58,747 bases of DNA from a virus (lineage: Duplodnaviria; Caudoviricetes). The translations under genes were made by a program, and so were the position numbers. Within the stretch, counting starts at the first letter, position 1; each line of letters starts with the position of its first letter. Location of the stretch: positions 1-58,747 of IMG/VR virus record IMGVR_UViG_3300048839_000819, one strand, 5' to 3'. The notes under the pieces were generated by a model. It was given only the letters and a program-made list of their open reading frames with translations. It did not search any database and had not been told where the DNA came from. Positions 1-58,747 of this stretch are shown here, piece by piece.

Positions 1-53
1 ATGATTGTTTTTAGCTGTTCTGATGACGTCTTTTTTATAGTTTTTATTCTGAT

Positions 54-1031
54 TCATGACAAATCCTTGTTTGATAGAATAGCATTACCACAAGTTATTC
101 TACTTTGATCTTCTTCCAATGAGGGGATAAACACAAGAACATCAAAGCCTACGGCTTTAAGTTCTTCTTCAACCTTCTTGTATGGAGTAAACTGCATATA
201 GCCATTAGATGTTTCTATACCTTTGTCAACACAGGACTTAGTTAGATGCATGGGAGTTATTTTGCACATAAACTTTTTAGGATTGAACAAATCCACCAAT
301 TTCTTTGCATCTATCTCATAACTATCTGCTAATGCAAAGTTTAGAGCATATTTCCTACCTTTAGGATAAGGCAAATGATCACACATCTTGGAGATGAAAA
401 ACAAATCCCTCGAATTTCCATGAAACATTTCCTCTCTCTGTATTTCATTTGTACTATTTATAGATATCTGCAACCCAGCATCCCCTCTATAAATGTCATT
501 CTTTACTTCGTATGTCCATCTTTGAAGAAACCAAAGCAAATCATCATTTCTTTTAGGCATCATAGTAGAAACAACTGGATGAACTAAACTATCATGAAGT
601 TTGTGTCTAACTGATTGTTTTAAATGTAGAGCATGTGTTATAACATTGTGATTAAAAGTTGGCTCACCCATTCGTGCATAATGCACATTAAGTCTATCTG
701 TATGAAAAACTTTAGGATATTGGCTTAAAGCCATCTCCACTTGAAGAAAAAGATCATATAATGTAGCATTTCTACCAGGACCAACCTTTGGTACGTCACA
801 GAAAGTACAACCCATGCTGCAACCATATTGAGTCAAAATAGTGACCACCCATTTATGCGTCAAAGGCATTATGTCACCATTAGGAACCCCCTCTATCTCA
901 TCTGACAAACCAAGGAAATCAGCTTTTATATTTTTTTCTTTTCCATAATCTCCTATAGAAAGACATTCAAGCCTTCCAAGAGATCCGTCCACAATAAGTA
1001 TTTTCCCTGTTGGTACATCAATGACCTTCAT
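54..1031 (-). CDS. RlmN/Cfr-like radical SAM protein
   Basis: CxxxCxxC (GCSMGCTFC), RMGEP motif (RlmN MGMGEP), C-terminal TCGN (RlmN ACGQ); RBS AAGGA upstream. Confidence 0.8.
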   Translation of the reverse strand: MKVIDVPTGKILIVDGSLGRLECLSIGDYGKEKNIKADFLGLSDEIEGVPNGDIMPLTHKWVVTILTQYGCSMGCTFCDVPKVGPGRNATLYDLFLQVEMALSQYPKVFHTDRLNVHYARMGEPTFNHNVITHALHLKQSVRHKLHDSLVHPVVSTMMPKRNDDLLWFLQRWTYEVKNDIYRGDAGLQISINSTNEIQREEMFHGNSRDLFFISKMCDHLPYPKGRKYALNFALADSYEIDAKKLVDLFNPKKFMCKITPMHLTKSCVDKGIETSNGYMQFTPYKKVEEELKAVGFDVLVFIPSLEEDQSRITCGNAILSNKDLS

Positions 1032-1046
1032 TTTTAATTCCTTTAT

Positions 1047-1136
1047 TTAAAAAATGTTATGCACAATAAATCCAAATAGTGCCCCAATAATGCCACCGAC
1101 AATTCCACCAATTAATGATCTTTGTAAACTTGACAT
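1047..1136 (-). CDS. 29-aa glycine-zipper membrane micropeptide (not in ORF track)
   Basis: ATG 1 nt after the upstream stop; MSSLQRSLIGGIVGGIIGALFGFIVHNIF*; fills the gap between operon genes. Confidence 0.6.
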   Translation of the reverse strand: MSSLQRSLIGGIVGGIIGALFGFIVHNIF

Positions 1137-1137
1137 C

Positions 1138-1374
1138 TTAATCCCTTTCTACATTATCTGAGATACTTGGAAACTTAGCTTCACCTGGACCAACCCATTC
1201 ACCTACCAAAAGATAGATATAGCACTCATCCATCCTATACTCGTAGTCAATATGCATAGGATCATTACCAACACTGTTGTCTAAATTGTCTAAAACCTTT
1301 TTTGCGCCCTCAATAAAGCTGTATATCCTATTTATTTGCATTGCAGGGAAGCTTTTAAGCTCAACTACTCTCAT
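1138..1374 (-). CDS. hypothetical protein
   Basis: ATGA overlap with the upstream ORF; operon context. Confidence 0.65.
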   Translation of the reverse strand: MRVVELKSFPAMQINRIYSFIEGAKKVLDNLDNSVGNDPMHIDYEYRMDECYIYLLVGEWVGPGEAKFPSISDNVERD

Positions 1375-1583
1375 AACTCACCCCTCATATCCTCATGCCT
1401 AACGCCTCTGGCCAAAAGGCATGTATGCAGAACATACAAATTTAAAACATCAACGCCATATGCTCTTTTAATGTCTGATCTTATGAATTTCATAAAATCA
1501 ACAGCGTCATCTGTGCTCTCAAAGCCGAGGGCTTTACCAGCAAGAAAAGCTTGTATAGGCTTAAATCTTTCTTCTAATTCCAT
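1371..1583 (-). CDS. hypothetical protein
   Basis: RBS AAGGGA; first gene after a leftward sigma70 promoter. Confidence 0.65.
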   Translation of the reverse strand: MELEERFKPIQAFLAGKALGFESTDDAVDFMKFIRSDIKRAYGVDVLNLYVLHTCLLARGVRHEDMRGEL

Positions 1584-1624
1584 TGTTAATCCCTTTCACA
1601 ATAATGTTAACTTAATTCTTTATT

Positions 1625-1653
1625 ACTGTATCGACCAACGGTGAGATTGTCAA
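1625..1653 (-). promoter_or_regulatory. sigma70-type promoter (leftward)
   Basis: TTGACA-17 nt-TACAGT on the minus strand. Confidence 0.65.
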
Positions 1654-1679
1654 TATAAAAACTCAAAAAGATCAAAATA

Positions 1680-1737
1680 AATCTAGTCAATATATATATT
1701 TACAACACACTAATCTAGTCAACATATACATTTACAA
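1680..1737. repeat. two 26-bp direct repeats, period 32 bp
   Basis: aatctagtcaatatatatatttacaa (1680-1705) vs aatctagtcaacatatacatttacaa (1712-1737), 24/26 identical. Confidence 0.85.
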
Positions 1738-1755
1738 AATTTTTTATTTTATCCC

Positions 1756-1784
1756 TTGACATGCCAAAGAGGATTTGGTAGTAT
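1756..1784 (+). promoter_or_regulatory. sigma70-type promoter (rightward)
   Basis: TTGACA-17 nt-TAGTAT with an extended -10 TG. Confidence 0.65.
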
Positions 1785-1809
1785 CTAGTCTTAATCCCTT
1801 TTATCTATA

Positions 1810-1858
1810 GGGCTTGAATCAATGTTCGCACTGCTTTGATTCAAGCCCGTTTTTTATT
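1810..1858 (+). terminator. intrinsic terminator
   Basis: 13-bp stem gggcttgaatcaa/ttgattcaagccc followed by a T tract on the + strand. Confidence 0.7.
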
Positions 1859-2318
1859 TATCTGAAATGCAAAAATGCTCCATCAAATCATCAACAGCAA
1901 TCACCATGAAGCCGTTGGCTTCGTACTGATTATCTTCTATCCACTTCTTCAAGTTTTCCTTCTTAGTGGTTTTGTTATTCCTTTTTCTCACCTTCCTATT
2001 GGCTTTTCTAATCTTCTCCTTCAATTTTTCCTTTAAAATGCCAATAGCTTTGTTTTTACTAACGTTGATTACATCATAAGTATGAGCTAGTTGGTGGCAT
2101 CCACCACACAGAACTAACAAATCTTCTTCTGGACTTACGTCATACCAAGAGCCATACCAGATATGGTGTACCTGAAGTTTTGCTTTCTTTCCACAAACAC
2201 AACACTTGAAATTAGCTAACTTTCTAGCTTCTGAGCTTTTCTCTTCCCAATCAGATGACCGTAAATACTGTTGGTATTTCTCTTTTAAACTTTTTGTATC
2301 TTCTTGTTTTATAGACAC
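1854..2318 (-). CDS. HNH endonuclease
   Basis: YLRSSDW...CCVCG...LQVHH...DLLVLCGGCHQLAH, a typical zinc-binding HNH pattern; basic C-terminal tail. Confidence 0.85.
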   Translation of the reverse strand: MSIKQEDTKSLKEKYQQYLRSSDWEEKSSEARKLANFKCCVCGKKAKLQVHHIWYGSWYDVSPEEDLLVLCGGCHQLAHTYDVINVSKNKAIGILKEKLKEKIRKANRKVRKRNNKTTKKENLKKWIEDNQYEANGFMVIAVDDLMEHFCISDK

Positions 2319-2382
2319 TTATGATTCCCTTCTAACTAAAAATTTAACCAAAAAGATTCCCCTCAAGTTACTCTAGCTATAA

Positions 2383-2661
2383 AAGCCCTACGGGCTTGGT
2401 TAGTATCTTGTAATTTTCTAGTTTTTGTTCACTATACTAAACTTTTATCTTTTCTTCTTAATGCCAGAGGTATTGTTTACTACTACAAGATTTTCTTATA
2501 TTATCTCTAGTTTCTTTCTTTTATTATCTTTTCTTATCTAACGTGATTAAGTCATTTTATAAGGTATTTTATAGAGTATTTAAGATATTTAAGAGATATT
2601 TTCTGACCCCGTAGGGGTCTATAATTAATTAACTTTATTGATCAATGTGCATGTAATGCAC
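2383..2661. other. AT-rich tract with GTA-triloop palindromes; candidate replication origin core
   Basis: aagccctacgggctt (2383-2397), gaccccgtaggggtc (2605-2619), gtgcatgtaatgcac (2647-2661); degenerate (A/G)AG(A/G)TATTT repeats ~2559-2602; no ORF; strand-switch region. Confidence 0.4.
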
Positions 2662-2674
2662 TAATAATAAACAA

Positions 2675-2958
2675 CTTAAAGAGTTTATGTTTTGAGGATT
2701 CTTTAAGCAATAGTGAAGGGAGTTAGGGCATGTCACTGCCCCATAATGTTAAAGATCTTTGAGTCTCCTTTGAAGTTTCAGATCAGTCATTAGCCTATTA
2801 ACTTGCATTTCATGCACGCTTGAGTCAAACCTACCTAATAGAAAGAGTCAGATAAAATAGGATAAATATCTGGGATATGGTAGCCTAATCCATACCTCTT
2901 AATCGCGTTAGTGTCTACGAAGCCATACTCTTGCTGGCCAGGACTCATCCTGGGCTTT
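2675..2958 (-). ncRNA. putative structured non-coding RNA, unknown family
   Basis: At least seven hairpins, a GAAA tetraloop and G-U pairs that form only on the minus strand; locally GC-richer; no ORF. Confidence 0.5.
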
Positions 2959-3050
2959 CATCTATTCAATTGTCTAAACTACTTAAAATATTTAAATTTA
3001 ATCAATTATCAGCTTCACTCAGCTTTATGATTTATTTGTTGTTAAAGAAT

Positions 3051-3157
3051 AAAAAAAGAGATCCAGGGTATGAAGACATAAAGTAAATAAGAAATGTCGC
3101 CTGGATCTCTTTGGCTACAACTATAATAACTAGTATTTACTTTATAAATCTTCATAC
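3051..3157 (-). promoter_or_regulatory. terminator/antiterminator (attenuator-like) leader
   Basis: 13-bp stem 3055-3067/3100-3112 plus U tract; competing 21-bp pairing of 3134-3157 with 3068-3089. Confidence 0.6.
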
Positions 3158-3161
3158 TTTC

Positions 3162-3189
3162 ATAATATTACAAATGAAAAATATGTCAA
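3162..3189 (-). promoter_or_regulatory. sigma70-type promoter (leftward) driving the leader
   Basis: TTGACA-16 nt-TATTAT on the minus strand. Confidence 0.6.
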
Positions 3190-3225
3190 GAGAAATTTTT
3201 ATTTTTTTTAATCCCAAGATTTCTC

Positions 3226-3254
3226 TTTACAAATCCTCAAGCCCAGTGTACATT
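3226..3254 (+). promoter_or_regulatory. sigma70-type promoter (rightward, early operon)
   Basis: TTTACA-17 nt-TACATT with extended TG. Confidence 0.6.
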
Positions 3255-3309
3255 AAACCCGATAGTTAACAATGATTGTTTTTAACAACTAAATAGAAAG
3301 GGATTAAAA

Positions 3310-3513
3310 ATGTGGGTTTACATGTATCAAACACCGTCACAGCTTGGGATTAGGAACATTCAGACAGGCGAAACCAGGAGTTTTCCTTCATATGGATCTG
3401 ATATAGTGAGTCATTATATATCAGGAACTTCATTGACAATTGAGACTGAAGAGGCTACTATTGTCTACGACATAGACAGCAGCTCCACTTTGGATTTCAT
3501 CAGGAAGTATTAA
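3310..3513 (+). CDS. hypothetical protein
   Basis: RBS AAGGGA; first ORF after the promoter. Confidence 0.65.
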   Translation: MWVYMYQTPSQLGIRNIQTGETRSFPSYGSDIVSHYISGTSLTIETEEATIVYDIDSSSTLDFIRKY

Positions 3514-3544
3514 TATAAGTTATTAAAAACAAAGGAGTTACATC

Positions 3545-4144
3545 ATGGGATGTGATATACACATGTATGTTGAAAAGAAAATAGGTACAAATAACAACGA
3601 ATCTTGGTTTTGCATTGACGATTGGGGCCTTAATCCCTATTATAACGGTGGATCTGAACAAGATAAATTTGAGCATAGACCTGTTTATAGGTATAGAAAT
3701 TATAGGTTGTTTTCTATTTTAGCTGATGTGAGAAATTACAGTGAGAATGGATGTATAGATGAGCCCAGAGGGCTCCCTGATGACGTGTCAGACGTTGTTA
3801 AAGAGGCAAACAATGAATGGGGGTGTGATGGTCACACTCACAGTTATTTCCTGCTCAGCGAGCTCCTAGAGTACCAAAAAGAGAATCCTGTGTGTAAATG
3901 CTCCGGTATGGTTTCACCTGAGCAAGCGGTAGACTTGGATGAGAAGAATATTAAACCAGATTCATGGTGTTTGAGTACAACAAATAAAACACATGTATAC
4001 AGAGAATGGGAGATTGAAAGTCCTTTGAATTACCTTATTGATGTGGTTATCGAGTTTTTGGTAAGAACTTGGACAATTTATAGAAAAGAGGATGTTTCTA
4101 AAATTGCTGATAGAATCAGATTAGTTTTTTGGTTTGATAACTAA
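3545..4144 (+). CDS. conserved phage protein (MGCDIH...RNYxLFxxLAxVR...RLVFWFDN family)
   Basis: Recognisable motifs of a widespread uncharacterised phage family; RBS AAGGAG. Confidence 0.8.
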   Translation: MGCDIHMYVEKKIGTNNNESWFCIDDWGLNPYYNGGSEQDKFEHRPVYRYRNYRLFSILADVRNYSENGCIDEPRGLPDDVSDVVKEANNEWGCDGHTHSYFLLSELLEYQKENPVCKCSGMVSPEQAVDLDEKNIKPDSWCLSTTNKTHVYREWEIESPLNYLIDVVIEFLVRTWTIYRKEDVSKIADRIRLVFWFDN

Positions 4145-4171
4145 ATCATTATAAACAAAGGGGTTACAAAA

Positions 4172-4345
4172 ATGGAAATTAAAGGACAAATAACATTATT
4201 TTTTAATCAGGATGGACTGAGAATAGAGGTACGAGACAAGGAAGCTTGTACAACCTTTTTGAATGTAACACTTGATGTAGAAAGCACTTGCAAGGCTTTG
4301 TCTAGATTGGGTAATACTCCCTATGTGTGCTGCAAACCGAACTAA
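4172..4345 (+). CDS. 57-aa hypothetical protein (not in ORF track)
   Basis: RBS AAGGGG; MEIKGQITLFFNQDGLRIEVRDK...CCKPN*. Confidence 0.55.
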   Translation: MEIKGQITLFFNQDGLRIEVRDKEACTTFLNVTLDVESTCKALSRLGNTPYVCCKPN

Positions 4346-4377
4346 ACTAAGCCACAGTAGCGGTGGGAAAATGAGCA

Positions 4378-4521
4378 ATGAAAGAAGAGAAATGTTCCAG
4401 ATGCAATAAAGTAAAACTGTGCAAGAACATAATCATCATTAAATTGCCAGGAGGAAAACTTATCAAACCAACACAAATGCCTTTTTGCAAAGACTGTGAA
4501 CCTTTGGTAGGGGAAAATTAG
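4378..4521 (+). CDS. 47-aa Cys-rich (CxxC...CxxC) zinc-finger-like peptide (not in ORF track)
   Basis: MKEEKCSRCNKVKLC...FCKDCEPLVGEN*. Confidence 0.5.
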   Translation: MKEEKCSRCNKVKLCKNIIIIKLPGGKLIKPTQMPFCKDCEPLVGEN

Positions 4522-4523
4522 CA

Positions 4524-4727
4524 ATGAAAAAAAGAACATGTAATGGATGCAAGGCTCTTGATGATAGAGGAAAATCAAATTTTGTGTGTTGCTTGGGCTT
4601 TCTTATAAAATCAAAAAGTATAACTATCAAAGGATTAGGTACACTTTATGAGCCTATACCGGTTTCTGAATGCCCCAAGCCTAAGACAAATGCAGATTAT
4701 TTTAAAGCTAAGAATGAGCCACAGTAG
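4524..4727 (+). CDS. Cys-rich hypothetical protein
   Basis: TCNGCKAL...CCLG...ECPKP; operon context. Confidence 0.65.
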   Translation: MKKRTCNGCKALDDRGKSNFVCCLGFLIKSKSITIKGLGTLYEPIPVSECPKPKTNADYFKAKNEPQ

Positions 4728-4742
4728 CGGCGTGGAATAAAA

Positions 4743-5021
4743 ATGACCAATAAAACAAAAGACTTCTTGAACACAGATTTAACCATAGGTGACAGCGTTG
4801 TTTTCCCACATTTTGGATCTTTTGATGTGGGTACTATAGAGAAAATTGAAGAGGACAAGATACACATTAGCAGTAAATTAAGCAATAGATTTAATTTTAG
4901 TAAAAAAACAATAAAACTAGATAAAGACGTAATCAAGATACAAGCCGGTTCCATTGATGAAATTTGCAGTGTGTTCAGATATGATGATAAATTCCGTGAA
5001 TTTGATAGGGACAAACAATGA
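4743..5021 (+). CDS. hypothetical protein (SH3/KOW-like N-terminus)
   Basis: DFLNTDLTIGDSVV pattern; ATGA overlap with the next gene. Confidence 0.65.
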   Translation: MTNKTKDFLNTDLTIGDSVVFPHFGSFDVGTIEKIEEDKIHISSKLSNRFNFSKKTIKLDKDVIKIQAGSIDEICSVFRYDDKFREFDRDKQ

Positions 5022-5278
5022 TTAAACTAAAACTTTCTGATTTTGAATGGATGCAATTAATAGACGGGGAGAGAGATGAATTGCCTGTATGTTGTACTGA
5101 CGCCGCATTATTGAAAGATGTTATTGTGTCTATTGCTAGGCAAGGAGGAAAAATAAAGAGCTGGGAGCAGAAACGGTTAGAGGAGAGGATGCAGTGGTTT
5201 TTGGAAGGTCATAAAATTACAGAATTGCTGCAAAAAGTGTGTGATCAAGCTAATATAGATATTAAAGGAACTAAATAA
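5018..5278 (+). CDS. hypothetical protein
   Basis: ATGA coupling. Confidence 0.65.
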   Translation: MIKLKLSDFEWMQLIDGERDELPVCCTDAALLKDVIVSIARQGGKIKSWEQKRLEERMQWFLEGHKITELLQKVCDQANIDIKGTK

Positions 5279-5289
5279 AAGGAGTAAAA

Positions 5290-5469
5290 ATGATTCCTAC
5301 AGGATTCAGATGGGTTTCAAAAGAATGTTGTGATGTTTGCAAATATTGTAAAAAGATTGGGCAAGATCCACCAGAGCACAAATGCATAAAGCATGATCAT
5401 TATTTGGGTGGATATCCATCAGATACCGTGTGCTTAGGTTTTGAGTGGAGTAAATACTGTAAGGAGTAA
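5290..5469 (+). CDS. 59-aa Cys-rich protein (not in ORF track)
   Basis: RBS AAGGAG; MIPTGFRWVSKECCDVCKYC...VCLGFEWSKYCKE*. Confidence 0.6.
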   Translation: MIPTGFRWVSKECCDVCKYCKKIGQDPPEHKCIKHDHYLGGYPSDTVCLGFEWSKYCKE

Positions 5470-5471
5470 TT

Positions 5472-6368
5472 ATGCCATTTGTTAAATACCAACATATTGA
5501 GCGTTTTGGTACTGAAGAAGTTGAAGGTATCGAAGTTGGGGAATGTTATGTTTTCCCTAAAATAGACGGAACTTGTAGCGTTTTATTCTATGAAGATGGT
5601 AGGATACATGCTGGAAGCAGAAACAGGGAATTGTCTAGTGAAAGTGATAATGCAGGCTTTTACAAAGCCTTGTCCGATGATGATAGAATTTTAGAGTTTT
5701 ATGACGTTCATAAAGATCTTATTCTATATGGTGAATTTCTTGTTCCACACAGCTTGAAGACATACAAAGACGCTGCATGGAGAAAATTCTATGTTTTTGA
5801 TGTGTGCAGAATCGTCGATGACAAGCTGCACTATTTACCTTATACTGAGTATCAGCCTATATTGGAGGAATTTAGTATTGATTATATTCCACCACTTAGG
5901 ATTATTAACAATCCAGACTACGACAAGCTGGTATCTTTGTTAGATCAAAACACCTTCCTCATCAAAGATGGAGAAGGTGCTGGTGAAGGGATTGTTATTA
6001 AGCGGTATGACTTTGTCAATAAATATGGACGGACCACTTGGGCAAAGATTGTAACCTCAGAGTTTAAAGAGAAACATGCTAAGGTCATGGGTGCGTCAAG
6101 ACAAGAGGGTAAGGACTTGGTGGAAGAGAAGATTTGTGAAAAATTTGTAACCCAGGCTATGGTTGACAAAGTTCATGCTAATATTGTTAATGAAAAGGGA
6201 TGGTCCAGCAAGGACATACCTAGACTTTTGGACACTGTGTTTCATGATTTGATTAAAGAAGAATCCTGGAACTTCTTGAAGGAGTTCAAATTTCCAAGTG
6301 TCAACTATAGGACACTGAGATCCTTTTGTTATTCAAAAGTTAAAACGTTGAAACAAGAATTGTTTTAG
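5472..6368 (+). CDS. RNA ligase (Rnl2-like nucleotidyltransferase)
   Basis: Motif I KIDG, GSRN, LYGE, FYVFD, motif IV GEGIVIK, motif V AKIV. Confidence 0.85.
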   Translation: MPFVKYQHIERFGTEEVEGIEVGECYVFPKIDGTCSVLFYEDGRIHAGSRNRELSSESDNAGFYKALSDDDRILEFYDVHKDLILYGEFLVPHSLKTYKDAAWRKFYVFDVCRIVDDKLHYLPYTEYQPILEEFSIDYIPPLRIINNPDYDKLVSLLDQNTFLIKDGEGAGEGIVIKRYDFVNKYGRTTWAKIVTSEFKEKHAKVMGASRQEGKDLVEEKICEKFVTQAMVDKVHANIVNEKGWSSKDIPRLLDTVFHDLIKEESWNFLKEFKFPSVNYRTLRSFCYSKVKTLKQELF

Positions 6369-6378
6369 AGGAAATAAA

Positions 6379-6687
6379 ATGAGAGTTTACTCGGATAAAA
6401 ATAACGATGAATACAGTAAAAATCATTTACCTTTTTTGGGTTCCCACAGCATAATTGTAGGACAAAATAAGTTATATAAATGGGGCTTTTTGCAGCTTGA
6501 AGACGAAGAATGGAATGTTTGTGTAACATCCTGTGAAAATTGTTTTCAGCTTGCTGTGGGAATTCCAGAACAAAATAAACCGAAGTTTTGCCCCTACTGT
6601 GGGCTTCCCCTTAGAGTCAATAAGTCAGAAGACACAAACGATACATCTCAGGAAGAAACTCAGCCTGAACCAGATCCCCATGCTTGA
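6379..6687 (+). CDS. zinc-ribbon hypothetical protein
   Basis: CENC...FCPYCG. Confidence 0.65.
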   Translation: MRVYSDKNNDEYSKNHLPFLGSHSIIVGQNKLYKWGFLQLEDEEWNVCVTSCENCFQLAVGIPEQNKPKFCPYCGLPLRVNKSEDTNDTSQEETQPEPDPHA

Positions 6688-6898
6688 AGTACTTTAGTTG
6701 TTCTTTTATTGTTGAAATATTAGAAACCTGGATGTCATAGTTAGACACTTTTCTTGTTTGTCTGATTATTTTTGTTATTGTCGAGGTTCCAAGGATGAGT
6801 TGAGTCTTGTTCTCTACCTTGCATCTGGTTCTAATATTCTTGGTTGTTCCCGTTTCATTGTTGGTGATGTGAATTGTTGCATATTCGTGCTTTTTCAT
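6617..6898 (-). CDS. hypothetical basic protein with its own promoter
   Basis: RBS AAGGA before ATG 6898; promoter at 6927-6954. Confidence 0.5.
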   Translation of the reverse strand: MKKHEYATIHITNNETGTTKNIRTRCKVENKTQLILGTSTITKIIRQTRKVSNYDIQVSNISTIKEQLKYFKHGDLVQAEFLPEMYRLCLLTY

Positions 6899-6926
6899 GA
6901 TTAATCCTTTCATCTAATTATTTCCA

Positions 6927-7014
6927 AGTATAGTATTTTATCGTCAAAAAGCAAGAGAAATGTTACCAAAATAGAAATATTTTTCTTGCTTTCTTTTTGG
7001 TTTTGGTGTACCAT
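6927..7014. promoter_or_regulatory. back-to-back sigma70 promoters
   Basis: Minus: TTGCTT-16-TATACT (6954-6927); plus: TTGCTT-17-TACCAT (6986-7014). Confidence 0.55.
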
Positions 7015-7052
7015 CCACAAAGTAATTAAGTTATACTTTCAAGGGATTTGAT

Positions 7053-7286
7053 ATGATTGTCTACCATGTTTGTTCTGCAAAAAAACTGAATAAGTACCTT
7101 AAAACCGGGCACATCGTGCCCCCCGTAAGAGCTTGGGAGAATTTAGAACAGGCTAACAGATTTTCAATAAGCACAGGTAGAAGAGTCATATTGCGCCTTA
7201 AATTTCCAAAAAATGCTGAGAAACTAGAGGGTCATTTTAACCAGGCAAGAGTTTTACATTGTAAATATAAATTAGAATCGTTTTAA
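7053..7286 (+). CDS. hypothetical protein
   Basis: RBS AAGGGA; VYHV...GHI pattern reminiscent of small ADP-ribosyltransferase-fold proteins (weak). Confidence 0.65.
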   Translation: MIVYHVCSAKKLNKYLKTGHIVPPVRAWENLEQANRFSISTGRRVILRLKFPKNAEKLEGHFNQARVLHCKYKLESF

Positions 7287-7299
7287 AAAGGATTGAACT

Positions 7300-8250
7300 A
7301 TGAATCGTAGAATCATCAAGAAGGTACTGAACAAAAAACATAAAGACTTCTGTGCATCAATTAAAGATGAAAAAGTTAGAGATCTTGTTGAGAAAAATTC
7401 TTTCATAACAGGGGGTAGTATTGTCTCTATGCTGCTCAACGAGCCAATATCAGACTTTGATTATTACTTCACAGATTTTGAGACAGTTAAAGCAGTTGCA
7501 GAATATTATGTTCATGAATTTATAGAACTAAAGTCGCAAAGAAACGATCCTTGCAAGATTGAGCCAGAAGTTTTGTATGAAACCAAAGACAATCAAAATA
7601 GAGTAAAAATTGGGATTAGATCCGTTGGTATTGCTGCAATTGGAGCTGATGATTCTGATTATGAATATTTTGAGCAAGGCCCAGAATCAAAGGGTATGGA
7701 CTTTGTTGAAAAGCAGATGGATGCTTTAAATGATATGACAGATTCTGTAGAGGATGATTGAAAAGTTCCAGATTATTCTCCTGTGTTTATGTCAGACAAC
7801 GCTATTACCTTATCTAGTAAAGTTCAGCTTGTCATTAGATTTTATGGTTCTCCAGAGGAAGTTCATAAGAACTATGATTTCACGCATTGTACTTGCTATT
7901 GGGTCGCCAAAGACGATGAATTGGTACTACCCCCAGAAGCATTAGAAAGTATTCTTACCAAAAATATTTGGTATCAGGGATCTCTATACCCTCTTTGTTC
8001 TATTATAAGAACAAGGAAATTTATCCAAAGAGGATGGCACATTAATGCTGGACAGTATTTGAAAATGTGCTTTCAGCTCTCTGAGCTGGATCTGTCCAAT
8101 TTAGAGGTTTTGCAAGAGCAGCTTACCGGCGTAGACGCCGCTTATTTTATTGAAGTCATTGATAAGTGTAAAAATAAATTAGCAGCAGAACCAGATTTCA
8201 AGGTCACTATGCCATACCTGTGTACCATCGTTGATAAAATTTTTGGATAA
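7300..8250 (+). pseudogene. Pol-beta-superfamily nucleotidyltransferase-like phage protein interrupted by one in-frame TGA (7759-7761)
   Basis: FITGGSIVS...SDFDYYF (GG...DxD); second half SDNAITLS...YDFTHC...RKFIQRGW; both halves are in the same frame. Confidence 0.7.
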
Positions 8251-8261
8251 AGGAAAAATAA

Positions 8262-8861
8262 ATGAATTTCAAATTAACTGACAAAGAATATACAGATTTT
8301 TTCTATGAGGCACTTGAATCAGTGACTAAATTTCACTTCGCCTTTGATCTGGCCATCGGCCAGGATATAGGCTTTGAGCTATATTGTTTGCGGTCTTCAT
8401 TGATTAATGAAGAGAAGGCAGAGTTTGATGCTGCTATGTCTAAAGGATCAAAGATAGACATACTGGATGCTTTGTGTGATCTATTGTATGTTCTTGATGG
8501 CGCTTTTGTCAGTAGCAAAGCCAGTAAATATTCGCCTTATATACTAAAGTGGAAAGGTTATTTTGAAGAGCATGGCAGCAAAGATTGTGTCTTTTCTCTA
8601 CAGGATAATTTATGCTCATTCTTGGATGAGCTATTAACCCCAGAAAAATCCTTTGATCTTTTTGAGAGTCTATGCACTTGTTATTCTATCATCATGAATA
8701 CAGCAACAAGGTTTGAGCTTCCAATGGTAGAAGGTTTTAGGCTTGTACATCAAAATAATATGTCAAAATTAGGGGAAGACGGAAAACCAGTAAGAAACGA
8801 TTACGGAAAGATCATCAAGCCATCAGGCTATAAGCCTGTAGACTTGAGTGTTTTGTTCTAA
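8262..8861 (+). CDS. MazG-like / PRA-PH family NTP pyrophosphohydrolase
   Basis: LINEEKAE...DALCDLLYV...VHQNNMSK...GKIIKP. Confidence 0.85.
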   Translation: MNFKLTDKEYTDFFYEALESVTKFHFAFDLAIGQDIGFELYCLRSSLINEEKAEFDAAMSKGSKIDILDALCDLLYVLDGAFVSSKASKYSPYILKWKGYFEEHGSKDCVFSLQDNLCSFLDELLTPEKSFDLFESLCTCYSIIMNTATRFELPMVEGFRLVHQNNMSKLGEDGKPVRNDYGKIIKPSGYKPVDLSVLF

Positions 8862-8878
8862 GAAGAAAGGATTAAACA

Positions 8879-9202
8879 ATGCATACACAAGATATTGAAT
8901 CGTTTTTGATAAAGGATGGATGGGAGTATATCGAAGATCCATTTGAAAAGGAATCTAAACCCTATTACAAATTCTTTGATACCCCAACAAAATGTAAGCA
9001 CAACCATGACAAGCCTGGAGTTAAGATTTGTATTAAGTTATGTGGAAATATATATCAAATGCACCTAGGAGGACAGCTTCAAGACGGTACTTGGATAAAG
9101 CTGTTTCACTGGGTAATACCATTAAATCTTGAAGAGGGTTTGCAACTAATTCCAAGGCTGCTTGCAACGTGGGAGTTTGTTGCAAATTATAAGGAGAGTT
9201 AG
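8879..9202 (+). CDS. hypothetical protein
   Basis: RBS AAGGA. Confidence 0.65.
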   Translation: MHTQDIESFLIKDGWEYIEDPFEKESKPYYKFFDTPTKCKHNHDKPGVKICIKLCGNIYQMHLGGQLQDGTWIKLFHWVIPLNLEEGLQLIPRLLATWEFVANYKES

Positions 9203-9204
9203 AC

Positions 9205-9375
9205 ATGCCAGATATTAGTATGTGCAGGAATAAAGAGTGTCCTCTTAGAAGTAAGTGCTACAGATTTTTAGCTACGCCGTCTTTTTGGCAAGCATACATT
9301 GATGCAAAACCAATCACCAAGGAGGATGGTACTGTGGTGTGTGAGCATTTCTACAAAGCTGATATTAGTAAGTAA
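9205..9375 (+). CDS. 56-aa Cys-rich phage protein (not in ORF track)
   Basis: RBS AAGGAG; MPDISMCRNKECPLRSKCYRF...CEHF. Confidence 0.7.
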   Translation: MPDISMCRNKECPLRSKCYRFLATPSFWQAYIDAKPITKEDGTVVCEHFYKADISK

Positions 9376-9387
9376 AGGATTTGCATA

Positions 9388-9981
9388 ATGAAAGAAGAAA
9401 AGAAAATATTTTATGACACCGCTGAAGCAGCACAGTATAAAGAAATCACCCTAAAAGGGTGGTGGTCAGGATCAAGTACCTACCACAAAAAATCTGTGTT
9501 CTGGGGAGAAGATGAGCATATGGCGCGATGGGATGGGTGCACCCATCTCAAGTGTGCGTGCGGTAAAGAACATTCCAAACATTACACTTGCTGTGATGAT
9601 TGTCGAAAGGTGCATACAAGAGAAAGATATGAAAAACTTCAATTAGTTGAGTGGGATGGTGTAACACCAATAACCACGTTCGACGACGATAAATATTTTT
9701 TCAGTGAGGATGATTTACTTGATTACATTTACAACGAAAATGTAGATCAAGAGGATCTTATGCTGGTTTTGTGCAAACCAAATTATGCTGAAAATCTAGA
9801 AATAGATAGATGGGAAGATGATCTTCCAGAAGATTCTGAGGGACCAGATTGGTTGATTGAGGCTATTGATGCCTTTAATAAAGCAATCAAAGATAAGGGG
9901 CCTTTGTCTTGGGGAGCAAGTAATAAGCGGATAAACTATAAGCTGCCTGATAATTTTAAATATGAGGATGAAGAAGGATAA
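9388..9981 (+). CDS. conserved hypothetical phage protein with zinc-binding motif
   Basis: EHMARWDGCTHLKCACG...CDDC. Confidence 0.75.
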   Translation: MKEEKKIFYDTAEAAQYKEITLKGWWSGSSTYHKKSVFWGEDEHMARWDGCTHLKCACGKEHSKHYTCCDDCRKVHTRERYEKLQLVEWDGVTPITTFDDDKYFFSEDDLLDYIYNENVDQEDLMLVLCKPNYAENLEIDRWEDDLPEDSEGPDWLIEAIDAFNKAIKDKGPLSWGASNKRINYKLPDNFKYEDEEG

Positions 9982-10007
9982 TTAATAAAAGTTTGGGAAA
10001 TTTGAAA

Positions 10008-10094
10008 GGCTCAGTGTCGGAATTAGCTTACGAGAGAGATTTAAAATCTCTTGCCCTTAAACAGGGCGTGTGGGTGCAAGTCCCACCTGAGCCA
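10008..10094 (+). tRNA. trnL: tRNA-Leu (anticodon UAA), CCA not encoded
   Basis: Acceptor stem ggctcag/ctgagcc + discriminator A; anticodon arm agaga-tttaaaa-tctct; long variable arm; T arm gtggg-tgcaagt-cccac. Confidence 0.9.
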
Positions 10095-10116
10095 TTATTT
10101 TAGAAAGGTTTTAAAA

Positions 10117-10670
10117 ATGATTTCTACAAAAGGAAACACTCGTCAGCAGTATTTTTTCACTGCTGACGAGCACTGAATTATGGGCATTCAGGGATCATCG
10201 AGTACTGTAATCGTCCATTCTCCTCTATAGAGGAAATGGACGAGGAAATAATTAGACGACACAATGAGGTTGTTACTTACAGAGACACCGTTGTTCATGT
10301 TGGAGATTTTACACTAAAGAAGAGTAAAAGAACAGCCGGGGATTATGTTAAAAGATTATGTGGAAATCATATATTCCTAAAAGGATCTCATGACTACTGG
10401 TTGGGTAAAAACCACCCTTTACAGATTTGGGAAAAACAAATAGGAGATGTTTATATTGTAGCGTGCCACTATGCGATGCGTACATGGGCAAGATCACATT
10501 ACAATTCATGGCAACTTTTTGGACATTCACATGGAAAATTACGCCCAATTGGAAAATCTTGGGATATTGGAGTTGACAACAACAACTTCTATCCAGTATG
10601 CTTTGATGAGCTTGTGGAAATAATGGAAACTAGGGAAGATAATTTTAATCTGGTCAAGAAGGGATACTAA
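10117..10670 (+). pseudogene. calcineurin-like metallophosphoesterase with frame break after DEH (5 extra nt, 10174-10178)
   Basis: YFFTADEH-TGA in the start frame; YGHSGII..NRPF..VGDF..GSHD..CHYA..FGHSH..DIGVD in another frame. Confidence 0.75.
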
Positions 10671-10671
10671 A

Positions 10672-11136
10672 ATGCAATTTTACATCATTCACCCAGATCC
10701 AGAAACGTCTGCTAGAAATCTCCCAGATTATGCTTTAAAGCGAGTCAACATCCGAGAGGGTTATCAAATACTGTCGGACATAGGCCATATTCTTGGTATA
10801 CACTGGGAAGGGCAAAACAAGCTCTATTCTGCAAGTCATGCCTTGACTAGGCATTTTTGCAGTGATCCTAACATTCTCAAGGAGTTTTTACGTAATTACA
10901 CTCAATGTTGTATGGAGTATGAAAGAAGATACAAAAAAAGTCATAAGTACATTGACTTATTTTATAGCAACTACGATTATATTTTGACCTTGCCAAGATT
11001 ATGTTATAAGTCCAAATACGAAAGCACTTTGAAATATTTGCTAGAAGAAAAAACCAGTAAACTGAGTGAAGTAGATAAATTAACACTAAATAAATTTCTG
11101 GAAGTAAAAAATGATACTGCTAAGACAAAGTCATGA
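10672..11136 (+). CDS. pyrimidine-dimer DNA glycosylase / endonuclease V-like protein
   Basis: MQFY...DPETSARNLPD...KRVNIREGYQIL...H pattern of the DenV-like family. Confidence 0.6.
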   Translation: MQFYIIHPDPETSARNLPDYALKRVNIREGYQILSDIGHILGIHWEGQNKLYSASHALTRHFCSDPNILKEFLRNYTQCCMEYERRYKKSHKYIDLFYSNYDYILTLPRLCYKSKYESTLKYLLEEKTSKLSEVDKLTLNKFLEVKNDTAKTKS

Positions 11137-11782
11137 AATTCTGGACATCACAAACGAGCCTACAAGGCTCATTGAGAGAGCAGCTAGAACATGTTATAAA
11201 AGTGAGCATCTCATATGCGAAGGATCAGATTTAGATTTAATAAAGAAATTAATTAAAAGAGGCCATGAGGCAATGCTTGAATTTGCCAACATGACCGTTG
11301 AATTTGTTACAGACAGGGCCATATCGAATGAGCTCACCAGACACAGAATTTGCTCGTTTGCCCAAAGCAGTACTCGCTATATAAAGTACTCGGACCATGT
11401 GCCTTTCATAATTCCAGAGGAATATGAGGCTATATTGGCAGGCATTTATGGTCCTTTTGATGAGTTTTTTTACCAGAAATTTGATTATCTATCCTCAGAT
11501 GAACATCTATATTTATGGAATTATAAACAACTTGAAGACATTTACACATCTGCTCTGAAAATGGGTTATTCAGCCCAACGGGCTAGAGATGCCTTACCTT
11601 TGAGTACGGCCACCACTTTGGTTGCCTCTGCCAACTTTAGAGAATGGAGACACATTTTTAAATTAAGATGTAGTAAAAAAGCCCATCCAAGAATGAGGGC
11701 TTTGATGATTCCTTTGGTCAAGGAATGTCAGGAAAAAATTCCTTTGATTTTTGACGACATTAAGGTAGACTGTACAACATGA
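11111..11782 (+). CDS. thyX: FAD-dependent thymidylate synthase
   Basis: RHRICSFAQSSTRY signature; IERAARTCYKS; GHEAMLE; NFREWRHIFKLRC...AHPRMR. Confidence 0.95.
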   Translation: MILLRQSHEILDITNEPTRLIERAARTCYKSEHLICEGSDLDLIKKLIKRGHEAMLEFANMTVEFVTDRAISNELTRHRICSFAQSSTRYIKYSDHVPFIIPEEYEAILAGIYGPFDEFFYQKFDYLSSDEHLYLWNYKQLEDIYTSALKMGYSAQRARDALPLSTATTLVASANFREWRHIFKLRCSKKAHPRMRALMIPLVKECQEKIPLIFDDIKVDCTT

Positions 11783-11946
11783 GTGAAAAATGCACAGAAT
11801 GTGGACTAAAAAAGCCTGACCATCGTTGCACAAAGTGCAGAGCATGGTACTGCAAAAGCTGTTGTGTTGGTCTTTCTGGCATTTGCATTTGCGCTCCAAG
11901 CACTATAGTTTCTTTGAGTGAGTACAGAAAAACCAGAAAAAAGTAA
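11779..11946 (+). CDS. 55-aa zinc-finger protein (not in ORF track)
   Basis: ATGA overlap with thyX; MSEKCTECG...RCTKCRAWYCKSCC...CIC. Confidence 0.65.
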   Translation: MSEKCTECGLKKPDHRCTKCRAWYCKSCCVGLSGICICAPSTIVSLSEYRKTRKK

Positions 11947-11956
11947 AGAGGTTGAA

Positions 11957-12616
11957 ATGGAAGAACGGGATATCCCAAAATTTGAGGATTTAAAAGACAG
12001 ACAAAATTTTATTTTTAGTGATAAAAAACCTTTTAAGGAGTCTTCAGAGAATACCACCTTAAAAGGTATGTCAGAAAAAGAGGCTGAGACCATTTTAGAG
12101 AGTTTTAGGGGGGACTATGATGATCCCCCCTGTCAGAGCCCTAGTATAAAAGACAAAAGTAACAAAGAGAAAACTAACAAGATGGTTAAAGAAGCCGTAT
12201 CAAGAGGTTTGAATTCACTTTTAACTGTTTTGGATGCAGATGGTGCCAGTAAAACAGTTGGTGATAGTACAATATCCAAGGAAAAGCTGTGCGGCCAAGA
12301 ATACATTGGAACTCTCAAGGTAGAGCCTAAAGAGAGCTTCCCTGGAGGAGCCACCAGAAGCGATTCTAGGGGCAAAGGCAGGTTTGACCTCATACCCTAT
12401 GGGCCTCTCAAAAGATTGGCTCTACGGTATGAATATGGGGCTGTACAGCACGGTGACAATAACTGGAGGAAGGGTCAGCCCAAATCACGCATATTTGCTG
12501 CTATGATCAGACATGCGTACCAGTGGCTTGCTGGGTATAGGGATGAAGACCATTTAGCCGCTGTTGCTTGGAATGTTTTTGCTTTGATGTATTTTGAGGA
12601 AAAAGATAATGATTGA
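11957..12616 (+). CDS. dATP/dGTP diphosphohydrolase-domain protein (DUF5664-like) with N-terminal extension
   Basis: GATRSDSRGKGRFDLIP...YGAVQHGDNNWRKG...RH...EDHLAAVAWN; start moved to ATG 11957 (RBS GAGG). Confidence 0.85.
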   Translation: MEERDIPKFEDLKDRQNFIFSDKKPFKESSENTTLKGMSEKEAETILESFRGDYDDPPCQSPSIKDKSNKEKTNKMVKEAVSRGLNSLLTVLDADGASKTVGDSTISKEKLCGQEYIGTLKVEPKESFPGGATRSDSRGKGRFDLIPYGPLKRLALRYEYGAVQHGDNNWRKGQPKSRIFAAMIRHAYQWLAGYRDEDHLAAVAWNVFALMYFEEKDND

Positions 12617-13004
12617 TCATATTGGACCAAGTAGAATACCTTTCACAGAACAATTAACCTCAGATGATGTTAAGCTTGTTCCTTTAGAATTAAGAGAAAC
12701 AACCATAGATGGTGGTGTACAAACTGCTGTATCTGCAATGCCTACGGCATTACCTACTATGGCTTTAGATTTGATTTCTAAAGTTATGGCCGAAGGCATG
12801 GAAAAATACCCCAGACATGAGGATGGAACTTTAAACTGGTACAAAATTTCCAGCATGTCAAACTTTGACCACTCTATCTCACACTTTTTTAATTTTATAA
12901 CTAAAATAAATAATCCTGGAATAGAAATAAATGAGCTCGAAGAGCTCAGTCATTTTGTGGCTAGAGCCTTAATGGGTCTAGAGCAATATTTGAGGGGAAA
13001 ATAA
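12609..13004 (+). CDS. second DUF5664-like protein
   Basis: GGVQT...VMAEGMEKY...NWYKI...DHSISH...LSHFVARALM. Confidence 0.7.
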   Translation: MIDHIGPSRIPFTEQLTSDDVKLVPLELRETTIDGGVQTAVSAMPTALPTMALDLISKVMAEGMEKYPRHEDGTLNWYKISSMSNFDHSISHFFNFITKINNPGIEINELEELSHFVARALMGLEQYLRGK

Positions 13005-13276
13005 TGAATGATTTACAAGAAGAACACGAAGATAGTTTTATTTCATACACTCTACACATTAATGGTGTAGATATTCCTTTAACCAAAGATAAGTTAGAAA
13101 ATTTATATAAAGAATTAAAAAATATATTTGAAAAAGATACTATTTATTATCCAATTACATCACCATATTATCCTGTAACACCTGTACCATATCTAGATCC
13201 AACCTATATTAGTGATCCGGTCCCGCAGGGACCAATTATCACCTGTCAAAATAATGACTCCCCACCTTCTTCTTAG
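13004..13276 (+). CDS. hypothetical protein with Pro/Tyr-rich tail
   Basis: TAATG overlap. Confidence 0.65.
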   Translation: MNDLQEEHEDSFISYTLHINGVDIPLTKDKLENLYKELKNIFEKDTIYYPITSPYYPVTPVPYLDPTYISDPVPQGPIITCQNNDSPPSS

Positions 13277-13287
13277 AAAGAGTTTTT

Positions 13288-13839
13288 ATGAGAGATTTAT
13301 GTTTCCTTGATATGGATGGTGTGCTAGTCAATTTCATTGACGCTGCACACAAATTACACAATCAAAGAACATTACTCCCTGATTGGCCATATGAAAAGGG
13401 AGAAAAGAGCTTTGATGTAACCGAACGACTGGGCATATCTGTCTCTGACTTCTTTGCCCCTATGGGATTTTCCTTTTGGAAAAATCTCGAATGGTTTGAT
13501 TTTGGAGACTCCCCCCTCTTTAATGGCAAGCTTCTTCTTGAATCTTGTGAATCTTTGTATGGTGTTGAGAACATTTGCATCTTGACATCACCATGCTTAA
13601 CCCCTGGTTGTGTTGAGGGCAAACGTGCTTGGATAGACAAGCATATGCCCAAATACAAAAAGCAGGTTTTGTTTGGATCAGCCAAACATTACTGCGCTCA
13701 TAAAAACGCTATACTATATGATGACAAAGAATCTAATGTAAGTAAATTCAAGGGGTGGGGCGGTAAGGCATCGTTGATGCCTAGGCCCTGGAATAGTAAT
13801 TTCAAAGTGTGGGATGAAAAACTATGCCCGACAAAATAA
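13288..13839 (+). CDS. 5'(3')-deoxyribonucleotidase (HAD superfamily)
   Basis: FLDMDGVLVNF, ILTSP, GKRAWI, LYDD. Confidence 0.88.
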   Translation: MRDLCFLDMDGVLVNFIDAAHKLHNQRTLLPDWPYEKGEKSFDVTERLGISVSDFFAPMGFSFWKNLEWFDFGDSPLFNGKLLLESCESLYGVENICILTSPCLTPGCVEGKRAWIDKHMPKYKKQVLFGSAKHYCAHKNAILYDDKESNVSKFKGWGGKASLMPRPWNSNFKVWDEKLCPTK

Positions 13840-14099
13840 ATAGCATGTTTTTCATAGTATCAGGTTGCTTAATTTGGCTAAATGTTATAAAACTGTACAA
13901 AGACAAGCACGTTCTTGGCGTTAATTTGTTGGCAGTTATGCCCATAGTTTTATGGGGATTTTGGAATATTTATTATTTACAATATCTAAATCAGACCTTT
14001 AGCTTCTGGGCTAATATCAATGTTTTAGTTCCAAACACTATTTGGTTTTGTCAACTAGTTTATTACAGAAAGAGGTACAAAAATGGAAATTTTGATTAA
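13824..14099 (+). CDS. small 3-helix membrane protein, PQ-loop/SemiSWEET-like
   Basis: Three hydrophobic segments; NVIKLYKDKHVLGVN...WGFWNIYY pattern. Confidence 0.6.
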   Translation: MPDKINSMFFIVSGCLIWLNVIKLYKDKHVLGVNLLAVMPIVLWGFWNIYYLQYLNQTFSFWANINVLVPNTIWFCQLVYYRKRYKNGNFD

Positions 14100-14355
14100 C
14101 AAAAAGTATAGACTCACCTCAGATTCATACAACTACATGCTAGAGAAATCTTTCACAGCAGGTGATAAATCCAAGAAGGCGGGTGAGATAGGATGGAAGA
14201 CCATTGGGTATTATTCCACTATCAGCGCAGCCCTGAAAGGGCTATTGGATAAGGTGTGTAAAAGCTCAAAGGCAAAGTCTATTGAGGATTTAGAGAGGCT
14301 AGTTTCAAGCGTTAAGTCTGATATTGATAAAGTGTTGTCTTCAAAAGGTTTATAA
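14083..14355 (+). CDS. DUF5405-like phage protein
   Basis: INKKYRLTSDSYNYML...WKTIGYYSTI. Confidence 0.7.
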   Translation: MEILINKKYRLTSDSYNYMLEKSFTAGDKSKKAGEIGWKTIGYYSTISAALKGLLDKVCKSSKAKSIEDLERLVSSVKSDIDKVLSSKGL

Positions 14356-14362
14356 AAATTTA

Positions 14363-14683
14363 ATGAAACCAAAAACCATCTATGATCCAACCTTTAAGGT
14401 GACTTTTAGGATTTGCTATGGCTGGTCAGAAAAGGACTTTAAAGCTGCTTTAAAGAAACATGGGTACAAGGATGAGGATGAGCTTTATGAGGGCAAAGCC
14501 ATTATTTTTGATAGAATGATTTGGATATGGACAAGAAGGCGTAGCCTTCCTGAGTACGTTCATGAGATAGTTCATGCAGTGATTTTCATACTGATAGACA
14601 GGGGGATAACTTTATCAGATGATTCAGATGAACTGTTTGCGTATCTCGTAGAGATGCTTTTTAGAGAAGGCAGGAAGAAATAA
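14363..14683 (+). CDS. HExxH metallopeptidase-like phage protein
   Basis: HEIVH...ELFAYL. Confidence 0.65.
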   Translation: MKPKTIYDPTFKVTFRICYGWSEKDFKAALKKHGYKDEDELYEGKAIIFDRMIWIWTRRRSLPEYVHEIVHAVIFILIDRGITLSDDSDELFAYLVEMLFREGRKK

Positions 14684-14702
14684 CAATAGAAGGTACAATA
14701 TT

Positions 14703-14900
14703 ATGCTTAGTTATGAACACGATATTAAAGATTCATTTTATGAACTTTCTGATGATGAAAAAGATATTGTAATGCAAGTAGCTGCAAATTTCCATTATCG
14801 GAACGGGGTCAAGCACCCCGATGGTAGTCTAGGAGAGATTAGAATCACTAATCGTCAGCTTACCGACTGTTTTGCATATATGTTTATTATGAAATCTTGA
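14703..14900 (+). CDS. hypothetical protein
   Basis: Last ORF of the rightward block. Confidence 0.6.
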   Translation: MLSYEHDIKDSFYELSDDEKDIVMQVAANFHYRNGVKHPDGSLGEIRITNRQLTDCFAYMFIMKS

Positions 14901-14928
14901 CAAAAATAAAACTAATCGTCATAGTTCA

Positions 14929-14961
14929 AGGGCACCACTCGTTGTGGTGCCCTACTTTTTT
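14929..14961 (+). terminator. intrinsic terminator at the convergence point
   Basis: agggcaccac/gtggtgccct 10-bp stem followed by a T tract. Confidence 0.8.
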
Positions 14962-14965
14962 GATT

Positions 14966-15547
14966 TTAAGTCTTAACTAGTCTTCTAAACTCTCTTGACG
15001 CCTGATGATGTGTAATGATAGGATTCTTTACACTTTTCATACTGTCAAAAATTTGACAATATTGCTCTGGTAGTCTGAAATACTTACCCTCTACAACTTT
15101 TTCAAGATGTTTTTGATCCCATATCTTGGGAAATTTTTGACATTCATCTTTCCATTTGTTTAGAATATCCAACACAAATTCATTGTTTTTGAAAAACAGT
15201 GTACCACTTAGCATTTCAAAGTTGTTTGTTTTTCCGTAATATTTCTTCCAGCTAAACTCAAAAGCCGCTATATCACAGTCTAGAATAGTAAACAAGCCTG
15301 GATAGGCATTTAAGGAAGCATCACAATCAACCCATACAATGTTGTAATCCGGAAACTTCTTACACATTTTTATGATAAATGATGGCTTGTAGCTGGTATT
15401 TAACTCCCAGCTACCTAAAGATTTTATTCCCTCAACATGAAAATTTACTTTGTGTTTTTTTAGTGACTTTATTAAGCCAGAGGCATACTTTTCATACAAA
15501 GAATCCTTTGTGTAGTAACTTACCAGTATCCAAGGTGTTAGGATCAT
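14966..15547 (-). CDS. GT-A glycosyltransferase (nucleotide-diphospho-sugar transferase)
   Basis: YKPSFI...VWVDCDA (DxD), SGTLFF, WDQ, IITHHQASR. Confidence 0.8.
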   Translation of the reverse strand: MILTPWILVSYYTKDSLYEKYASGLIKSLKKHKVNFHVEGIKSLGSWELNTSYKPSFIIKMCKKFPDYNIVWVDCDASLNAYPGLFTILDCDIAAFEFSWKKYYGKTNNFEMLSGTLFFKNNEFVLDILNKWKDECQKFPKIWDQKHLEKVVEGKYFRLPEQYCQIFDSMKSVKNPIITHHQASREFRRLVKT

Positions 15548-16518
15548 ATTTTGCGAAGCCAGTACTGAAGGAGATCTTTCAAAGTGTCTTCAATATCAAT
15601 TGATGCTTCCCATCCTGTATCTTTTTTCAATTTAGAAGAATCACCTATCTGAACAGCTATGTCTATGGGTCTATAAAATGGAGCATAGATTTGCTGAACT
15701 ACATCATCTAATCCGGAATGTTTTATGAGAATATCTGTGAAATGCTGCATTTTATGCACAGTATCACCACAGACATTGTAAACTCCGCTTGCTCTTTTAT
15801 ACATCAAAAGCCTATAAGCATTTACACAGTCCTTAACATCCATGACAACACGTTCTGTTTGAAGGTTTCCAATGTTAAGTATGTTATCTTTAGTCATGCC
15901 TTTCATCATTTTAGCTATTTGAAAAGCATCGGAAGATATAGAGAAGTTTTTACCTCTTCTTGGCCCTGTATGAGAAAACGCTCTTGTTATGAATCCATTC
16001 ATTTTATTATTTTGTATTCTTTCTTGAACATAAAGATCCATTGCAGCTTTGCTAGCACCATAAGGATTGCAGGGTTTTAGATTCAAAGTCTCTTCCAGCA
16101 CCCCTATGTCTTTGCCTTGATCCCCATAAACTTCGGATGTGGAGCAAAAGTGAAAAATACAATCAGATGATTGATGATTTCTCATGGACTCTATTAAGTT
16201 AATAGTTCCCATGACATTAGTTTCATAGGTAGCTTGTGGAAATTTAAAGGATGTTGGTGGGTGACTCTGTGCAGCTAAATGAAAAACACCATCAAAAGTA
16301 TTGTCTTTAAATATTTTGTCTATGCCTAGGGCATCCACAAGATCCGAATATACCCAATTAATTTTAGATAACTCATCCTCAGTCATAATATCTAAAAGGT
16401 CAGTTTCTCTACCATTACTGTGTCTGACTAATCCAAAAACTGTGTGTCCATCTTGCATTAATTGCTGTGCCAAATGTGGTCCAGCAAAACCTGTTATACC
16501 AGTTACTAAAAAATTCAT
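15544..16518 (-). CDS. GDP-mannose 4,6-dehydratase/Rmd-like SDR enzyme
   Basis: LVTGITGFAG, FHLAAQS, STSEVYG, PYGASK (YxxxK), HTGPRRG. Confidence 0.88.
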   Translation of the reverse strand: MNFLVTGITGFAGPHLAQQLMQDGHTVFGLVRHSNGRETDLLDIMTEDELSKINWVYSDLVDALGIDKIFKDNTFDGVFHLAAQSHPPTSFKFPQATYETNVMGTINLIESMRNHQSSDCIFHFCSTSEVYGDQGKDIGVLEETLNLKPCNPYGASKAAMDLYVQERIQNNKMNGFITRAFSHTGPRRGKNFSISSDAFQIAKMMKGMTKDNILNIGNLQTERVVMDVKDCVNAYRLLMYKRASGVYNVCGDTVHKMQHFTDILIKHSGLDDVVQQIYAPFYRPIDIAVQIGDSSKLKKDTGWEASIDIEDTLKDLLQYWLRKI

Positions 16519-16528
16519 AATATTGTCT

Positions 16529-17128
16529 TTATACCTTTCTTGCAGTTACTCTAAAGTCTCGTTCTGGATGATTGTGTGTTATGCCATCACCAATACTTAT
16601 TATTTTGAAATTTGATTGCCTAAGTATCTCAGCGGTAGTATTGCCTGTGTATCCCCAGTGATGAGACCATTCAGGTCCAAAATTAAACTCATCACCGTAT
16701 ATCTCAGATATTGTTTGTTTTAGTATTTTGTTGAATTCGTCGTTAGAAGCATTTAAAAGAGATTTACTACTGTTCGTAATTATCTTGAATATGTCTGGTG
16801 CTTCAACTATCAAAGTTCCACCATCAACCATAAGATTGTGAATTATATTAAGTATTTTTTTGATGTTGCTGGGATATATATGCTCTATAACATGTGAAAA
16901 TAAGACTCCCTCAAAAGCATTTCTTAATCCTATATCATTCAACTGATCTATGTTACAAACTATATCTGCTCTTAATTTTTCATCAGAATTAGACATTATA
17001 TCAAAATTGATATGGTCTTTTAAAAACATGTGTCCACTTCCAAAATTAAGCTTTGGATTTTGTAAACACAGCATTTTTCTACTGGGATCTTCAAAAGATT
17101 CACATATTTTAAGTAGTTTTAAATTCAT
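16529..17128 (-). CDS. class I SAM-dependent methyltransferase
   Basis: LNFGSG...INFD...SHVIEH...GGTLIVEAPD. Confidence 0.85.
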   Translation of the reverse strand: MNLKLLKICESFEDPSRKMLCLQNPKLNFGSGHMFLKDHINFDIMSNSDEKLRADIVCNIDQLNDIGLRNAFEGVLFSHVIEHIYPSNIKKILNIIHNLMVDGGTLIVEAPDIFKIITNSSKSLLNASNDEFNKILKQTISEIYGDEFNFGPEWSHHWGYTGNTTAEILRQSNFKIISIGDGITHNHPERDFRVTARKV

Positions 17129-17865
17129 CTGATTAAACTCTCAGCTATAGTTTTTACTGTATCAAGTGACAACTCATTCCAGCATTTAAAATTATTTTTG
17201 CAAGGACTAAGATTGAAGCAGTGATGACAATCAGTTCTTGTTGTTACATTCATATGAAAACTATACCCGGTCCATATAGGGTCTGAAAAACCACCGAATA
17301 GTACTAGAGCTTTTTTATTTAGTCCAGCGCATAAATGAGATATGCCCCCTTCTCCACACACAACTAAATCACATCCTGATAGATAGTCCATAAGGTCATA
17401 TAGATATGTCTTATTATCAAAATGTGGAATCCTCTCAAAGCCTTCCATATCTGCAAGCGTATCAAAATGCGGCCACACTCTTTTAGAGTGGTAATTCCTT
17501 TTATGTTCACACTGAACAGCTATCCTGGTTTTTTTTACTGTCTTAGGCTTATAGTAAATTTCAGGCTTAACTTGCGGTAGATTTGTCTTTAGATTATATG
17601 CTTTACAAATAATTTCCCAGTCTGTTAAGATATGATGTTTAACGGGGTGAACGCCCCCATCTGGGGCGGGATACCCAAGAAACACACCTTCATTATTACC
17701 CCCAACCTTATCAACATAAGGATTATCTCTAACTACTTCCGCACGATTTGTATTAACAGTTATAAAACAATCAGGATAAGACTCTTTGATAACTTTAAAG
17801 GATGGAGTAGCAAATAGCATGTCCCCTATACCATTAAACGACTTAACTATTATTTCTTGCCCCAT
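17125..17865 (-). CDS. GT9 (heptosyltransferase-like) glycosyltransferase
   Basis: GIGDMLFATP, K-x-W (KRVWP), EGGISHLCAGL, C-terminal CxxC. Confidence 0.85.
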   Translation of the reverse strand: MGQEIIVKSFNGIGDMLFATPSFKVIKESYPDCFITVNTNRAEVVRDNPYVDKVGGNNEGVFLGYPAPDGGVHPVKHHILTDWEIICKAYNLKTNLPQVKPEIYYKPKTVKKTRIAVQCEHKRNYHSKRVWPHFDTLADMEGFERIPHFDNKTYLYDLMDYLSGCDLVVCGEGGISHLCAGLNKKALVLFGGFSDPIWTGYSFHMNVTTRTDCHHCFNLSPCKNNFKCWNELSLDTVKTIAESLIR

Positions 17866-18575
17866 TCTACCTCCCTATTGCCTCCTTCACAAAGAAAGCT
17901 CAAGCTCTCTTTATTTTTGTACTCATCTTCATAATTTTTATATTGAGAATAATAAGCAAACAAAGAATTATTTGGTTGTATTGCTATGCCCAACTCATGT
18001 GCAAGTACTGATCCAACAACCATATCATGTCTATGTCCACAGACTCTTGAGTCTTTAGACACTACATTATTTTTGTTATCCCAACTGCCTTTAAAGGCTG
18101 TTCCTTTTTCTGCTTCCCTCAAAAAAGAGTTAAAGAATATATTTGTTCTCTCTTCTCTAAAGTCGTACCCTTGAAAGCCTCCTGAGAACATACACACGTC
18201 CCACATGTCTTCTCTCTCAACGCCTAGGTGCTTCAAGGAGGCGTCTGAGCTCCATTGGGCCACTGGATACCCAGAGTTCTGAAGTAACACGCTGTGGGCC
18301 TCCACAAGATCAAAAATGGTACTTGTAGATTTGATCAGCCAAAAAGATGAATCCACCCATATAACTTTTTCATACCCTATAGATCTAGCCTCCTCAATAG
18401 CATACAGTTTGAAGGCATAGGGTACTTTTGAATGTTCTGGGCTCTTCAATGTTATTTCATTAAAAAGTAAAACATCAATTTCTGGGCTGTAAAATTTAAT
18501 AGTTTTATGCAGCCTCTTTTGTGCGTCAGGATACCAAGCGTTTGAGGTGGCATAGTTGACAATGCAATTTTTCAT
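17850..18575 (-). CDS. putative GT-A glycosyltransferase
   Basis: PYAFKLYAI...IWVDSS...GHRHD; start 18575 by ATGA overlap. Confidence 0.7.
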   Translation of the reverse strand: MKNCIVNYATSNAWYPDAQKRLHKTIKFYSPEIDVLLFNEITLKSPEHSKVPYAFKLYAIEEARSIGYEKVIWVDSSFWLIKSTSTIFDLVEAHSVLLQNSGYPVAQWSSDASLKHLGVEREDMWDVCMFSGGFQGYDFREERTNIFFNSFLREAEKGTAFKGSWDNKNNVVSKDSRVCGHRHDMVVGSVLAHELGIAIQPNNSLFAYYSQYKNYEDEYKNKESLSFLCEGGNREVEWGKK

Positions 18576-19342
18576 ATCATCTCCACAAATGTCCAATCGT
18601 CTTTACAAGAGTCAAACGGTTTAAACTCTGTATGTTTTGGCAGACAAAATTCTTCAAACCAATTTATTTTGGAACATCTGTCATAATTATAATTGTGTTG
18701 TACTACACAGGTATCACATTTAACATCAGGCGAAAAAAATGATTTAGGAAATGTGCTTAAAGATAGATCGTAATAATTACTTGCTATTTTTAAAGCACAA
18801 TTTAGGGCGGGCATTTCTCTGCCAGATCCTAGGGCTTTCCACAGGTCAAACCATTTTTTAAACATTTTAATAACAGCATCATTTTTCTTAAAAAGTAAGA
18901 TACCACCATTATATATTTTTACAGGTAATTTAACACCAGCTTCAACAAAAGCTTTTTTGTAAATGTTGGGTATTTTCTCGTTCTTCTTCCAAGCACAGAA
19001 AAAATTTACCATGATATCAGAAGTTTTAAGCATATTAAATATTTCATCAACTCCATTATTTTTTATTACACTATCACAGTCTATGTACAGTGTTTCATCG
19101 TATGGAGTATATTCATAAAGATGAAGTTTTACAAAACGATTTTGATCTTGTGAAAGATATTCTCTAATGATATTGACATTGCTATTTTTTAACCAAAGAG
19201 GGTCTTGTTTTTCCTCAGAAATATTAGTTATTACAGTTATGGGTAAATTCGTATATTTTCTGGAAAATAGCATTGTGTGTGCTGCTAATCTCTCGTACTC
19301 TTCTCCAAAAGCTACAGTTATTATACCCTTTGTCACACTCAT
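18572..19342 (-). CDS. GT8-like glycosyltransferase
   Basis: KLHLYEYTPYDETLYIDCDS (DxD), YNGGILLF. Confidence 0.8.
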   Translation of the reverse strand: MSVTKGIITVAFGEEYERLAAHTMLFSRKYTNLPITVITNISEEKQDPLWLKNSNVNIIREYLSQDQNRFVKLHLYEYTPYDETLYIDCDSVIKNNGVDEIFNMLKTSDIMVNFFCAWKKNEKIPNIYKKAFVEAGVKLPVKIYNGGILLFKKNDAVIKMFKKWFDLWKALGSGREMPALNCALKIASNYYDLSLSTFPKSFFSPDVKCDTCVVQHNYNYDRCSKINWFEEFCLPKHTEFKPFDSCKDDWTFVEMI

Positions 19343-19344
19343 TT

Positions 19345-19944
19345 TTAACGCTCCAAAAACATATTTTCACCATTATGTTTGTTGCAAGAAAAGCCTAAAT
19401 TTTTTGCTATTTCAAGTATTGGTCCATAGTTATTTTGTTTATCGTGATATTCAATACATATGGCTGTGCAGGTGCTTAAATCATCTGGTTTGAACTGTTT
19501 AAATACTTCTAGATTTACACCCTCAACGTCAATATTGATGAAGTCAAAATTAGTACCAACTGTGGAAAGAAGCTCTTCAACCGTAATAGTTTTCATCAAA
19601 AGTTTTTGATATGGTATCTGATTGTTAGTTACCCACAGATTTTTGTGATCAATGTCATAAGTTGAAATTGCATCTCCATTTGAATCCCAGAATTCTATGA
19701 TTCTAGACTGAGTATCAATTGCAGCATTTACAATAAGCGCATTGTCTCGATCTTTGTAGTGGTTCATCAAACCCTTTATTACAGATGGTGACGGTTCAAC
19801 AAGAACGCCTCCCCATCCTAACAATGACAAAGCCCAAGTGTTACTCATGCTTTTTCCGTCGTATGCACCAATATCTAGAAAATTACCTATCTTTCCTTTG
19901 AAGTGTTCTAAAATCCACTGTTCTTCTTTGTTTTGTGAGTACAT
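19345..19944 (-). CDS. FkbM-family methyltransferase
   Basis: MYSQNKEE...FLDIGAYDG..SNT..WGGVLVEP..FINIDVEG; true start at ATG 19944. Confidence 0.9.
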   Translation of the reverse strand: MYSQNKEEQWILEHFKGKIGNFLDIGAYDGKSMSNTWALSLLGWGGVLVEPSPSVIKGLMNHYKDRDNALIVNAAIDTQSRIIEFWDSNGDAISTYDIDHKNLWVTNNQIPYQKLLMKTITVEELLSTVGTNFDFINIDVEGVNLEVFKQFKPDDLSTCTAICIEYHDKQNNYGPILEIAKNLGFSCNKHNGENMFLER

Positions 19945-19957
19945 AATTTTAATCTTT

Positions 19958-20623
19958 CTATTTAGGGAATCCCAAGGCTTTTCGGTTGTTATATGTTTTA
20001 CAATCAGCATCATTGTCTCTAGAGTTTTTCTTGTACAGGTCATCCTCAGACCCAGGACCACCATGCCATTTATGCTGAATTATAACTTTAGGGTTGTAGT
20101 AATGCTTTTTCAAAGCTCTTACAACCTCTGTGAATTCATTGTCACAGTAAAAACTTTTGTAGTCTGGGTGATACATATACCCAAAATATTCGTACAGTTT
20201 TCTACCCATTATTGACAAGGTGATAGTGTTGTCTTTTCCAAACAGCCCATCGTTGTAGTGGAGAGCTCCGTCTGTATCAGGGAAATTAGCTTTCATATCA
20301 CTTACAATTACTTTGTCAAACTCTGGAACAATAGGTATCATATCGTCTGAAACCAGAACAATGATATCCCATTTAGTGTCTAGGCTTATATCTGCGTTAC
20401 ACGCAGCTATTTTACTAGGTGAGTTTCCAAAGAAGTAGGAAAGCTTAGGGAAAGTTTTTAGCTGGGCAATCATATCTCTATTGTTCATCGTTTTGTCATC
20501 GTGATCTAGTGTTATGACAAACTCAAAATCACAAGTGGGACTCAACATTTTATAGTAGGTTTTAAGGGTTTGAAGAAACCACTCTGGACGACTTCTGGTT
20601 GGGTACTTAAAAAGAATTTTCAC
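19958..20623 (-). CDS. GT2-like glycosyltransferase
   Basis: YPTRSRP, SKIAACN, VSDDM, YCDNE, IIQH. Confidence 0.8.
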   Translation of the reverse strand: MKILFKYPTRSRPEWFLQTLKTYYKMLSPTCDFEFVITLDHDDKTMNNRDMIAQLKTFPKLSYFFGNSPSKIAACNADISLDTKWDIIVLVSDDMIPIVPEFDKVIVSDMKANFPDTDGALHYNDGLFGKDNTITLSIMGRKLYEYFGYMYHPDYKSFYCDNEFTEVVRALKKHYYNPKVIIQHKWHGGPGSEDDLYKKNSRDNDADCKTYNNRKALGFPK

Positions 20624-20626
20624 AGG

Positions 20627-21178
20627 TTAGCTCGCATAATAATAGTATAGAACATTTTTTATTTTAACTTCGGTTTTAAGTAAAGGAAGTAGGGCTTCTG
20701 AATAAACACGGTCTTCACCAATTGTTATGTTTGGAAACCCTACAGAACAAGCAATATCTTTTTTTATAGCATTTAGATGGTTTGGAGATCTGTAATAAAC
20801 ATTGTTTTCAAGATACCAACTTTTGTAATCTATAGAATGTTTAAACAGCCTTTTTATTCTCCTGTACCCATTGCTGTGCTTCTCAGATAACTCTATCTCA
20901 CCAACTAAACTGCAACAGTCAGGTGAGTACTTTATAGCCTCTAAAACGTCTTTTACATAAGTAGGGCTAACAAGATCATCGTCATCTATGAAAGCTATGT
21001 AGTCCCCCTTAGCTCTTTCCAGAAGTATATTTCTTTTCTTACCAGTCGGTATTGTTTTGTTGTCGCAACAATACAAAACTTCAACCTCTGAGGTTAGTTG
21101 CGGGAGAAGAACTTTCTTGAGCCTATCCAGTGAGAGAGCTCTCTCTTGCAGTGTACACACAAGTAGAGATAATTTCAT
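20627..21178 (-). CDS. GT2 glycosyltransferase
   Basis: LSLLVCT, GKKRN, GDYIAFIDDDD, GED. Confidence 0.9.
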   Translation of the reverse strand: MKLSLLVCTLQERALSLDRLKKVLLPQLTSEVEVLYCCDNKTIPTGKKRNILLERAKGDYIAFIDDDDLVSPTYVKDVLEAIKYSPDCCSLVGEIELSEKHSNGYRRIKRLFKHSIDYKSWYLENNVYYRSPNHLNAIKKDIACSVGFPNITIGEDRVYSEALLPLLKTEVKIKNVLYYYYAS

Positions 21179-21199
21179 GAGATATGATTCCTCACATCT

Positions 21200-22000
21200 T
21201 TAGGCTTCCTGAAGCTCTAAAGAATGGCTTCCCATAGCATTTTCTGTGTTTCTGACTAGTTTCATAAGCTCGCCCACTTGTGTTGCTTCAACACTAAATT
21301 TTTGTGTGTCGCCATAATCGTCACAATCATGTGTAACGGGGAATTCCAACATGCCTATGTTTTGAGACACAATTGCAGGAATGTATTTAATAGGCTTTGC
21401 TCCAAGGGAATACCCAATGAAAGCACCAGCGGATGAATATTTATATTTCAAGGTTTGAATTCTTCTGATGTTGATATTATTAGATGAGCAGGTGTTGCTT
21501 CCAGGAGAAGCCAAAATACCAGCAATGGTATCTGTAAAATAATAAACTACATTGTCAAGATCGTTTTCTGGTGTGGAGCCAGTATTAAGAACTACAGGGG
21601 TTCCTAAGTTTGCACAAGCCTTAATGTAGTCTAAATCACAAAAAAGATCTGATGGTATTCTTAGGTAAGGAACATGGTACTTTTCAACTAACATCTTTGC
21701 TGATTGAATATCCCACGGTGTGGATGTCCATTCAATGTTATAGTTTTGACAGGCTTCATTTATCTCGTCGTAGTCACACTCTTCCAGCTCAAGTGCTTCT
21801 ACTTCATCCCTGAGTGTTTCACCCCACATGCTTTTTTTAGATGAATCTAGGGCAGTTTTACTATAGAATGTATCTACGTTCTTTGTGTGAAACTTGATAA
21901 TATCAACTTTGTGCTTTGCCAAAATCTCGATCATGGCTAACACATTATCAATCTCCCCATTGTGATTGACTCCATAATCAGCTACTACTTTACAGTTCAT
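21200..22000 (-). CDS. NeuB (N-acetylneuraminate/nonulosonate synthase)-like protein, metal ligands apparently lost
   Basis: ADYGVNHNG, IIKF, STPWD, VVLNTG, GYS; lacks the SDH and EKH histidines and the C-terminal SAF domain. Confidence 0.8.
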   Translation of the reverse strand: MNCKVVADYGVNHNGEIDNVLAMIEILAKHKVDIIKFHTKNVDTFYSKTALDSSKKSMWGETLRDEVEALELEECDYDEINEACQNYNIEWTSTPWDIQSAKMLVEKYHVPYLRIPSDLFCDLDYIKACANLGTPVVLNTGSTPENDLDNVVYYFTDTIAGILASPGSNTCSSNNINIRRIQTLKYKYSSAGAFIGYSLGAKPIKYIPAIVSQNIGMLEFPVTHDCDDYGDTQKFSVEATQVGELMKLVRNTENAMGSHSLELQEA

Positions 22001-22052
22001 GTTTTACTCCTTGTAAATATTTAATTAAAAACACTGAAACTTTAAAGTGAAT

Positions 22053-22080
22053 ATTCTAGACATTTTTTTATTAAAGTCAA
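22053..22080 (-). promoter_or_regulatory. sigma70-type promoter upstream of the NeuB-like gene
   Basis: TTGACT-16 nt-TAGAAT. Confidence 0.55.
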
Positions 22081-22102
22081 GTATTTTTAATGATTTTTAA
22101 TC

Positions 22103-22882
22103 TCACCGATAGTTTGAAACCCTCAAAATATTGAATTTGTCCTTCTCCAGGTAATCTCTAGTAGCTAATGCCAAATCTATATCAGTTTTACCTATGGTAT
22201 TCATTGCCAGTAAGGTAGCTTTTGTGATATCCTCTTTGGTGTTCCAAGCCACTGTACAGGGCAAGTCAGGGTTATTGTGTACAGAATAAATACCTAATTG
22301 CCCTAACTCAAGTACAGTATTAGATAGACCATCATGCTTAGTTAGGCGATAGCCTAGGAAGCATCGTTTATAGACATCAAACATTTCCTGATGTTGTACA
22401 TCTTGTGAATTTGCAGTAATGAATTCTATATCTGGGAAATCCGATGATATTTCCTTTACCATCTTTTTATTATAGATTTCAGGACGCTGCATTATGCCAT
22501 AAGAATATACACATTTACCCTTGTTAATGACTGGGTAAATTATGCTGGTTGGGGTGAATTTCTGTCTAACATATTTAAGTTTTAGAATGTCTAGATCTTC
22601 AGCTATCCAATGTGATACAGCTACACTAATTATATTCTTCTTCCTAAGTCTTGGGACCATATAGGAATTAATTGTGTGCAGTAATGCAGCATCCATACCT
22701 CCCCAAATAACAACAGCAAGACCCTTATGAGACTCTATCATTCTCAAAGAGGTTTCAGAGTAACAACCAAAAAATATAGACGGTTTTGTTGTATTTTTAT
22801 AGTTGTTTAGTTGATATTTTTTTAGGACTCTGTCCTTAAAGTGTGTAAGGCATGGAGACACAAATATCTGATCAATTATCAT
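22103..22882 (-). CDS. putative GT-B glycosyltransferase
   Basis: IWGGMDA, AVSHWI, RLTKHDGLSNTVLELG (GT4-like E/D-x7-E region). Confidence 0.65.
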   Translation of the reverse strand: MIIDQIFVSPCLTHFKDRVLKKYQLNNYKNTTKPSIFFGCYSETSLRMIESHKGLAVVIWGGMDAALLHTINSYMVPRLRKKNIISVAVSHWIAEDLDILKLKYVRQKFTPTSIIYPVINKGKCVYSYGIMQRPEIYNKKMVKEISSDFPDIEFITANSQDVQHQEMFDVYKRCFLGYRLTKHDGLSNTVLELGQLGIYSVHNNPDLPCTVAWNTKEDITKATLLAMNTIGKTDIDLALATRDYLEKDKFNILRVSNYR

Positions 22883-22933
22883 TGAAACTCATTTTAAAAT
22901 AAAAAGTAATTTTGGACAAAGTATATATTTTAA

Positions 22934-23656
22934 TTACAAAATGTCAATACTAATTTTTGGAAAAACTTCAAGAGCGGAATTTTTATTTAGATTATATATT
23001 TCTATGTCTGTTGATTTAATTAAATCAGAGACAGTTTCAAAACACTTGATAAATTCGTTCAATTTTCTCTTTGTTTGGCTTGGTTCTTGTCTAAAGTATC
23101 CACTGTGCCAGTGGGTTTTTTCGTTTTTGTCGTCAATGGACAAATCAAACCCCAAAAGGTGTATAATGTTAAAACCAAGGGCGATAGCGAGCATAATTGC
23201 GCCAGAACCAGAGTTGCTTGTGCTGTATATTCCATTTTTTATATCTCTTGATAAAGTAGGTTTTATTATAGATTTTAGGGCTATTACTTCTTTGCTAAAC
23301 ACAAGGTCTCTATGAGACCGTATTGTGTATTTAGTTCCTGAAAAATTTCTCCAGGCTTGTCTCATTGCTTTAATGTCTTTTTCATCCGATGGAGTGTCTG
23401 ATGTGCAGTTGGTGTAAATACCTATATCCATGAAATACATGGTATCCACATAAGGTAATAGAATAGACTTATTCACACCAATGGTGTGATAGTCTTTCCA
23501 GAGTTCAGGGGAAACATATTGTAAAGACGGGCCTCCCCCCAAGATGACGCACGGTCTATTTCTATGGGAACTAGAGAGGCCCTGATTTGAAACAACGCTT
23601 ATTTTATTAGGCAGATTCCTGGTTATTTTAACTATTTTTCTATCTGGATATCCCAT
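22934..23656 (-). CDS. DUF115/Maf-like (nonulosonate transferase-fold) protein
   Basis: CVILGGGPSL, TIGVN, NSGSGAIMLAIALGFNIIHLLGFD, HWH, IYNLN. Confidence 0.8.
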   Translation of the reverse strand: MGYPDRKIVKITRNLPNKISVVSNQGLSSSHRNRPCVILGGGPSLQYVSPELWKDYHTIGVNKSILLPYVDTMYFMDIGIYTNCTSDTPSDEKDIKAMRQAWRNFSGTKYTIRSHRDLVFSKEVIALKSIIKPTLSRDIKNGIYSTSNSGSGAIMLAIALGFNIIHLLGFDLSIDDKNEKTHWHSGYFRQEPSQTKRKLNEFIKCFETVSDLIKSTDIEIYNLNKNSALEVFPKISIDIL

Positions 23657-24762
23657 TATTGTTTAACAAGATCACCGGTTCCAAAAGGCATCCAATAAAT
23701 TACCAAAGAAGATGAGTTTTGGGTAATTTTAATATAGTCACCATTCTTTATAAGTCCAGAAGCTGCGCCAGTTGCTTTAGCATAACCTCCGGCTTCATAA
23801 AAACCTCCTAAGAAAGTTACAGGAGGATTAGATGAATCAGAATATAATAGAAGATAAGTGGTTGCACTGGTTGTTGCAGCAATTAAGTAGCCATCACATT
23901 GTGCTTGGTATACAGAATTTTGTGTTAAGGTATTGCCTAAAGAGTCAGTGGTTGTTCTAGTTCCAAATCCGGGCCACTGTATGCTGGAAGCAACAGCAAT
24001 TTTACCCGTACTTGTATTTGTTGTAATTGTAGACTCATCAGGAAAAACCGGCTTGTGTACTAAGCTTCTCCCATCTGTAATATCACTCTTTGTAATAATC
24101 TTCCCTACGGGAAGAACTATAATTGCCAAAATTGCTTTAGCATTATACGTTGTTGCTGTGGCTGAATGTGCTACAGCGCCTGTATCACTTATATAGATAT
24201 AAATTGACTGACCTGCTGTGTATCCAGAAAGATCAACATATTGCCAGGGCACTGCTACTATGCCAGAGGCAACGGCAGCAACGCCCGGATTAACCACTAC
24301 CCTTGAGCTATTTACATAAGTAGGGGTAACTTTTAGTTGGTATTTGTAATGCTCTGGAATGCTTCTACTTGCTTGACTGAAGCTTACTGGAGTTGCGCCA
24401 CTATATGTCATCTCACCAAGCAAAATGTCATTAGCTGCAACGGACGAAGTGGCTAACAAATCCATGTAGTCATCTGAAGCATTTCCTGTATACTCCCATC
24501 TTAGAACAAGGTATTTGTTTGTAGAGTCTAAGGCTACGTTTACACTGTCTGCTGTCTGTACACGAACCTGATAGGTTCCATCAGATATTTCACAAATAAG
24601 AGGGCCTATTGTAACGGTATTACTGGGAATTGAGGTTGACACCTCACCACCCTCATAAATACCAGTGGGTCTTGTTTTGTAATGTCTCAGATTAACCAGA
24701 CCACTTCTTACAGCATCCAAATATTTCAAACTAACAGTTTGCGTTCCAACATCTGCTGGCAT
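23656..24762 (-). CDS. baseplate-attached tail fibre/spike protein
   Basis: Position after wedge genes; Ser/Thr/Gly-rich beta structure; C-terminal VYQAQCDGY module. Confidence 0.65.
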   Translation of the reverse strand: MPADVGTQTVSLKYLDAVRSGLVNLRHYKTRPTGIYEGGEVSTSIPSNTVTIGPLICEISDGTYQVRVQTADSVNVALDSTNKYLVLRWEYTGNASDDYMDLLATSSVAANDILLGEMTYSGATPVSFSQASRSIPEHYKYQLKVTPTYVNSSRVVVNPGVAAVASGIVAVPWQYVDLSGYTAGQSIYIYISDTGAVAHSATATTYNAKAILAIIVLPVGKIITKSDITDGRSLVHKPVFPDESTITTNTSTGKIAVASSIQWPGFGTRTTTDSLGNTLTQNSVYQAQCDGYLIAATTSATTYLLLYSDSSNPPVTFLGGFYEAGGYAKATGAASGLIKNGDYIKITQNSSSLVIYWMPFGTGDLVKQ

Positions 24763-24778
24763 AATAAACTCCTACCAA

Positions 24779-25879
24779 TTAAACGGTTCTGTTGACCGTA
24801 ATAATGAACTTTAAAATTTCGTCTGTACCTGTGTATATATCAGGAAAAGTTACACCTATCATTAACTCTTCACCTACTGCTGTGTAATATAAGCCTAGAA
24901 GGTTTGCTCCAGAAGTTAAAATAGTATTTTTAGGTATTAAAACTTCATAAATACATCTATCTTCATAGATTGTAACACTGTCAATTGTTCCAGTAGCTTG
25001 GACAGGAAACACAGAGTATGGTCCTGCTCCGCTTAAATCCATATAGGTAGAACCACCAGTCCCTAGTTTCCAGTCTGTTATATTGTTGATGAAACTTTCT
25101 GTATCCAAATCAAAAGTTTCTACTGGAGTGTCATCAAAGTATTTCAAATCCGGTGAGCTTAAACCATCACCGTCGAAAAATGTGTTTGAGTATTGCCACG
25201 TCCCAATGATCCTACATGAAACATTGTTGCTTGTGTTTGTGCTTACAGCTAAATCTTCTGAGCATCCTGTGCTGATCTGTAAATAATATGATGGTACTGT
25301 ATTTACGGGTCTAGTTTTTTCTATTAGTGTAGCAACGTTTGTAAATAATCCAGGTCTCCACAAATGATCAGGGTAGACAATGCCAGAGTAGGTTTCTGCT
25401 GGATAGTATTTGTCTAAAAGTGCAGCCATTCCAAAATGGGGAGACTTGTAGTAGGTGCTATCAAGCCCCGGTGGATTCTCTCCCTCATCACCGACAAACC
25501 AATCCTGCTCTACAAAAGTAGAGTAGTCATTAGTATACAAGTCATAGATAGTTAAATTCAGATCTGTCAATAGAGAAATAACACTTATTGATTTATAAGT
25601 TCCTTTTAACTTCAACCAATCTGTCATCCATATAAGGTTTTTCCTTATTTTTTCATCAGAAGCACTGTCCGATGTTAGAAGGGTTTCACCTAAAAGAGCT
25701 GCCAGATATTTAATGTAATCAATTGGAACTGTTTCAGGATTGACTAAATCAGGAAGAGCCTCAATGCTAGTTACCCACTCCTCTGCAATCTCTTGAAAAG
25801 CAGAGCAAAAGTCAATAACCAAATTTGAAGTTCTCAAATGTGGTGGAAGTAAATCAATAAAATCTAATGAAAATGACAT
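24779..25879 (-). CDS. baseplate wedge protein (P2 gpI / T4 gp7-like)
   Basis: DLLPPHL...YLAALLG...KLKGTYKSI...RPVNT. Confidence 0.75.
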   Translation of the reverse strand: MSFSLDFIDLLPPHLRTSNLVIDFCSAFQEIAEEWVTSIEALPDLVNPETVPIDYIKYLAALLGETLLTSDSASDEKIRKNLIWMTDWLKLKGTYKSISVISLLTDLNLTIYDLYTNDYSTFVEQDWFVGDEGENPPGLDSTYYKSPHFGMAALLDKYYPAETYSGIVYPDHLWRPGLFTNVATLIEKTRPVNTVPSYYLQISTGCSEDLAVSTNTSNNVSCRIIGTWQYSNTFFDGDGLSSPDLKYFDDTPVETFDLDTESFINNITDWKLGTGGSTYMDLSGAGPYSVFPVQATGTIDSVTIYEDRCIYEVLIPKNTILTSGANLLGLYYTAVGEELMIGVTFPDIYTGTDEILKFIITVNRTV

Positions 25880-25893
25880 AGTTTATCCTTGAT

Positions 25894-27609
25894 TTAATAT
25901 CCAATTGAGGAAAAAACAGTACTGGACAATCTGCAAATTTGATTAGAGTCCAAAACAATATCCCCAGATTCATCTTGTTCATAGATGACATAAACGTCCG
26001 TTGGTGATATTCCTGAAACGTCAAAAACAAGTACACCCGTTGTATAATTTACAGTGCCTGAAACCGTAGCCACAGAATGTTGTGTAACAATATTTCCAGA
26101 ACCATCGTCAGCAGCAATTAAAACGTCCTCTGTGCCGCTTACAGTCCCGTAAATATAAACACTGGAGGTTTTCACCGAGGTACAGTTTAAAGCCGTTCCC
26201 CAGTCATACAGCGAGTTGTAGGAGGTGCTTGCTGATTGTCTTAATTTCATGGTCAAGGACAAGTATTTTACGCCAGCAAGAGAATCAATGGCTTGAATAA
26301 CATTGGATGCTCTTTTAGATTCTCCCAGAAGAGACGTTGTTCCAAGAGTGAATTGATCAGTCAAAACTCCGTTTATATCACTTTGAACTTGCGTCAGTGC
26401 ATACCCAGAATTAACTACAACAGATAAATAAACAATTACATAGATAATGTCTGGGTCAACATATTCATATTTTACTGTCAGCATTGAATAATCTCTCATA
26501 GAAGCAGATAATGTTGTTTTGAAAGATGCTGTGGGCAATTGCCAGTTTTGTAAAATAGTAGATATTTTAACTGTGTTAAACATGTCATAATTTGGGGGGC
26601 TTTCCTCTGCTTCTCCCCAAACATTGACATCAGCCACGCTACTGTAGTTTTGTATAAAAGACACATAGTCTTTCTTTCTAGAAAGACTGCCCCCTGTGGC
26701 AAAAACATTAGGCGCTTCTGCTGCTATCTCTTCTGCTGTTTCAGCATCATCGCCACCTGTCATTGTGGTTGAATTTGTAACAGCAATAGTGGAAACTTCC
26801 ACCAAAGATTCATTGTATATTGTGGATCTTACAGTAGTTACTTTTCCTGTTTCGTAGATATTTCCTGAAAGTCCACTTGTGCTGATATATTTAACGGTTA
26901 TTGTTGAGCTTGTTCCAGGAATAGCTCCATTTGTATTATCCCCAAACACGACTGTGATTGTGTCGTCTAAATTGCTTTTAATAGTAAAGTGAGAGTCTGT
27001 AGAACTAGAGCTTAGAAAGGATGAAACATATGTCCATTCCACGTCATCTACATACACCCTAAAAGTGCGAAATGGTAGCAAGGTTGTGTGGTCATCGTTG
27101 TCAACAGACGTGTCTGAAATATCAAACTCTTGATCTGCTGTACCATCAGATGTAAAAGTAAGCTCTGTAAGCTGCCCTTGAATAGCTGTTACATTATTGC
27201 TTGTTTGAGTTGTCTCAATGGTGATATCATAAATGGTTGTGAATATAATACCATCAGCGGTTTGACACTCAGTATATTGAGGTATAATTACTCTTGTAGA
27301 TGGAGCAGAAGGTACAGAAAAAACCAAAGTGCCAGTAGACCCTACGGGTCTTTTTGGCCTATAGTTTAAAAGTTTAACCAGATTAACAACACTGGATTTA
27401 TTACTTGCCAATCCTATGTAATTCTCGGTAGCTTGTCGCTCCAGATAGTACATAAGCATATTGCCAATACCAGCAACAAACTGTGTTAGAGTTGTTCCTG
27501 TTGCAGACTGGTAAGTGTCCTTCCAGGCGTTTGTAGCTTTCAATTTTGTTTCAAATTGAGAAACTATATCCGAGTATTCATAATTTGCATAATTTAGCTC
27601 TGTGGGCAT
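25894..27609 (-). CDS. gp6: baseplate wedge protein (T4 gp6 / baseplate J-like)
   Basis: WKD...LNYRP...FGDNTNGAIP...GGDDAETAEEI. Confidence 0.88.
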   Translation of the reverse strand: MPTELNYANYEYSDIVSQFETKLKATNAWKDTYQSATGTTLTQFVAGIGNMLMYYLERQATENYIGLASNKSSVVNLVKLLNYRPKRPVGSTGTLVFSVPSAPSTRVIIPQYTECQTADGIIFTTIYDITIETTQTSNNVTAIQGQLTELTFTSDGTADQEFDISDTSVDNDDHTTLLPFRTFRVYVDDVEWTYVSSFLSSSSTDSHFTIKSNLDDTITVVFGDNTNGAIPGTSSTITVKYISTSGLSGNIYETGKVTTVRSTIYNESLVEVSTIAVTNSTTMTGGDDAETAEEIAAEAPNVFATGGSLSRKKDYVSFIQNYSSVADVNVWGEAEESPPNYDMFNTVKISTILQNWQLPTASFKTTLSASMRDYSMLTVKYEYVDPDIIYVIVYLSVVVNSGYALTQVQSDINGVLTDQFTLGTTSLLGESKRASNVIQAIDSLAGVKYLSLTMKLRQSASTSYNSLYDWGTALNCTSVKTSSVYIYGTVSGTEDVLIAADDGSGNIVTQHSVATVSGTVNYTTGVLVFDVSGISPTDVYVIYEQDESGDIVLDSNQICRLSSTVFSSIGY

Positions 27610-27610
27610 T

Positions 27611-27991
27611 TTACACTCCTGAAACGTCTACAGATATAGCCTGAATTTCATTTGAGCCTAAAGGCGTATATGAAAGGTTTATTGTAGCTTCATTTGTATC
27701 TGGATCTATACTTACAGTTATATTTTTAATCTTAGCTCTAGGTTCAAAAGACTCAACCTGAGATTTCATTCTGGATGCCAATCTATCAAACTCTCCTTTA
27801 GTAGATAAGGAGAATATATAATTTGATATACCAAAACCAAACCAAGGCTCCATGAATCGGTCTCCAGGGCTGGTAAGAATGAAATTCTTTATAGACGCGC
27901 CAATAGCTTGGGCATTGTATACGTGCTTAACGTTGCCCTGGGCATCAGTAACCATTGCTGGATCTAAATCACTATATTGTATAATTGCCAT
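27611..27991 (-). CDS. gp25: baseplate wedge protein gp25-like
   Basis: YSDLD...SIKNFILTSPGDRFMEPWFG...FEPR. Confidence 0.9.
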   Translation of the reverse strand: MAIIQYSDLDPAMVTDAQGNVKHVYNAQAIGASIKNFILTSPGDRFMEPWFGFGISNYIFSLSTKGEFDRLASRMKSQVESFEPRAKIKNITVSIDPDTNEATINLSYTPLGSNEIQAISVDVSGV

Positions 27992-28033
27992 AGTTTAATT
28001 TTCTATATATAGTATATTCTATATCTTTATTTG

Positions 28034-28309
28034 TCAAACGTCAATATAAACTTTTCTGTCTGGAGGGTTTATGACAGCGCCACAGGCAGCGGTGGCACCC
28101 TCAGTTACTATCAGATTTCCGTTTATGAATGTCTTAGTAGTTATGGGTGTGATCGCCGTTGTTCCATGCCCCTCTACAGAGCATTGAAACAGTGCGCCAT
28201 CAACAGCCACAGCGGTAGAATCACTTTTTACCTTTGATTGCCCGGCTGATATTATTGATCCTGGATGTGAAGCAGGATCTCCTAAACATGCTATTTTTTT
28301 ACTAGCCAT
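28034..28309 (-). CDS. PAAR-like spike tip protein (gp5.4-like)
   Basis: IACLGDPASHPG...C..HG...GATAACGA. Confidence 0.88.
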   Translation of the reverse strand: MASKKIACLGDPASHPGSIISAGQSKVKSDSTAVAVDGALFQCSVEGHGTTAITPITTKTFINGNLIVTEGATAACGAVINPPDRKVYIDV

Positions 28310-28313
28310 AAAA

Positions 28314-28955
28314 TTAATTTAGGTTTATAGAAGTGTCCCCAGTTAATGTTATTTCATCGGCTTGCACTGAAATACTACCTCCCCCTGTCACAGTTGTACT
28401 TCCAGCGGCTACTATAGCTATGCCCCCTGTTACAGTTGCTATCATATCTCCAGACACAACGGCCTTTAGGTCGTTGTCTGTGTTTAGTGTTAAATCGTTT
28501 TTAGAGGTTATTGTGATATCACCAGTATTATCATTTATGACTATGGTTATACCATTAGGCGTTTTAAGTACAGTAGTTTCAGGGTAATTGAGGCTTACAG
28601 CCTCAGAAGGTATTACAGCTACTCCATCTATGGCATTTGCAAAATAAACAGGGGAAAATATGTTCCCGCCTTCAAAGAAAACAAATACTTTTGAGTTCAC
28701 ACTAGGTATGCTTATAGACCCTGCTGATGAAGAAGCCCCATAGAATAACGGTGTGGCTGGAACAGCCCAGGGAATGTCATCTAAAGACATTCCCTCAATA
28801 GCAACTGAGGTTTGAGAGTTAATGGTGGTTGCTGTATCCTTACCTACGATGTAAGGGGGCACCTCTACCTTTAAACGCCCGGATTTAATAGACTCACTTG
28901 CATCCGTAGCTAAGACTGTTCCTCTGTATATTCCTGTTAATTCTTTGAAATCCAT
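28314..28955 (-). CDS. baseplate central spike (gp5/VgrG OB-fold plus beta-helix)
   Basis: YRGTV...GRLKVEVP...PWA...VFVFFEGG...PVY. Confidence 0.85.
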   Translation of the reverse strand: MDFKELTGIYRGTVLATDASESIKSGRLKVEVPPYIVGKDTATTINSQTSVAIEGMSLDDIPWAVPATPLFYGASSSAGSISIPSVNSKVFVFFEGGNIFSPVYFANAIDGVAVIPSEAVSLNYPETTVLKTPNGITIVINDNTGDITITSKNDLTLNTDNDLKAVVSGDMIATVTGGIAIVAAGSTTVTGGGSISVQADEITLTGDTSINLN

Positions 28956-28961
28956 AGTTTG

Positions 28962-30251
28962 TTATGCTCTATTTTTCCTATTTTTCTGATCAACTTGTTC
29001 TAATGTTGTATTGATGTCTACATTTGATCCACTTCTGGTTAAAAGAAACTTTGTTCTGTGCCATATATCAAATGTATGAACAACTCGTTCTATCATCCAT
29101 TTTCCTACAAATCTTCCTTGATACATCTCAGACGGAGATATTGGGTCTAATGAGGCAATATCAATAATATCCCCTGGATATACATTGTGAGTGCCCCATG
29201 TAGTTACCCACAACTTAGACAAGTTTAACATTTTTTTGGATAAATATCCAGAGGTTTTATATACAAAATTATTAGAAATCTCACTAGTTCTATTTGACGT
29301 GAAATCAAAACTTGCTGATGTATCCTTGTCCTCAACATCCAAATCATAATAATTAGCCAAGGAAGAAACATCCTGTTTAATGTTTGAATTTTCCTTCAGC
29401 TTGGATTCAACTATTTTGTACTTGCCCGTCTCAAAGTCAAAGTACCCACAAGCCTGTGTTCTGCCACCGGTTACTCTGTGAATGCCATAATTCCCTACCG
29501 CCTTATAGTCCAGGATAGGCAAAATAGCTTCTTTTTTCTCATTAACTACGGCAGAAGGTATCGTTGCTAAAATATACTTTGGTTTGCTATCTAAAAACTC
29601 ATTTATTGGTTTAAAAACTAGACTACTAGAATTCAAATTTGGTTTGATGTACGTATAATACCCAGATTCACTATTTTTTCCTTCTAGGTAGCTTTTTAAC
29701 CAGTCTAAAAGTTGACCGTTTGTAATTAAGGGCTGTAATATCTTCTTAGGATAATTAAGACTGCCACTTATTTCATTGTTCTTTAGGCCCATCTCGGACG
29801 CCATAGTGGACAGAGTTGTTGATATATTACCAGAAAAACTTCTACATTTTACAGGATTGAAAAAATTAGGTGTATTCAAAACACCTGTAACATGGTATTT
29901 TTTGGTAGAATCTGGGGAAGACCTCAAACCCAAAAAGTTAAAGGATATTACATCACCAGGAGTAGTATTCCATACAGAACCAAGAGTTACATTTAAAGTC
30001 AAGGCATCTCTATCAGGGGGGCTTTTGTGGCTTAAGAAATTTAAACCATCATTTATCTTTATATTAAACATGGGTAATAAGTAATTTATATCCAGAGTGA
30101 TTGTAAAATCACTTATTATTTTATCATCAATGGGAACTTGTAAATTTGTACTCTTATTTTTAGATCTACCAAAAATAAGATCAACATTGTATCCCGTTGT
30201 GGATAGAGGGTGCTGTGCACTATCTAAGTTTTCTATTGCGGTAGAGCTCAT
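28962..30251 (-). CDS. baseplate hub protein (gp27-like)
   Basis: Position; PGDII...GKWMIERVVHTF C-terminus. Confidence 0.65.
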   Translation of the reverse strand: MSSTAIENLDSAQHPLSTTGYNVDLIFGRSKNKSTNLQVPIDDKIISDFTITLDINYLLPMFNIKINDGLNFLSHKSPPDRDALTLNVTLGSVWNTTPGDVISFNFLGLRSSPDSTKKYHVTGVLNTPNFFNPVKCRSFSGNISTTLSTMASEMGLKNNEISGSLNYPKKILQPLITNGQLLDWLKSYLEGKNSESGYYTYIKPNLNSSSLVFKPINEFLDSKPKYILATIPSAVVNEKKEAILPILDYKAVGNYGIHRVTGGRTQACGYFDFETGKYKIVESKLKENSNIKQDVSSLANYYDLDVEDKDTSASFDFTSNRTSEISNNFVYKTSGYLSKKMLNLSKLWVTTWGTHNVYPGDIIDIASLDPISPSEMYQGRFVGKWMIERVVHTFDIWHRTKFLLTRSGSNVDINTTLEQVDQKNRKNRA

Positions 30252-30525
30252 GTATGTCTGCTAATGTTGGAATTTCTAATATATCACCAACGGAAATTTC
30301 AGAGAACGGGTTTTTTATATTATTATGTAGACATATGATCCACCAGTAAGATGTATTACCATAAGCATTGTGGCTTATTTTGTCTAATCTAGATATGTCT
30401 TGTTGTGAAACTTGATAGTACCCAACAGGATTTTTAGGTATAAAGCCATTGATTTTGGTATCCAAGAAATCCAACTGTGGTATGCTGTCTATTGTTACTT
30501 TTTCATAGAATTTACAGCGGCTCAT
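30220..30525 (-). CDS. baseplate LysM-like protein (gp53 / P2 gpX-like)
   Basis: RLDKISHNAYGNTSYWWIICLHNNI..P...GDILEIP. Confidence 0.85.
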   Translation of the reverse strand: MSRCKFYEKVTIDSIPQLDFLDTKINGFIPKNPVGYYQVSQQDISRLDKISHNAYGNTSYWWIICLHNNIKNPFSEISVGDILEIPTLADIHELYRNRKLR

Positions 30526-30532
30526 GTTTTTC

Positions 30533-31276
30533 CTATACTAAACTAGCTTTATCTATATCAGATTTTGAGAAAATTTCATATGTTTCAAAATCAACATCTA
30601 CAGAAGCTTTTACGGCACCATTTGCCCGTGAGAAATAAGGATACTGCGTAGCCACAATATTTCTTACAATGACATTACTAAAAATCCACTGGTTTCCTAT
30701 AGTTATATCCGTTTGCTCTCTGTACAAATCCGGACCCTCATAATTTTTTCCTGCTATATTTACTTTGTACGGAACTGGTCCAGGAGCATAAATAGCTACT
30801 TGGTCTCCAAAAGATCCTTCACTAAATATTGACTCTGGTAAGGGCAATTTCAACAATTCTTTTACAGGCTGTATAACCTCAGATTGAATGTCTTTTTCTG
30901 CTAAAAATTCTAAAGATATTTTGAATTTTAAAGGAGACGTTCCTGTCCAGCTTCTTCTAGAGGAAAATCTGCCCTGCAAGGATACACCAACAGCTTGTGC
31001 AGCGCTTTCAATGAGAGTAAATCCTTTTACAGCAGAAAATTCTGTCCAATTGCTTGATGTTTCAAACCTTATAGGTTTTTGCATATATCCTATGACCTGA
31101 CTAAAAGTAACTTTTTCATTTTTAGGGTTTTTTATTGTTCTGGTTCTTCTTTGCGTTTCTATAATTATTTTATACTGATCTGGAACACTGTCATCTTTAA
31201 CACCACAATATATGTCACCAGCAGAATTATCTGTTTGACTGTTAATAAAATTTTTGGAGTACGTTATATTTGCCAT
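30533..31276 (-). CDS. tail tube initiator-like baseplate protein (gp48-like)
   Basis: Position after the tape measure gene; beta-rich tube-fold pattern. Confidence 0.55.
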   Translation of the reverse strand: MANITYSKNFINSQTDNSAGDIYCGVKDDSVPDQYKIIIETQRRTRTIKNPKNEKVTFSQVIGYMQKPIRFETSSNWTEFSAVKGFTLIESAAQAVGVSLQGRFSSRRSWTGTSPLKFKISLEFLAEKDIQSEVIQPVKELLKLPLPESIFSEGSFGDQVAIYAPGPVPYKVNIAGKNYEGPDLYREQTDITIGNQWIFSNVIVRNIVATQYPYFSRANGAVKASVDVDFETYEIFSKSDIDKASLV

Positions 31277-31280
31277 TTAA

Positions 31281-33122
31281 TTATCCGTAGTATATAGTAG
31301 ATAAGTCCAGTGTGCCTCTTTTTGCAATCTCAGATATCATGGGATCGTATATCCCTAAATAATGATGCATCGCAGGAAGTATTTGTGATGTAGGCTTTGA
31401 TTCTTGTTTATTAGCTTCATTAATAGTATCAATTAGTTTTTGAACATCTGTTTTTTCAGAAGGCTTTTCTATATCTGTATTAAATTCAAGAATAGCTTTT
31501 TCAGAATTTTTTATTGATTCTTGTAAAGATTCTAAAGTAAATGACTGTTCAATAATTTTGGGTCGTATTTCAACAAAATTATCACTAGCTTTATTTTCTT
31601 TAGGTGTTTCCTCGCTAAAAGTTCCACCTAAAAGATTTGAAAGAGTTTCGGATACCTTTCCTTTTTTTATACTGCTTGTATCTATCCAGGCGCTACCTGG
31701 ATTCATGGCACTTTGTGACTGTATCTCTTTAACACGCTTTTTTTCTTTTTCTTTTGTATCTTGTGACCTTGTGTGTTCAAAAACAAGCCTTTGATATAAA
31801 AACTTATTTTTAAAGTTTTCAGCCTGCTCAGGCTCCAAAAATTCAGGATCATCACGAGGTAGTAACGTTCTTTGATAATATTTCTCAGACTCTGTATCAA
31901 CTAGATATTGGCTTATTGCTGATAAATTTTCATAAGTTTTGTATCCCTCTGGAAGCTCGTTTCTTTTTCTTTCTATTTCTTCCGCTTGTTTGGTCATCCT
32001 TCTACCCCACCAGCTATCTGTAGCCCAATCTTCTCCAAATTCTGATTTTATGTATTGATATATTGCATAACCAGCTCCCCCTAATGCAGCTACTATTGCA
32101 GTCTCTGCCATTAAAGGTCCAGCAACAGTTAATAGTCCCCTTATTGCTACAATACCAGCGGATGTTTTAAAATAATCAAGCGCAGATTCAATTATGCCTT
32201 TATCATCTACAGGAGATCCTTTTTCGGATGAGCCCTTTAAAACAGCTAAAAGTTCTTTAGTATACTCAGCCTTATAGGCTCCTTTATCCCAAAAATTAAA
32301 CAAGTCATTATAGAATGACCCTTTTCCTTTAAAAGGCAAAGATACACCACCACCATCAGCAGGACCCCCAGTACCTCCTCCCATACCAAAAGCTCCAGAA
32401 AAGGCCCTACCTATTCTGGACTCTTGCTCTGCATAAGCCTCTTCTTCGGCATCTGGATCATACCCTAGTCTTTGTGCTTTATTATATCTATCCCTACCAT
32501 AGAATTCTCGTTTTTCACGAGCGGTTTGCCAAGACGCAGAAGCTCTACTTAAAGTTCTAAAAGCATTATAGCCAAACCCTATTGTACTAGCGGCAACCTG
32601 CCCTAAAGGGCCAAGTGCCGTTCTAGCAGCTAAAGAAACCCCTCGTCCAAGTAATTCCCTTCCTCTGGAAATATAAGCTTGATCCATATAGCTTAAAAAA
32701 GCAGACTTTCTTATTCTAGGGGCACCAGCATAATTTATTGTTACACCACCAGGGCCTCCTCCCATGCCCCCAGCGCCACCAGTACCACCCCCCTCTTGTC
32801 CTTGAGAGTAGGGCGATGATGCATTATACTTTAGCTGAATGTTTAGAAGTTTAGCCTCTCTTCTTTGCCTTAAAGTGTTATATCTATTGAATTGAGAATC
32901 TTCTACTCTTGCAAAGTTTCTAATGATTTCAACAGATAAATCTACAAGCTCTTCCAAAGTTCTTATGACGCTGTCAACTAGAACTTTAAAGTTTATGACA
33001 TCATTATCACCAGCCCAATCCTGAGCATTTGCTATCATATCATTAAGGAAAGACATTTCCTCTTGATATGTAGCAATGTGTTCTCTTAACTCTTCTCTAG
33101 TATATCTAGGTTTATTGTCCAT
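31281..33122 (-). CDS. probable tape measure protein
   Basis: 613 aa, helical and Gly/Ala-rich; sits between the chaperone and baseplate genes. Confidence 0.6.
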   Translation of the reverse strand: MDNKPRYTREELREHIATYQEEMSFLNDMIANAQDWAGDNDVINFKVLVDSVIRTLEELVDLSVEIIRNFARVEDSQFNRYNTLRQRREAKLLNIQLKYNASSPYSQGQEGGGTGGAGGMGGGPGGVTINYAGAPRIRKSAFLSYMDQAYISRGRELLGRGVSLAARTALGPLGQVAASTIGFGYNAFRTLSRASASWQTAREKREFYGRDRYNKAQRLGYDPDAEEEAYAEQESRIGRAFSGAFGMGGGTGGPADGGGVSLPFKGKGSFYNDLFNFWDKGAYKAEYTKELLAVLKGSSEKGSPVDDKGIIESALDYFKTSAGIVAIRGLLTVAGPLMAETAIVAALGGAGYAIYQYIKSEFGEDWATDSWWGRRMTKQAEEIERKRNELPEGYKTYENLSAISQYLVDTESEKYYQRTLLPRDDPEFLEPEQAENFKNKFLYQRLVFEHTRSQDTKEKEKKRVKEIQSQSAMNPGSAWIDTSSIKKGKVSETLSNLLGGTFSEETPKENKASDNFVEIRPKIIEQSFTLESLQESIKNSEKAILEFNTDIEKPSEKTDVQKLIDTINEANKQESKPTSQILPAMHHYLGIYDPMISEIAKRGTLDLSTIYYG

Positions 33123-33124
33123 TT

Positions 33125-33289
33125 TTACTTTGATCTCAAGGACACTAATTTATCAGTATACCATTGCAGGTCCGTAACACTTAGATTTCTCAAATCTTGT
33201 ATACTTTGATGCAATCCATTCATTAGAAAAAAATAACGCTCTTTTATTAGATTAGAAGGCGTAATTTGTTCTGACAATGTAGTCAAATC
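33125..33289 (-). CDS. frameshift extension of the tail assembly chaperone (gp51 / gpGT-like)
   Basis: ERYFFLMNGLHQSIQDLRNLSVTDLQWY pattern; no RBS/start of its own; reached by a +1 shift at CCC_TTT_CGA. Confidence 0.6.
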   Translation of the reverse strand, partial: DLTTLSEQITPSNLIKERYFFLMNGLHQSIQDLRNLSVTDLQWYTDKLVSLRSK

Positions 33290-33959
33290 GAAAGGGAAGC
33301 AAAGACTGCTGCTCCTTCTTACAAGATGGGCATGTATGCTCGAAGAGCATGCTAGGCCCGTGTTTGTATTCTTCTTCGATCTTTTGTGCAATAAAGCGTA
33401 AGTCTGATACAGGAATTTTTCTAGAATCGAAAGCTTCCTTTTCTAGAGTATTATTCCAATGAGTTATGTTGTTAAGCATGTCGTAGATTGTAACAGTGAT
33501 TTCTGTTATAAAATCCGTTGACGGATTGAAACCGTCTTTAGTTGTAGGACATCTAACTATAATCTCTTTCTCCAACTTAGGAAGTTTTAAGATAAGTTCC
33601 TTGGAAGAGCTGTCCTTTAGAATATCTACATTGAGGTCTCTCAAATCAACTGTTTTTGTGTAATCTTTCAAGCATGATTCACATTTGATATTCACAGGAT
33701 ACTCAGGTGAGTAAGAGTTTATGGCGTGCCAAAGAATGACGTACAAGGTATCACCATCGGTGAGCTTGGTGATGTCATCCACACCTTCTAATGTATCTTG
33801 TATAACCTCAAGTAGTGCTTTTGAAGTTTGCGCTTCTGGTGAAAGCATAACCTTTTCTTCATCTGCACCAATCATAGTCCTTATACCTATCTTACCTTTA
33901 AGTTCAGGATAAGGAACAAATCTAGACGGTAAATCTAAAGCATGATAATTAAAACTCAT
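33252..33959 (-). CDS. baseplate hub assembly / tail assembly chaperone (gp26-like)
   Basis: LPSR...IRTM...DE...LTDGD...CESC...VDL...CPSC. Confidence 0.8.
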   Translation of the reverse strand: MSFNYHALDLPSRFVPYPELKGKIGIRTMIGADEEKVMLSPEAQTSKALLEVIQDTLEGVDDITKLTDGDTLYVILWHAINSYSPEYPVNIKCESCLKDYTKTVDLRDLNVDILKDSSSKELILKLPKLEKEIIVRCPTTKDGFNPSTDFITEITVTIYDMLNNITHWNNTLEKEAFDSRKIPVSDLRFIAQKIEEEYKHGPSMLFEHTCPSCKKEQQSLLPFRFDYIVRTNYAF

Positions 33960-33986
33960 AGTAAAGCCTCCAATAATAAAATTACT

Positions 33987-34598
33987 TTATAAATTAAATA
34001 TATTATCTGTGATGTCAGTTCCAGATTCAGGATATATTCTATCAAATTTTATGTTAATTGCAAGTAGCATTCTTCTTTCTTGTTCAAAGGTGAAAGAATA
34101 TGAATAGGTATTTAGTGGATAACAATCTCTAAGTATAATTTTATTGGTAACTTCATCTTTTCTGTCTACTAGAGCAACCGTTATTGATTTTTTATAATCT
34201 TTTGTAGCTGAGTAGAAACTTTCTTGTAAAATTAAACCTCTCCATTTATTAAAATAACTTGATACAATATCTGGTGTAGGAATGACAAACTGAAAGTTTG
34301 CCATTTTAGAGTTTAGTCTTCCTGGGAAGTTCTTGTCGTACAGACCAGCTTTGATCAACTCTGGAGAACCAAATGAGTAGTCATCAACAGAGCAAGCTTG
34401 ACAAAGATCGTTTATTCTTCTACTTGATTTTAAATCCGTAAATCCCGCATATGGGAAGAATACTTTAAAATCATAGGGCCTTTGTATTGGCCCTATGATT
34501 TCACTTGGTTTAACTATCTCAGACGTATCTTGCTTTTTTAAAAGTTTAGTTTTACGTCTTACGTATAGGTTTTCTAATTGATGAAATGGAAATGCCAT
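33987..34598 (-). CDS. tail tube-like protein (gp54-like)
   Basis: QRPYDFKV...YFNKW...DYKKSI...DCYP tube-fold motifs. Confidence 0.7.
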   Translation of the reverse strand: MAFPFHQLENLYVRRKTKLLKKQDTSEIVKPSEIIGPIQRPYDFKVFFPYAGFTDLKSSRRINDLCQACSVDDYSFGSPELIKAGLYDKNFPGRLNSKMANFQFVIPTPDIVSSYFNKWRGLILQESFYSATKDYKKSITVALVDRKDEVTNKIILRDCYPLNTYSYSFTFEQERRMLLAINIKFDRIYPESGTDITDNIFNL

Positions 34599-34620
34599 AT
34601 TTTCACGTTAAGTCTTTTCT

Positions 34621-35190
34621 TTAAGAAATTAGTGAAGATCCAGCGGCCAAAGCAGCTTGAGCCACACCCAAAATAGACAAACCAGTATCAAGTGTCCAGA
34701 AATCAAAAGAAAGAGTTGCACTTATGATAATATGTGTATCTGAATCCTGCTGAAGAGGAACTTCTTGAATGTTTTCAAGATAGCAACCCCAAATCTTGTA
34801 AGTTTCAGCAACTGCACCATCTTTGTTGATCATCTGTAGATCAACATTTCTTTTGATAAGGGCATCTCCAACACCTACACCTGATAAGGTGTTCTGAATC
34901 AATTGAGACCATGCATACAACTCAGCATGGGACCCTCTGTCCTCAGACTCATTGAAAGTCACAGGAAGGGTGTGTGTGTAAACTTCTTTTCCTGGATAAG
35001 ACACACCACCAGTGCCCCTAAAGGGCACAACAATCTTTCCAAAACCCCTAGATGGTTTTGAAGTTGACCTGCATCTGATGGTCCAAACGGCCCTATCTCC
35101 ACCAGGAGAACTAGGCACTTTCATTTCCCAAAGCCATCCACGAGCTGGATTTAAATTTGCTCTTAGAGCAACTGAACTTAACGTAGGCAT
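34621..35190 (-). CDS. gp19: tail tube protein
   Basis: NPARGWLWE...RCRSTSKP...PFRG...YPG...W...LSFDFW; directly follows the sheath gene. Confidence 0.85.
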   Translation of the reverse strand: MPTLSSVALRANLNPARGWLWEMKVPSSPGGDRAVWTIRCRSTSKPSRGFGKIVVPFRGTGGVSYPGKEVYTHTLPVTFNESEDRGSHAELYAWSQLIQNTLSGVGVGDALIKRNVDLQMINKDGAVAETYKIWGCYLENIQEVPLQQDSDTHIIISATLSFDFWTLDTGLSILGVAQAALAAGSSLIS

Positions 35191-35236
35191 TTTATAACTC
35201 CTAATTTTCCAATAAAGCAGTTTCCTGATTTAGTTA

Positions 35237-37042
35237 TTAAAATTGATATCCTCTAGAAACAAGCTCATCAAAAGAAGCACCAGTAGAAGTAACTACAACG
35301 TTAAGTCTAACGTAATAGATGGCTCTAACAGGCTTGACAAACACAGTGATTGCCAATTCATTAGCATCAATAACAGCGGGTGTATTGTTAGATGTATCAC
35401 AGATAACTCTGTATCCAGAATCTCCAGATTCTGTTTGAAAAGCTCCTCTAGCAGCAAGATTGTTCAAATATGAATCTGTTACAGAGGCAACCTCAAATCT
35501 AGTATCTGAGGTATTGTTATACCCAATGATATAATCTTGATATGCCTCACAGAGGTCGTACTCAAGCATATTTAGGAGACGCCTGACATTGATGCCAGAA
35601 AGAGCAGAGCTCTTCTTCTGCATGGTTCTCTGACCAAACAAAGCAATGCCTCTACCCGGAGATACTTTGATACAGTTGACTTGAGCAGCGTCCAGCAAGC
35701 CAATTTCAGTATCATTATATCTTTGAGAAAGACCAATTACATTAGTGAGCTGTCCATTTGTCCATCCACCAACACCATCCCAAACTTCACCATTAAATGT
35801 GACTCTGGCGTATGCAGCAGCAATAGAACCAATCGGAGGTATAGTTACAACCTGATCATTGATACTGTCATTGATCTTTACATAAGGTGAGAACAATGCA
35901 AAATCATCTGTATTGAAATTCTGTGTTGAATTTCTAAAGGTAAGTGCGCTTGCAGCAGCCTTTTCAGAATCAGGAACAGCACCAAAAGCAATGGTATCTT
36001 TCCTATTTTCAGCAACAGCCTTCATTGCTGTCTGAATTGTTACAATATCAGATGCAGAATGTGAAGATAGATAAGATCCACCAATAAGGATATTTACTGT
36101 AACATCGGATTCATTGTAGAATGTGTACCATCCAGAATAATCCGTAGAGCTTCCAGCATAATTGCTGGCTGTAGGATCACTACCATTTACACCGCCTCCA
36201 AGCAGAACAGCCGTTGAGTTCTCTTTTGGCAGAGTTGTTTCAGCAACAGCAGTTTCATCTGAAACACGAATATACATACTGTAATCATTTATCTTGGTTT
36301 CAAGGTACAATTGTTTGCCAAAACCATCAATTTTCTTGACACGAGAAACGTTCCATGACTCAACAAGAGTTGTTACATTGTTGATATCAGTCTCATAAAC
36401 CTCAATATCAAATGTAAAAGCCTCTGTTTCATCAGAAACATACGTAACCCCAGAGCTTTCCCATGCAGGAATACCCGTGGTGGGATCAGTGGTCAATACC
36501 CAGTGAGTCGGGGCAGCTCCAGGAGTGTAGGTCACACTGGCAGTGTGATTTAGTAGGCATCTATAAACAGAGCCACTATACACAACTTTATGAGCGCCAA
36601 GAACATTGACAATCTTTACTGATAGGCTATTTCCCCAGGCTCCTTGATTATCTGCAAAGATGTCAAAGACTTGAGAATCCACAGAGGATCTAGCTGCATA
36701 CGTGGCAGCAGCAGTTCCAGTTGTGAATGCTGTGATAGTATCAGATGAATCCTTAGATACCGCTGAAATACCAGCAAAAAGAGCCCCATTAATTATTCTC
36801 TTAAAGTAAAGCTGTCTTCCTTGAGACAGAAACTCAAGAGCCATATAATGGGCATAATTACCCACTTCTGGGTTGCCATAGATAGCCACAAAATCTTGTG
36901 AATTTGTTACAAGAGTTCTATCTGTTCTGCCCTTCTTTGTGAAACCAACACACCCACCAATAACTGAAGGATTATTTTCAATAAATTGTGAGGTGTCAGT
37001 TTCTTTTAAATAAACATTTGGACCTTTTGACTTGTCGCCCAT
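35237..37042 (-). CDS. gp18: tail sheath protein
   Basis: GPNVYLKETD...G.TKKG...INVRRLL...CDTSNNTP...VKPVRAIYYV; start ATG 37042 with RBS GGAG. Confidence 0.95.
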   Translation of the reverse strand: MGDKSKGPNVYLKETDTSQFIENNPSVIGGCVGFTKKGRTDRTLVTNSQDFVAIYGNPEVGNYAHYMALEFLSQGRQLYFKRIINGALFAGISAVSKDSSDTITAFTTGTAAATYAARSSVDSQVFDIFADNQGAWGNSLSVKIVNVLGAHKVVYSGSVYRCLLNHTASVTYTPGAAPTHWVLTTDPTTGIPAWESSGVTYVSDETEAFTFDIEVYETDINNVTTLVESWNVSRVKKIDGFGKQLYLETKINDYSMYIRVSDETAVAETTLPKENSTAVLLGGGVNGSDPTASNYAGSSTDYSGWYTFYNESDVTVNILIGGSYLSSHSASDIVTIQTAMKAVAENRKDTIAFGAVPDSEKAAASALTFRNSTQNFNTDDFALFSPYVKINDSINDQVVTIPPIGSIAAAYARVTFNGEVWDGVGGWTNGQLTNVIGLSQRYNDTEIGLLDAAQVNCIKVSPGRGIALFGQRTMQKKSSALSGINVRRLLNMLEYDLCEAYQDYIIGYNNTSDTRFEVASVTDSYLNNLAARGAFQTESGDSGYRVICDTSNNTPAVIDANELAITVFVKPVRAIYYVRLNVVVTSTGASFDELVSRGYQF

Positions 37043-37053
37043 ATTAAAACTCC

Positions 37054-37773
37054 TTACGTTGTGCAAACGCTACAATTCTCACCAGACCAAAGTAGTAGTG
37101 CTTCTCGTCTTTGTGAATCTATTTCTTGTTCTCCAATTACCATGTCAATCATATTTTGGTCTGTTAGAGCAGACCCATCATACAATTTCATGATAATACT
37201 TCTGATAGCCTTCTGCGTAAGGCTCTTTAATATATAACCTTGTACCTCTACCCCTATTTTTTGGGTATAATACTGGCCTTTTTCGTATTTAATACCAGTT
37301 GTTGATTCGTCTACTATATCTTTTAATGATACATTAAATTCTATAGGAAAATTTGTGTTATAAGTTAAATCCAATGAAGGATTTTCTTGGTTCCAGAAAA
37401 GAAGCTTGTCTGTGACTAATTCATGTGTATATAGACTTAATGTCCAAAACCAAACATCGTAATTTATGATTGCTGGAACAGCAGTTACTAAGGTGGATTC
37501 ATCGTCGTCATCAACCTGTATTTCAATACCAGTTCTGGCTAAGCCTGTCTGATTCATACGCCAGTTATATGAAACTTTTGTTTTCCATAGATTTATAAAC
37601 TCAAGAAAATTCTGTCCTCTTTTTTCAGCGGTATGCCTCTGAGCAGACTCTTTAGGCATGATGCTGACATGATTTTCCATATTAGGTAAGTCCAGAATCT
37701 GTCTGAACTTAGAGAATAAATTACATCTAAGTGCAAAAGAAACTAAAGATATTGTGCTTATACTAGTATTCAT
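37054..37773 (-). CDS. tail completion/terminator protein (gp15-like)
   Basis: Position upstream of the sheath gene; AVPAIINYDVWFW motif. Confidence 0.6.
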   Translation of the reverse strand: MNTSISTISLVSFALRCNLFSKFRQILDLPNMENHVSIMPKESAQRHTAEKRGQNFLEFINLWKTKVSYNWRMNQTGLARTGIEIQVDDDDESTLVTAVPAIINYDVWFWTLSLYTHELVTDKLLFWNQENPSLDLTYNTNFPIEFNVSLKDIVDESTTGIKYEKGQYYTQKIGVEVQGYILKSLTQKAIRSIIMKLYDGSALTDQNMIDMVIGEQEIDSQRREALLLWSGENCSVCTT

Positions 37774-38366
37774 TAAAATCCAAAGATACTACTTTCACCT
37801 TCGGAGGGAGATGACCCACCAATGGACCCGGTTTCATTTGTAGAGCCTGCAAGATAAGGACTAGAGGGCAATTTATCCGTAACAGAGTCAATATCTGCAT
37901 TTGCCGTTACGGCAGCATCGCAGGCACTTTGCACGTCAGAAGATGTTAAATCTTGCAGATCACTAACAATTTTAGAGTCTGTTTTTATACCTATGTGTAT
38001 AGGAAATGTGTCGGCCAATGTGAAATTAAGACCTATAGTGTCTCCATTCATTTCAGCCGCTGTTATACCTGTTATGCCCCATTCACCAGAGGTTGCATCA
38101 TAGGCTACTGTTCCAGAAAGAGTTCCACCAACACCATCTTTTGTATATTTCTTTGCAGGAGTTCCTGTGGTTACTTCAGAGCCATCTAGAACAGATATGA
38201 ACTTACCTATAGGTAAATAGCTTATTGCTGTATTCTTTTTAAACATTGATTCTACCTCATTGAATCTGTTAGATTTTACAAATAAACTAGATGGATCAGT
38301 GCCCATAGTTCCAGTTGCCCCCAAAGGGGTGCTATCGTCTAAAAGATCTTCACTATACCAAATCAT
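37773..38366 (-). CDS. virion structural protein (start may be ATG ~38246)
   Basis: Thr/Gly-rich; GEW...TAAEMNGD pattern. Confidence 0.55.
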   Translation of the reverse strand: MIWYSEDLLDDSTPLGATGTMGTDPSSLFVKSNRFNEVESMFKKNTAISYLPIGKFISVLDGSEVTTGTPAKKYTKDGVGGTLSGTVAYDATSGEWGITGITAAEMNGDTIGLNFTLADTFPIHIGIKTDSKIVSDLQDLTSSDVQSACDAAVTANADIDSVTDKLPSSPYLAGSTNETGSIGGSSPSEGESSIFGF

Positions 38367-38432
38367 TATATTCTATCTATTATATCTGAATTAAAATAAA
38401 ATAAAACTATTTTTTATTTAAATATTTTATGT

Positions 38433-38723
38433 TTATATGTCTTCATTGACATCAAGCATTTTACTCAATTTTACATACTCTTTGTCATTTCCAACTGTAG
38501 TTACTGATCCATCCTCATTTTCTATTGTGGATATGGGATTCAAAACAGTTATAATTTCACCTTCTGGACCATCACAGACACCAGTTTCAGTATCTGACTC
38601 ATATCTCAAAGCATACTTATCTATGAAAGCTTCTATTCTTTCCGCTTTCTCAGGAGAAGGTGCAACAGTATCCATTAAATTGCCAGAGGGCATAACCCAA
38701 TAAAATGTCTTTATTTCATACAT
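38433..38723 (-). CDS. hypothetical protein
   Basis: RBS AAGG; operon context. Confidence 0.55.
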   Translation of the reverse strand: MYEIKTFYWVMPSGNLMDTVAPSPEKAERIEAFIDKYALRYESDTETGVCDGPEGEIITVLNPISTIENEDGSVTTVGNDKEYVKLSKMLDVNEDI

Positions 38724-38735
38724 ATGTATTACCTT

Positions 38736-40382
38736 TTAACTAGCTGGTATAGAAATAGACCAACCTTGAGTACCTAAGTAAGTTATATCAGTTAGACCTT
38801 GACCTGTTGCCCTTGGCATATTGGTCATAGTTACAGTACAAGAAGGAGCGCCTGCATCACTCGCAACGCGACAGGATGCGAAGAATTCATTAATCTCAGT
38901 AACTGTCCAATTGACAGCATCTAATGTGATCGTAGTTAGGGTACGTTGTCCATCTAATGCGCCTGTAGTCCAGTCCAGGCTTGACGCCTTGGTCACGACT
39001 AGGGATGTCAGCGGCAGAGATGATAGGCTTGCCAACCCGCCTATGTTTTGGTCGGGCCAGGAATTAATACAGACGCTGCCGATGGTTATGTTGCAAGCCC
39101 CATTGCGATTCAAAGAGAATGTTGCATCAGTAGACGTCGAGTAAAGAAGACGAGACTCCTTTGCTGACAATACAGCAAAATCACTTAAAAAATTCCAACC
39201 CGCACGCACACCACCCGAAACCGCGTTTGTTACTTCTGCTAACAACCTGTATTGATTGCCTATGGTCCCAATTTCTTGAGACATATTTACTGCGGCACCC
39301 GTGCTAATAATCTGACACGCACCCGCAGGATTCTCTGTTACCTTACTCGTAGCATCACCAACCTCAATGACACTCCATCCGTCAGGATTATCCCCAGTCC
39401 ACGCATCAAACCCGCCATTGGCCACCAAGTTGGTGATTGCCTTGACAGAGACGTAGGGGATGGTTATGGTGCCGGAGGTGGAAGACGACTCAACCATTAA
39501 GCGTAAATCATAATCAGTATTGCGGACAGCAAAGAGGATTAAAGTATGTGTGCCAACAGTCGAAGGTATTGCTGTGGTCCCTTCGTAAAACGCACCATCA
39601 GAGTGCAGGTATAATAGATTGTTGCCAGCAAGACTGTTTTCAGAAACTCGATACTCTATAACAAAAACGTTGCCAATCGTATTGCTAAAAGATTGGCCGA
39701 GTGTATTCCTCTGGCTATTGCCTGTACACCTGAGTGATGAATTAAACGCCTCCCACGAGGTCCCAACTACCTCAGTCCATCCGGTTAAGTCTGTTGGAAA
39801 ATAACTATTCGTCAGCAGCTCCACGTCCGTTATATGCCCCACCGGCTCCATATCCGGTAAGGTCAGAGAGGCGAGATTACTGAACTGGGCGAACTGTGAC
39901 ACGTCGCCGAGAAGACGGGCACCGTTCATGTTGATGACTGTCACAGCAGTGTTCACGCTGATGACAAAATCAACCACATCATCTTTAGCTACAAGAACAG
40001 ATGCAGTAGTGGCTGTAGTCAACGAAGTTGACAATGATCCATTGATATACAAATCAACAGTTCCAGAGCTGAATGTAAATGTTACATTGATGTAACCAGA
40101 TAAAGTAGCTGTGAAATTTAGTAAAGCATTACTGACAGATGGGGCTGTAAGCCAATGGTTGTCATTGTAATATTTGTACCAATAAGATGTACCACCAATA
40201 CCATCTGGATGTTGTTGATAGGATTTATATACTCTTTCTCCATTTTTATAGCCTGTTCCTAGACCATCACCATAGTCTGTATCTTTATCCCATAAAAATA
40301 AACCTACAGGCCCAGTATCCTCAAAAGCTCCACCAGGATCAACCACTAAAGTTCCAGAAGTTCTTATTCTATTGTAGCTCAT
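38736..40382 (-). CDS. virion accessory protein with carbohydrate-binding-module-like and LRR-like segments
   Basis: ELLTNSYF...GW and NLVANGGFDAW...PDGW CBM-type starts; LxxLxL repeats. Confidence 0.6.
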   Translation of the reverse strand: MSYNRIRTSGTLVVDPGGAFEDTGPVGLFLWDKDTDYGDGLGTGYKNGERVYKSYQQHPDGIGGTSYWYKYYNDNHWLTAPSVSNALLNFTATLSGYINVTFTFSSGTVDLYINGSLSTSLTTATTASVLVAKDDVVDFVISVNTAVTVINMNGARLLGDVSQFAQFSNLASLTLPDMEPVGHITDVELLTNSYFPTDLTGWTEVVGTSWEAFNSSLRCTGNSQRNTLGQSFSNTIGNVFVIEYRVSENSLAGNNLLYLHSDGAFYEGTTAIPSTVGTHTLILFAVRNTDYDLRLMVESSSTSGTITIPYVSVKAITNLVANGGFDAWTGDNPDGWSVIEVGDATSKVTENPAGACQIISTGAAVNMSQEIGTIGNQYRLLAEVTNAVSGGVRAGWNFLSDFAVLSAKESRLLYSTSTDATFSLNRNGACNITIGSVCINSWPDQNIGGLASLSSLPLTSLVVTKASSLDWTTGALDGQRTLTTITLDAVNWTVTEINEFFASCRVASDAGAPSCTVTMTNMPRATGQGLTDITYLGTQGWSISIPAS

Positions 40383-40387
40383 TTTAC

Positions 40388-40591
40388 TTAGTCAAATAAC
40401 AGTTTTTGAGAAGAGTTTTCATTAACTTCTGTTAGATTTTGTACAAACGAAAGTTTACTTTTATCGCTTCTCATTAAATCTATATCAACATTTTCTATTT
40501 TAGTTTTAGGAGGTAGTGTTATACTATCTCCAGAATTAGTCACAACTTTAGCTGATATATCACTTATATTTTGACATTCCAAACATCTCAT
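40388..40591 (-). CDS. hypothetical protein
   Basis: RBS AAGGAG. Confidence 0.6.
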   Translation of the reverse strand: MRCLECQNISDISAKVVTNSGDSITLPPKTKIENVDIDLMRSDKSKLSFVQNLTEVNENSSQKLLFD

Positions 40592-40596
40592 ATTTT

Positions 40597-41073
40597 CTAC
40601 TCCTTAAATCTTTCAGCGCGTCTAGGCACAGCCTTAAACCGCTGCTTTATTGCTATTTCGTGCATACTTTCAATAGGTGTATCCACCAACTCAAACTCAT
40701 CCGTGTCGCTTATATCATCAGGAATGTAGTAAATAGGTATTTTGACATAACTTCCAGGTATGATGTCTATGTCTACTGTTTCACTATCCTCATTTACAGC
40801 CTGATTCGGCAAAGTCACCAAAATAGGCAACTCACCTTCCACAAACAAACCCAAATTTTTCAAATGATACTTATTAGGATTCCAACTAACTGATATATTG
40901 CAAGTATATGTTGTAAATTCATAGTCATTCGTAGTTGAATAAGCATCTAAAGCCATAACTTGATTATAGTTATTGGGTATGTACAGAGTACATGGAAACC
41001 CACCAATGTTTAACGCAACATTGACAGTGTTTCTTAAAGCATCAACAGTTTCTTGTGGTACAAGTTTTGACAT
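40597..41073 (-). CDS. neck/head-closure protein (gp14-like)
   Basis: GFPCTLYIP...LKNLG...AVPRR; position. Confidence 0.55.
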   Translation of the reverse strand: MSKLVPQETVDALRNTVNVALNIGGFPCTLYIPNNYNQVMALDAYSTTNDYEFTTYTCNISVSWNPNKYHLKNLGLFVEGELPILVTLPNQAVNEDSETVDIDIIPGSYVKIPIYYIPDDISDTDEFELVDTPIESMHEIAIKQRFKAVPRRAERFKE

Positions 41074-41084
41074 ATATTATTGTT

Positions 41085-43217
41085 TTAAACAGAGGGCTCT
41101 TCTACAACTACCATGAACAATTCAGGATCTTCTGAATCAGTTGTAACTTTAGAATTGGGTGTGGATGCAGCAATTCTATCAGCCTCTTCTTTAGTGGCGA
41201 TAGAGCTTGCTTTAACTGTGTAAGATACTTCTTTTTGCTCTTCTATAAACAAGGTATCATCTTGTTCCATAGAAGACTGTCCATTGAGTTTAAAATCCTC
41301 TCCTTCCGCAGGACTAAAAACAAAATCTCTCGACTCAAATTGCTCATCAGCAAATCTGTCGTCGCCTATATAGTTAGCCCCTTCTCCTGGTTTAACATAG
41401 GCAACTGTTATATGAGGAATATAATCAGGATGATCATTTCCAGGAGCACCTACTCCGTCAACAAGCTCTTTATTGAGGGCATTAACAGCATCACTAACAA
41501 CAGGAATGTATATAACATCGTAATCGTCTCCTTCAAAAACACTTACTTCACCTAAAGTACCAGATATATCATTATACTTATCTACAATAGATGAAAGTTC
41601 ATCTACATTTGTATTTTCTAAACCATAGAGAATAGTAAGATGTGTCTGCATTTCTCTGCCAAATTTGGCAGCATCCTCTTCTGTTCCCTCACCTACATAC
41701 AGTATATCATCAGGGATGTCCTCAGCAAAAGAACGAACTCTAGCAGCAATGTTTTCAGGGATATTCAACATCAAGCAATCATACTCATAGAGGTCATCAG
41801 GCTTTTCTTCAGATTCCTCCTGATTGTCATCAGTAAGAGTTTCCAAAGGCTTCTCTTCTACAGCTTCTACTACTGATGGTGTTGCTTTGTATGTATCGGA
41901 AGTCTCCACAGTGTCCTTAGAAGAGTCATCTAAAGAACCGTACTCCCTAGCATGCCCATTGACATAGTAATCAGGATCTTCTTTGAGGTTATCCATAGCA
42001 ATTTCTCTTGCAATCTCAGGATCATCTGTATGCTCCATTTCTACTCGTGTACCAGTTTCCAATTGCTCTGGATCATAATCTTCTGGAGATGTACCATCCG
42101 CTATACCTCCAACCAACTTCTCTTCATACTGACCTTTATCAAGAGACTCATCCCCCATTGATAAATTCTCTTCTGAATCATCCTCATCTATTGATTCTTC
42201 AACAGGCTCTTCCTCTACACTCCCAATTTCCCCTTGCTCATAAACTTCCTGAGAAATATTCTGTGTGTTTCCGTGATCATTTATATGCCAAACAGAAGGG
42301 AAGAAGTTGTCTTTGGCTGTTTTTTGTCTAACAGCAGCAAGACCTTGCTCATAGTCACTAAATTTGCCTATCATATCCCCTTCAATATAATAGACCTTTA
42401 CGGTACTTCCCATACCAGTATCTGCTATTACAATATCTTCCGGTGAAGGTTCAGCAAACATATCCTCTTCACCACCATCAAGAAGATCATCCTCATAGTA
42501 TTCTTCGTATTCATCCTGCTCATAATTATCAAACATTGTATGCGCCGAATGAACCTCATAGAGGAGCTTGGACGGAACAGCTATATAAGGAATTTTACCC
42601 GATGATCTTGTCACCACAAAAGGCAATGAAGACTCTGAAATGGCCTTTGCAAGGCCCTTGTCATAAACAGGAAGATACTCGTATTCTTTGAGCTTATCTT
42701 CTGAAATCTTCATGGCTTTATATTTTTTGGCAAGACTCTCAACAAACTGTTTATGTTTTGTTTCAGAAACAAGTCTAACAGAATTCAATGAAAATTGCCT
42801 TTGCTTATCGTCTATGACAACACAGCACATTGGGCCAAGAATGCTTTCTACAATAGCACACTTGCCAAAGGCATCGCTTTCTTTATTAATCACCATTACC
42901 GTATCATAAATAGAAATGGACTCTACTCTGACTGTATCACCACTGACATCATCAGCAATGATGCTTTTATCTTCCATTTCTTTTTCATACTTGATTCTTT
43001 CATTATCCGTATCAGATGAGTCTTCCTTAATGTGGGTATTGACTCTACGAGTCAGAGCCCCACAGTTTTCACAAAGATTCTCATAATCAGCACCGTTAGA
43101 CTCTGCAAGAGTCTTTTGTGTATGTGTACAACGAACACACACTCTCATATTAGTAGATTCCTTTACTTCGGGATCTTCAAGGGTCATAAGCTTAGACAAA
43201 AGTTTTTGCATATTCAT
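41085..43217 (-). CDS. acidic multidomain head protein: zinc finger + DUF5661-like + C-terminal 2H phosphodiesterase (Acb1/gp57B-like)
   Basis: CVRC...CENC; QLETGTRVEMEHTDDPEIAREIAMDNLKEDPDYY; CLML...GREMQTHLTILYGL...DYIPHITVAYVKPGEG (two HxT motifs). Confidence 0.8.
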   Translation of the reverse strand: MNMQKLLSKLMTLEDPEVKESTNMRVCVRCTHTQKTLAESNGADYENLCENCGALTRRVNTHIKEDSSDTDNERIKYEKEMEDKSIIADDVSGDTVRVESISIYDTVMVINKESDAFGKCAIVESILGPMCCVVIDDKQRQFSLNSVRLVSETKHKQFVESLAKKYKAMKISEDKLKEYEYLPVYDKGLAKAISESSLPFVVTRSSGKIPYIAVPSKLLYEVHSAHTMFDNYEQDEYEEYYEDDLLDGGEEDMFAEPSPEDIVIADTGMGSTVKVYYIEGDMIGKFSDYEQGLAAVRQKTAKDNFFPSVWHINDHGNTQNISQEVYEQGEIGSVEEEPVEESIDEDDSEENLSMGDESLDKGQYEEKLVGGIADGTSPEDYDPEQLETGTRVEMEHTDDPEIAREIAMDNLKEDPDYYVNGHAREYGSLDDSSKDTVETSDTYKATPSVVEAVEEKPLETLTDDNQEESEEKPDDLYEYDCLMLNIPENIAARVRSFAEDIPDDILYVGEGTEEDAAKFGREMQTHLTILYGLENTNVDELSSIVDKYNDISGTLGEVSVFEGDDYDVIYIPVVSDAVNALNKELVDGVGAPGNDHPDYIPHITVAYVKPGEGANYIGDDRFADEQFESRDFVFSPAEGEDFKLNGQSSMEQDDTLFIEEQKEVSYTVKASSIATKEEADRIAASTPNSKVTTDSEDPELFMVVVEEPSV

Positions 43218-43231
43218 AAAATTGCTCCTAT

Positions 43232-44128
43232 TTATTTTGCTTTTAAAGATCCACCACAAAATATAAAAATTTGAGGCTGATTTAGATCTTCACTGTAACA
43301 AACTGCTTGTGTGTATTGTGAAAATCCTGAATGTTTTAATGTTGTGCTTACTCCAAGTAAGAAAGTAGAGCCATTTATATCCGTTGATTCCTTGAAACTC
43401 TGAGGAAATTTTACCAGTGCTACGATATTTTTGATGTTTATATCGTTTGATATTTTACTTATTGATAGAACTACTGCTTTTTCAATTAAATCTTGAGGAG
43501 AAAATTCCTCAAATTGTATAACATCACTCTTGACTATTGGGCTTTTATATAGCTTATCCACAGCACCATACTTTGGAGAAGTACTAAAGTTAGCTTGATT
43601 TGAAAGACTCAAGTAGTTTTTATATGTAGTAATTGTTTTATAAACGCTTAATTGTACGTCTTCTGTATTTTGTTTTTCAGCAAATACCGTATTGACTATA
43701 CCAGAGTGCGCCAAAGTGGCGATATGGAACAAATCTTTCTTATTGGTATAGATACAAAGCACAGATATGTTGCTCTTTGAGCAAATATTTATGTTTGACA
43801 AAGCATTGTGTTTGTCATTAAAGACAATGCCTGAAATAATTGACTTTAAATACTTATTAGAAGCATCTGAACAAATTAGAATCTGTGACTTATTTGTGGT
43901 GAGATCAGAGATCTCTGTATACAAATCCTGTATGTTGTTTATATGAATCCCAGATGTTTCTTGAGGATCATCATGAACATAGAATGATGGAAACACCTCA
44001 TCACCAAAAGAGAGTATCTTATGGTAAAGAGATCCTATCTCACCTAAACATACAAATATATAATTAGGGAGACATCCCTTCGGTATGCTTAGAAATGAGG
44101 AAACACTTATGTCAGGAGCAATTTGCAT
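43232..44128 (-). CDS. hypothetical protein
   Basis: 298-aa ORF, TAATG overlap. Confidence 0.65.
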   Translation of the reverse strand: MQIAPDISVSSFLSIPKGCLPNYIFVCLGEIGSLYHKILSFGDEVFPSFYVHDDPQETSGIHINNIQDLYTEISDLTTNKSQILICSDASNKYLKSIISGIVFNDKHNALSNINICSKSNISVLCIYTNKKDLFHIATLAHSGIVNTVFAEKQNTEDVQLSVYKTITTYKNYLSLSNQANFSTSPKYGAVDKLYKSPIVKSDVIQFEEFSPQDLIEKAVVLSISKISNDINIKNIVALVKFPQSFKESTDINGSTFLLGVSTTLKHSGFSQYTQAVCYSEDLNQPQIFIFCGGSLKAK

Positions 44129-44529
44129 TAACCAACAATCTTTACAGACTCTCCGCTTTCATTTGCCCATTTACCAGACCCAGAATCACCCAAATTAAGC
44201 AAAGAAAAAATCTTATCACTTACGGTATCACCAATTTTCCAGTAAGCACATTCCAAGGGACTGGTTTCCTTTTCCCCTGCAACCAGAGGTTGCTCTTCTC
44301 TTTTGAGGTTTTTAAACCTATAGGAAACCAATTTATGCAGTGCTGTGGCTGGATTGTCTACTGTGGCAATATCAGTCAGAATTTGCATAGCCTTCTCATC
44401 TTTGGGAAAAGCTTTAGATCCCCGGTCTACGAGCTTATTAAAAATAGAGTCGTAGCCAGAGGCTGGAGCCTTGTCTAAGTAAGAAGCAAATATTTTCATC
44501 CAGGTTTTGTACAGTTCTAATTGTTTCAT
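44128..44529 (-). CDS. hypothetical protein
   Basis: Preceded by an AT-rich promoter-like tract (TTTACT...TATAAT). Confidence 0.65.
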   Translation of the reverse strand: MKQLELYKTWMKIFASYLDKAPASGYDSIFNKLVDRGSKAFPKDEKAMQILTDIATVDNPATALHKLVSYRFKNLKREEQPLVAGEKETSPLECAYWKIGDTVSDKIFSLLNLGDSGSGKWANESGESVKIVG

Positions 44530-44615
44530 GGGGTTTTGCTCTTAAAAATAATTAATTTCAATTTTTATTATATTATAATTTAAAAAATAAGTAAACTAAA
44601 TTTTTATATAAATTG

Positions 44616-46208
44616 TTATTCTATGTCGTCAATTGCGTATTTAAGACTTAATAGTGTTCTTTTATTTAGCAAGCCTGATTTAAAATTTGGTGTAATATTT
44701 TTTCCAGATATAACAATAGATGGGTCTTTAATGTCATCCAAGATGGACTCTTCATCTACTTTTATTTGTTCCCTAATATTTAAATCTGGGGAAACCAGTA
44801 TTGAATATTCTAAAAGCACTTTGCCATACAAAGAACGGACAACAACACCGTATAGATAATCAAAGTTTCCGAAGGGCTCAAATTGGGCCACAGACTGTCC
44901 TGAGAGGGTTGCTTTAATAATCTGGTCCAGAGCCCCCCTGTCGTCCCAATTCGCCTTCACAGCAGCGTCAGTGAGCTGTACGGCCCTATCCTGAAAGTGT
45001 GGCACAGGCACAGCTACGGAATCAGGGGTTACAACCTTGGATTTGGGGAAAATCTTCTTCCAGAACAAGTATCTATCAACCACAGTCTTGAATGGTTTCT
45101 TCTTGAAAGACTCCAGTATGGCCTTTTTAGCTTTTTTTCTAAGCTTGTCCATATCCACACTGTTCTCTGTTTTGCTGAGTTCTTCATTCAAGCTTTCAGC
45201 AAAATCTGAAACATAGACATTAGGAACATGAATAAACAAAGAATCATTCTCATAGATTCTAACACCATCAACGGTTTCAAGCACCTTTATTCTACCTTTA
45301 TCCTTTTTCTTCTTTATTTTAGAAATAACTTTTTTAAATCCACCGGGAAGATAAGCAATATCATCCTCAGTTGTTGCAGTGTCTGCAACGGCTTCTCCCT
45401 CTTCGTTTAAAGCAAATAAATCTTGAAAAGTCAGAGACTCGTTTTTATCTTCTTCCTCTACAGGCTCTTCTGTAGGCTCCGTAGGAGCCTCTTCAAAGGT
45501 TTCTTCATCACCTGTGATAATGGGCTCTTCTTCCTTTTCAATTCTTTCGATTTCTTCTGGCTCCAAAGGAGATATTTTCTGTTCGCGGCTTTCCATAACT
45601 TTGAACTTTTTCCTACCAGACTTGATATTGTCCACCATCTTCTGCATTGTGTCTTTATAGGCTTTGCCTATCCATCTAGCCAGCGTTATGGTGTAATCTG
45701 GTAATTCATTCAGAAGTAGGGTGTTATGCTTGCAAAATGCTCCGACCTCCCCTGAATTCCTAACTACAGGAGGACGATTTTCGGCCTTACCATACTTAGC
45801 ATCCCTATCAGGTCTAGATAAAATGTAATTGAAACCATAAAATTGTTGACTTGGGCATGAACACAGAATTTGTAAATCCCCTTGCTCAATAAGCTTTTCA
45901 GCTACTTTCCTAAGAACAACCCTATTGCCTCTGGCGTTCCAGTTCTCTTTATCTTGAACAGCCTCAGCAAGAAATTGCTTTATGTTTTTAAACTTTATGT
46001 AACCGTCATACCAAACCTTTTGCTTTGTTCCAGAATGAATCTTGAAATGTAAGAGACTGGGGTACTTCTGTAACAGACGAACACCCCCCTTTTCTTCTAC
46101 CTTTGCAACACGATCATAAAAAGTAGGAAAAAGCTTGGTAATATCCTGTTGTTTATTTTGTAAATCGCCTAACGTATATTCGTTAATAAGCATATTTTGA
46201 AAAACCAA
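44616..46208 (-). CDS. head-region protein with SWIM-like zinc finger
   Basis: LCSCPSQQFYG...FCKH; acidic linker. Confidence 0.7.
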   Translation of the reverse strand: MVFQNMLINEYTLGDLQNKQQDITKLFPTFYDRVAKVEEKGGVRLLQKYPSLLHFKIHSGTKQKVWYDGYIKFKNIKQFLAEAVQDKENWNARGNRVVLRKVAEKLIEQGDLQILCSCPSQQFYGFNYILSRPDRDAKYGKAENRPPVVRNSGEVGAFCKHNTLLLNELPDYTITLARWIGKAYKDTMQKMVDNIKSGRKKFKVMESREQKISPLEPEEIERIEKEEEPIITGDEETFEEAPTEPTEEPVEEEDKNESLTFQDLFALNEEGEAVADTATTEDDIAYLPGGFKKVISKIKKKKDKGRIKVLETVDGVRIYENDSLFIHVPNVYVSDFAESLNEELSKTENSVDMDKLRKKAKKAILESFKKKPFKTVVDRYLFWKKIFPKSKVVTPDSVAVPVPHFQDRAVQLTDAAVKANWDDRGALDQIIKATLSGQSVAQFEPFGNFDYLYGVVVRSLYGKVLLEYSILVSPDLNIREQIKVDEESILDDIKDPSIVISGKNITPNFKSGLLNKRTLLSLKYAIDDIE

Positions 46209-46218
46209 ATTTAAAAAT

Positions 46219-46266
46219 TTTGTGGGGATCTTTGTCGCTGGAGGCTAAGACGCCGATCCCCACAAA
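46219..46266 (-). terminator. intergenic hairpin (terminator-like)
   Basis: tttgtggggatc/gatccccacaaa 12-bp stem, 24-nt loop. Confidence 0.5.
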
Positions 46267-46283
46267 GGAGTAAAACACAAAAA

Positions 46284-46988
46284 TTATCCACGCTGCGCCA
46301 TGACTAACCAAATACCTTGTTCAGATAATTCATCTTGCAAGCTCTTCTTATCATCCAAGCCTTGCTGAATCATTTGTGTGGCATTTATGCCCTTAACATC
46401 AGCAATTGCAGCTTTAGCTAAAGTCTGACCTTCACATATCATCACCAAAGCATAGGTGTATCTCTGAATCCAATCCAAAATCCATTGACTCTCAATGTCT
46501 TCGTCACCAACAATTCTATGAGATCCAACAACTGTTAGAGTTGACACACCCATAGGTACAGTAGATAGATACAATTTCCCACCCTCTTCACTACCAAAGT
46601 TAGTGGCCATAGGGGGCAAAAAAGTAAACCTAAAATCTGTACCCACAAAAGTCTGATAATTCTTAAATCCAGCAGACATCGTGATCATATCACTAGAGAC
46701 ATGATCTATGATGGGGATGCCAAGAAGAGACCACAAAGGATGATTGTTAAGTAGCCACGTAGTGGCTTGTCCAGGGTAAACTTGAACAACAGACTTGAAA
46801 TGCTCATCTAATTCAACAACATCGCCTCCAGGGTATGACACAGTCTCTACTCTGGGAAATGCAGAGTGACCGTTGAAATACCTTTTTGCATTGTAAATTT
46901 GCTGCTGTATATTAGCGGTTGTTGTAGCAAGCGTAATAGGAGCAAATTGAGTTTGAATCCAAGAAACTATCGTATCTATTTGAGACAT
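46284..46988 (-). CDS. neck/head-completion protein (gp13-like)
   Basis: IQQQIYNAKRYF...WIQRYTYALV..EG...INATQMIQQG. Confidence 0.7.
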   Translation of the reverse strand: MSQIDTIVSWIQTQFAPITLATTTANIQQQIYNAKRYFNGHSAFPRVETVSYPGGDVVELDEHFKSVVQVYPGQATTWLLNNHPLWSLLGIPIIDHVSSDMITMSAGFKNYQTFVGTDFRFTFLPPMATNFGSEEGGKLYLSTVPMGVSTLTVVGSHRIVGDEDIESQWILDWIQRYTYALVMICEGQTLAKAAIADVKGINATQMIQQGLDDKKSLQDELSEQGIWLVMAQRG

Positions 46989-47000
46989 TTAATTTGCCTT

Positions 47001-47726
47001 CTATTTAAATTCCAGAGAATACATGGAATTACACTTAGGACAGTTTAAAATGAGTAAATTATTGTCGTCGTCCCTGTCGAGAGCTTCCATCTCTTGCTTG
47101 TCACATTTTTGACACCAGTACTTTTTTCTCCTGTCTAATTTGCCCATAACAGGAATGTCTTTGGTATCAAGGGCATCCTCATCCTCAGATGATTCCAACA
47201 AGGCTCTAAGCTCATCCTTATTAAGACATCCATTGTCATTAGTATCTTCGTCTTGTTCTATATCAATATCTGGTAAATAATCGTCATCAGATTGAGATGC
47301 TTTTTCAACAATAGCCTGATCAATATCCAAAACACTTATTTCATTTTCAGGAATACTCAAATCCTGTGAAAGTTGAAATGCTTCTGATTCATCAGCACTA
47401 TCCAAAATACTTTGAATATCATCAAGATCTTCAACAATATCAGGAGTGTTCAAAACATTTGAAATGGTTTCTTTGCTTTGCAAAGCTTCCTGAACTGTTC
47501 TTATCTTTTGTATCTGTGATTTTCTTTTAGTTAGCAACTTTTGTATCATTTTAGCTGCGTCAGCTTCATCATCTAGAATAGTTAAAAGTTCCATATTTTG
47601 AAATGATTTGGCTTGAGCCAAAGATTCAAACTGAACAGATACTTTCTGACCAATCTCTAATTCAAGACATTGCAACCCAGTTGACAGTGAAAAGTCTTCT
47701 AAAGCAATTATATTTAAAACTATCAT
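47001..47726 (-). CDS. acidic protein with C-terminal zinc ribbon
   Basis: RBS GGAGG before ATG 47726; WCQKC...CPKC. Confidence 0.7.
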   Translation of the reverse strand: MIVLNIIALEDFSLSTGLQCLELEIGQKVSVQFESLAQAKSFQNMELLTILDDEADAAKMIQKLLTKRKSQIQKIRTVQEALQSKETISNVLNTPDIVEDLDDIQSILDSADESEAFQLSQDLSIPENEISVLDIDQAIVEKASQSDDDYLPDIDIEQDEDTNDNGCLNKDELRALLESSEDEDALDTKDIPVMGKLDRRKKYWCQKCDKQEMEALDRDDDNNLLILNCPKCNSMYSLEFK

Positions 47727-47740
47727 TATTACCTCCAGCA

Positions 47741-47779
47741 AAAAAGTAAGAAAGGGGTGGGACTTTCCCACCCCTTTCT
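47741..47779 (-). terminator. intrinsic terminator after the capsid gene
   Basis: 14-bp stem agaaaggggtggga/tcccacccctttct followed by a T tract on the minus strand. Confidence 0.85.
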
Positions 47780-47785
47780 ATTTGG

Positions 47786-49980
47786 TTAGGCACCAAGGTT
47801 GGTGATTTTACCATAAGTGAACATACGACTGTTCAAGACCTTAAAGCCAGCAGCACTCATGAAACCCTTCTGGCTGAACAAGTCAGAAGTCGTCACTGTA
47901 GGCGAGGTGAACAGAGGCATATACGGAGCATAGGCAAACGCAGCATGCAAGAAATCCTTGCCGCGATAACCCATGATGTATCGGTTAGTGCCAGATACGC
48001 TGGACCCACCAATAGTGCGATCCTGAAGCAGAGGATCTTGGATCACAGTACGACCACCAATATCGCCAATGACCATAGGTCCAAGAGGCAGATCAGTAGT
48101 CTTTGCCTTAAAGGTAGGCAACTGCTTAATAACACGAGCCACGTTATTACCGCAGATGATCCAACTACCCTGTGCTCTCAAGGTAGCCGCGAAGATGTTG
48201 TTTGAGCCTTCCTCAAACCTATCAAGAATTTCCTGTTTCTTGAACACCCATTCCTGACCACTACCAACGGAAGCATTCCATGCGGTAATGGCGGTTGCAG
48301 GAGTGTACGAAGTACCTTCCCAAGACCCGCCATGAGACGCGATGTCAATCTGGTTGATGCCGAAGTGATCAATTGTAAACTGACTAGCTGTTACTTGTAG
48401 ACCTATTAAAAGCACGATCACTAAAATGCAATTAATTAATTTTTTAATAGGCGGGTAAGTCATCTCTGCTTACCTCCAAACATTTCTGCTTGGTTCAGAC
48501 TATATCTTAACCCTGAATTTTCCAGGGTTGCCGCCGTAGCCTCTAAGATTACTCTTAAAGACGTAGTCGTTGAACTAGTATTGAACAAAGTATCCTCAGC
48601 CATTGCTGTTTCAACCATATTGTTCATTTTATTTTTCATATCAATCTTTCAATACTAGCTGCTGATTGTCCCGAAGGAGGTTCCAGCAATTAAGCGGCTT
48701 TCGCGATGCCGATATTACTATCGACGCGAGGCCCACATTTAACCTCGCCACCCAGATACTTCACCAATTCGCTCTCCAGGTCCATACCATGAGCCTTGGA
48801 AAGGTCAATGGCAGCACCAATTGACCAGCTTGCAGCCAGAGGGAAATCAATGGCTGTAACAGGCGATTGTGTCAAAGACACGCTTGCCTTGGGTACACCA
48901 CTCTGATCGTTGTAAGCATCAATGGGCTTATCATACTGATAGCGATAATTCACTGCAACACCAGAACTGTCAGTGGTAGTTGCAAGCGTGAAAGAAATCG
49001 CACCAGTGGTGTAATCCACAGTACCAGTACCACCGTCACCAGTTATAACAGTGGCTGTATCAGCGTCAGTACCAAGAACAGTACCGTCAGCAGCCTCAAG
49101 CACAACAGTACCAGAGGTAATGCCGGGCTTATAGGTGCAGGTGTGGGTAATGGTTTGACCAATGGACTTGGAAGACGAAGAGGCAATAGCCTCACCAATA
49201 ACACCAGAGTAAGCATACGTCTGACCAGCAAGGGTACGATTTGTACCAGTAGTAGACGACAGCATGGTGTCACCAGCGGTGACTGCACCCTTGGTATTAT
49301 CGTACTTCACATCCAGATAGAACACAGAACCAGTCCTTCGGTCCAAACTTTGAATAAGAGCAACCTCATTCAGCACTAATGCACAAAAGTCCCTATTTTT
49401 CAAAAGGGGGTGGATCATATCATCCTCACAATGGAGGTTCGGCGCTTTTGAGATATTATTGGTAGCAAAATCCTCAATCTCTGATCTCTGAACTTTCTCT
49501 TTTACATAACTACTTGCATTCAAAGAGCTTAGCTGCTGATTAGCATATTCTTCTTTCGAAGAACTTAGCGTTCCAGAAAGTAATTGTCTTTCATATTTAA
49601 TTGTTCTGTTGGTTTTTGACATTACTTTTTTCAATTCACCGAATTTTTCAAAATAGATTACTCTATTAAGCCGCCATTTGATCTAACGGAAGCAGTGCTG
49701 CGATAATCGGAAGCTGCACACCCAGGAAAGAAATATTGTCTTCCGTGGTGCTCTCAAACAGACGCCCAAGCGCCTTCGGCGCTACACCGGTTTGCATAAG
49801 GGCATTATCAAGACACTGTGCTGTCGCACGAGCTTCATGAATACCAAGCTCACGGCCTTGAGTCTTCTTGAGGTAATCATTTACAGGATTCAACCAAGAA
49901 CCCCAACGTTTTACAACGTTATTCTGTTCGGCGATGATCTCCTTACGGCGACCTTCTACCATCTTTTTCATATCAATCAT
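47786..49980 (-). CDS. gp23: major capsid protein (T4 gp23-like), spliced: join(49686..49980, 48742..49381, 47786..48383), 510 aa
   Basis: Spliced junctions give LLPSLVLNEVALIQ and LGGEVQFTIDH, aligning to gp23 IPNLIAFDICGVQ and LSTEILAEINR-type motifs; AFAYAPYMPL C-terminal motif. Confidence 0.9.
48384..48741 (-). mobile_element. group I self-splicing intron (358 nt), no intact homing endonuclease
   Basis: P AATTGCTGGAA, Q AATCAGCAG, R GTTCAACGACTA, S AAGATATAGTC; P1 GCGAGGU/GCCUCGC with U-G at the 5' splice site; P3, P7, P8, P9 stems; terminal G. Confidence 0.92.
49382..49685 (-). mobile_element. group I self-splicing intron (304 nt), no homing endonuclease
   Basis: Q AATCAGCAG, R GTTCAGAGATCA, S ATGATATGATC (P7 GAUCA/UGAUC), P3 TTCGGTG/CGCCGAA; P1 CCGU/GCGG; P10 AAUG/CAUU; terminal G. 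Confidence 0.88.
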
Positions 49981-50103
49981 TATAGATCTCCTGAATACAT
50001 TTCAATTTAAAAAATACGTTCTCTCTCGTGGTGTGTGAATGAAGTGCATTCAGCTTACCAGATGTTTTCAGCAATAGTGTTGCTGAATAAACAGCGATAA
50101 GAG

Positions 50104-52602
50104 TTATCTACTCAGATGTTTTGTGATCTCTTTGTTGATTATAAGAGACTCCTCATCAGAAGTAGATTCAATCAATAATTCATCATAACTCGGTTTCATC
50201 AAAAGGTCAAGCATAAATTTATGACTATTTCCCTCCAGAATACAATCAATATCATCTTTTGTCTTTGCTTTCTTAGCAAGTTCACAAATAGACTCAGAAA
50301 GAGTTATACCCATGAAGGACGATTTGATGTCCAAGTAATTCTTTAAACTTTCTTCTCTAACCAATTTCTCTACAGACTTTTTAGTAGTCTCTATAATCTT
50401 GGTGGCTTTTGTTTTCAACTTTTTAAGCTTAGTTTCATACAGACTGGTGGTCTCAGTAAGTTTAGCGTTCAATTCACGAATTACTGAATTTCTGGAAAGA
50501 ATCGTCTTGTTCTGAGATTCGTTTGTTTTTGTAGTACTGTCAATCCTCTCATTGAGCTGATTGATAGTAGTTTGCATCTCATTGATCATTTCAGACAGTA
50601 CAGAAATTTCATCACTCTTAATAGCTTCATCTGCCCGTTGGGCATACGTAAGCTTTGAGACATCAAGGGATTCTTTCTTTTGCTTTTTGACTTCTTCAGC
50701 TGATGTGCCAGCTTCCATACTCTTTTGCACAGCTATAGCGTCATCTTTATTATTTGTTTTATATGTTGCTGTTTCATCCTTTACACCATCAATATAAACA
50801 TCTACAACAAACTCACCGGTGTCTTTATTTTTATGAATTTTAGTTTTTTTACCACTAGAGGCTTTACCTTCAGAGAGATCATCCTTATCCTTCTTACTGG
50901 TCTCTTCGAGACCACTGGCAAGCCTTTCGAAATAATCTAAGAGACCATAGTATGACTCTTTGATGACTCCCTTGATTTTAGGAGCTACAGCTTTTTGTAC
51001 TTTTGACTCACCAATGACGGACATGTACTCTTTTTGACAGGAGCAAGAAGAGAAGCTTTCACCACAACTAGGACATGCCTCCATGAGGCACCCCAGAGTG
51101 TGGAGATTACCTTCTTTCATTTCCACCTTACATCCAATACAAGTTACATTTGGCTTGACAACCATCTGTCTCTCATATATCTTGTCCTTGATTTTTACGT
51201 ATTTGGATTCTTTATTGTATCCTGATTTAATAGGCTTTTTCTTCTTAGACTCTTTCTTTTCCTCATCCTCTTCAACATCCTCAAGAGTTTCTAGGTCTTG
51301 AATTTCTTCAGACTTTTCATTGAAGTCCTTCTCTTCCTCTATCTCTTCTTCCATTTCTACTGGAACTTCACCTTGTGAAACATCAGTAACTACTGGTATG
51401 CTACTCGTAGTTGTAGTTGTAAGCCTGATGACAGGTGAAACGGCATCAGATTTAAAAATCTCAATAGTATCAGATGTGCTGTTAGTACTATATTGAGTAT
51501 CAGGAAGAATCTGAGCCATTTGCTCATTTTCTTTCAGAGCCTTCAAAAGAGAATCACCAGAAAGGCCCTCTTTCAAAGTAATTTCAAATTCTTTATCAAA
51601 GGATTCATCCAATGATTTAACTGTGTATGTTTTTGATTCTGTTTTCATAGAAACTTCTCCATCAACTTCAACGTCAGGAATGTAGTCTTTCAACTCCCAC
51701 ATACTGTCCATAGCATCAGGAATGGAGCCAGAACCAGAGGTAAGCATGGCATGCACAGTTTCCATACGATATGGGGATTTAATGGTTGCTGACCAATTAT
51801 CTTTGTCAATATCTATCTGAAGGCCCTTGAACTTTTGACCATCAAGAAAATCTATGACACTAGGGTCAGAAGCCTCCAGCGTATATGAATTAATACGATC
51901 TTCATTTATTTTAGGCCTCTTTACAGATTCAAGCAAAACCTTTGCTTCATCTGATTTTAATACAGCAAGAATAGACTCAGCAAGCTCTTTGCTTATCTTT
52001 CTTGCGTCATCTTCTGTGGTGCATCCATCAGAGATGGCCTCTACAACATTTCTTTCCAACTTTGTGGGAATAGAACCAAAGGTAGAGGGATCGGCTGTAA
52101 AGTCTGTGGTAATGTATTTGTACTTATCAGGAACGACTCTATCGTAAGTAGCTGACCCTTCTGTAATTGTCTCTACATCACCAGAAGCTCTTGTACTTAC
52201 ACCAACCATACAATTAGCCTCAATGAGAGTGTGAATAAGTCTACCATGAGGTGTATCAAGTACCTCAATCTCCTGAAAGACCTTCTCAACAACCTTACCG
52301 TCTTCCTCAACAGCTTCAAAGAATGTATCTGTGATGATATGACTTGTTTGCATCAAGTCAGACTTCACCCCTTCGGGGTGCTCACCATGACCATACAAGT
52401 TTCTATTTTTATGCTTTGCTTTTATTTCAGGATCATCCATTACCTTTTCAAACACAGCACGCTCATAGATGCGTCCGTTTGCGTTTAGCTCATCTACATT
52501 GCAAATAGGCCAAACGCCTCTAAACAGGACACCCTTGGGTAATTTTGACCTATCTGATTCTGTAATCTTACAGTTTACCAAAAGTGTTTCATTTAAAATC
52601 AT
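50104..52602 (-). CDS. gp21: prohead protease (gp21-like) fused to a zinc finger and a scaffold-like coiled coil
   Basis: NANGRIYE, GHGEHP, LDTPHG, GVSTRASG, DFTADPS; long acidic/coiled-coil C-terminus. Confidence 0.88.
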   Translation of the reverse strand: MILNETLLVNCKITESDRSKLPKGVLFRGVWPICNVDELNANGRIYERAVFEKVMDDPEIKAKHKNRNLYGHGEHPEGVKSDLMQTSHIITDTFFEAVEEDGKVVEKVFQEIEVLDTPHGRLIHTLIEANCMVGVSTRASGDVETITEGSATYDRVVPDKYKYITTDFTADPSTFGSIPTKLERNVVEAISDGCTTEDDARKISKELAESILAVLKSDEAKVLLESVKRPKINEDRINSYTLEASDPSVIDFLDGQKFKGLQIDIDKDNWSATIKSPYRMETVHAMLTSGSGSIPDAMDSMWELKDYIPDVEVDGEVSMKTESKTYTVKSLDESFDKEFEITLKEGLSGDSLLKALKENEQMAQILPDTQYSTNSTSDTIEIFKSDAVSPVIRLTTTTTSSIPVVTDVSQGEVPVEMEEEIEEEKDFNEKSEEIQDLETLEDVEEDEEKKESKKKKPIKSGYNKESKYVKIKDKIYERQMVVKPNVTCIGCKVEMKEGNLHTLGCLMEACPSCGESFSSCSCQKEYMSVIGESKVQKAVAPKIKGVIKESYYGLLDYFERLASGLEETSKKDKDDLSEGKASSGKKTKIHKNKDTGEFVVDVYIDGVKDETATYKTNNKDDAIAVQKSMEAGTSAEEVKKQKKESLDVSKLTYAQRADEAIKSDEISVLSEMINEMQTTINQLNERIDSTTKTNESQNKTILSRNSVIRELNAKLTETTSLYETKLKKLKTKATKIIETTKKSVEKLVREESLKNYLDIKSSFMGITLSESICELAKKAKTKDDIDCILEGNSHKFMLDLLMKPSYDELLIESTSDEESLIINKEITKHLSR

Positions 52603-52640
52603 TGTGAATTCCTCAAATTTTAAGACGTTTGCCTATATGA

Positions 52641-53447
52641 TTATTTAAATTTCTTATCTTCTTCGTCTTCTTCCTCTAATTCAAAATCATCAGAGAATTC
52701 ATCAACGGGTTCTTCATCTGTGCCTGCTTCAAGATCTTCTGGAGATTCAATTTGCTCTAAATCTTTCTGAATCTGCTCTTCCTCAGCACTAACCTCTTCC
52801 TCAGCAACATTTCTCTGCGCCTCTGCCTGAAGCTCCATTATTTTAGGCAAAATCCATTTAGAGTGAACATCATAAGAAAGATTGGTCATACCATATTCAT
52901 CACTGGCAAGCTGAAGTATTTTAAGCAGTGCCGTAGGAAAGTCAGCCACAGGAATATTGTTCTCAGAGGCTTTCATAATAGGAACTTCATTTTGGTCCTG
53001 CAAAACAATATCAGATATTAAATTACCTGTATCATTCAAAACAGTCACAGCATAAAAGTTCTTATCACCATTAGAATTAGCCCCAAGATAAAGCTTGTCA
53101 GGGATGCCAGAGGCATCATCTAAAGTGGGAGCTTCTTCTGGAGCTTCCTCCATAGGAGAATCTTCCAAAGGATCGGAAGAGAAATCACCCTCATCCTCTA
53201 AAGAATCATCAAAATCACCTGAAAGGTCATCCTCTTCAAATGATTCATCAGGATCGTCTATACCCATATCTTCGTCCTCTGAATCTTCTGAGTAATTACT
53301 CAAATCTGGGTCTTTTAAGTTTTGTTTTTCTTCAAAAAAATGAGTGGTTCCTGTGAACCGTCCTTCTTTCAAAGATCCACACAAATGCATGAGATGAAAA
53401 GCTAAATCTTTCATACTAATTGGATCTCCGAGATAGAGGTGTTTCAA
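52641..53447 (-). CDS. highly acidic head/core protein
   Basis: D/E-rich; head-module context. Confidence 0.65.
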   Translation of the reverse strand: MKHLYLGDPISMKDLAFHLMHLCGSLKEGRFTGTTHFFEEKQNLKDPDLSNYSEDSEDEDMGIDDPDESFEEDDLSGDFDDSLEDEGDFSSDPLEDSPMEEAPEEAPTLDDASGIPDKLYLGANSNGDKNFYAVTVLNDTGNLISDIVLQDQNEVPIMKASENNIPVADFPTALLKILQLASDEYGMTNLSYDVHSKWILPKIMELQAEAQRNVAEEEVSAEEEQIQKDLEQIESPEDLEAGTDEEPVDEFSDDFELEEEDEEDKKFK

Positions 53448-53829
53448 AAATCTTTGTTTTTATTGACCTTATTTCAGATTGGAGTTCAATAATAGAATCA
53501 TGGTCCAAGGAGGTCTTCTCGGATAAAATATCAATCATTCTTTTATTAGATACAGTAAGCTCTTTTATATACTCATTTTGCTGAGCATATATTTTAGTTT
53601 CCTCAGTATGAGATTTTGTATAAACCTCAAACTGATTTCTAGTGTCAGTGACATAAAGCAAAAAGCCTAGTAAGCTTAGAAGAATAGGCCAAGTTTTAGA
53701 TAGATTGTCAAGAATGCGATCCATGAGCCCTCCCGAGCAGAGCTTTTCGTTTGATTTATCGTTTGTTTGACTAAACTCAGCTTTATTCTTTGCCATTTTC
53801 AGGAGTCTTCTTATCCTTACTTTTGTCAC
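53416..53829 (-). CDS. single-TM coiled-coil protein (holin-like?); start uncertain
   Basis: WPILLSLLGFLLYV followed by a heptad region. Confidence 0.5.
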   Translation of the reverse strand: MTKVRIRRLLKMAKNKAEFSQTNDKSNEKLCSGGLMDRILDNLSKTWPILLSLLGFLLYVTDTRNQFEVYTKSHTEETKIYAQQNEYIKELTVSNKRMIDILSEKTSLDHDSIIELQSEIRSIKTKIFETPLSRRSN

Positions 53830-54199
53830 TTTCCATTAGATCATTGATCATCTTTGTTTCGTCAGGATCTTCCCAATCAGGAATCTTGCCTTCGGCAAGA
53901 ACGATTTCCTTGTATTCCTGCTCAGACTCATTCATTGAATCATAGTCACGAAGAACAATCTTCTGACCTTCAATGGTCTCAACGACACTGATTTGCCCAT
54001 CTTTGATAGACAGAATAATGTCCTTGGACTCTTTCTTCTCTTCTTTGTCTTCCTTGTCCTTCATGTCTTTATCTTCTTCTTTCTTGATGTCACAAGAACC
54101 AGTTGCCTCTTCAACAACCTCTTCTTGATCCATAGACTCTTCCCTGATAGTCTCTTCAGCAACACTTTCACTGATATGTTTGTACAGTGCATCTAACAT
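53783..54199 (-). CDS. acidic head/core protein
   Basis: E/K-rich with xxE-S motifs. Confidence 0.65.
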   Translation of the reverse strand: MLDALYKHISESVAEETIREESMDQEEVVEEATGSCDIKKEEDKDMKDKEDKEEKKESKDIILSIKDGQISVVETIEGQKIVLRDYDSMNESEQEYKEIVLAEGKIPDWEDPDETKMINDLMESDKSKDKKTPENGKE

Positions 54200-54201
54200 T
54201 C

Positions 54202-54591
54202 TTACATCTCCAATATTAGTTTACCAATTCGTTCATATAGTTCTGGCAACAAAACAGATGATTCTGTTTTACCTTGCTCACAATCAATAATTATATGTGT
54301 TCCCAATGAAAGACAAGCTTTAAGCTCAGTCAAAACAGGAACACCTTTATCACTTGCTAACTTTTTAAGGGTACTATGAACAGACTTACCCTTTAATCTG
54401 TTTACCAAGTTTTCAAAAATAACTTCTTTGTTGGGAACTTTAGACAAGATTTCCAAGCAAGATGTGTAATCACCTTTGTTGTACTTATCTAAGGATTCTG
54501 TTAAGACATGTCTAAAATTGGGATGCTGTAATGTAGAATACATTTCTTTTATTTTAGACAGAGCTTCTTTTTGATTTGTTTTCATGATCAA
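54202..54591 (-). CDS. hypothetical protein
   Basis: Operon context. Confidence 0.65.
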   Translation of the reverse strand: MIMKTNQKEALSKIKEMYSTLQHPNFRHVLTESLDKYNKGDYTSCLEILSKVPNKEVIFENLVNRLKGKSVHSTLKKLASDKGVPVLTELKACLSLGTHIIIDCEQGKTESSVLLPELYERIGKLILEM

Positions 54592-54996
54592 TTATCTACA
54601 CAGCTTATTAAGCATATCATTTAGCATGTTAGTTGGTTTTAAAAGCGTTTCAACACACTCTGTCAGAGAAGCATCATCCATTCCTTCATCCTCTGATTCC
54701 AACAAATCTTCCAAAGAAAAAGCATTGGAAGATGGTTTTAGAAATTCAGAAGGTGTAGGGGGAACCTCTTCTTTTTTTGAAACACTTACAGATTCTGCTT
54801 TTAGTTTGTCTGAAAACTTGTTTTGTGGAACACTTTCTGACAAAATAGACTTTAATTCAAAAACCTCAGAATCGTGATTTGCCCACCTATTTTCAATAGA
54901 ACCCTCAGAAATAATCTCTTTTTTAACAACTTCTTTGCCTGTAATAGCTTTGCTGAGTTGCTGTGGAGAGGGTATTTCAAAATCATCTAATGGCAT
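54592..54996 (-). CDS. acidic head-region protein
   Basis: Operon context; LxE-S motifs. Confidence 0.65.
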   Translation of the reverse strand: MPLDDFEIPSPQQLSKAITGKEVVKKEIISEGSIENRWANHDSEVFELKSILSESVPQNKFSDKLKAESVSVSKKEEVPPTPSEFLKPSSNAFSLEDLLESEDEGMDDASLTECVETLLKPTNMLNDMLNKLCR

Positions 54997-54999
54997 TTA

Positions 55000-55236
55000 T
55001 TAGTCCTCTAAACTCTCTGCCAAAGTTTTCAAAAATCTAGATAGTTTAGCTCTATTGGAATCATCTTGATCCAACCAAGAACGAAGGTCCCCGGTTGACT
55101 CACATTTCAAATCACCAATATCACTCATATTGGACTCATCGAGTCCCACTATATTTATCATCAAAAGAGGCTTCTCAATAGTCTCTGCTATTTGAGAAGC
55201 ACAACTTTCAAAAGTATGTTTTAGTAACGACATCAC
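55000..55236 (-). CDS. hypothetical protein
   Basis: RBS AAGGA. Confidence 0.6.
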   Translation of the reverse strand: MMSLLKHTFESCASQIAETIEKPLLMINIVGLDESNMSDIGDLKCESTGDLRSWLDQDDSNRAKLSRFLKTLAESLED

Positions 55237-55245
55237 AGTTTTTCC

Positions 55246-55545
55246 TTATTCGATGGTTATAGGTGTATAAACGTAAAGTTTCGTTTTATCACCATGTACA
55301 GCATTAGACCCAGTAACAGCGGTTATGTATGCCTGTAATTCCCACTCACCGGCCTCATCAATATCACCAGATTGTACAATATATGTACAATAATAAGTGT
55401 TTTCCGCTACTGCTGACCACGTACCAGTAGACCCCGAAGGGGTCTTGTATTTTATATAAAGATTATACCCGCTTGTAACGTCAGTATTGACGTATAAGCG
55501 AAGTTTAATTCCAATATCACCAACAAATATTCGATTGAGGGCCAT
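55246..55545 (-). CDS. BppU N-terminal-like virion protein
   Basis: GDIG...KTPSG...W...GDIDEAGEWELQAYI. Confidence 0.65.
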   Translation of the reverse strand: MALNRIFVGDIGIKLRLYVNTDVTSGYNLYIKYKTPSGSTGTWSAVAENTYYCTYIVQSGDIDEAGEWELQAYITAVTGSNAVHGDKTKLYVYTPITIE

Positions 55546-55738
55546 AAGATGCCTTTGGTACTATGTCACTACTAAAAGAAAGCTCTGCTATAAATGTCGT
55601 CGCAGACGTTTCATTCCCTGAATCTGCTCCATATGTGGCACTATTTAGATTTATTGTTTTTATAACTGTAATAGTGGTGCTAGAAGCTTCCGGAAAAGAT
55701 GATCCAAACAATAAACTTCCAAAAAGACCAAAACTCAT
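55517..55738 (-). CDS. small virion-associated protein
   Basis: FGLFGSLLFG N-terminus typical of fibre-associated small proteins. Confidence 0.5.
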   Translation of the reverse strand: MSFGLFGSLLFGSSFPEASSTTITVIKTINLNSATYGADSGNETSATTFIAELSFSSDIVPKASYGPQSNICW

Positions 55739-55768
55739 ATTGCGCCTAGCACCACATTACAGAATTAC

Positions 55769-56140
55769 TTATTGAATAACTTCTACTGGCTCTTCGGCTT
55801 CCAAGCCGGTTTTAGAGCCATCGAGCATCTTGTAAACTTGCCCAAAAATAAGGGGCATTGCCGCGTATTGGCTCTCTTCGAGAGCTTTCTTCATTGTCTC
55901 AATATCACTTGAAACAACCTCAAGATCACCAACCTTTGGCTTTGACATCTTGACAGCAAGTTCAAATCTTTTCACTCTCTGCTCAGTTGTCATTTTAGCA
56001 GCCTGCTCTGTGGCAGTAACCAAAGAGGATTTAATAACATCCCCTAAAGTAACTACTACAGGCTCAGAGGTTGAGCTGTTACGCTCCTTAATCTCTGAAC
56101 CATCCAGGTTTCTTAAACTTTTTGAAAAATCAATTACCAT
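55769..56140 (-). CDS. conserved phage protein downstream of the tail fibre
   Basis: RBS GGAGG; LRNLDG...TLG...KRFELAVK. Confidence 0.7.
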   Translation of the reverse strand: MVIDFSKSLRNLDGSEIKERNSSTSEPVVVTLGDVIKSSLVTATEQAAKMTTEQRVKRFELAVKMSKPKVGDLEVVSSDIETMKKALEESQYAAMPLIFGQVYKMLDGSKTGLEAEEPVEVIQ

Positions 56141-56276
56141 AAAAAGCCTCCAAATTAAATAAAAAAATTAAGTAAATCTTTATCTCCTAACTATAGCATA
56201 ATTATATATTTATGCAACTAATTTTTTTATTTTTATTTTATTTACAATAAAAATATTATAAAACAAATGTTTATAT

Positions 56277-56540
56277 TTATTTTGGTGTGTATTCAACACC
56301 CACAACAGGAGATTTAGCACCAAGCTCATCTGCCCTAATCTGTATTGCATCTTTCAAATTGTTGTATGCAACGTCACAGATTTCCTCTTCTGTCATATCA
56401 GCGCAATCAGCGATTGCTACGTATGTATCCATTAAAAAAGGCTGATGCTGATCTACTTCTACTGAAAACCCAACCCAATATTGTGTAGGCTCATCATTGG
56501 GGTACAACTCAAATCTGTAAATCTTAATTTTGTTTATCAT
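56277..56540 (-). CDS. tail-fibre-associated small protein
   Basis: RBS AAGGAG; position. Confidence 0.6.
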   Translation of the reverse strand: MINKIKIYRFELYPNDEPTQYWVGFSVEVDQHQPFLMDTYVAIADCADMTEEEICDVAYNNLKDAIQIRADELGAKSPVVGVEYTPK

Positions 56541-56554
56541 ACTACTGTTTCTCC

Positions 56555-56899
56555 TTAGATGTCTCTTTTTGATGTTGATCTAGCTGAGGGCAGCAAAGAG
56601 TTATTCTCACCCCAACCATTTTGCTTAAAACCAATGTAAAACCCAATTTTACCAATAGAAACGGATAAAAATGGTCCTACGAAGAACGGCAACTTTGCCG
56701 TAAACCATATATTTCCTGGAGAGTACTTGTTTTTCCAGGCATCTTTTTTCCAGAATTTAGGCATGTCCCAGTGTACAGGACCATACATTAAAGATAGTCT
56801 AACACCATATCCAGGACTGATATTAGCCGTAGGCTTGGAATCATACCACAAACCACCAGGAAAGGTTCCTAAAGTTAAAGTTATTCCACCTGTTTTCAT
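56555..56899 (-). CDS. hypothetical aromatic-rich protein
   Basis: RBS AAGGTG. Confidence 0.6.
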   Translation of the reverse strand: MKTGGITLTLGTFPGGLWYDSKPTANISPGYGVRLSLMYGPVHWDMPKFWKKDAWKNKYSPGNIWFTAKLPFFVGPFLSVSIGKIGFYIGFKQNGWGENNSLLPSARSTSKRDI

Positions 56900-56912
56900 A
56901 GTCTACACCTTC

Positions 56913-58747
56913 TTATGCAGCATCAAAAATTCCCATAGAAACAAGAGCATTCACCACATCGGTAAATGCTGCCCAATTATTATACGACGCTTTAGCCTGT
57001 TGTTTGAGCTTAATTATTGCCCCACCCTCTTCTCTATGATGCAGACAGGCATTGCCTGCGGAATAATCAGCAGACCACATTTGAACCCCATCTGTGATTG
57101 ATGTGCTGGGGGCTGTGCCGTTTCCTAGGGCGAGGACTTTAGCTGCGGAGGTGCCGAAGGTAGAGGCATTGAATCCTATATTACCAGTCTCCAAACCTGC
57201 TGTTATAAAATTATAAGATATACCTAGTACGTCTGTAAGACCTGAAATTTGAAAAAGGCCATTGTCACTGAATAGGGATACATGCTTGACATTAGATCCA
57301 GCAGAGGTGTCCACTAAATCAAGAACACCTATGCCATTACCTTGAGAAACAATTCTAGATCCTGTAGTGGTAGAAGCAAGTTGCAAAGTTCTTTGAGCAA
57401 CACTGCTACCATTAATCACAGTAGGTGTTAAAGTACCTAAACCTACAGAGTCACTAAACACATGGCTAGTCCCATCTTCAGACCTGATATGAAGCCCTGC
57501 CTTGCCTGCGGTGCCACCGCGATCGGCAGAATATAAAACAACTCCATCTGTGATAGATCCTGTTGGTGATGTGCCCGTAGTTATAGAAAAAGAATTAGTA
57601 GCAGACGTAGGCTCAGTAACTCCTCCTCCTAAAAGTAGATTTCCTAGGTAAGTCAATACCATATTAGTTACTAATGTTTGGTCTACCCCATTAGGGGCTG
57701 TTTGCCATAAGAATCCTTGATGAGCACTAGCTACTTGGTCATAAAAACCAAAAATGCCTCCTTTTCTTTCAGCATTAGTCATTGTTGTTGGCACATAACT
57801 ATCAGCGGCTGTCATCGTTCCATTAAAAACTATTGCTCCACCGACTTGATCTTGAAATTGATGAAGACTTATAGCTCCATCCCCATTTTGAGTATTCTCA
57901 AAACGAGCAATAGGAATTGTATAATCCGCAGTTGCATATGTGGAATGAAACACACAAGAAGGAGTAGTCGTCCCAATCCCAACTCTATCACTAAACACAT
58001 GACTAGTCCCATCTTCAGACCTGATATGAAGCCCTGCCTTGCCTGCGGTGCCACCGCGATCGGCAGACCACATCTGAACTCCATCTGTAATTGAGGTGCT
58101 GGGGGCTGTACCATTAGGCATAGCTAAAACTTTGGCAGCGGAGGTTCCCACTGTTGCGGTAGATATCATCAAATTTGCACTACTGTCTATTTTGAGTACT
58201 TGGGTATCTGAAGATCCCATTTTAAATATAAATGACCCATTAGTCCAACTAGCAGCATCTCTGTAGTATTCCAAAGATCCCGCAACATCTAACACACCAG
58301 AATTGCTTTGATACCATTGTAACTGTCCAAAAGTTCCAGCACCCCCCAAGTCTCTACTAATCCGTATATCTGCTTCTGTGGAGCTATTTGACACTTCTAA
58401 CAGGGACGAAGCCCTTATTATACCAACAACATCCACGTTGGTTGCAGGAGTAGTAGTCCCTATCCCAACCCTGTCACTAAACACATGACTAGTCCCATCT
58501 TCAGACCTGATATGCAGCCCTGCCTTGCCTGCGGTGCCACCGCGATCGGCAGACCACATCTGAGTGGTATTTGCTGGGCTTGTGGATGGTGCTGTGCCGT
58601 TGCCTAGGGCGAGGACTTTGGCTGCGGAGGTGCCGAAGGTAGAGGCATTGAATCCTATATTACCAGTCTCCAAACCTGCTGTTATAAAATTATAAGATAT
58701 ACCTAGTACGTCTGTAAGACCTGAAATTTGAAAAAGGCCATTGTCAC
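56913..58747 (-). CDS. tail fibre protein, 5'-partial (frame stays open to the window edge)
   Basis: Repeated VGIGTTTP / GNIG fibre motifs; the 58673 start in the track is internal. Confidence 0.85.
   Translation of the reverse strand, partial: DNGLFQISGLTDVLGISYNFITAGLETGNIGFNASTFGTSAAKVLALGNGTAPSTSPANTTQMWSADRGGTAGKAGLHIRSEDGTSHVFSDRVGIGTTTPATNVDVVGIIRASSLLEVSNSSTEADIRISRDLGGAGTFGQLQWYQSNSGVLDVAGSLEYYRDAASWTNGSFIFKMGSSDTQVLKIDSSANLMISTATVGTSAAKVLAMPNGTAPSTSITDGVQMWSADRGGTAGKAGLHIRSEDGTSHVFSDRVGIGTTTPSCVFHSTYATADYTIPIARFENTQNGDGAISLHQFQDQVGGAIVFNGTMTAADSYVPTTMTNAERKGGIFGFYDQVASAHQGFLWQTAPNGVDQTLVTNMVLTYLGNLLLGGGVTEPTSATNSFSITTGTSPTGSITDGVVLYSADRGGTAGKAGLHIRSEDGTSHVFSDSVGLGTLTPTVINGSSVAQRTLQLASTTTGSRIVSQGNGIGVLDLVDTSAGSNVKHVSLFSDNGLFQISGLTDVLGISYNFITAGLETGNIGFNASTFGTSAAKVLALGNGTAPSTSITDGVQMWSADYSAGNACLHHREEGGAIIKLKQQAKASYNNWAAFTDVVNALVSMGIFDAA
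57112..58747. repeat. internal direct repeats in the fibre gene
   Basis: 57112-57268 = 58591-58747 (155/157 nt); three 80-nt copies at 57451-57530, 57988-58067, 58474-58553 (1-2 mismatches). Confidence 0.92.

Follow-up and report, generated by a model that had tools for sequence, protein, structure and literature searches.

On the minus strand of the window, between positions 49980 and 47786, lies what is very probably a single-copy late gene of an uncultivated myovirus. It encodes a major capsid protein of the T4-Gp23 family and is interrupted by two group I introns, which we regard as deletion derivatives of mobile introns. The window is the whole stretch of DNA analysed (58,747 nt) and makes up about 27% of the genome; about 73% is unseen, and the record is an incomplete metagenome assembly, so that a second intact capsid gene might exist elsewhere in the genome. 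When joined, the three exons (295 + 640 + 598 nt) give a frame of 1533 nt and 510 amino acids with one stop, at its end.

Three pieces of the capsid gene were found as open reading frames on the same strand, at 49980..49666, 49634..48690 and 48463..47786. The profile PF07068 (Gp23 major capsid, cut-off 24.4 bits) matched the second piece over profile positions 20-179 with 40.9 bits and the third piece over positions 202-347 with 54.8 bits, and the Pfam profile search with exon 1 matched no family. In alignments the three pieces tiled the uninterrupted homologues, and at each joint one residue, corresponding to the split codon, was absent. The joints were placed with a script that considered every in-frame pair of an exon-final T and an intron-final G around each gap; the resulting peptide was scored by comparison with three homologues that lack interruptions. 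A 304-nt intron 1 (score 178, runner-up 166) and a 358-nt intron 2 (score 154, runner-up 138) ranked highest. Removal of both introns left a frame colinear with the intron-less genes of the relatives L021, L001, L002 and L008, and the blastn alignment of L021 with the window broke between 49688 and 49372 and between 48741 and 48383. The ends of the Rfam matches were also considered as intron ends and were rejected; an end of intron 1 at 49391 would add three residues absent from all homologues, and with an end of intron 2 at 48476 a stop is reached within five codons.

Exon 1 (49686..49980, minus strand like all features given here) starts with the ATG at 49980 and ends with the U that pairs with the guide sequence. 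It was defined by its reading frame, the alignment with homologue N-termini, the top-ranked joint and the end of the L021 alignment at 49688. Exon 2 (48742..49381) was defined by its profile match, the tiling of homologues, the joint rank and the L021 breaks, and exon 3 (47786..48383, including the stop at 47786-47788) by the same four kinds of evidence. Directly 3' of the capsid stop is a terminator-like hairpin of 14 pairs with a T run (47749..47779). The gene upstream (50104..52602) encodes an 832-aa fusion of a prohead protease with a long scaffold-like region (PF03420, phrog_207), and the same protease-capsid order was found in the relatives L001, L002, L008 and L010. Most of the neighbouring genes had no PHROG match.

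The closest relative, L021, carries an uninterrupted 511-aa capsid gene with neither intron, and is 83% identical in amino acids and 74% in nucleotides. The higher identity at the amino acid level supports the view that purifying selection acts on the exons. Among 50,697 phage records, megablast of the region and tblastn of exon 2 gave no match, and exon 3 was less than 60% identical to all 43 records that it matched, the best being Maribacter phages at about 31%; an initial IMG/VR scan with exon 3 gave no relative. The introns matched phage records by blastn only in core stretches of 28-59 nt within unrelated phage introns. The T-even phages, used as the frame of reference when the DNA was first read from its letters (hereafter the sequence-only reading), are thus distant from this phage.

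Intron 2 (48384..48741, 358 nt, final G at 48384) matched the group I model RF00028 at 48751..48476 with 73.1 bits (E 1.1e-16, model positions 1-253, gathering score 50) and continues past this match with a 92-nt P9.1/P9.2 extension. In P1 (48726..48748) the exon end GCGAGGU (48748-48742) pairs with GCCUCGC (48732-48726). P10 consists of 5 bp, formed by UAAAU (48741-48737) and GUUUA (48380-48376) at positions +4 to +8 of exon 3. In L027 and L030 a C-to-U change in the exon strand of P1 goes together with a G-to-A change on the guide side, and P10, aligned by eye, is UGAAUUU/AAAUUCA. The predicted core (48476..48698) comprises P3 (48698-48694/48534-48530), P4, P5, P6 (48659-48650/48583-48574), P7 (48568-48564/48502-48498), P7.1, P8 and P9. 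It is followed by two peripheral hairpins (48401..48474), P9.1 at 48474-48454 and P9.2 at 48452-48401, and by a tail that leads to the terminal G. The minimum free energy (MFE) fold recovered P1-P6, P7.1, P8, P9, P9.1 and P9.2, with z = -6.03.

Intron 1 (49382..49685, 304 nt, final G at 49382) is a group I intron without an intact ORF. RF00028 matched it at 49695..49391 with 41.8 bits (E 2.7e-7 for the whole window), which is below the gathering score, and its same-site homologues in L035 and L036 scored 58.4 and 49.7 bits. Beyond the two introns, no group I match was obtained with this model on either strand of the 58,747 nt. In P1 (49671..49689) CCGUUA (49689-49684) faces UGGCGG (49676-49671), with the exon bases CCGU paired to the internal guide sequence (IGS) GCGG and a U.G at the splice site; the same guide sequence is present in L035, L036 and L038. 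P10 has 4 bp, AAUG (49678-49675) with CAUU (49381-49378). The predicted core (49391..49643) contains P3 (49643-49637/49445-49438), P4 (49578-49573/49539-49534), P5, P6, P7 (49486-49482/49417-49413), one P7.1 hairpin (49481-49450), P8 and P9. According to the alignment, the second hairpin found between P7 and P3' in L035, L036 and L038 is missing here. An extra hairpin between P3 and P4 (49577..49628), whose stem strands were located and which is present in the MFE fold, stands where L036 and L038 have their ORF. The MFE of intron 1 was not better than that of shuffled sequences (z = -0.34; 39 of 100 shuffles folded as well). Because of its score below gathering, its ordinary MFE and the missing peripheral hairpin, intron 1 could splice poorly or need a helper.

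Most of the gene structure had been predicted in the sequence-only reading. The PF07068 and RF00028 matches and the alignment with uninterrupted homologues bore out three capsid fragments and two group I introns in the major capsid gene. The proposed joints agreed to the nucleotide with those ranked first by the script and with the L021 alignment breaks, and the total of 1533 nt and 510 amino acids in frame was reproduced. For intron 1, the proposed GCGG, AAUG/CAUU and terminal G were all present in the sequence. For intron 2 the proposed P1 and terminal G were found as well, but P10 is limited to the five pairs given above and does not take in the whole of UCAGUUUA. In the covariance-model search that had been proposed, intron 2 scored above 50 bits and intron 1 below, and the intron-less allele that was to be looked for was found in L021.

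Comparison of related introns supported the predicted folds. Over the 3' halves of seven introns of the intron 2 type, 30 of 44 predicted pairs were compensatory and 99.3% of cells were paired, an agreement that is inflated, as in the counts that follow, because the structures were RNAalifold predictions on the same alignments and the sequences (six to seven) were few and related. None of 500 shuffles scored as high, and slid controls gave 2-8 pairs. In the 5' halves P1, P2, P4 and P5 were supported, and 9 of 27 pairs were compensatory, including the co-change of exon and guide. The intron 1 family (six sequences) had 20 of 32 compensatory pairs, among them pairs in P7, with 96.2% paired; again none of 500 shuffles reached this count, and slid controls gave 2-7 pairs. 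Both introns have the features of group I: a P1 formed with a guide sequence, the U.G at the splice site, the terminal G, P10 and the core helices. Subgroup IA is defined by extra P7.1/P7.2 hairpins between P7 and P3'. Each window intron has one hairpin in this place (48561-48540 in intron 2 and 49481-49450 in intron 1), and the layout of both group I introns is probably subgroup-IA-like.

The low Rfam score, ordinary folding energy and missing hairpin of intron 1, together with the incomplete assembly, could also be read as signs of a non-functional gene, in which at least one intron has stopped splicing and another copy supplies the capsid protein, or as signs of a defective phage or a mis-assembly. 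We consider this extremely unlikely. All three exons are open and colinear with the homologues, amino acid identity to L021 exceeds nucleotide identity, and the conserved protease-capsid order is kept. Neither intron has lost its P1, P10, terminal G or core helices, compensatory changes are seen and extend to P7 of intron 1, and the same intron sites occur in independent contigs from other samples, which speaks against mis-assembly.

Both introns contain recognisable parts of an endonuclease ORF. In intron 2 a 59-codon ORF (48460..48639) in the P6 loop consists of the first codons and the last ~50 codons of a TnsA-like endonuclease gene. By BLASTP it aligned with residues 271-319 of the 323-aa ORF of L026 (50% identity, E 2e-10), and residues 270-303 of the L027 endonuclease matched 48526-48627 and nowhere else in the window. 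Judged from these alignments, the 59-codon ORF is what an in-frame deletion has left of a TnsA-like homing endonuclease gene. In intron 1 an 84-codon open frame (49383..49634) overlaps the ribozyme core and aligned with residues 247-280 of the 297-aa ORF of L036 (47% identity, E 2e-4, BLASTP); a search of the window with the L036 ORF gave no match. Intron 1 therefore keeps only the tail of an ORF, overlapping the core, and intron 2 keeps the same plus the first codons. The protein similarity of these remnants may be explained by RNA-level conservation of the core alone. The 84-codon frame was also considered as an alternative capsid N-terminus; no Shine-Dalgarno-like sequence stands in front of it, and it is accounted for as an ORF remnant.

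Among 29 metagenome relatives, 13 had at least one capsid intron, 13 had none in the part covered and three were uninformative, and, taken together, the introns occupied at least five sites. Site 1 lies at the split Ser codon of ...AALLP-S-LxLNE..., and site 2 lies directly 3' of ...YLGGEV. Introns homologous to intron 1 were found at site 1 in L035 and, with an ORF, in L036 (1009 nt) and L038 (1345 nt); ORF-bearing homologues of intron 2 were found at site 2 in L026 (1156 nt), L027 (1138 nt) and L030 (1151 nt). The same-site ORFs encode 297-421 amino acids and are placed in the P6 loop at site 2 and in the P3-P4 hairpin at site 1. PF08722 (TnsA-like) matched four of seven intron ORFs scanned (E 4e-16 to 2e-13), those of L026, L027 and L032 at site 2 and of L028 at the neighbouring site 2b; L032 has two introns 43 nt apart. 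The L027 endonuclease had no meaningful match among PDB sequences (best E 0.59), and NCBIfam gave TnsA-like matches only below threshold. At E <= 0.01, RF00028 did not match L026, L033 or L040, though their capsid genes are interrupted.

Neither window intron contains the intact homing-endonuclease ORF of a mobile intron. Since the same-site introns of relatives hold such an ORF and those of the window keep only remnants, the window introns appear to be deletion derivatives of mobile introns, each of which would have homed into one conserved capsid site. The sequence-only reading had called them ORF-less, which is correct in that no intact gene is left and incomplete in that remnants persist in both. 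It had also set them apart from classical introns that carry endonucleases or their remnants, and it is this classical pattern that they display.

Introns without an ORF may still be mobile if a free-standing endonuclease encoded elsewhere in the genome moves them in trans. Such collaborative homing of ORF-less introns has been described in phages, according to the available text of PMC3984707. With about 73% of the genome unseen there is room for such a gene, and the window, L036 and L038 have the same exon bases on either side of intron 1 although their capsid identity is about 50%, as co-conversion would give. Constraint from pairing with the guide sequence and in P10 explains these flanks equally well. 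Profiles for HNH, HNH_3, HNH_5, endonuclease VII and GIY-YIG (PF01844, PF13392, PF14279, PF02945 and PF01541) had no match in the window, and 20 ORFs lying between 57 and 14680, scanned with Pfam, gave no HNH either. The free-standing HNH named earlier as a possible helper was therefore not found in this roughly 27% of the genome, although help in trans could come from elsewhere. Moreover, the intron endonucleases of relatives match only the intron 2 remnant or nothing in the window, and those cognate to these introns are intron-borne in the relatives, not free-standing. We thus regard movement in trans as unlikely.

If the introns behave like other group I introns, the capsid pre-mRNA would fold so that the final 4-7 bases of the exon pair with the guide sequence and a U.G comes to lie at the splice site. 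Free guanosine would then attack the 5' splice site, P10 would align the next exon, the terminal G would be exchanged and the exons ligated; two such rounds would give the 1533-nt frame. Ribosomes entering an unspliced intron would halt ahead of the catalytic core, after 6 codons in intron 1 (stop at 49666..49668 in the exon 1 frame, ORF 49666..49980) or after 17 codons in intron 2 (stop at 48690..48692 in the exon 2 frame, at the P3-P4 junction, ORF 48690..49634). Splicing probably occurs and is probably efficient.

The early stops in both exon frames are compatible with coupling of translation to splicing, and the late gene that harbours the introns is the one expressed most heavily. Splicing could therefore have been co-opted to time or throttle capsid output, for example through the GTP level or translation coupling, as had been suggested by the idea of domesticated introns gating late expression. 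In T4, splicing in vivo reportedly depends on translation and growth state, to go by the title of a 2007 paper by Sandegren and Sjoberg that is cited in PMC8541194. We nevertheless hold domestication to be very unlikely. L021 has neither intron at 83% amino acid identity, the same introns carry endonuclease genes elsewhere and are decayed in the window, and the presence of introns is scattered across the tree of capsids (5 changes, the minimum being 4, with shuffled labels equally good). Scattered states, an intron-less close relative and endonuclease remnants are typical of selfish elements, and we infer that both introns are selfish passengers whose homing cycle has reached its decay phase.

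A wider reading, which we put forward tentatively and hold to be rather improbable, is that of a group I intron lineage specialised on phage capsid genes and serving competition between co-infecting phages. Its TnsA-like PD-(D/E)xK plus NUMOD3 homing endonuclease would cut the capsid gene of rivals that lack the intron, and ORF-less copies would persist as 'immunity alleles', since insertion breaks up the target sites. The at least five insertion sites in one capsid family, with about half of the relatives occupied, hint in this direction, as do the closely spaced introns of L032. A total of 21 IMG/VR contigs contain the 3' module (P9.2 + tail) of the intron 2 family; in 15 or 16 of these it directly adjoins exons of the phrog_1357 capsid family and in one a Gp23-type capsid gene. 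Of 19 motif-bearing loci scanned with RF00028, L049 alone reached gathering, and at E <= 1 only L058 among nine gave weak matches; the elements are called group I introns because of the shared 3' module and the abutting exons. PF08722 matched none of the 21 motif-bearing records, nor did it match the controls, and by tblastn the intron ORFs matched L049 alone.

The structure of this gene has practical consequences, as gene callers report three capsid fragments, which distorts the classification, completeness estimates and capsid phylogenies of uncultivated phages. The intron-less L021, the ORF-less window and the endonuclease-bearing L026, L027, L030, L036 and L038 form a natural series for the study of homing, endonuclease loss and interference between phages. 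Recent evidence that group I introns are commonly housed in essential, strongly expressed phage genes, besides genes of nucleotide metabolism, is also extended by this gene.

The T4 group I introns (in td, nrdB and nrdD) belong to subgroup IA2. They resemble the window introns in that one or more extra hairpins stand between P7 and P3', in an early in-frame stop and in sporadic presence among relatives, and they resemble the introns of the relatives in having the endonuclease ORF looped out of a peripheral helix. In contrast to T4, the host gene in the window is a late structural gene and not one of nucleotide metabolism, no intact endonuclease is left, and the endonuclease of the relatives is a TnsA-like PD-(D/E)xK enzyme instead of GIY-YIG or HNH. 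Deletion derivatives of a lysin-gene intron of Streptococcus thermophilus phages were reportedly described by Foley et al. in 2000, a paper listed among the references of PMC8541194. That intron would, like those studied here, occur with and without its internal ORF through deletion, in another host gene and intron family; the likeness is drawn from the title alone.

Introns in capsid genes and essential phage genes with several introns are kinds that have already been published. In a literature search that covered few subscription journals and no supplements, no paper was found that places two group I introns in a single capsid gene of a phage or that describes a TnsA-like intron endonuclease. 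Mycobacteriophage LittleE has a capsid-gene intron, most likely group I according to its authors, which RT-PCR and N-terminal sequencing showed to be spliced in late expression, and the available text also cites a capsid intron of lactococcal phage Tuc2009 (PMC3706429). As in the window, the LittleE intron lies inside the major capsid gene and an intron-less relative is available; according to the same text, LittleE is a siphovirus of a high-GC host with one intron and an endonuclease gene on the opposite strand, whereas in the window a Gp23-type capsid gene has two introns, neither of which holds an intact ORF.

In the jumbo 'Jug' phages, terL, nrdD and the DNA polymerase gene are in two or three pieces separated by short ORF-less group I introns, PD-(D/E)xK-type enzymes are among the associated nucleases, and 37 of 76 predicted introns were confirmed as spliced by metatranscriptome reads, as stated in the available text of PMC12880540. 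They share with the window essential genes split by short introns without an ORF, but they are phages of the gut, 360-402 kb in size, and that text does not name the capsid gene as one of those that are split; the intron tables of the paper may list capsid genes. Faustovirus E12, as far as described in the available text of PMC6247863, also has several group I introns in one major capsid gene, two of them with a homing endonuclease. It differs from the window in being an amoebal giant virus whose capsid protein is of the double-jelly-roll type, and in its 13 exons, its mixture of intron types and its GIY-YIG endonucleases.

Two group I introns were found to interrupt the Gp23-type major capsid gene (minus strand, 49980-47786), as the sequence-only reading had proposed, with matches to the Rfam group I intron model RF00028 filling both gaps between the capsid pieces. 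The three open reading frames of the gene (49980..49666, 49634..48690 and 48463..47786) stand in head-to-tail order on the minus strand. The second matched profile positions 20-179 of Pfam PF07068 (Gp23 major capsid protein) with 40.9 bits and the third positions 202-347 with 54.8 bits (cut-off 24.4 bits), and no Pfam family matched the first. AGGAG is read 7 nt ahead of the capsid ATG, and a terminator-like hairpin of 14 bp with a T run lies 3' of the gene. Since a prohead protease/scaffold fusion gene is located directly upstream of the capsid gene and a tail sheath gene farther downstream, the region represents the late structural module of a myovirus. The fusion gene (50104-52602, minus strand) encodes an 832-aa protein with a prohead serine protease at the N terminus (PF03420, phrog_207) and, in the rest, a long acidic stretch that resembles a coiled coil and includes Cys pairs; fusions of a similar kind in relatives measure 621-993 aa. 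The G+C content was 48% in the capsid exons, 35-39% in the introns and 37% in the whole window.

Comparison with 50,697 phage records gave no near DNA match to the window, and the best named capsid relatives, from Maribacter phages, were about 31% identical; a T-even identity of the phage was rejected on these grounds. The record, an IMG/VR virus contig, is estimated to be 27% complete. A nucleotide-pool gene cluster on the plus strand (8262-13839) contains a MazG-like PRA-PH protein (8262-8861), ThyX (11111-11782), two neighbouring proteins that share PF18909, the N-terminal domain of dATP/dGTP diphosphohydrolases (11918-12616 and 12594-13004), and a 5'-deoxynucleotidase (13288-13839), and could be a hint of a modified DNA base. 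An RNA ligase (5472-6368) and a single tRNA-Leu gene with anticodon TAA (10008-10094, plus strand) were also detected.

To place the joints, all in-frame pairs with a T at the exon end and a G at the intron end near each gap were scored by the joined peptide against three homologues. The joints predicted from the sequence ranked first at both gaps, giving introns of 304 nt (49685-49382) and 358 nt (48741-48384), both on the minus strand. Together the exons measure 1533 nt and encode 510 aa with a single terminal stop, so the predicted in-frame product was borne out. Taking the ends of the Rfam matches as joints was rejected: position 49391 would add three residues present in no homologue, and 48476 leads to a stop inside five codons. 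In the protein alignment A1, the three pieces tile uninterrupted homologues with exactly one residue absent per joint, namely the Ser and Val of the split codons. The search for intron-less alleles yielded several such homologues from IMG/VR and metagenome scans (L001, L002, L008 and others) as well as L021, an 11-kb metagenome contig with an uninterrupted 511-aa capsid gene, 83% identical to the spliced gene in protein and 74% in DNA. With blastn, L021 aligned to the window in three blocks, with breaks at 49688/49372 and 48741/48383; L021 is the strongest single evidence for the predicted joints.

The two RF00028 matches were the only group I matches in the 58,747-nt window. Intron 2 (48751..48476) scored 73.1 bits (E 1.1e-16), above the gathering score of 50 bits, but intron 1 (49695..49391) remained below it with 41.8 bits (E 2.7e-7). 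In intron 1, P1 pairs CCGUUA with UGGCGG with a U.G at the splice site, P10 is AAUG/CAUU and the terminal G is at 49382. In intron 2, GCGAGGU pairs with GCCUCGC in P1, P10 is UAAAU/GUUUA and the terminal G is at 48384. These elements agree with those read earlier, except that P10 of intron 2 is shorter than had been written. Both introns have a single hairpin between P7 and P3', which we take to be the subgroup IA layout, and the exon frames run into stops ahead of the catalytic core, 6 codons into intron 1 and 17 codons into intron 2. The 92 nt of intron 2 past the Rfam match hold P9.1 and P9.2. Its minimum free energy fold yielded P1-P6, P7.1, P8, P9, P9.1 and P9.2 and was exceptionally stable (z = -6.03, 0/100 shuffles as stable); that of intron 1 was not exceptional (z = -0.34, 39/100).

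Conservation of the fold was assessed in related introns. A blind RNAalifold prediction for seven introns from sites 2 and 2b, made on their 3' halves, recovered P7, P7.1, P8, P9, P9.1 and P9.2, with compensatory change in 30 of 44 predicted pairs, counted here and below in structures predicted on the same alignments, from small and related samples. In these 3' halves 99.3% of cells pair, none of 500 shuffles reached the observed value and slid controls gave 2-8 pairs. Compensatory change was seen in 9 of 27 pairs of the 5' halves, in support of P1, P2, P4 and P5; in one case a synonymous substitution in the exon is accompanied by a matching one in the guide sequence. In the intron 1 family (six sequences, sites 1 and 1b), 20 of 32 predicted pairs were compensatory, including a P7 pair that has changed from C-G to U-A in the window's intron 1; 96.2% of cells pair and 0/500 shuffles reached the score.

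A capsid alignment search gave 29 metagenome loci, of which 13 carried intervening sequences, 13 had none over the covered part and three were uninformative; duplicates are present among them, since L028 matches L029, L037 matches L040, and L010 and L025 are one contig. The capsid family has at least five insertion sites. Site 1, in the split Ser codon after AALLP, is occupied in the window (304 nt), L036 (1009 nt), L038 (1345 nt) and L035 (about 337 nt), and site 1b, ten codons upstream, in L033, L037, L040 and, at its truncated 5' end, L030. Site 2, after YLGGEV, is occupied in the window (358 nt), L026 (1156 nt), L027 (1138 nt), L030 (1151 nt) and L032; site 2b, 14 codons upstream, in L028/L029 and L032; and site 3, near the C terminus, in L010/L025 (296 nt). 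At E <= 0.01, RF00028 matched nine of 18 loci scanned, two above gathering, with no match in L026, L033 and L040; L010 (69.6 bits) was the only match among seven loci in a separate scan. The related capsid gene in L032 (525-2066) holds two introns 43 nt apart with near-identical 3' tails: an ORF-less one at site 2b (525-838, 59.3 bits), followed by a 14-codon mini-exon, and one at site 2 with a 342-aa TnsA-like ORF. The ORF-less site 1 intron of L035 (1360-1730, 58.4 bits) has an A at the splice site (CUUCCGA/CAUU) where all other copies have U; this could reflect a sequencing error, loss of function in this copy or displacement of the splice site, and the joint is ambiguous. An intron at L023:3678-3688 was rejected: the capsid match shifts frame with overlapping coordinates and without intervening sequence, as in a frameshift or assembly error. 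The exon bases beside intron 1 are identical in the window, L036 and L038 and differ synonymously in intron-less L021. Either co-conversion in homing or a guide pairing requirement would explain this.

Every long intron of the relatives contains a same-strand ORF of 297-421 aa. These are mutually related across all sites, some weakly, and four of seven scanned matched the TnsA-like endonuclease N-terminal domain PF08722 (E 4e-16 to 2e-13), one of them also NUMOD3. At site 2 the ORF is located in the P6 loop and continues through P6', P7, P7.1, P3' and P8. The window's introns align end to end with the longer ones except for the ORF body, keeping the overlapping ORF tail; intron 1 is without a second hairpin (P7.1 to P3') kept in L035, L036 and L038. 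A 59-codon ORF in intron 2, where the start-codon region is also kept, is 50% identical to residues 271-319 of the 323-aa L026 protein (E 2e-10), and an 84-codon open frame in intron 1 is 47% identical to residues 247-280 of the 297-aa L036 ORF (E 2e-4). The L027 endonuclease had no match in the window outside the intron 2 remnant. From the full-length alignment and the ORF tails, we infer that the window's introns are endonuclease-deleted derivatives of site-specific mobile introns.

On a tree of 15 complete capsid genes, with partial genes left out, the intron labels required five changes (minimum four), no better than shuffled labels. The anatomy, the intron-less relative, the scattered distribution, the endonuclease-bearing homologues and the remnants fit an ordinary homing-intron life cycle, which would run from invasion through endonuclease loss to persistence while splicing is good enough. 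Nothing supports the suggestion that the introns were domesticated as regulators of late expression, given the intron-less close relative, the scattered distribution and the decayed remnants. Neither searches with five nuclease families nor Pfam scans covering 20 ORFs (57 to 14680) turned up the free-standing HNH invoked for mobilisation in trans; an endonuclease elsewhere in the genome may still help in trans, because 73% of the genome is unseen. The sequence-only reading identified the elements correctly, and its account of why they are present was wrong or unsupported.

The P9.2-plus-tail module of the intron 2 family was detected in 21 IMG/VR contigs (L042-L062), and its elements have J8/7, P9, P9.1, P9.2 and the tail in common with intron 2. 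In one contig, L049, a Gp23-type capsid gene (860-2804) holds two introns that score above gathering with RF00028 (64.3 and 54.4 bits); L049 was the sole exception among 19 module loci scanned, the other 18 not reaching gathering; at E <= 1, weak matches were found only in L058 among nine loci. Capsid exon 1 of L049 is 76% identical to L028, and one of its introns is at a further site, near residue 381 (L028 numbering). A different capsid family, phrog_1357, was present in pieces in 15 of the 21 records. Of ten downstream frames tested, six proved to be phrog_1357 exons directly adjoining the module; the remaining four comprised a terminase, a sigma-factor-like protein and two frames that matched nothing. 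With tblastn, 15 or 16 loci showed capsid exons on both sides of the module, and some of these genes are interrupted at least four times (e.g. L044); outside phrog_1357 the module lies in one Gp23-type capsid gene, one terminase gene and three sigma-factor-like genes. A capsid-specialised intron lineage may lie behind the module, with the RF00028 results at these loci counting against it.

The window's gene has some added value: with its relatives it forms a natural series resolved in good detail, and it hints that introns often colonise the capsid genes of uncultivated phages. The part of the literature covered here describes neither a phage capsid gene with two group I introns nor a TnsA-like intron endonuclease. 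In jumbo gut phages, group I introns average 18.5 per genome and interrupt terL, nrdD and polymerase genes, with 37 of 76 predicted introns backed by metatranscriptome reads and PD-(D/E)xK-type endonucleases among the intron-associated genes (PMC12880540). A review deals with collaborative homing and with homing endonucleases that target conserved codons (PMC3984707), and an intron endonuclease of PhiPA3 is reported to interfere with a co-infecting phage (PMC11620839). Group I introns are reported in two late genes of Lactobacillus phage JCL1032 (cited in PMC6669764), and the Faustovirus capsid gene has five (PMC6247863). A spliced capsid-gene intron was demonstrated by RT-PCR in mycobacteriophage LittleE, in a paper that also cites one in lactococcal phage Tuc2009 (PMC3706429). 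Capsid-gene introns are thus already published, and the gene described here adds a further case.
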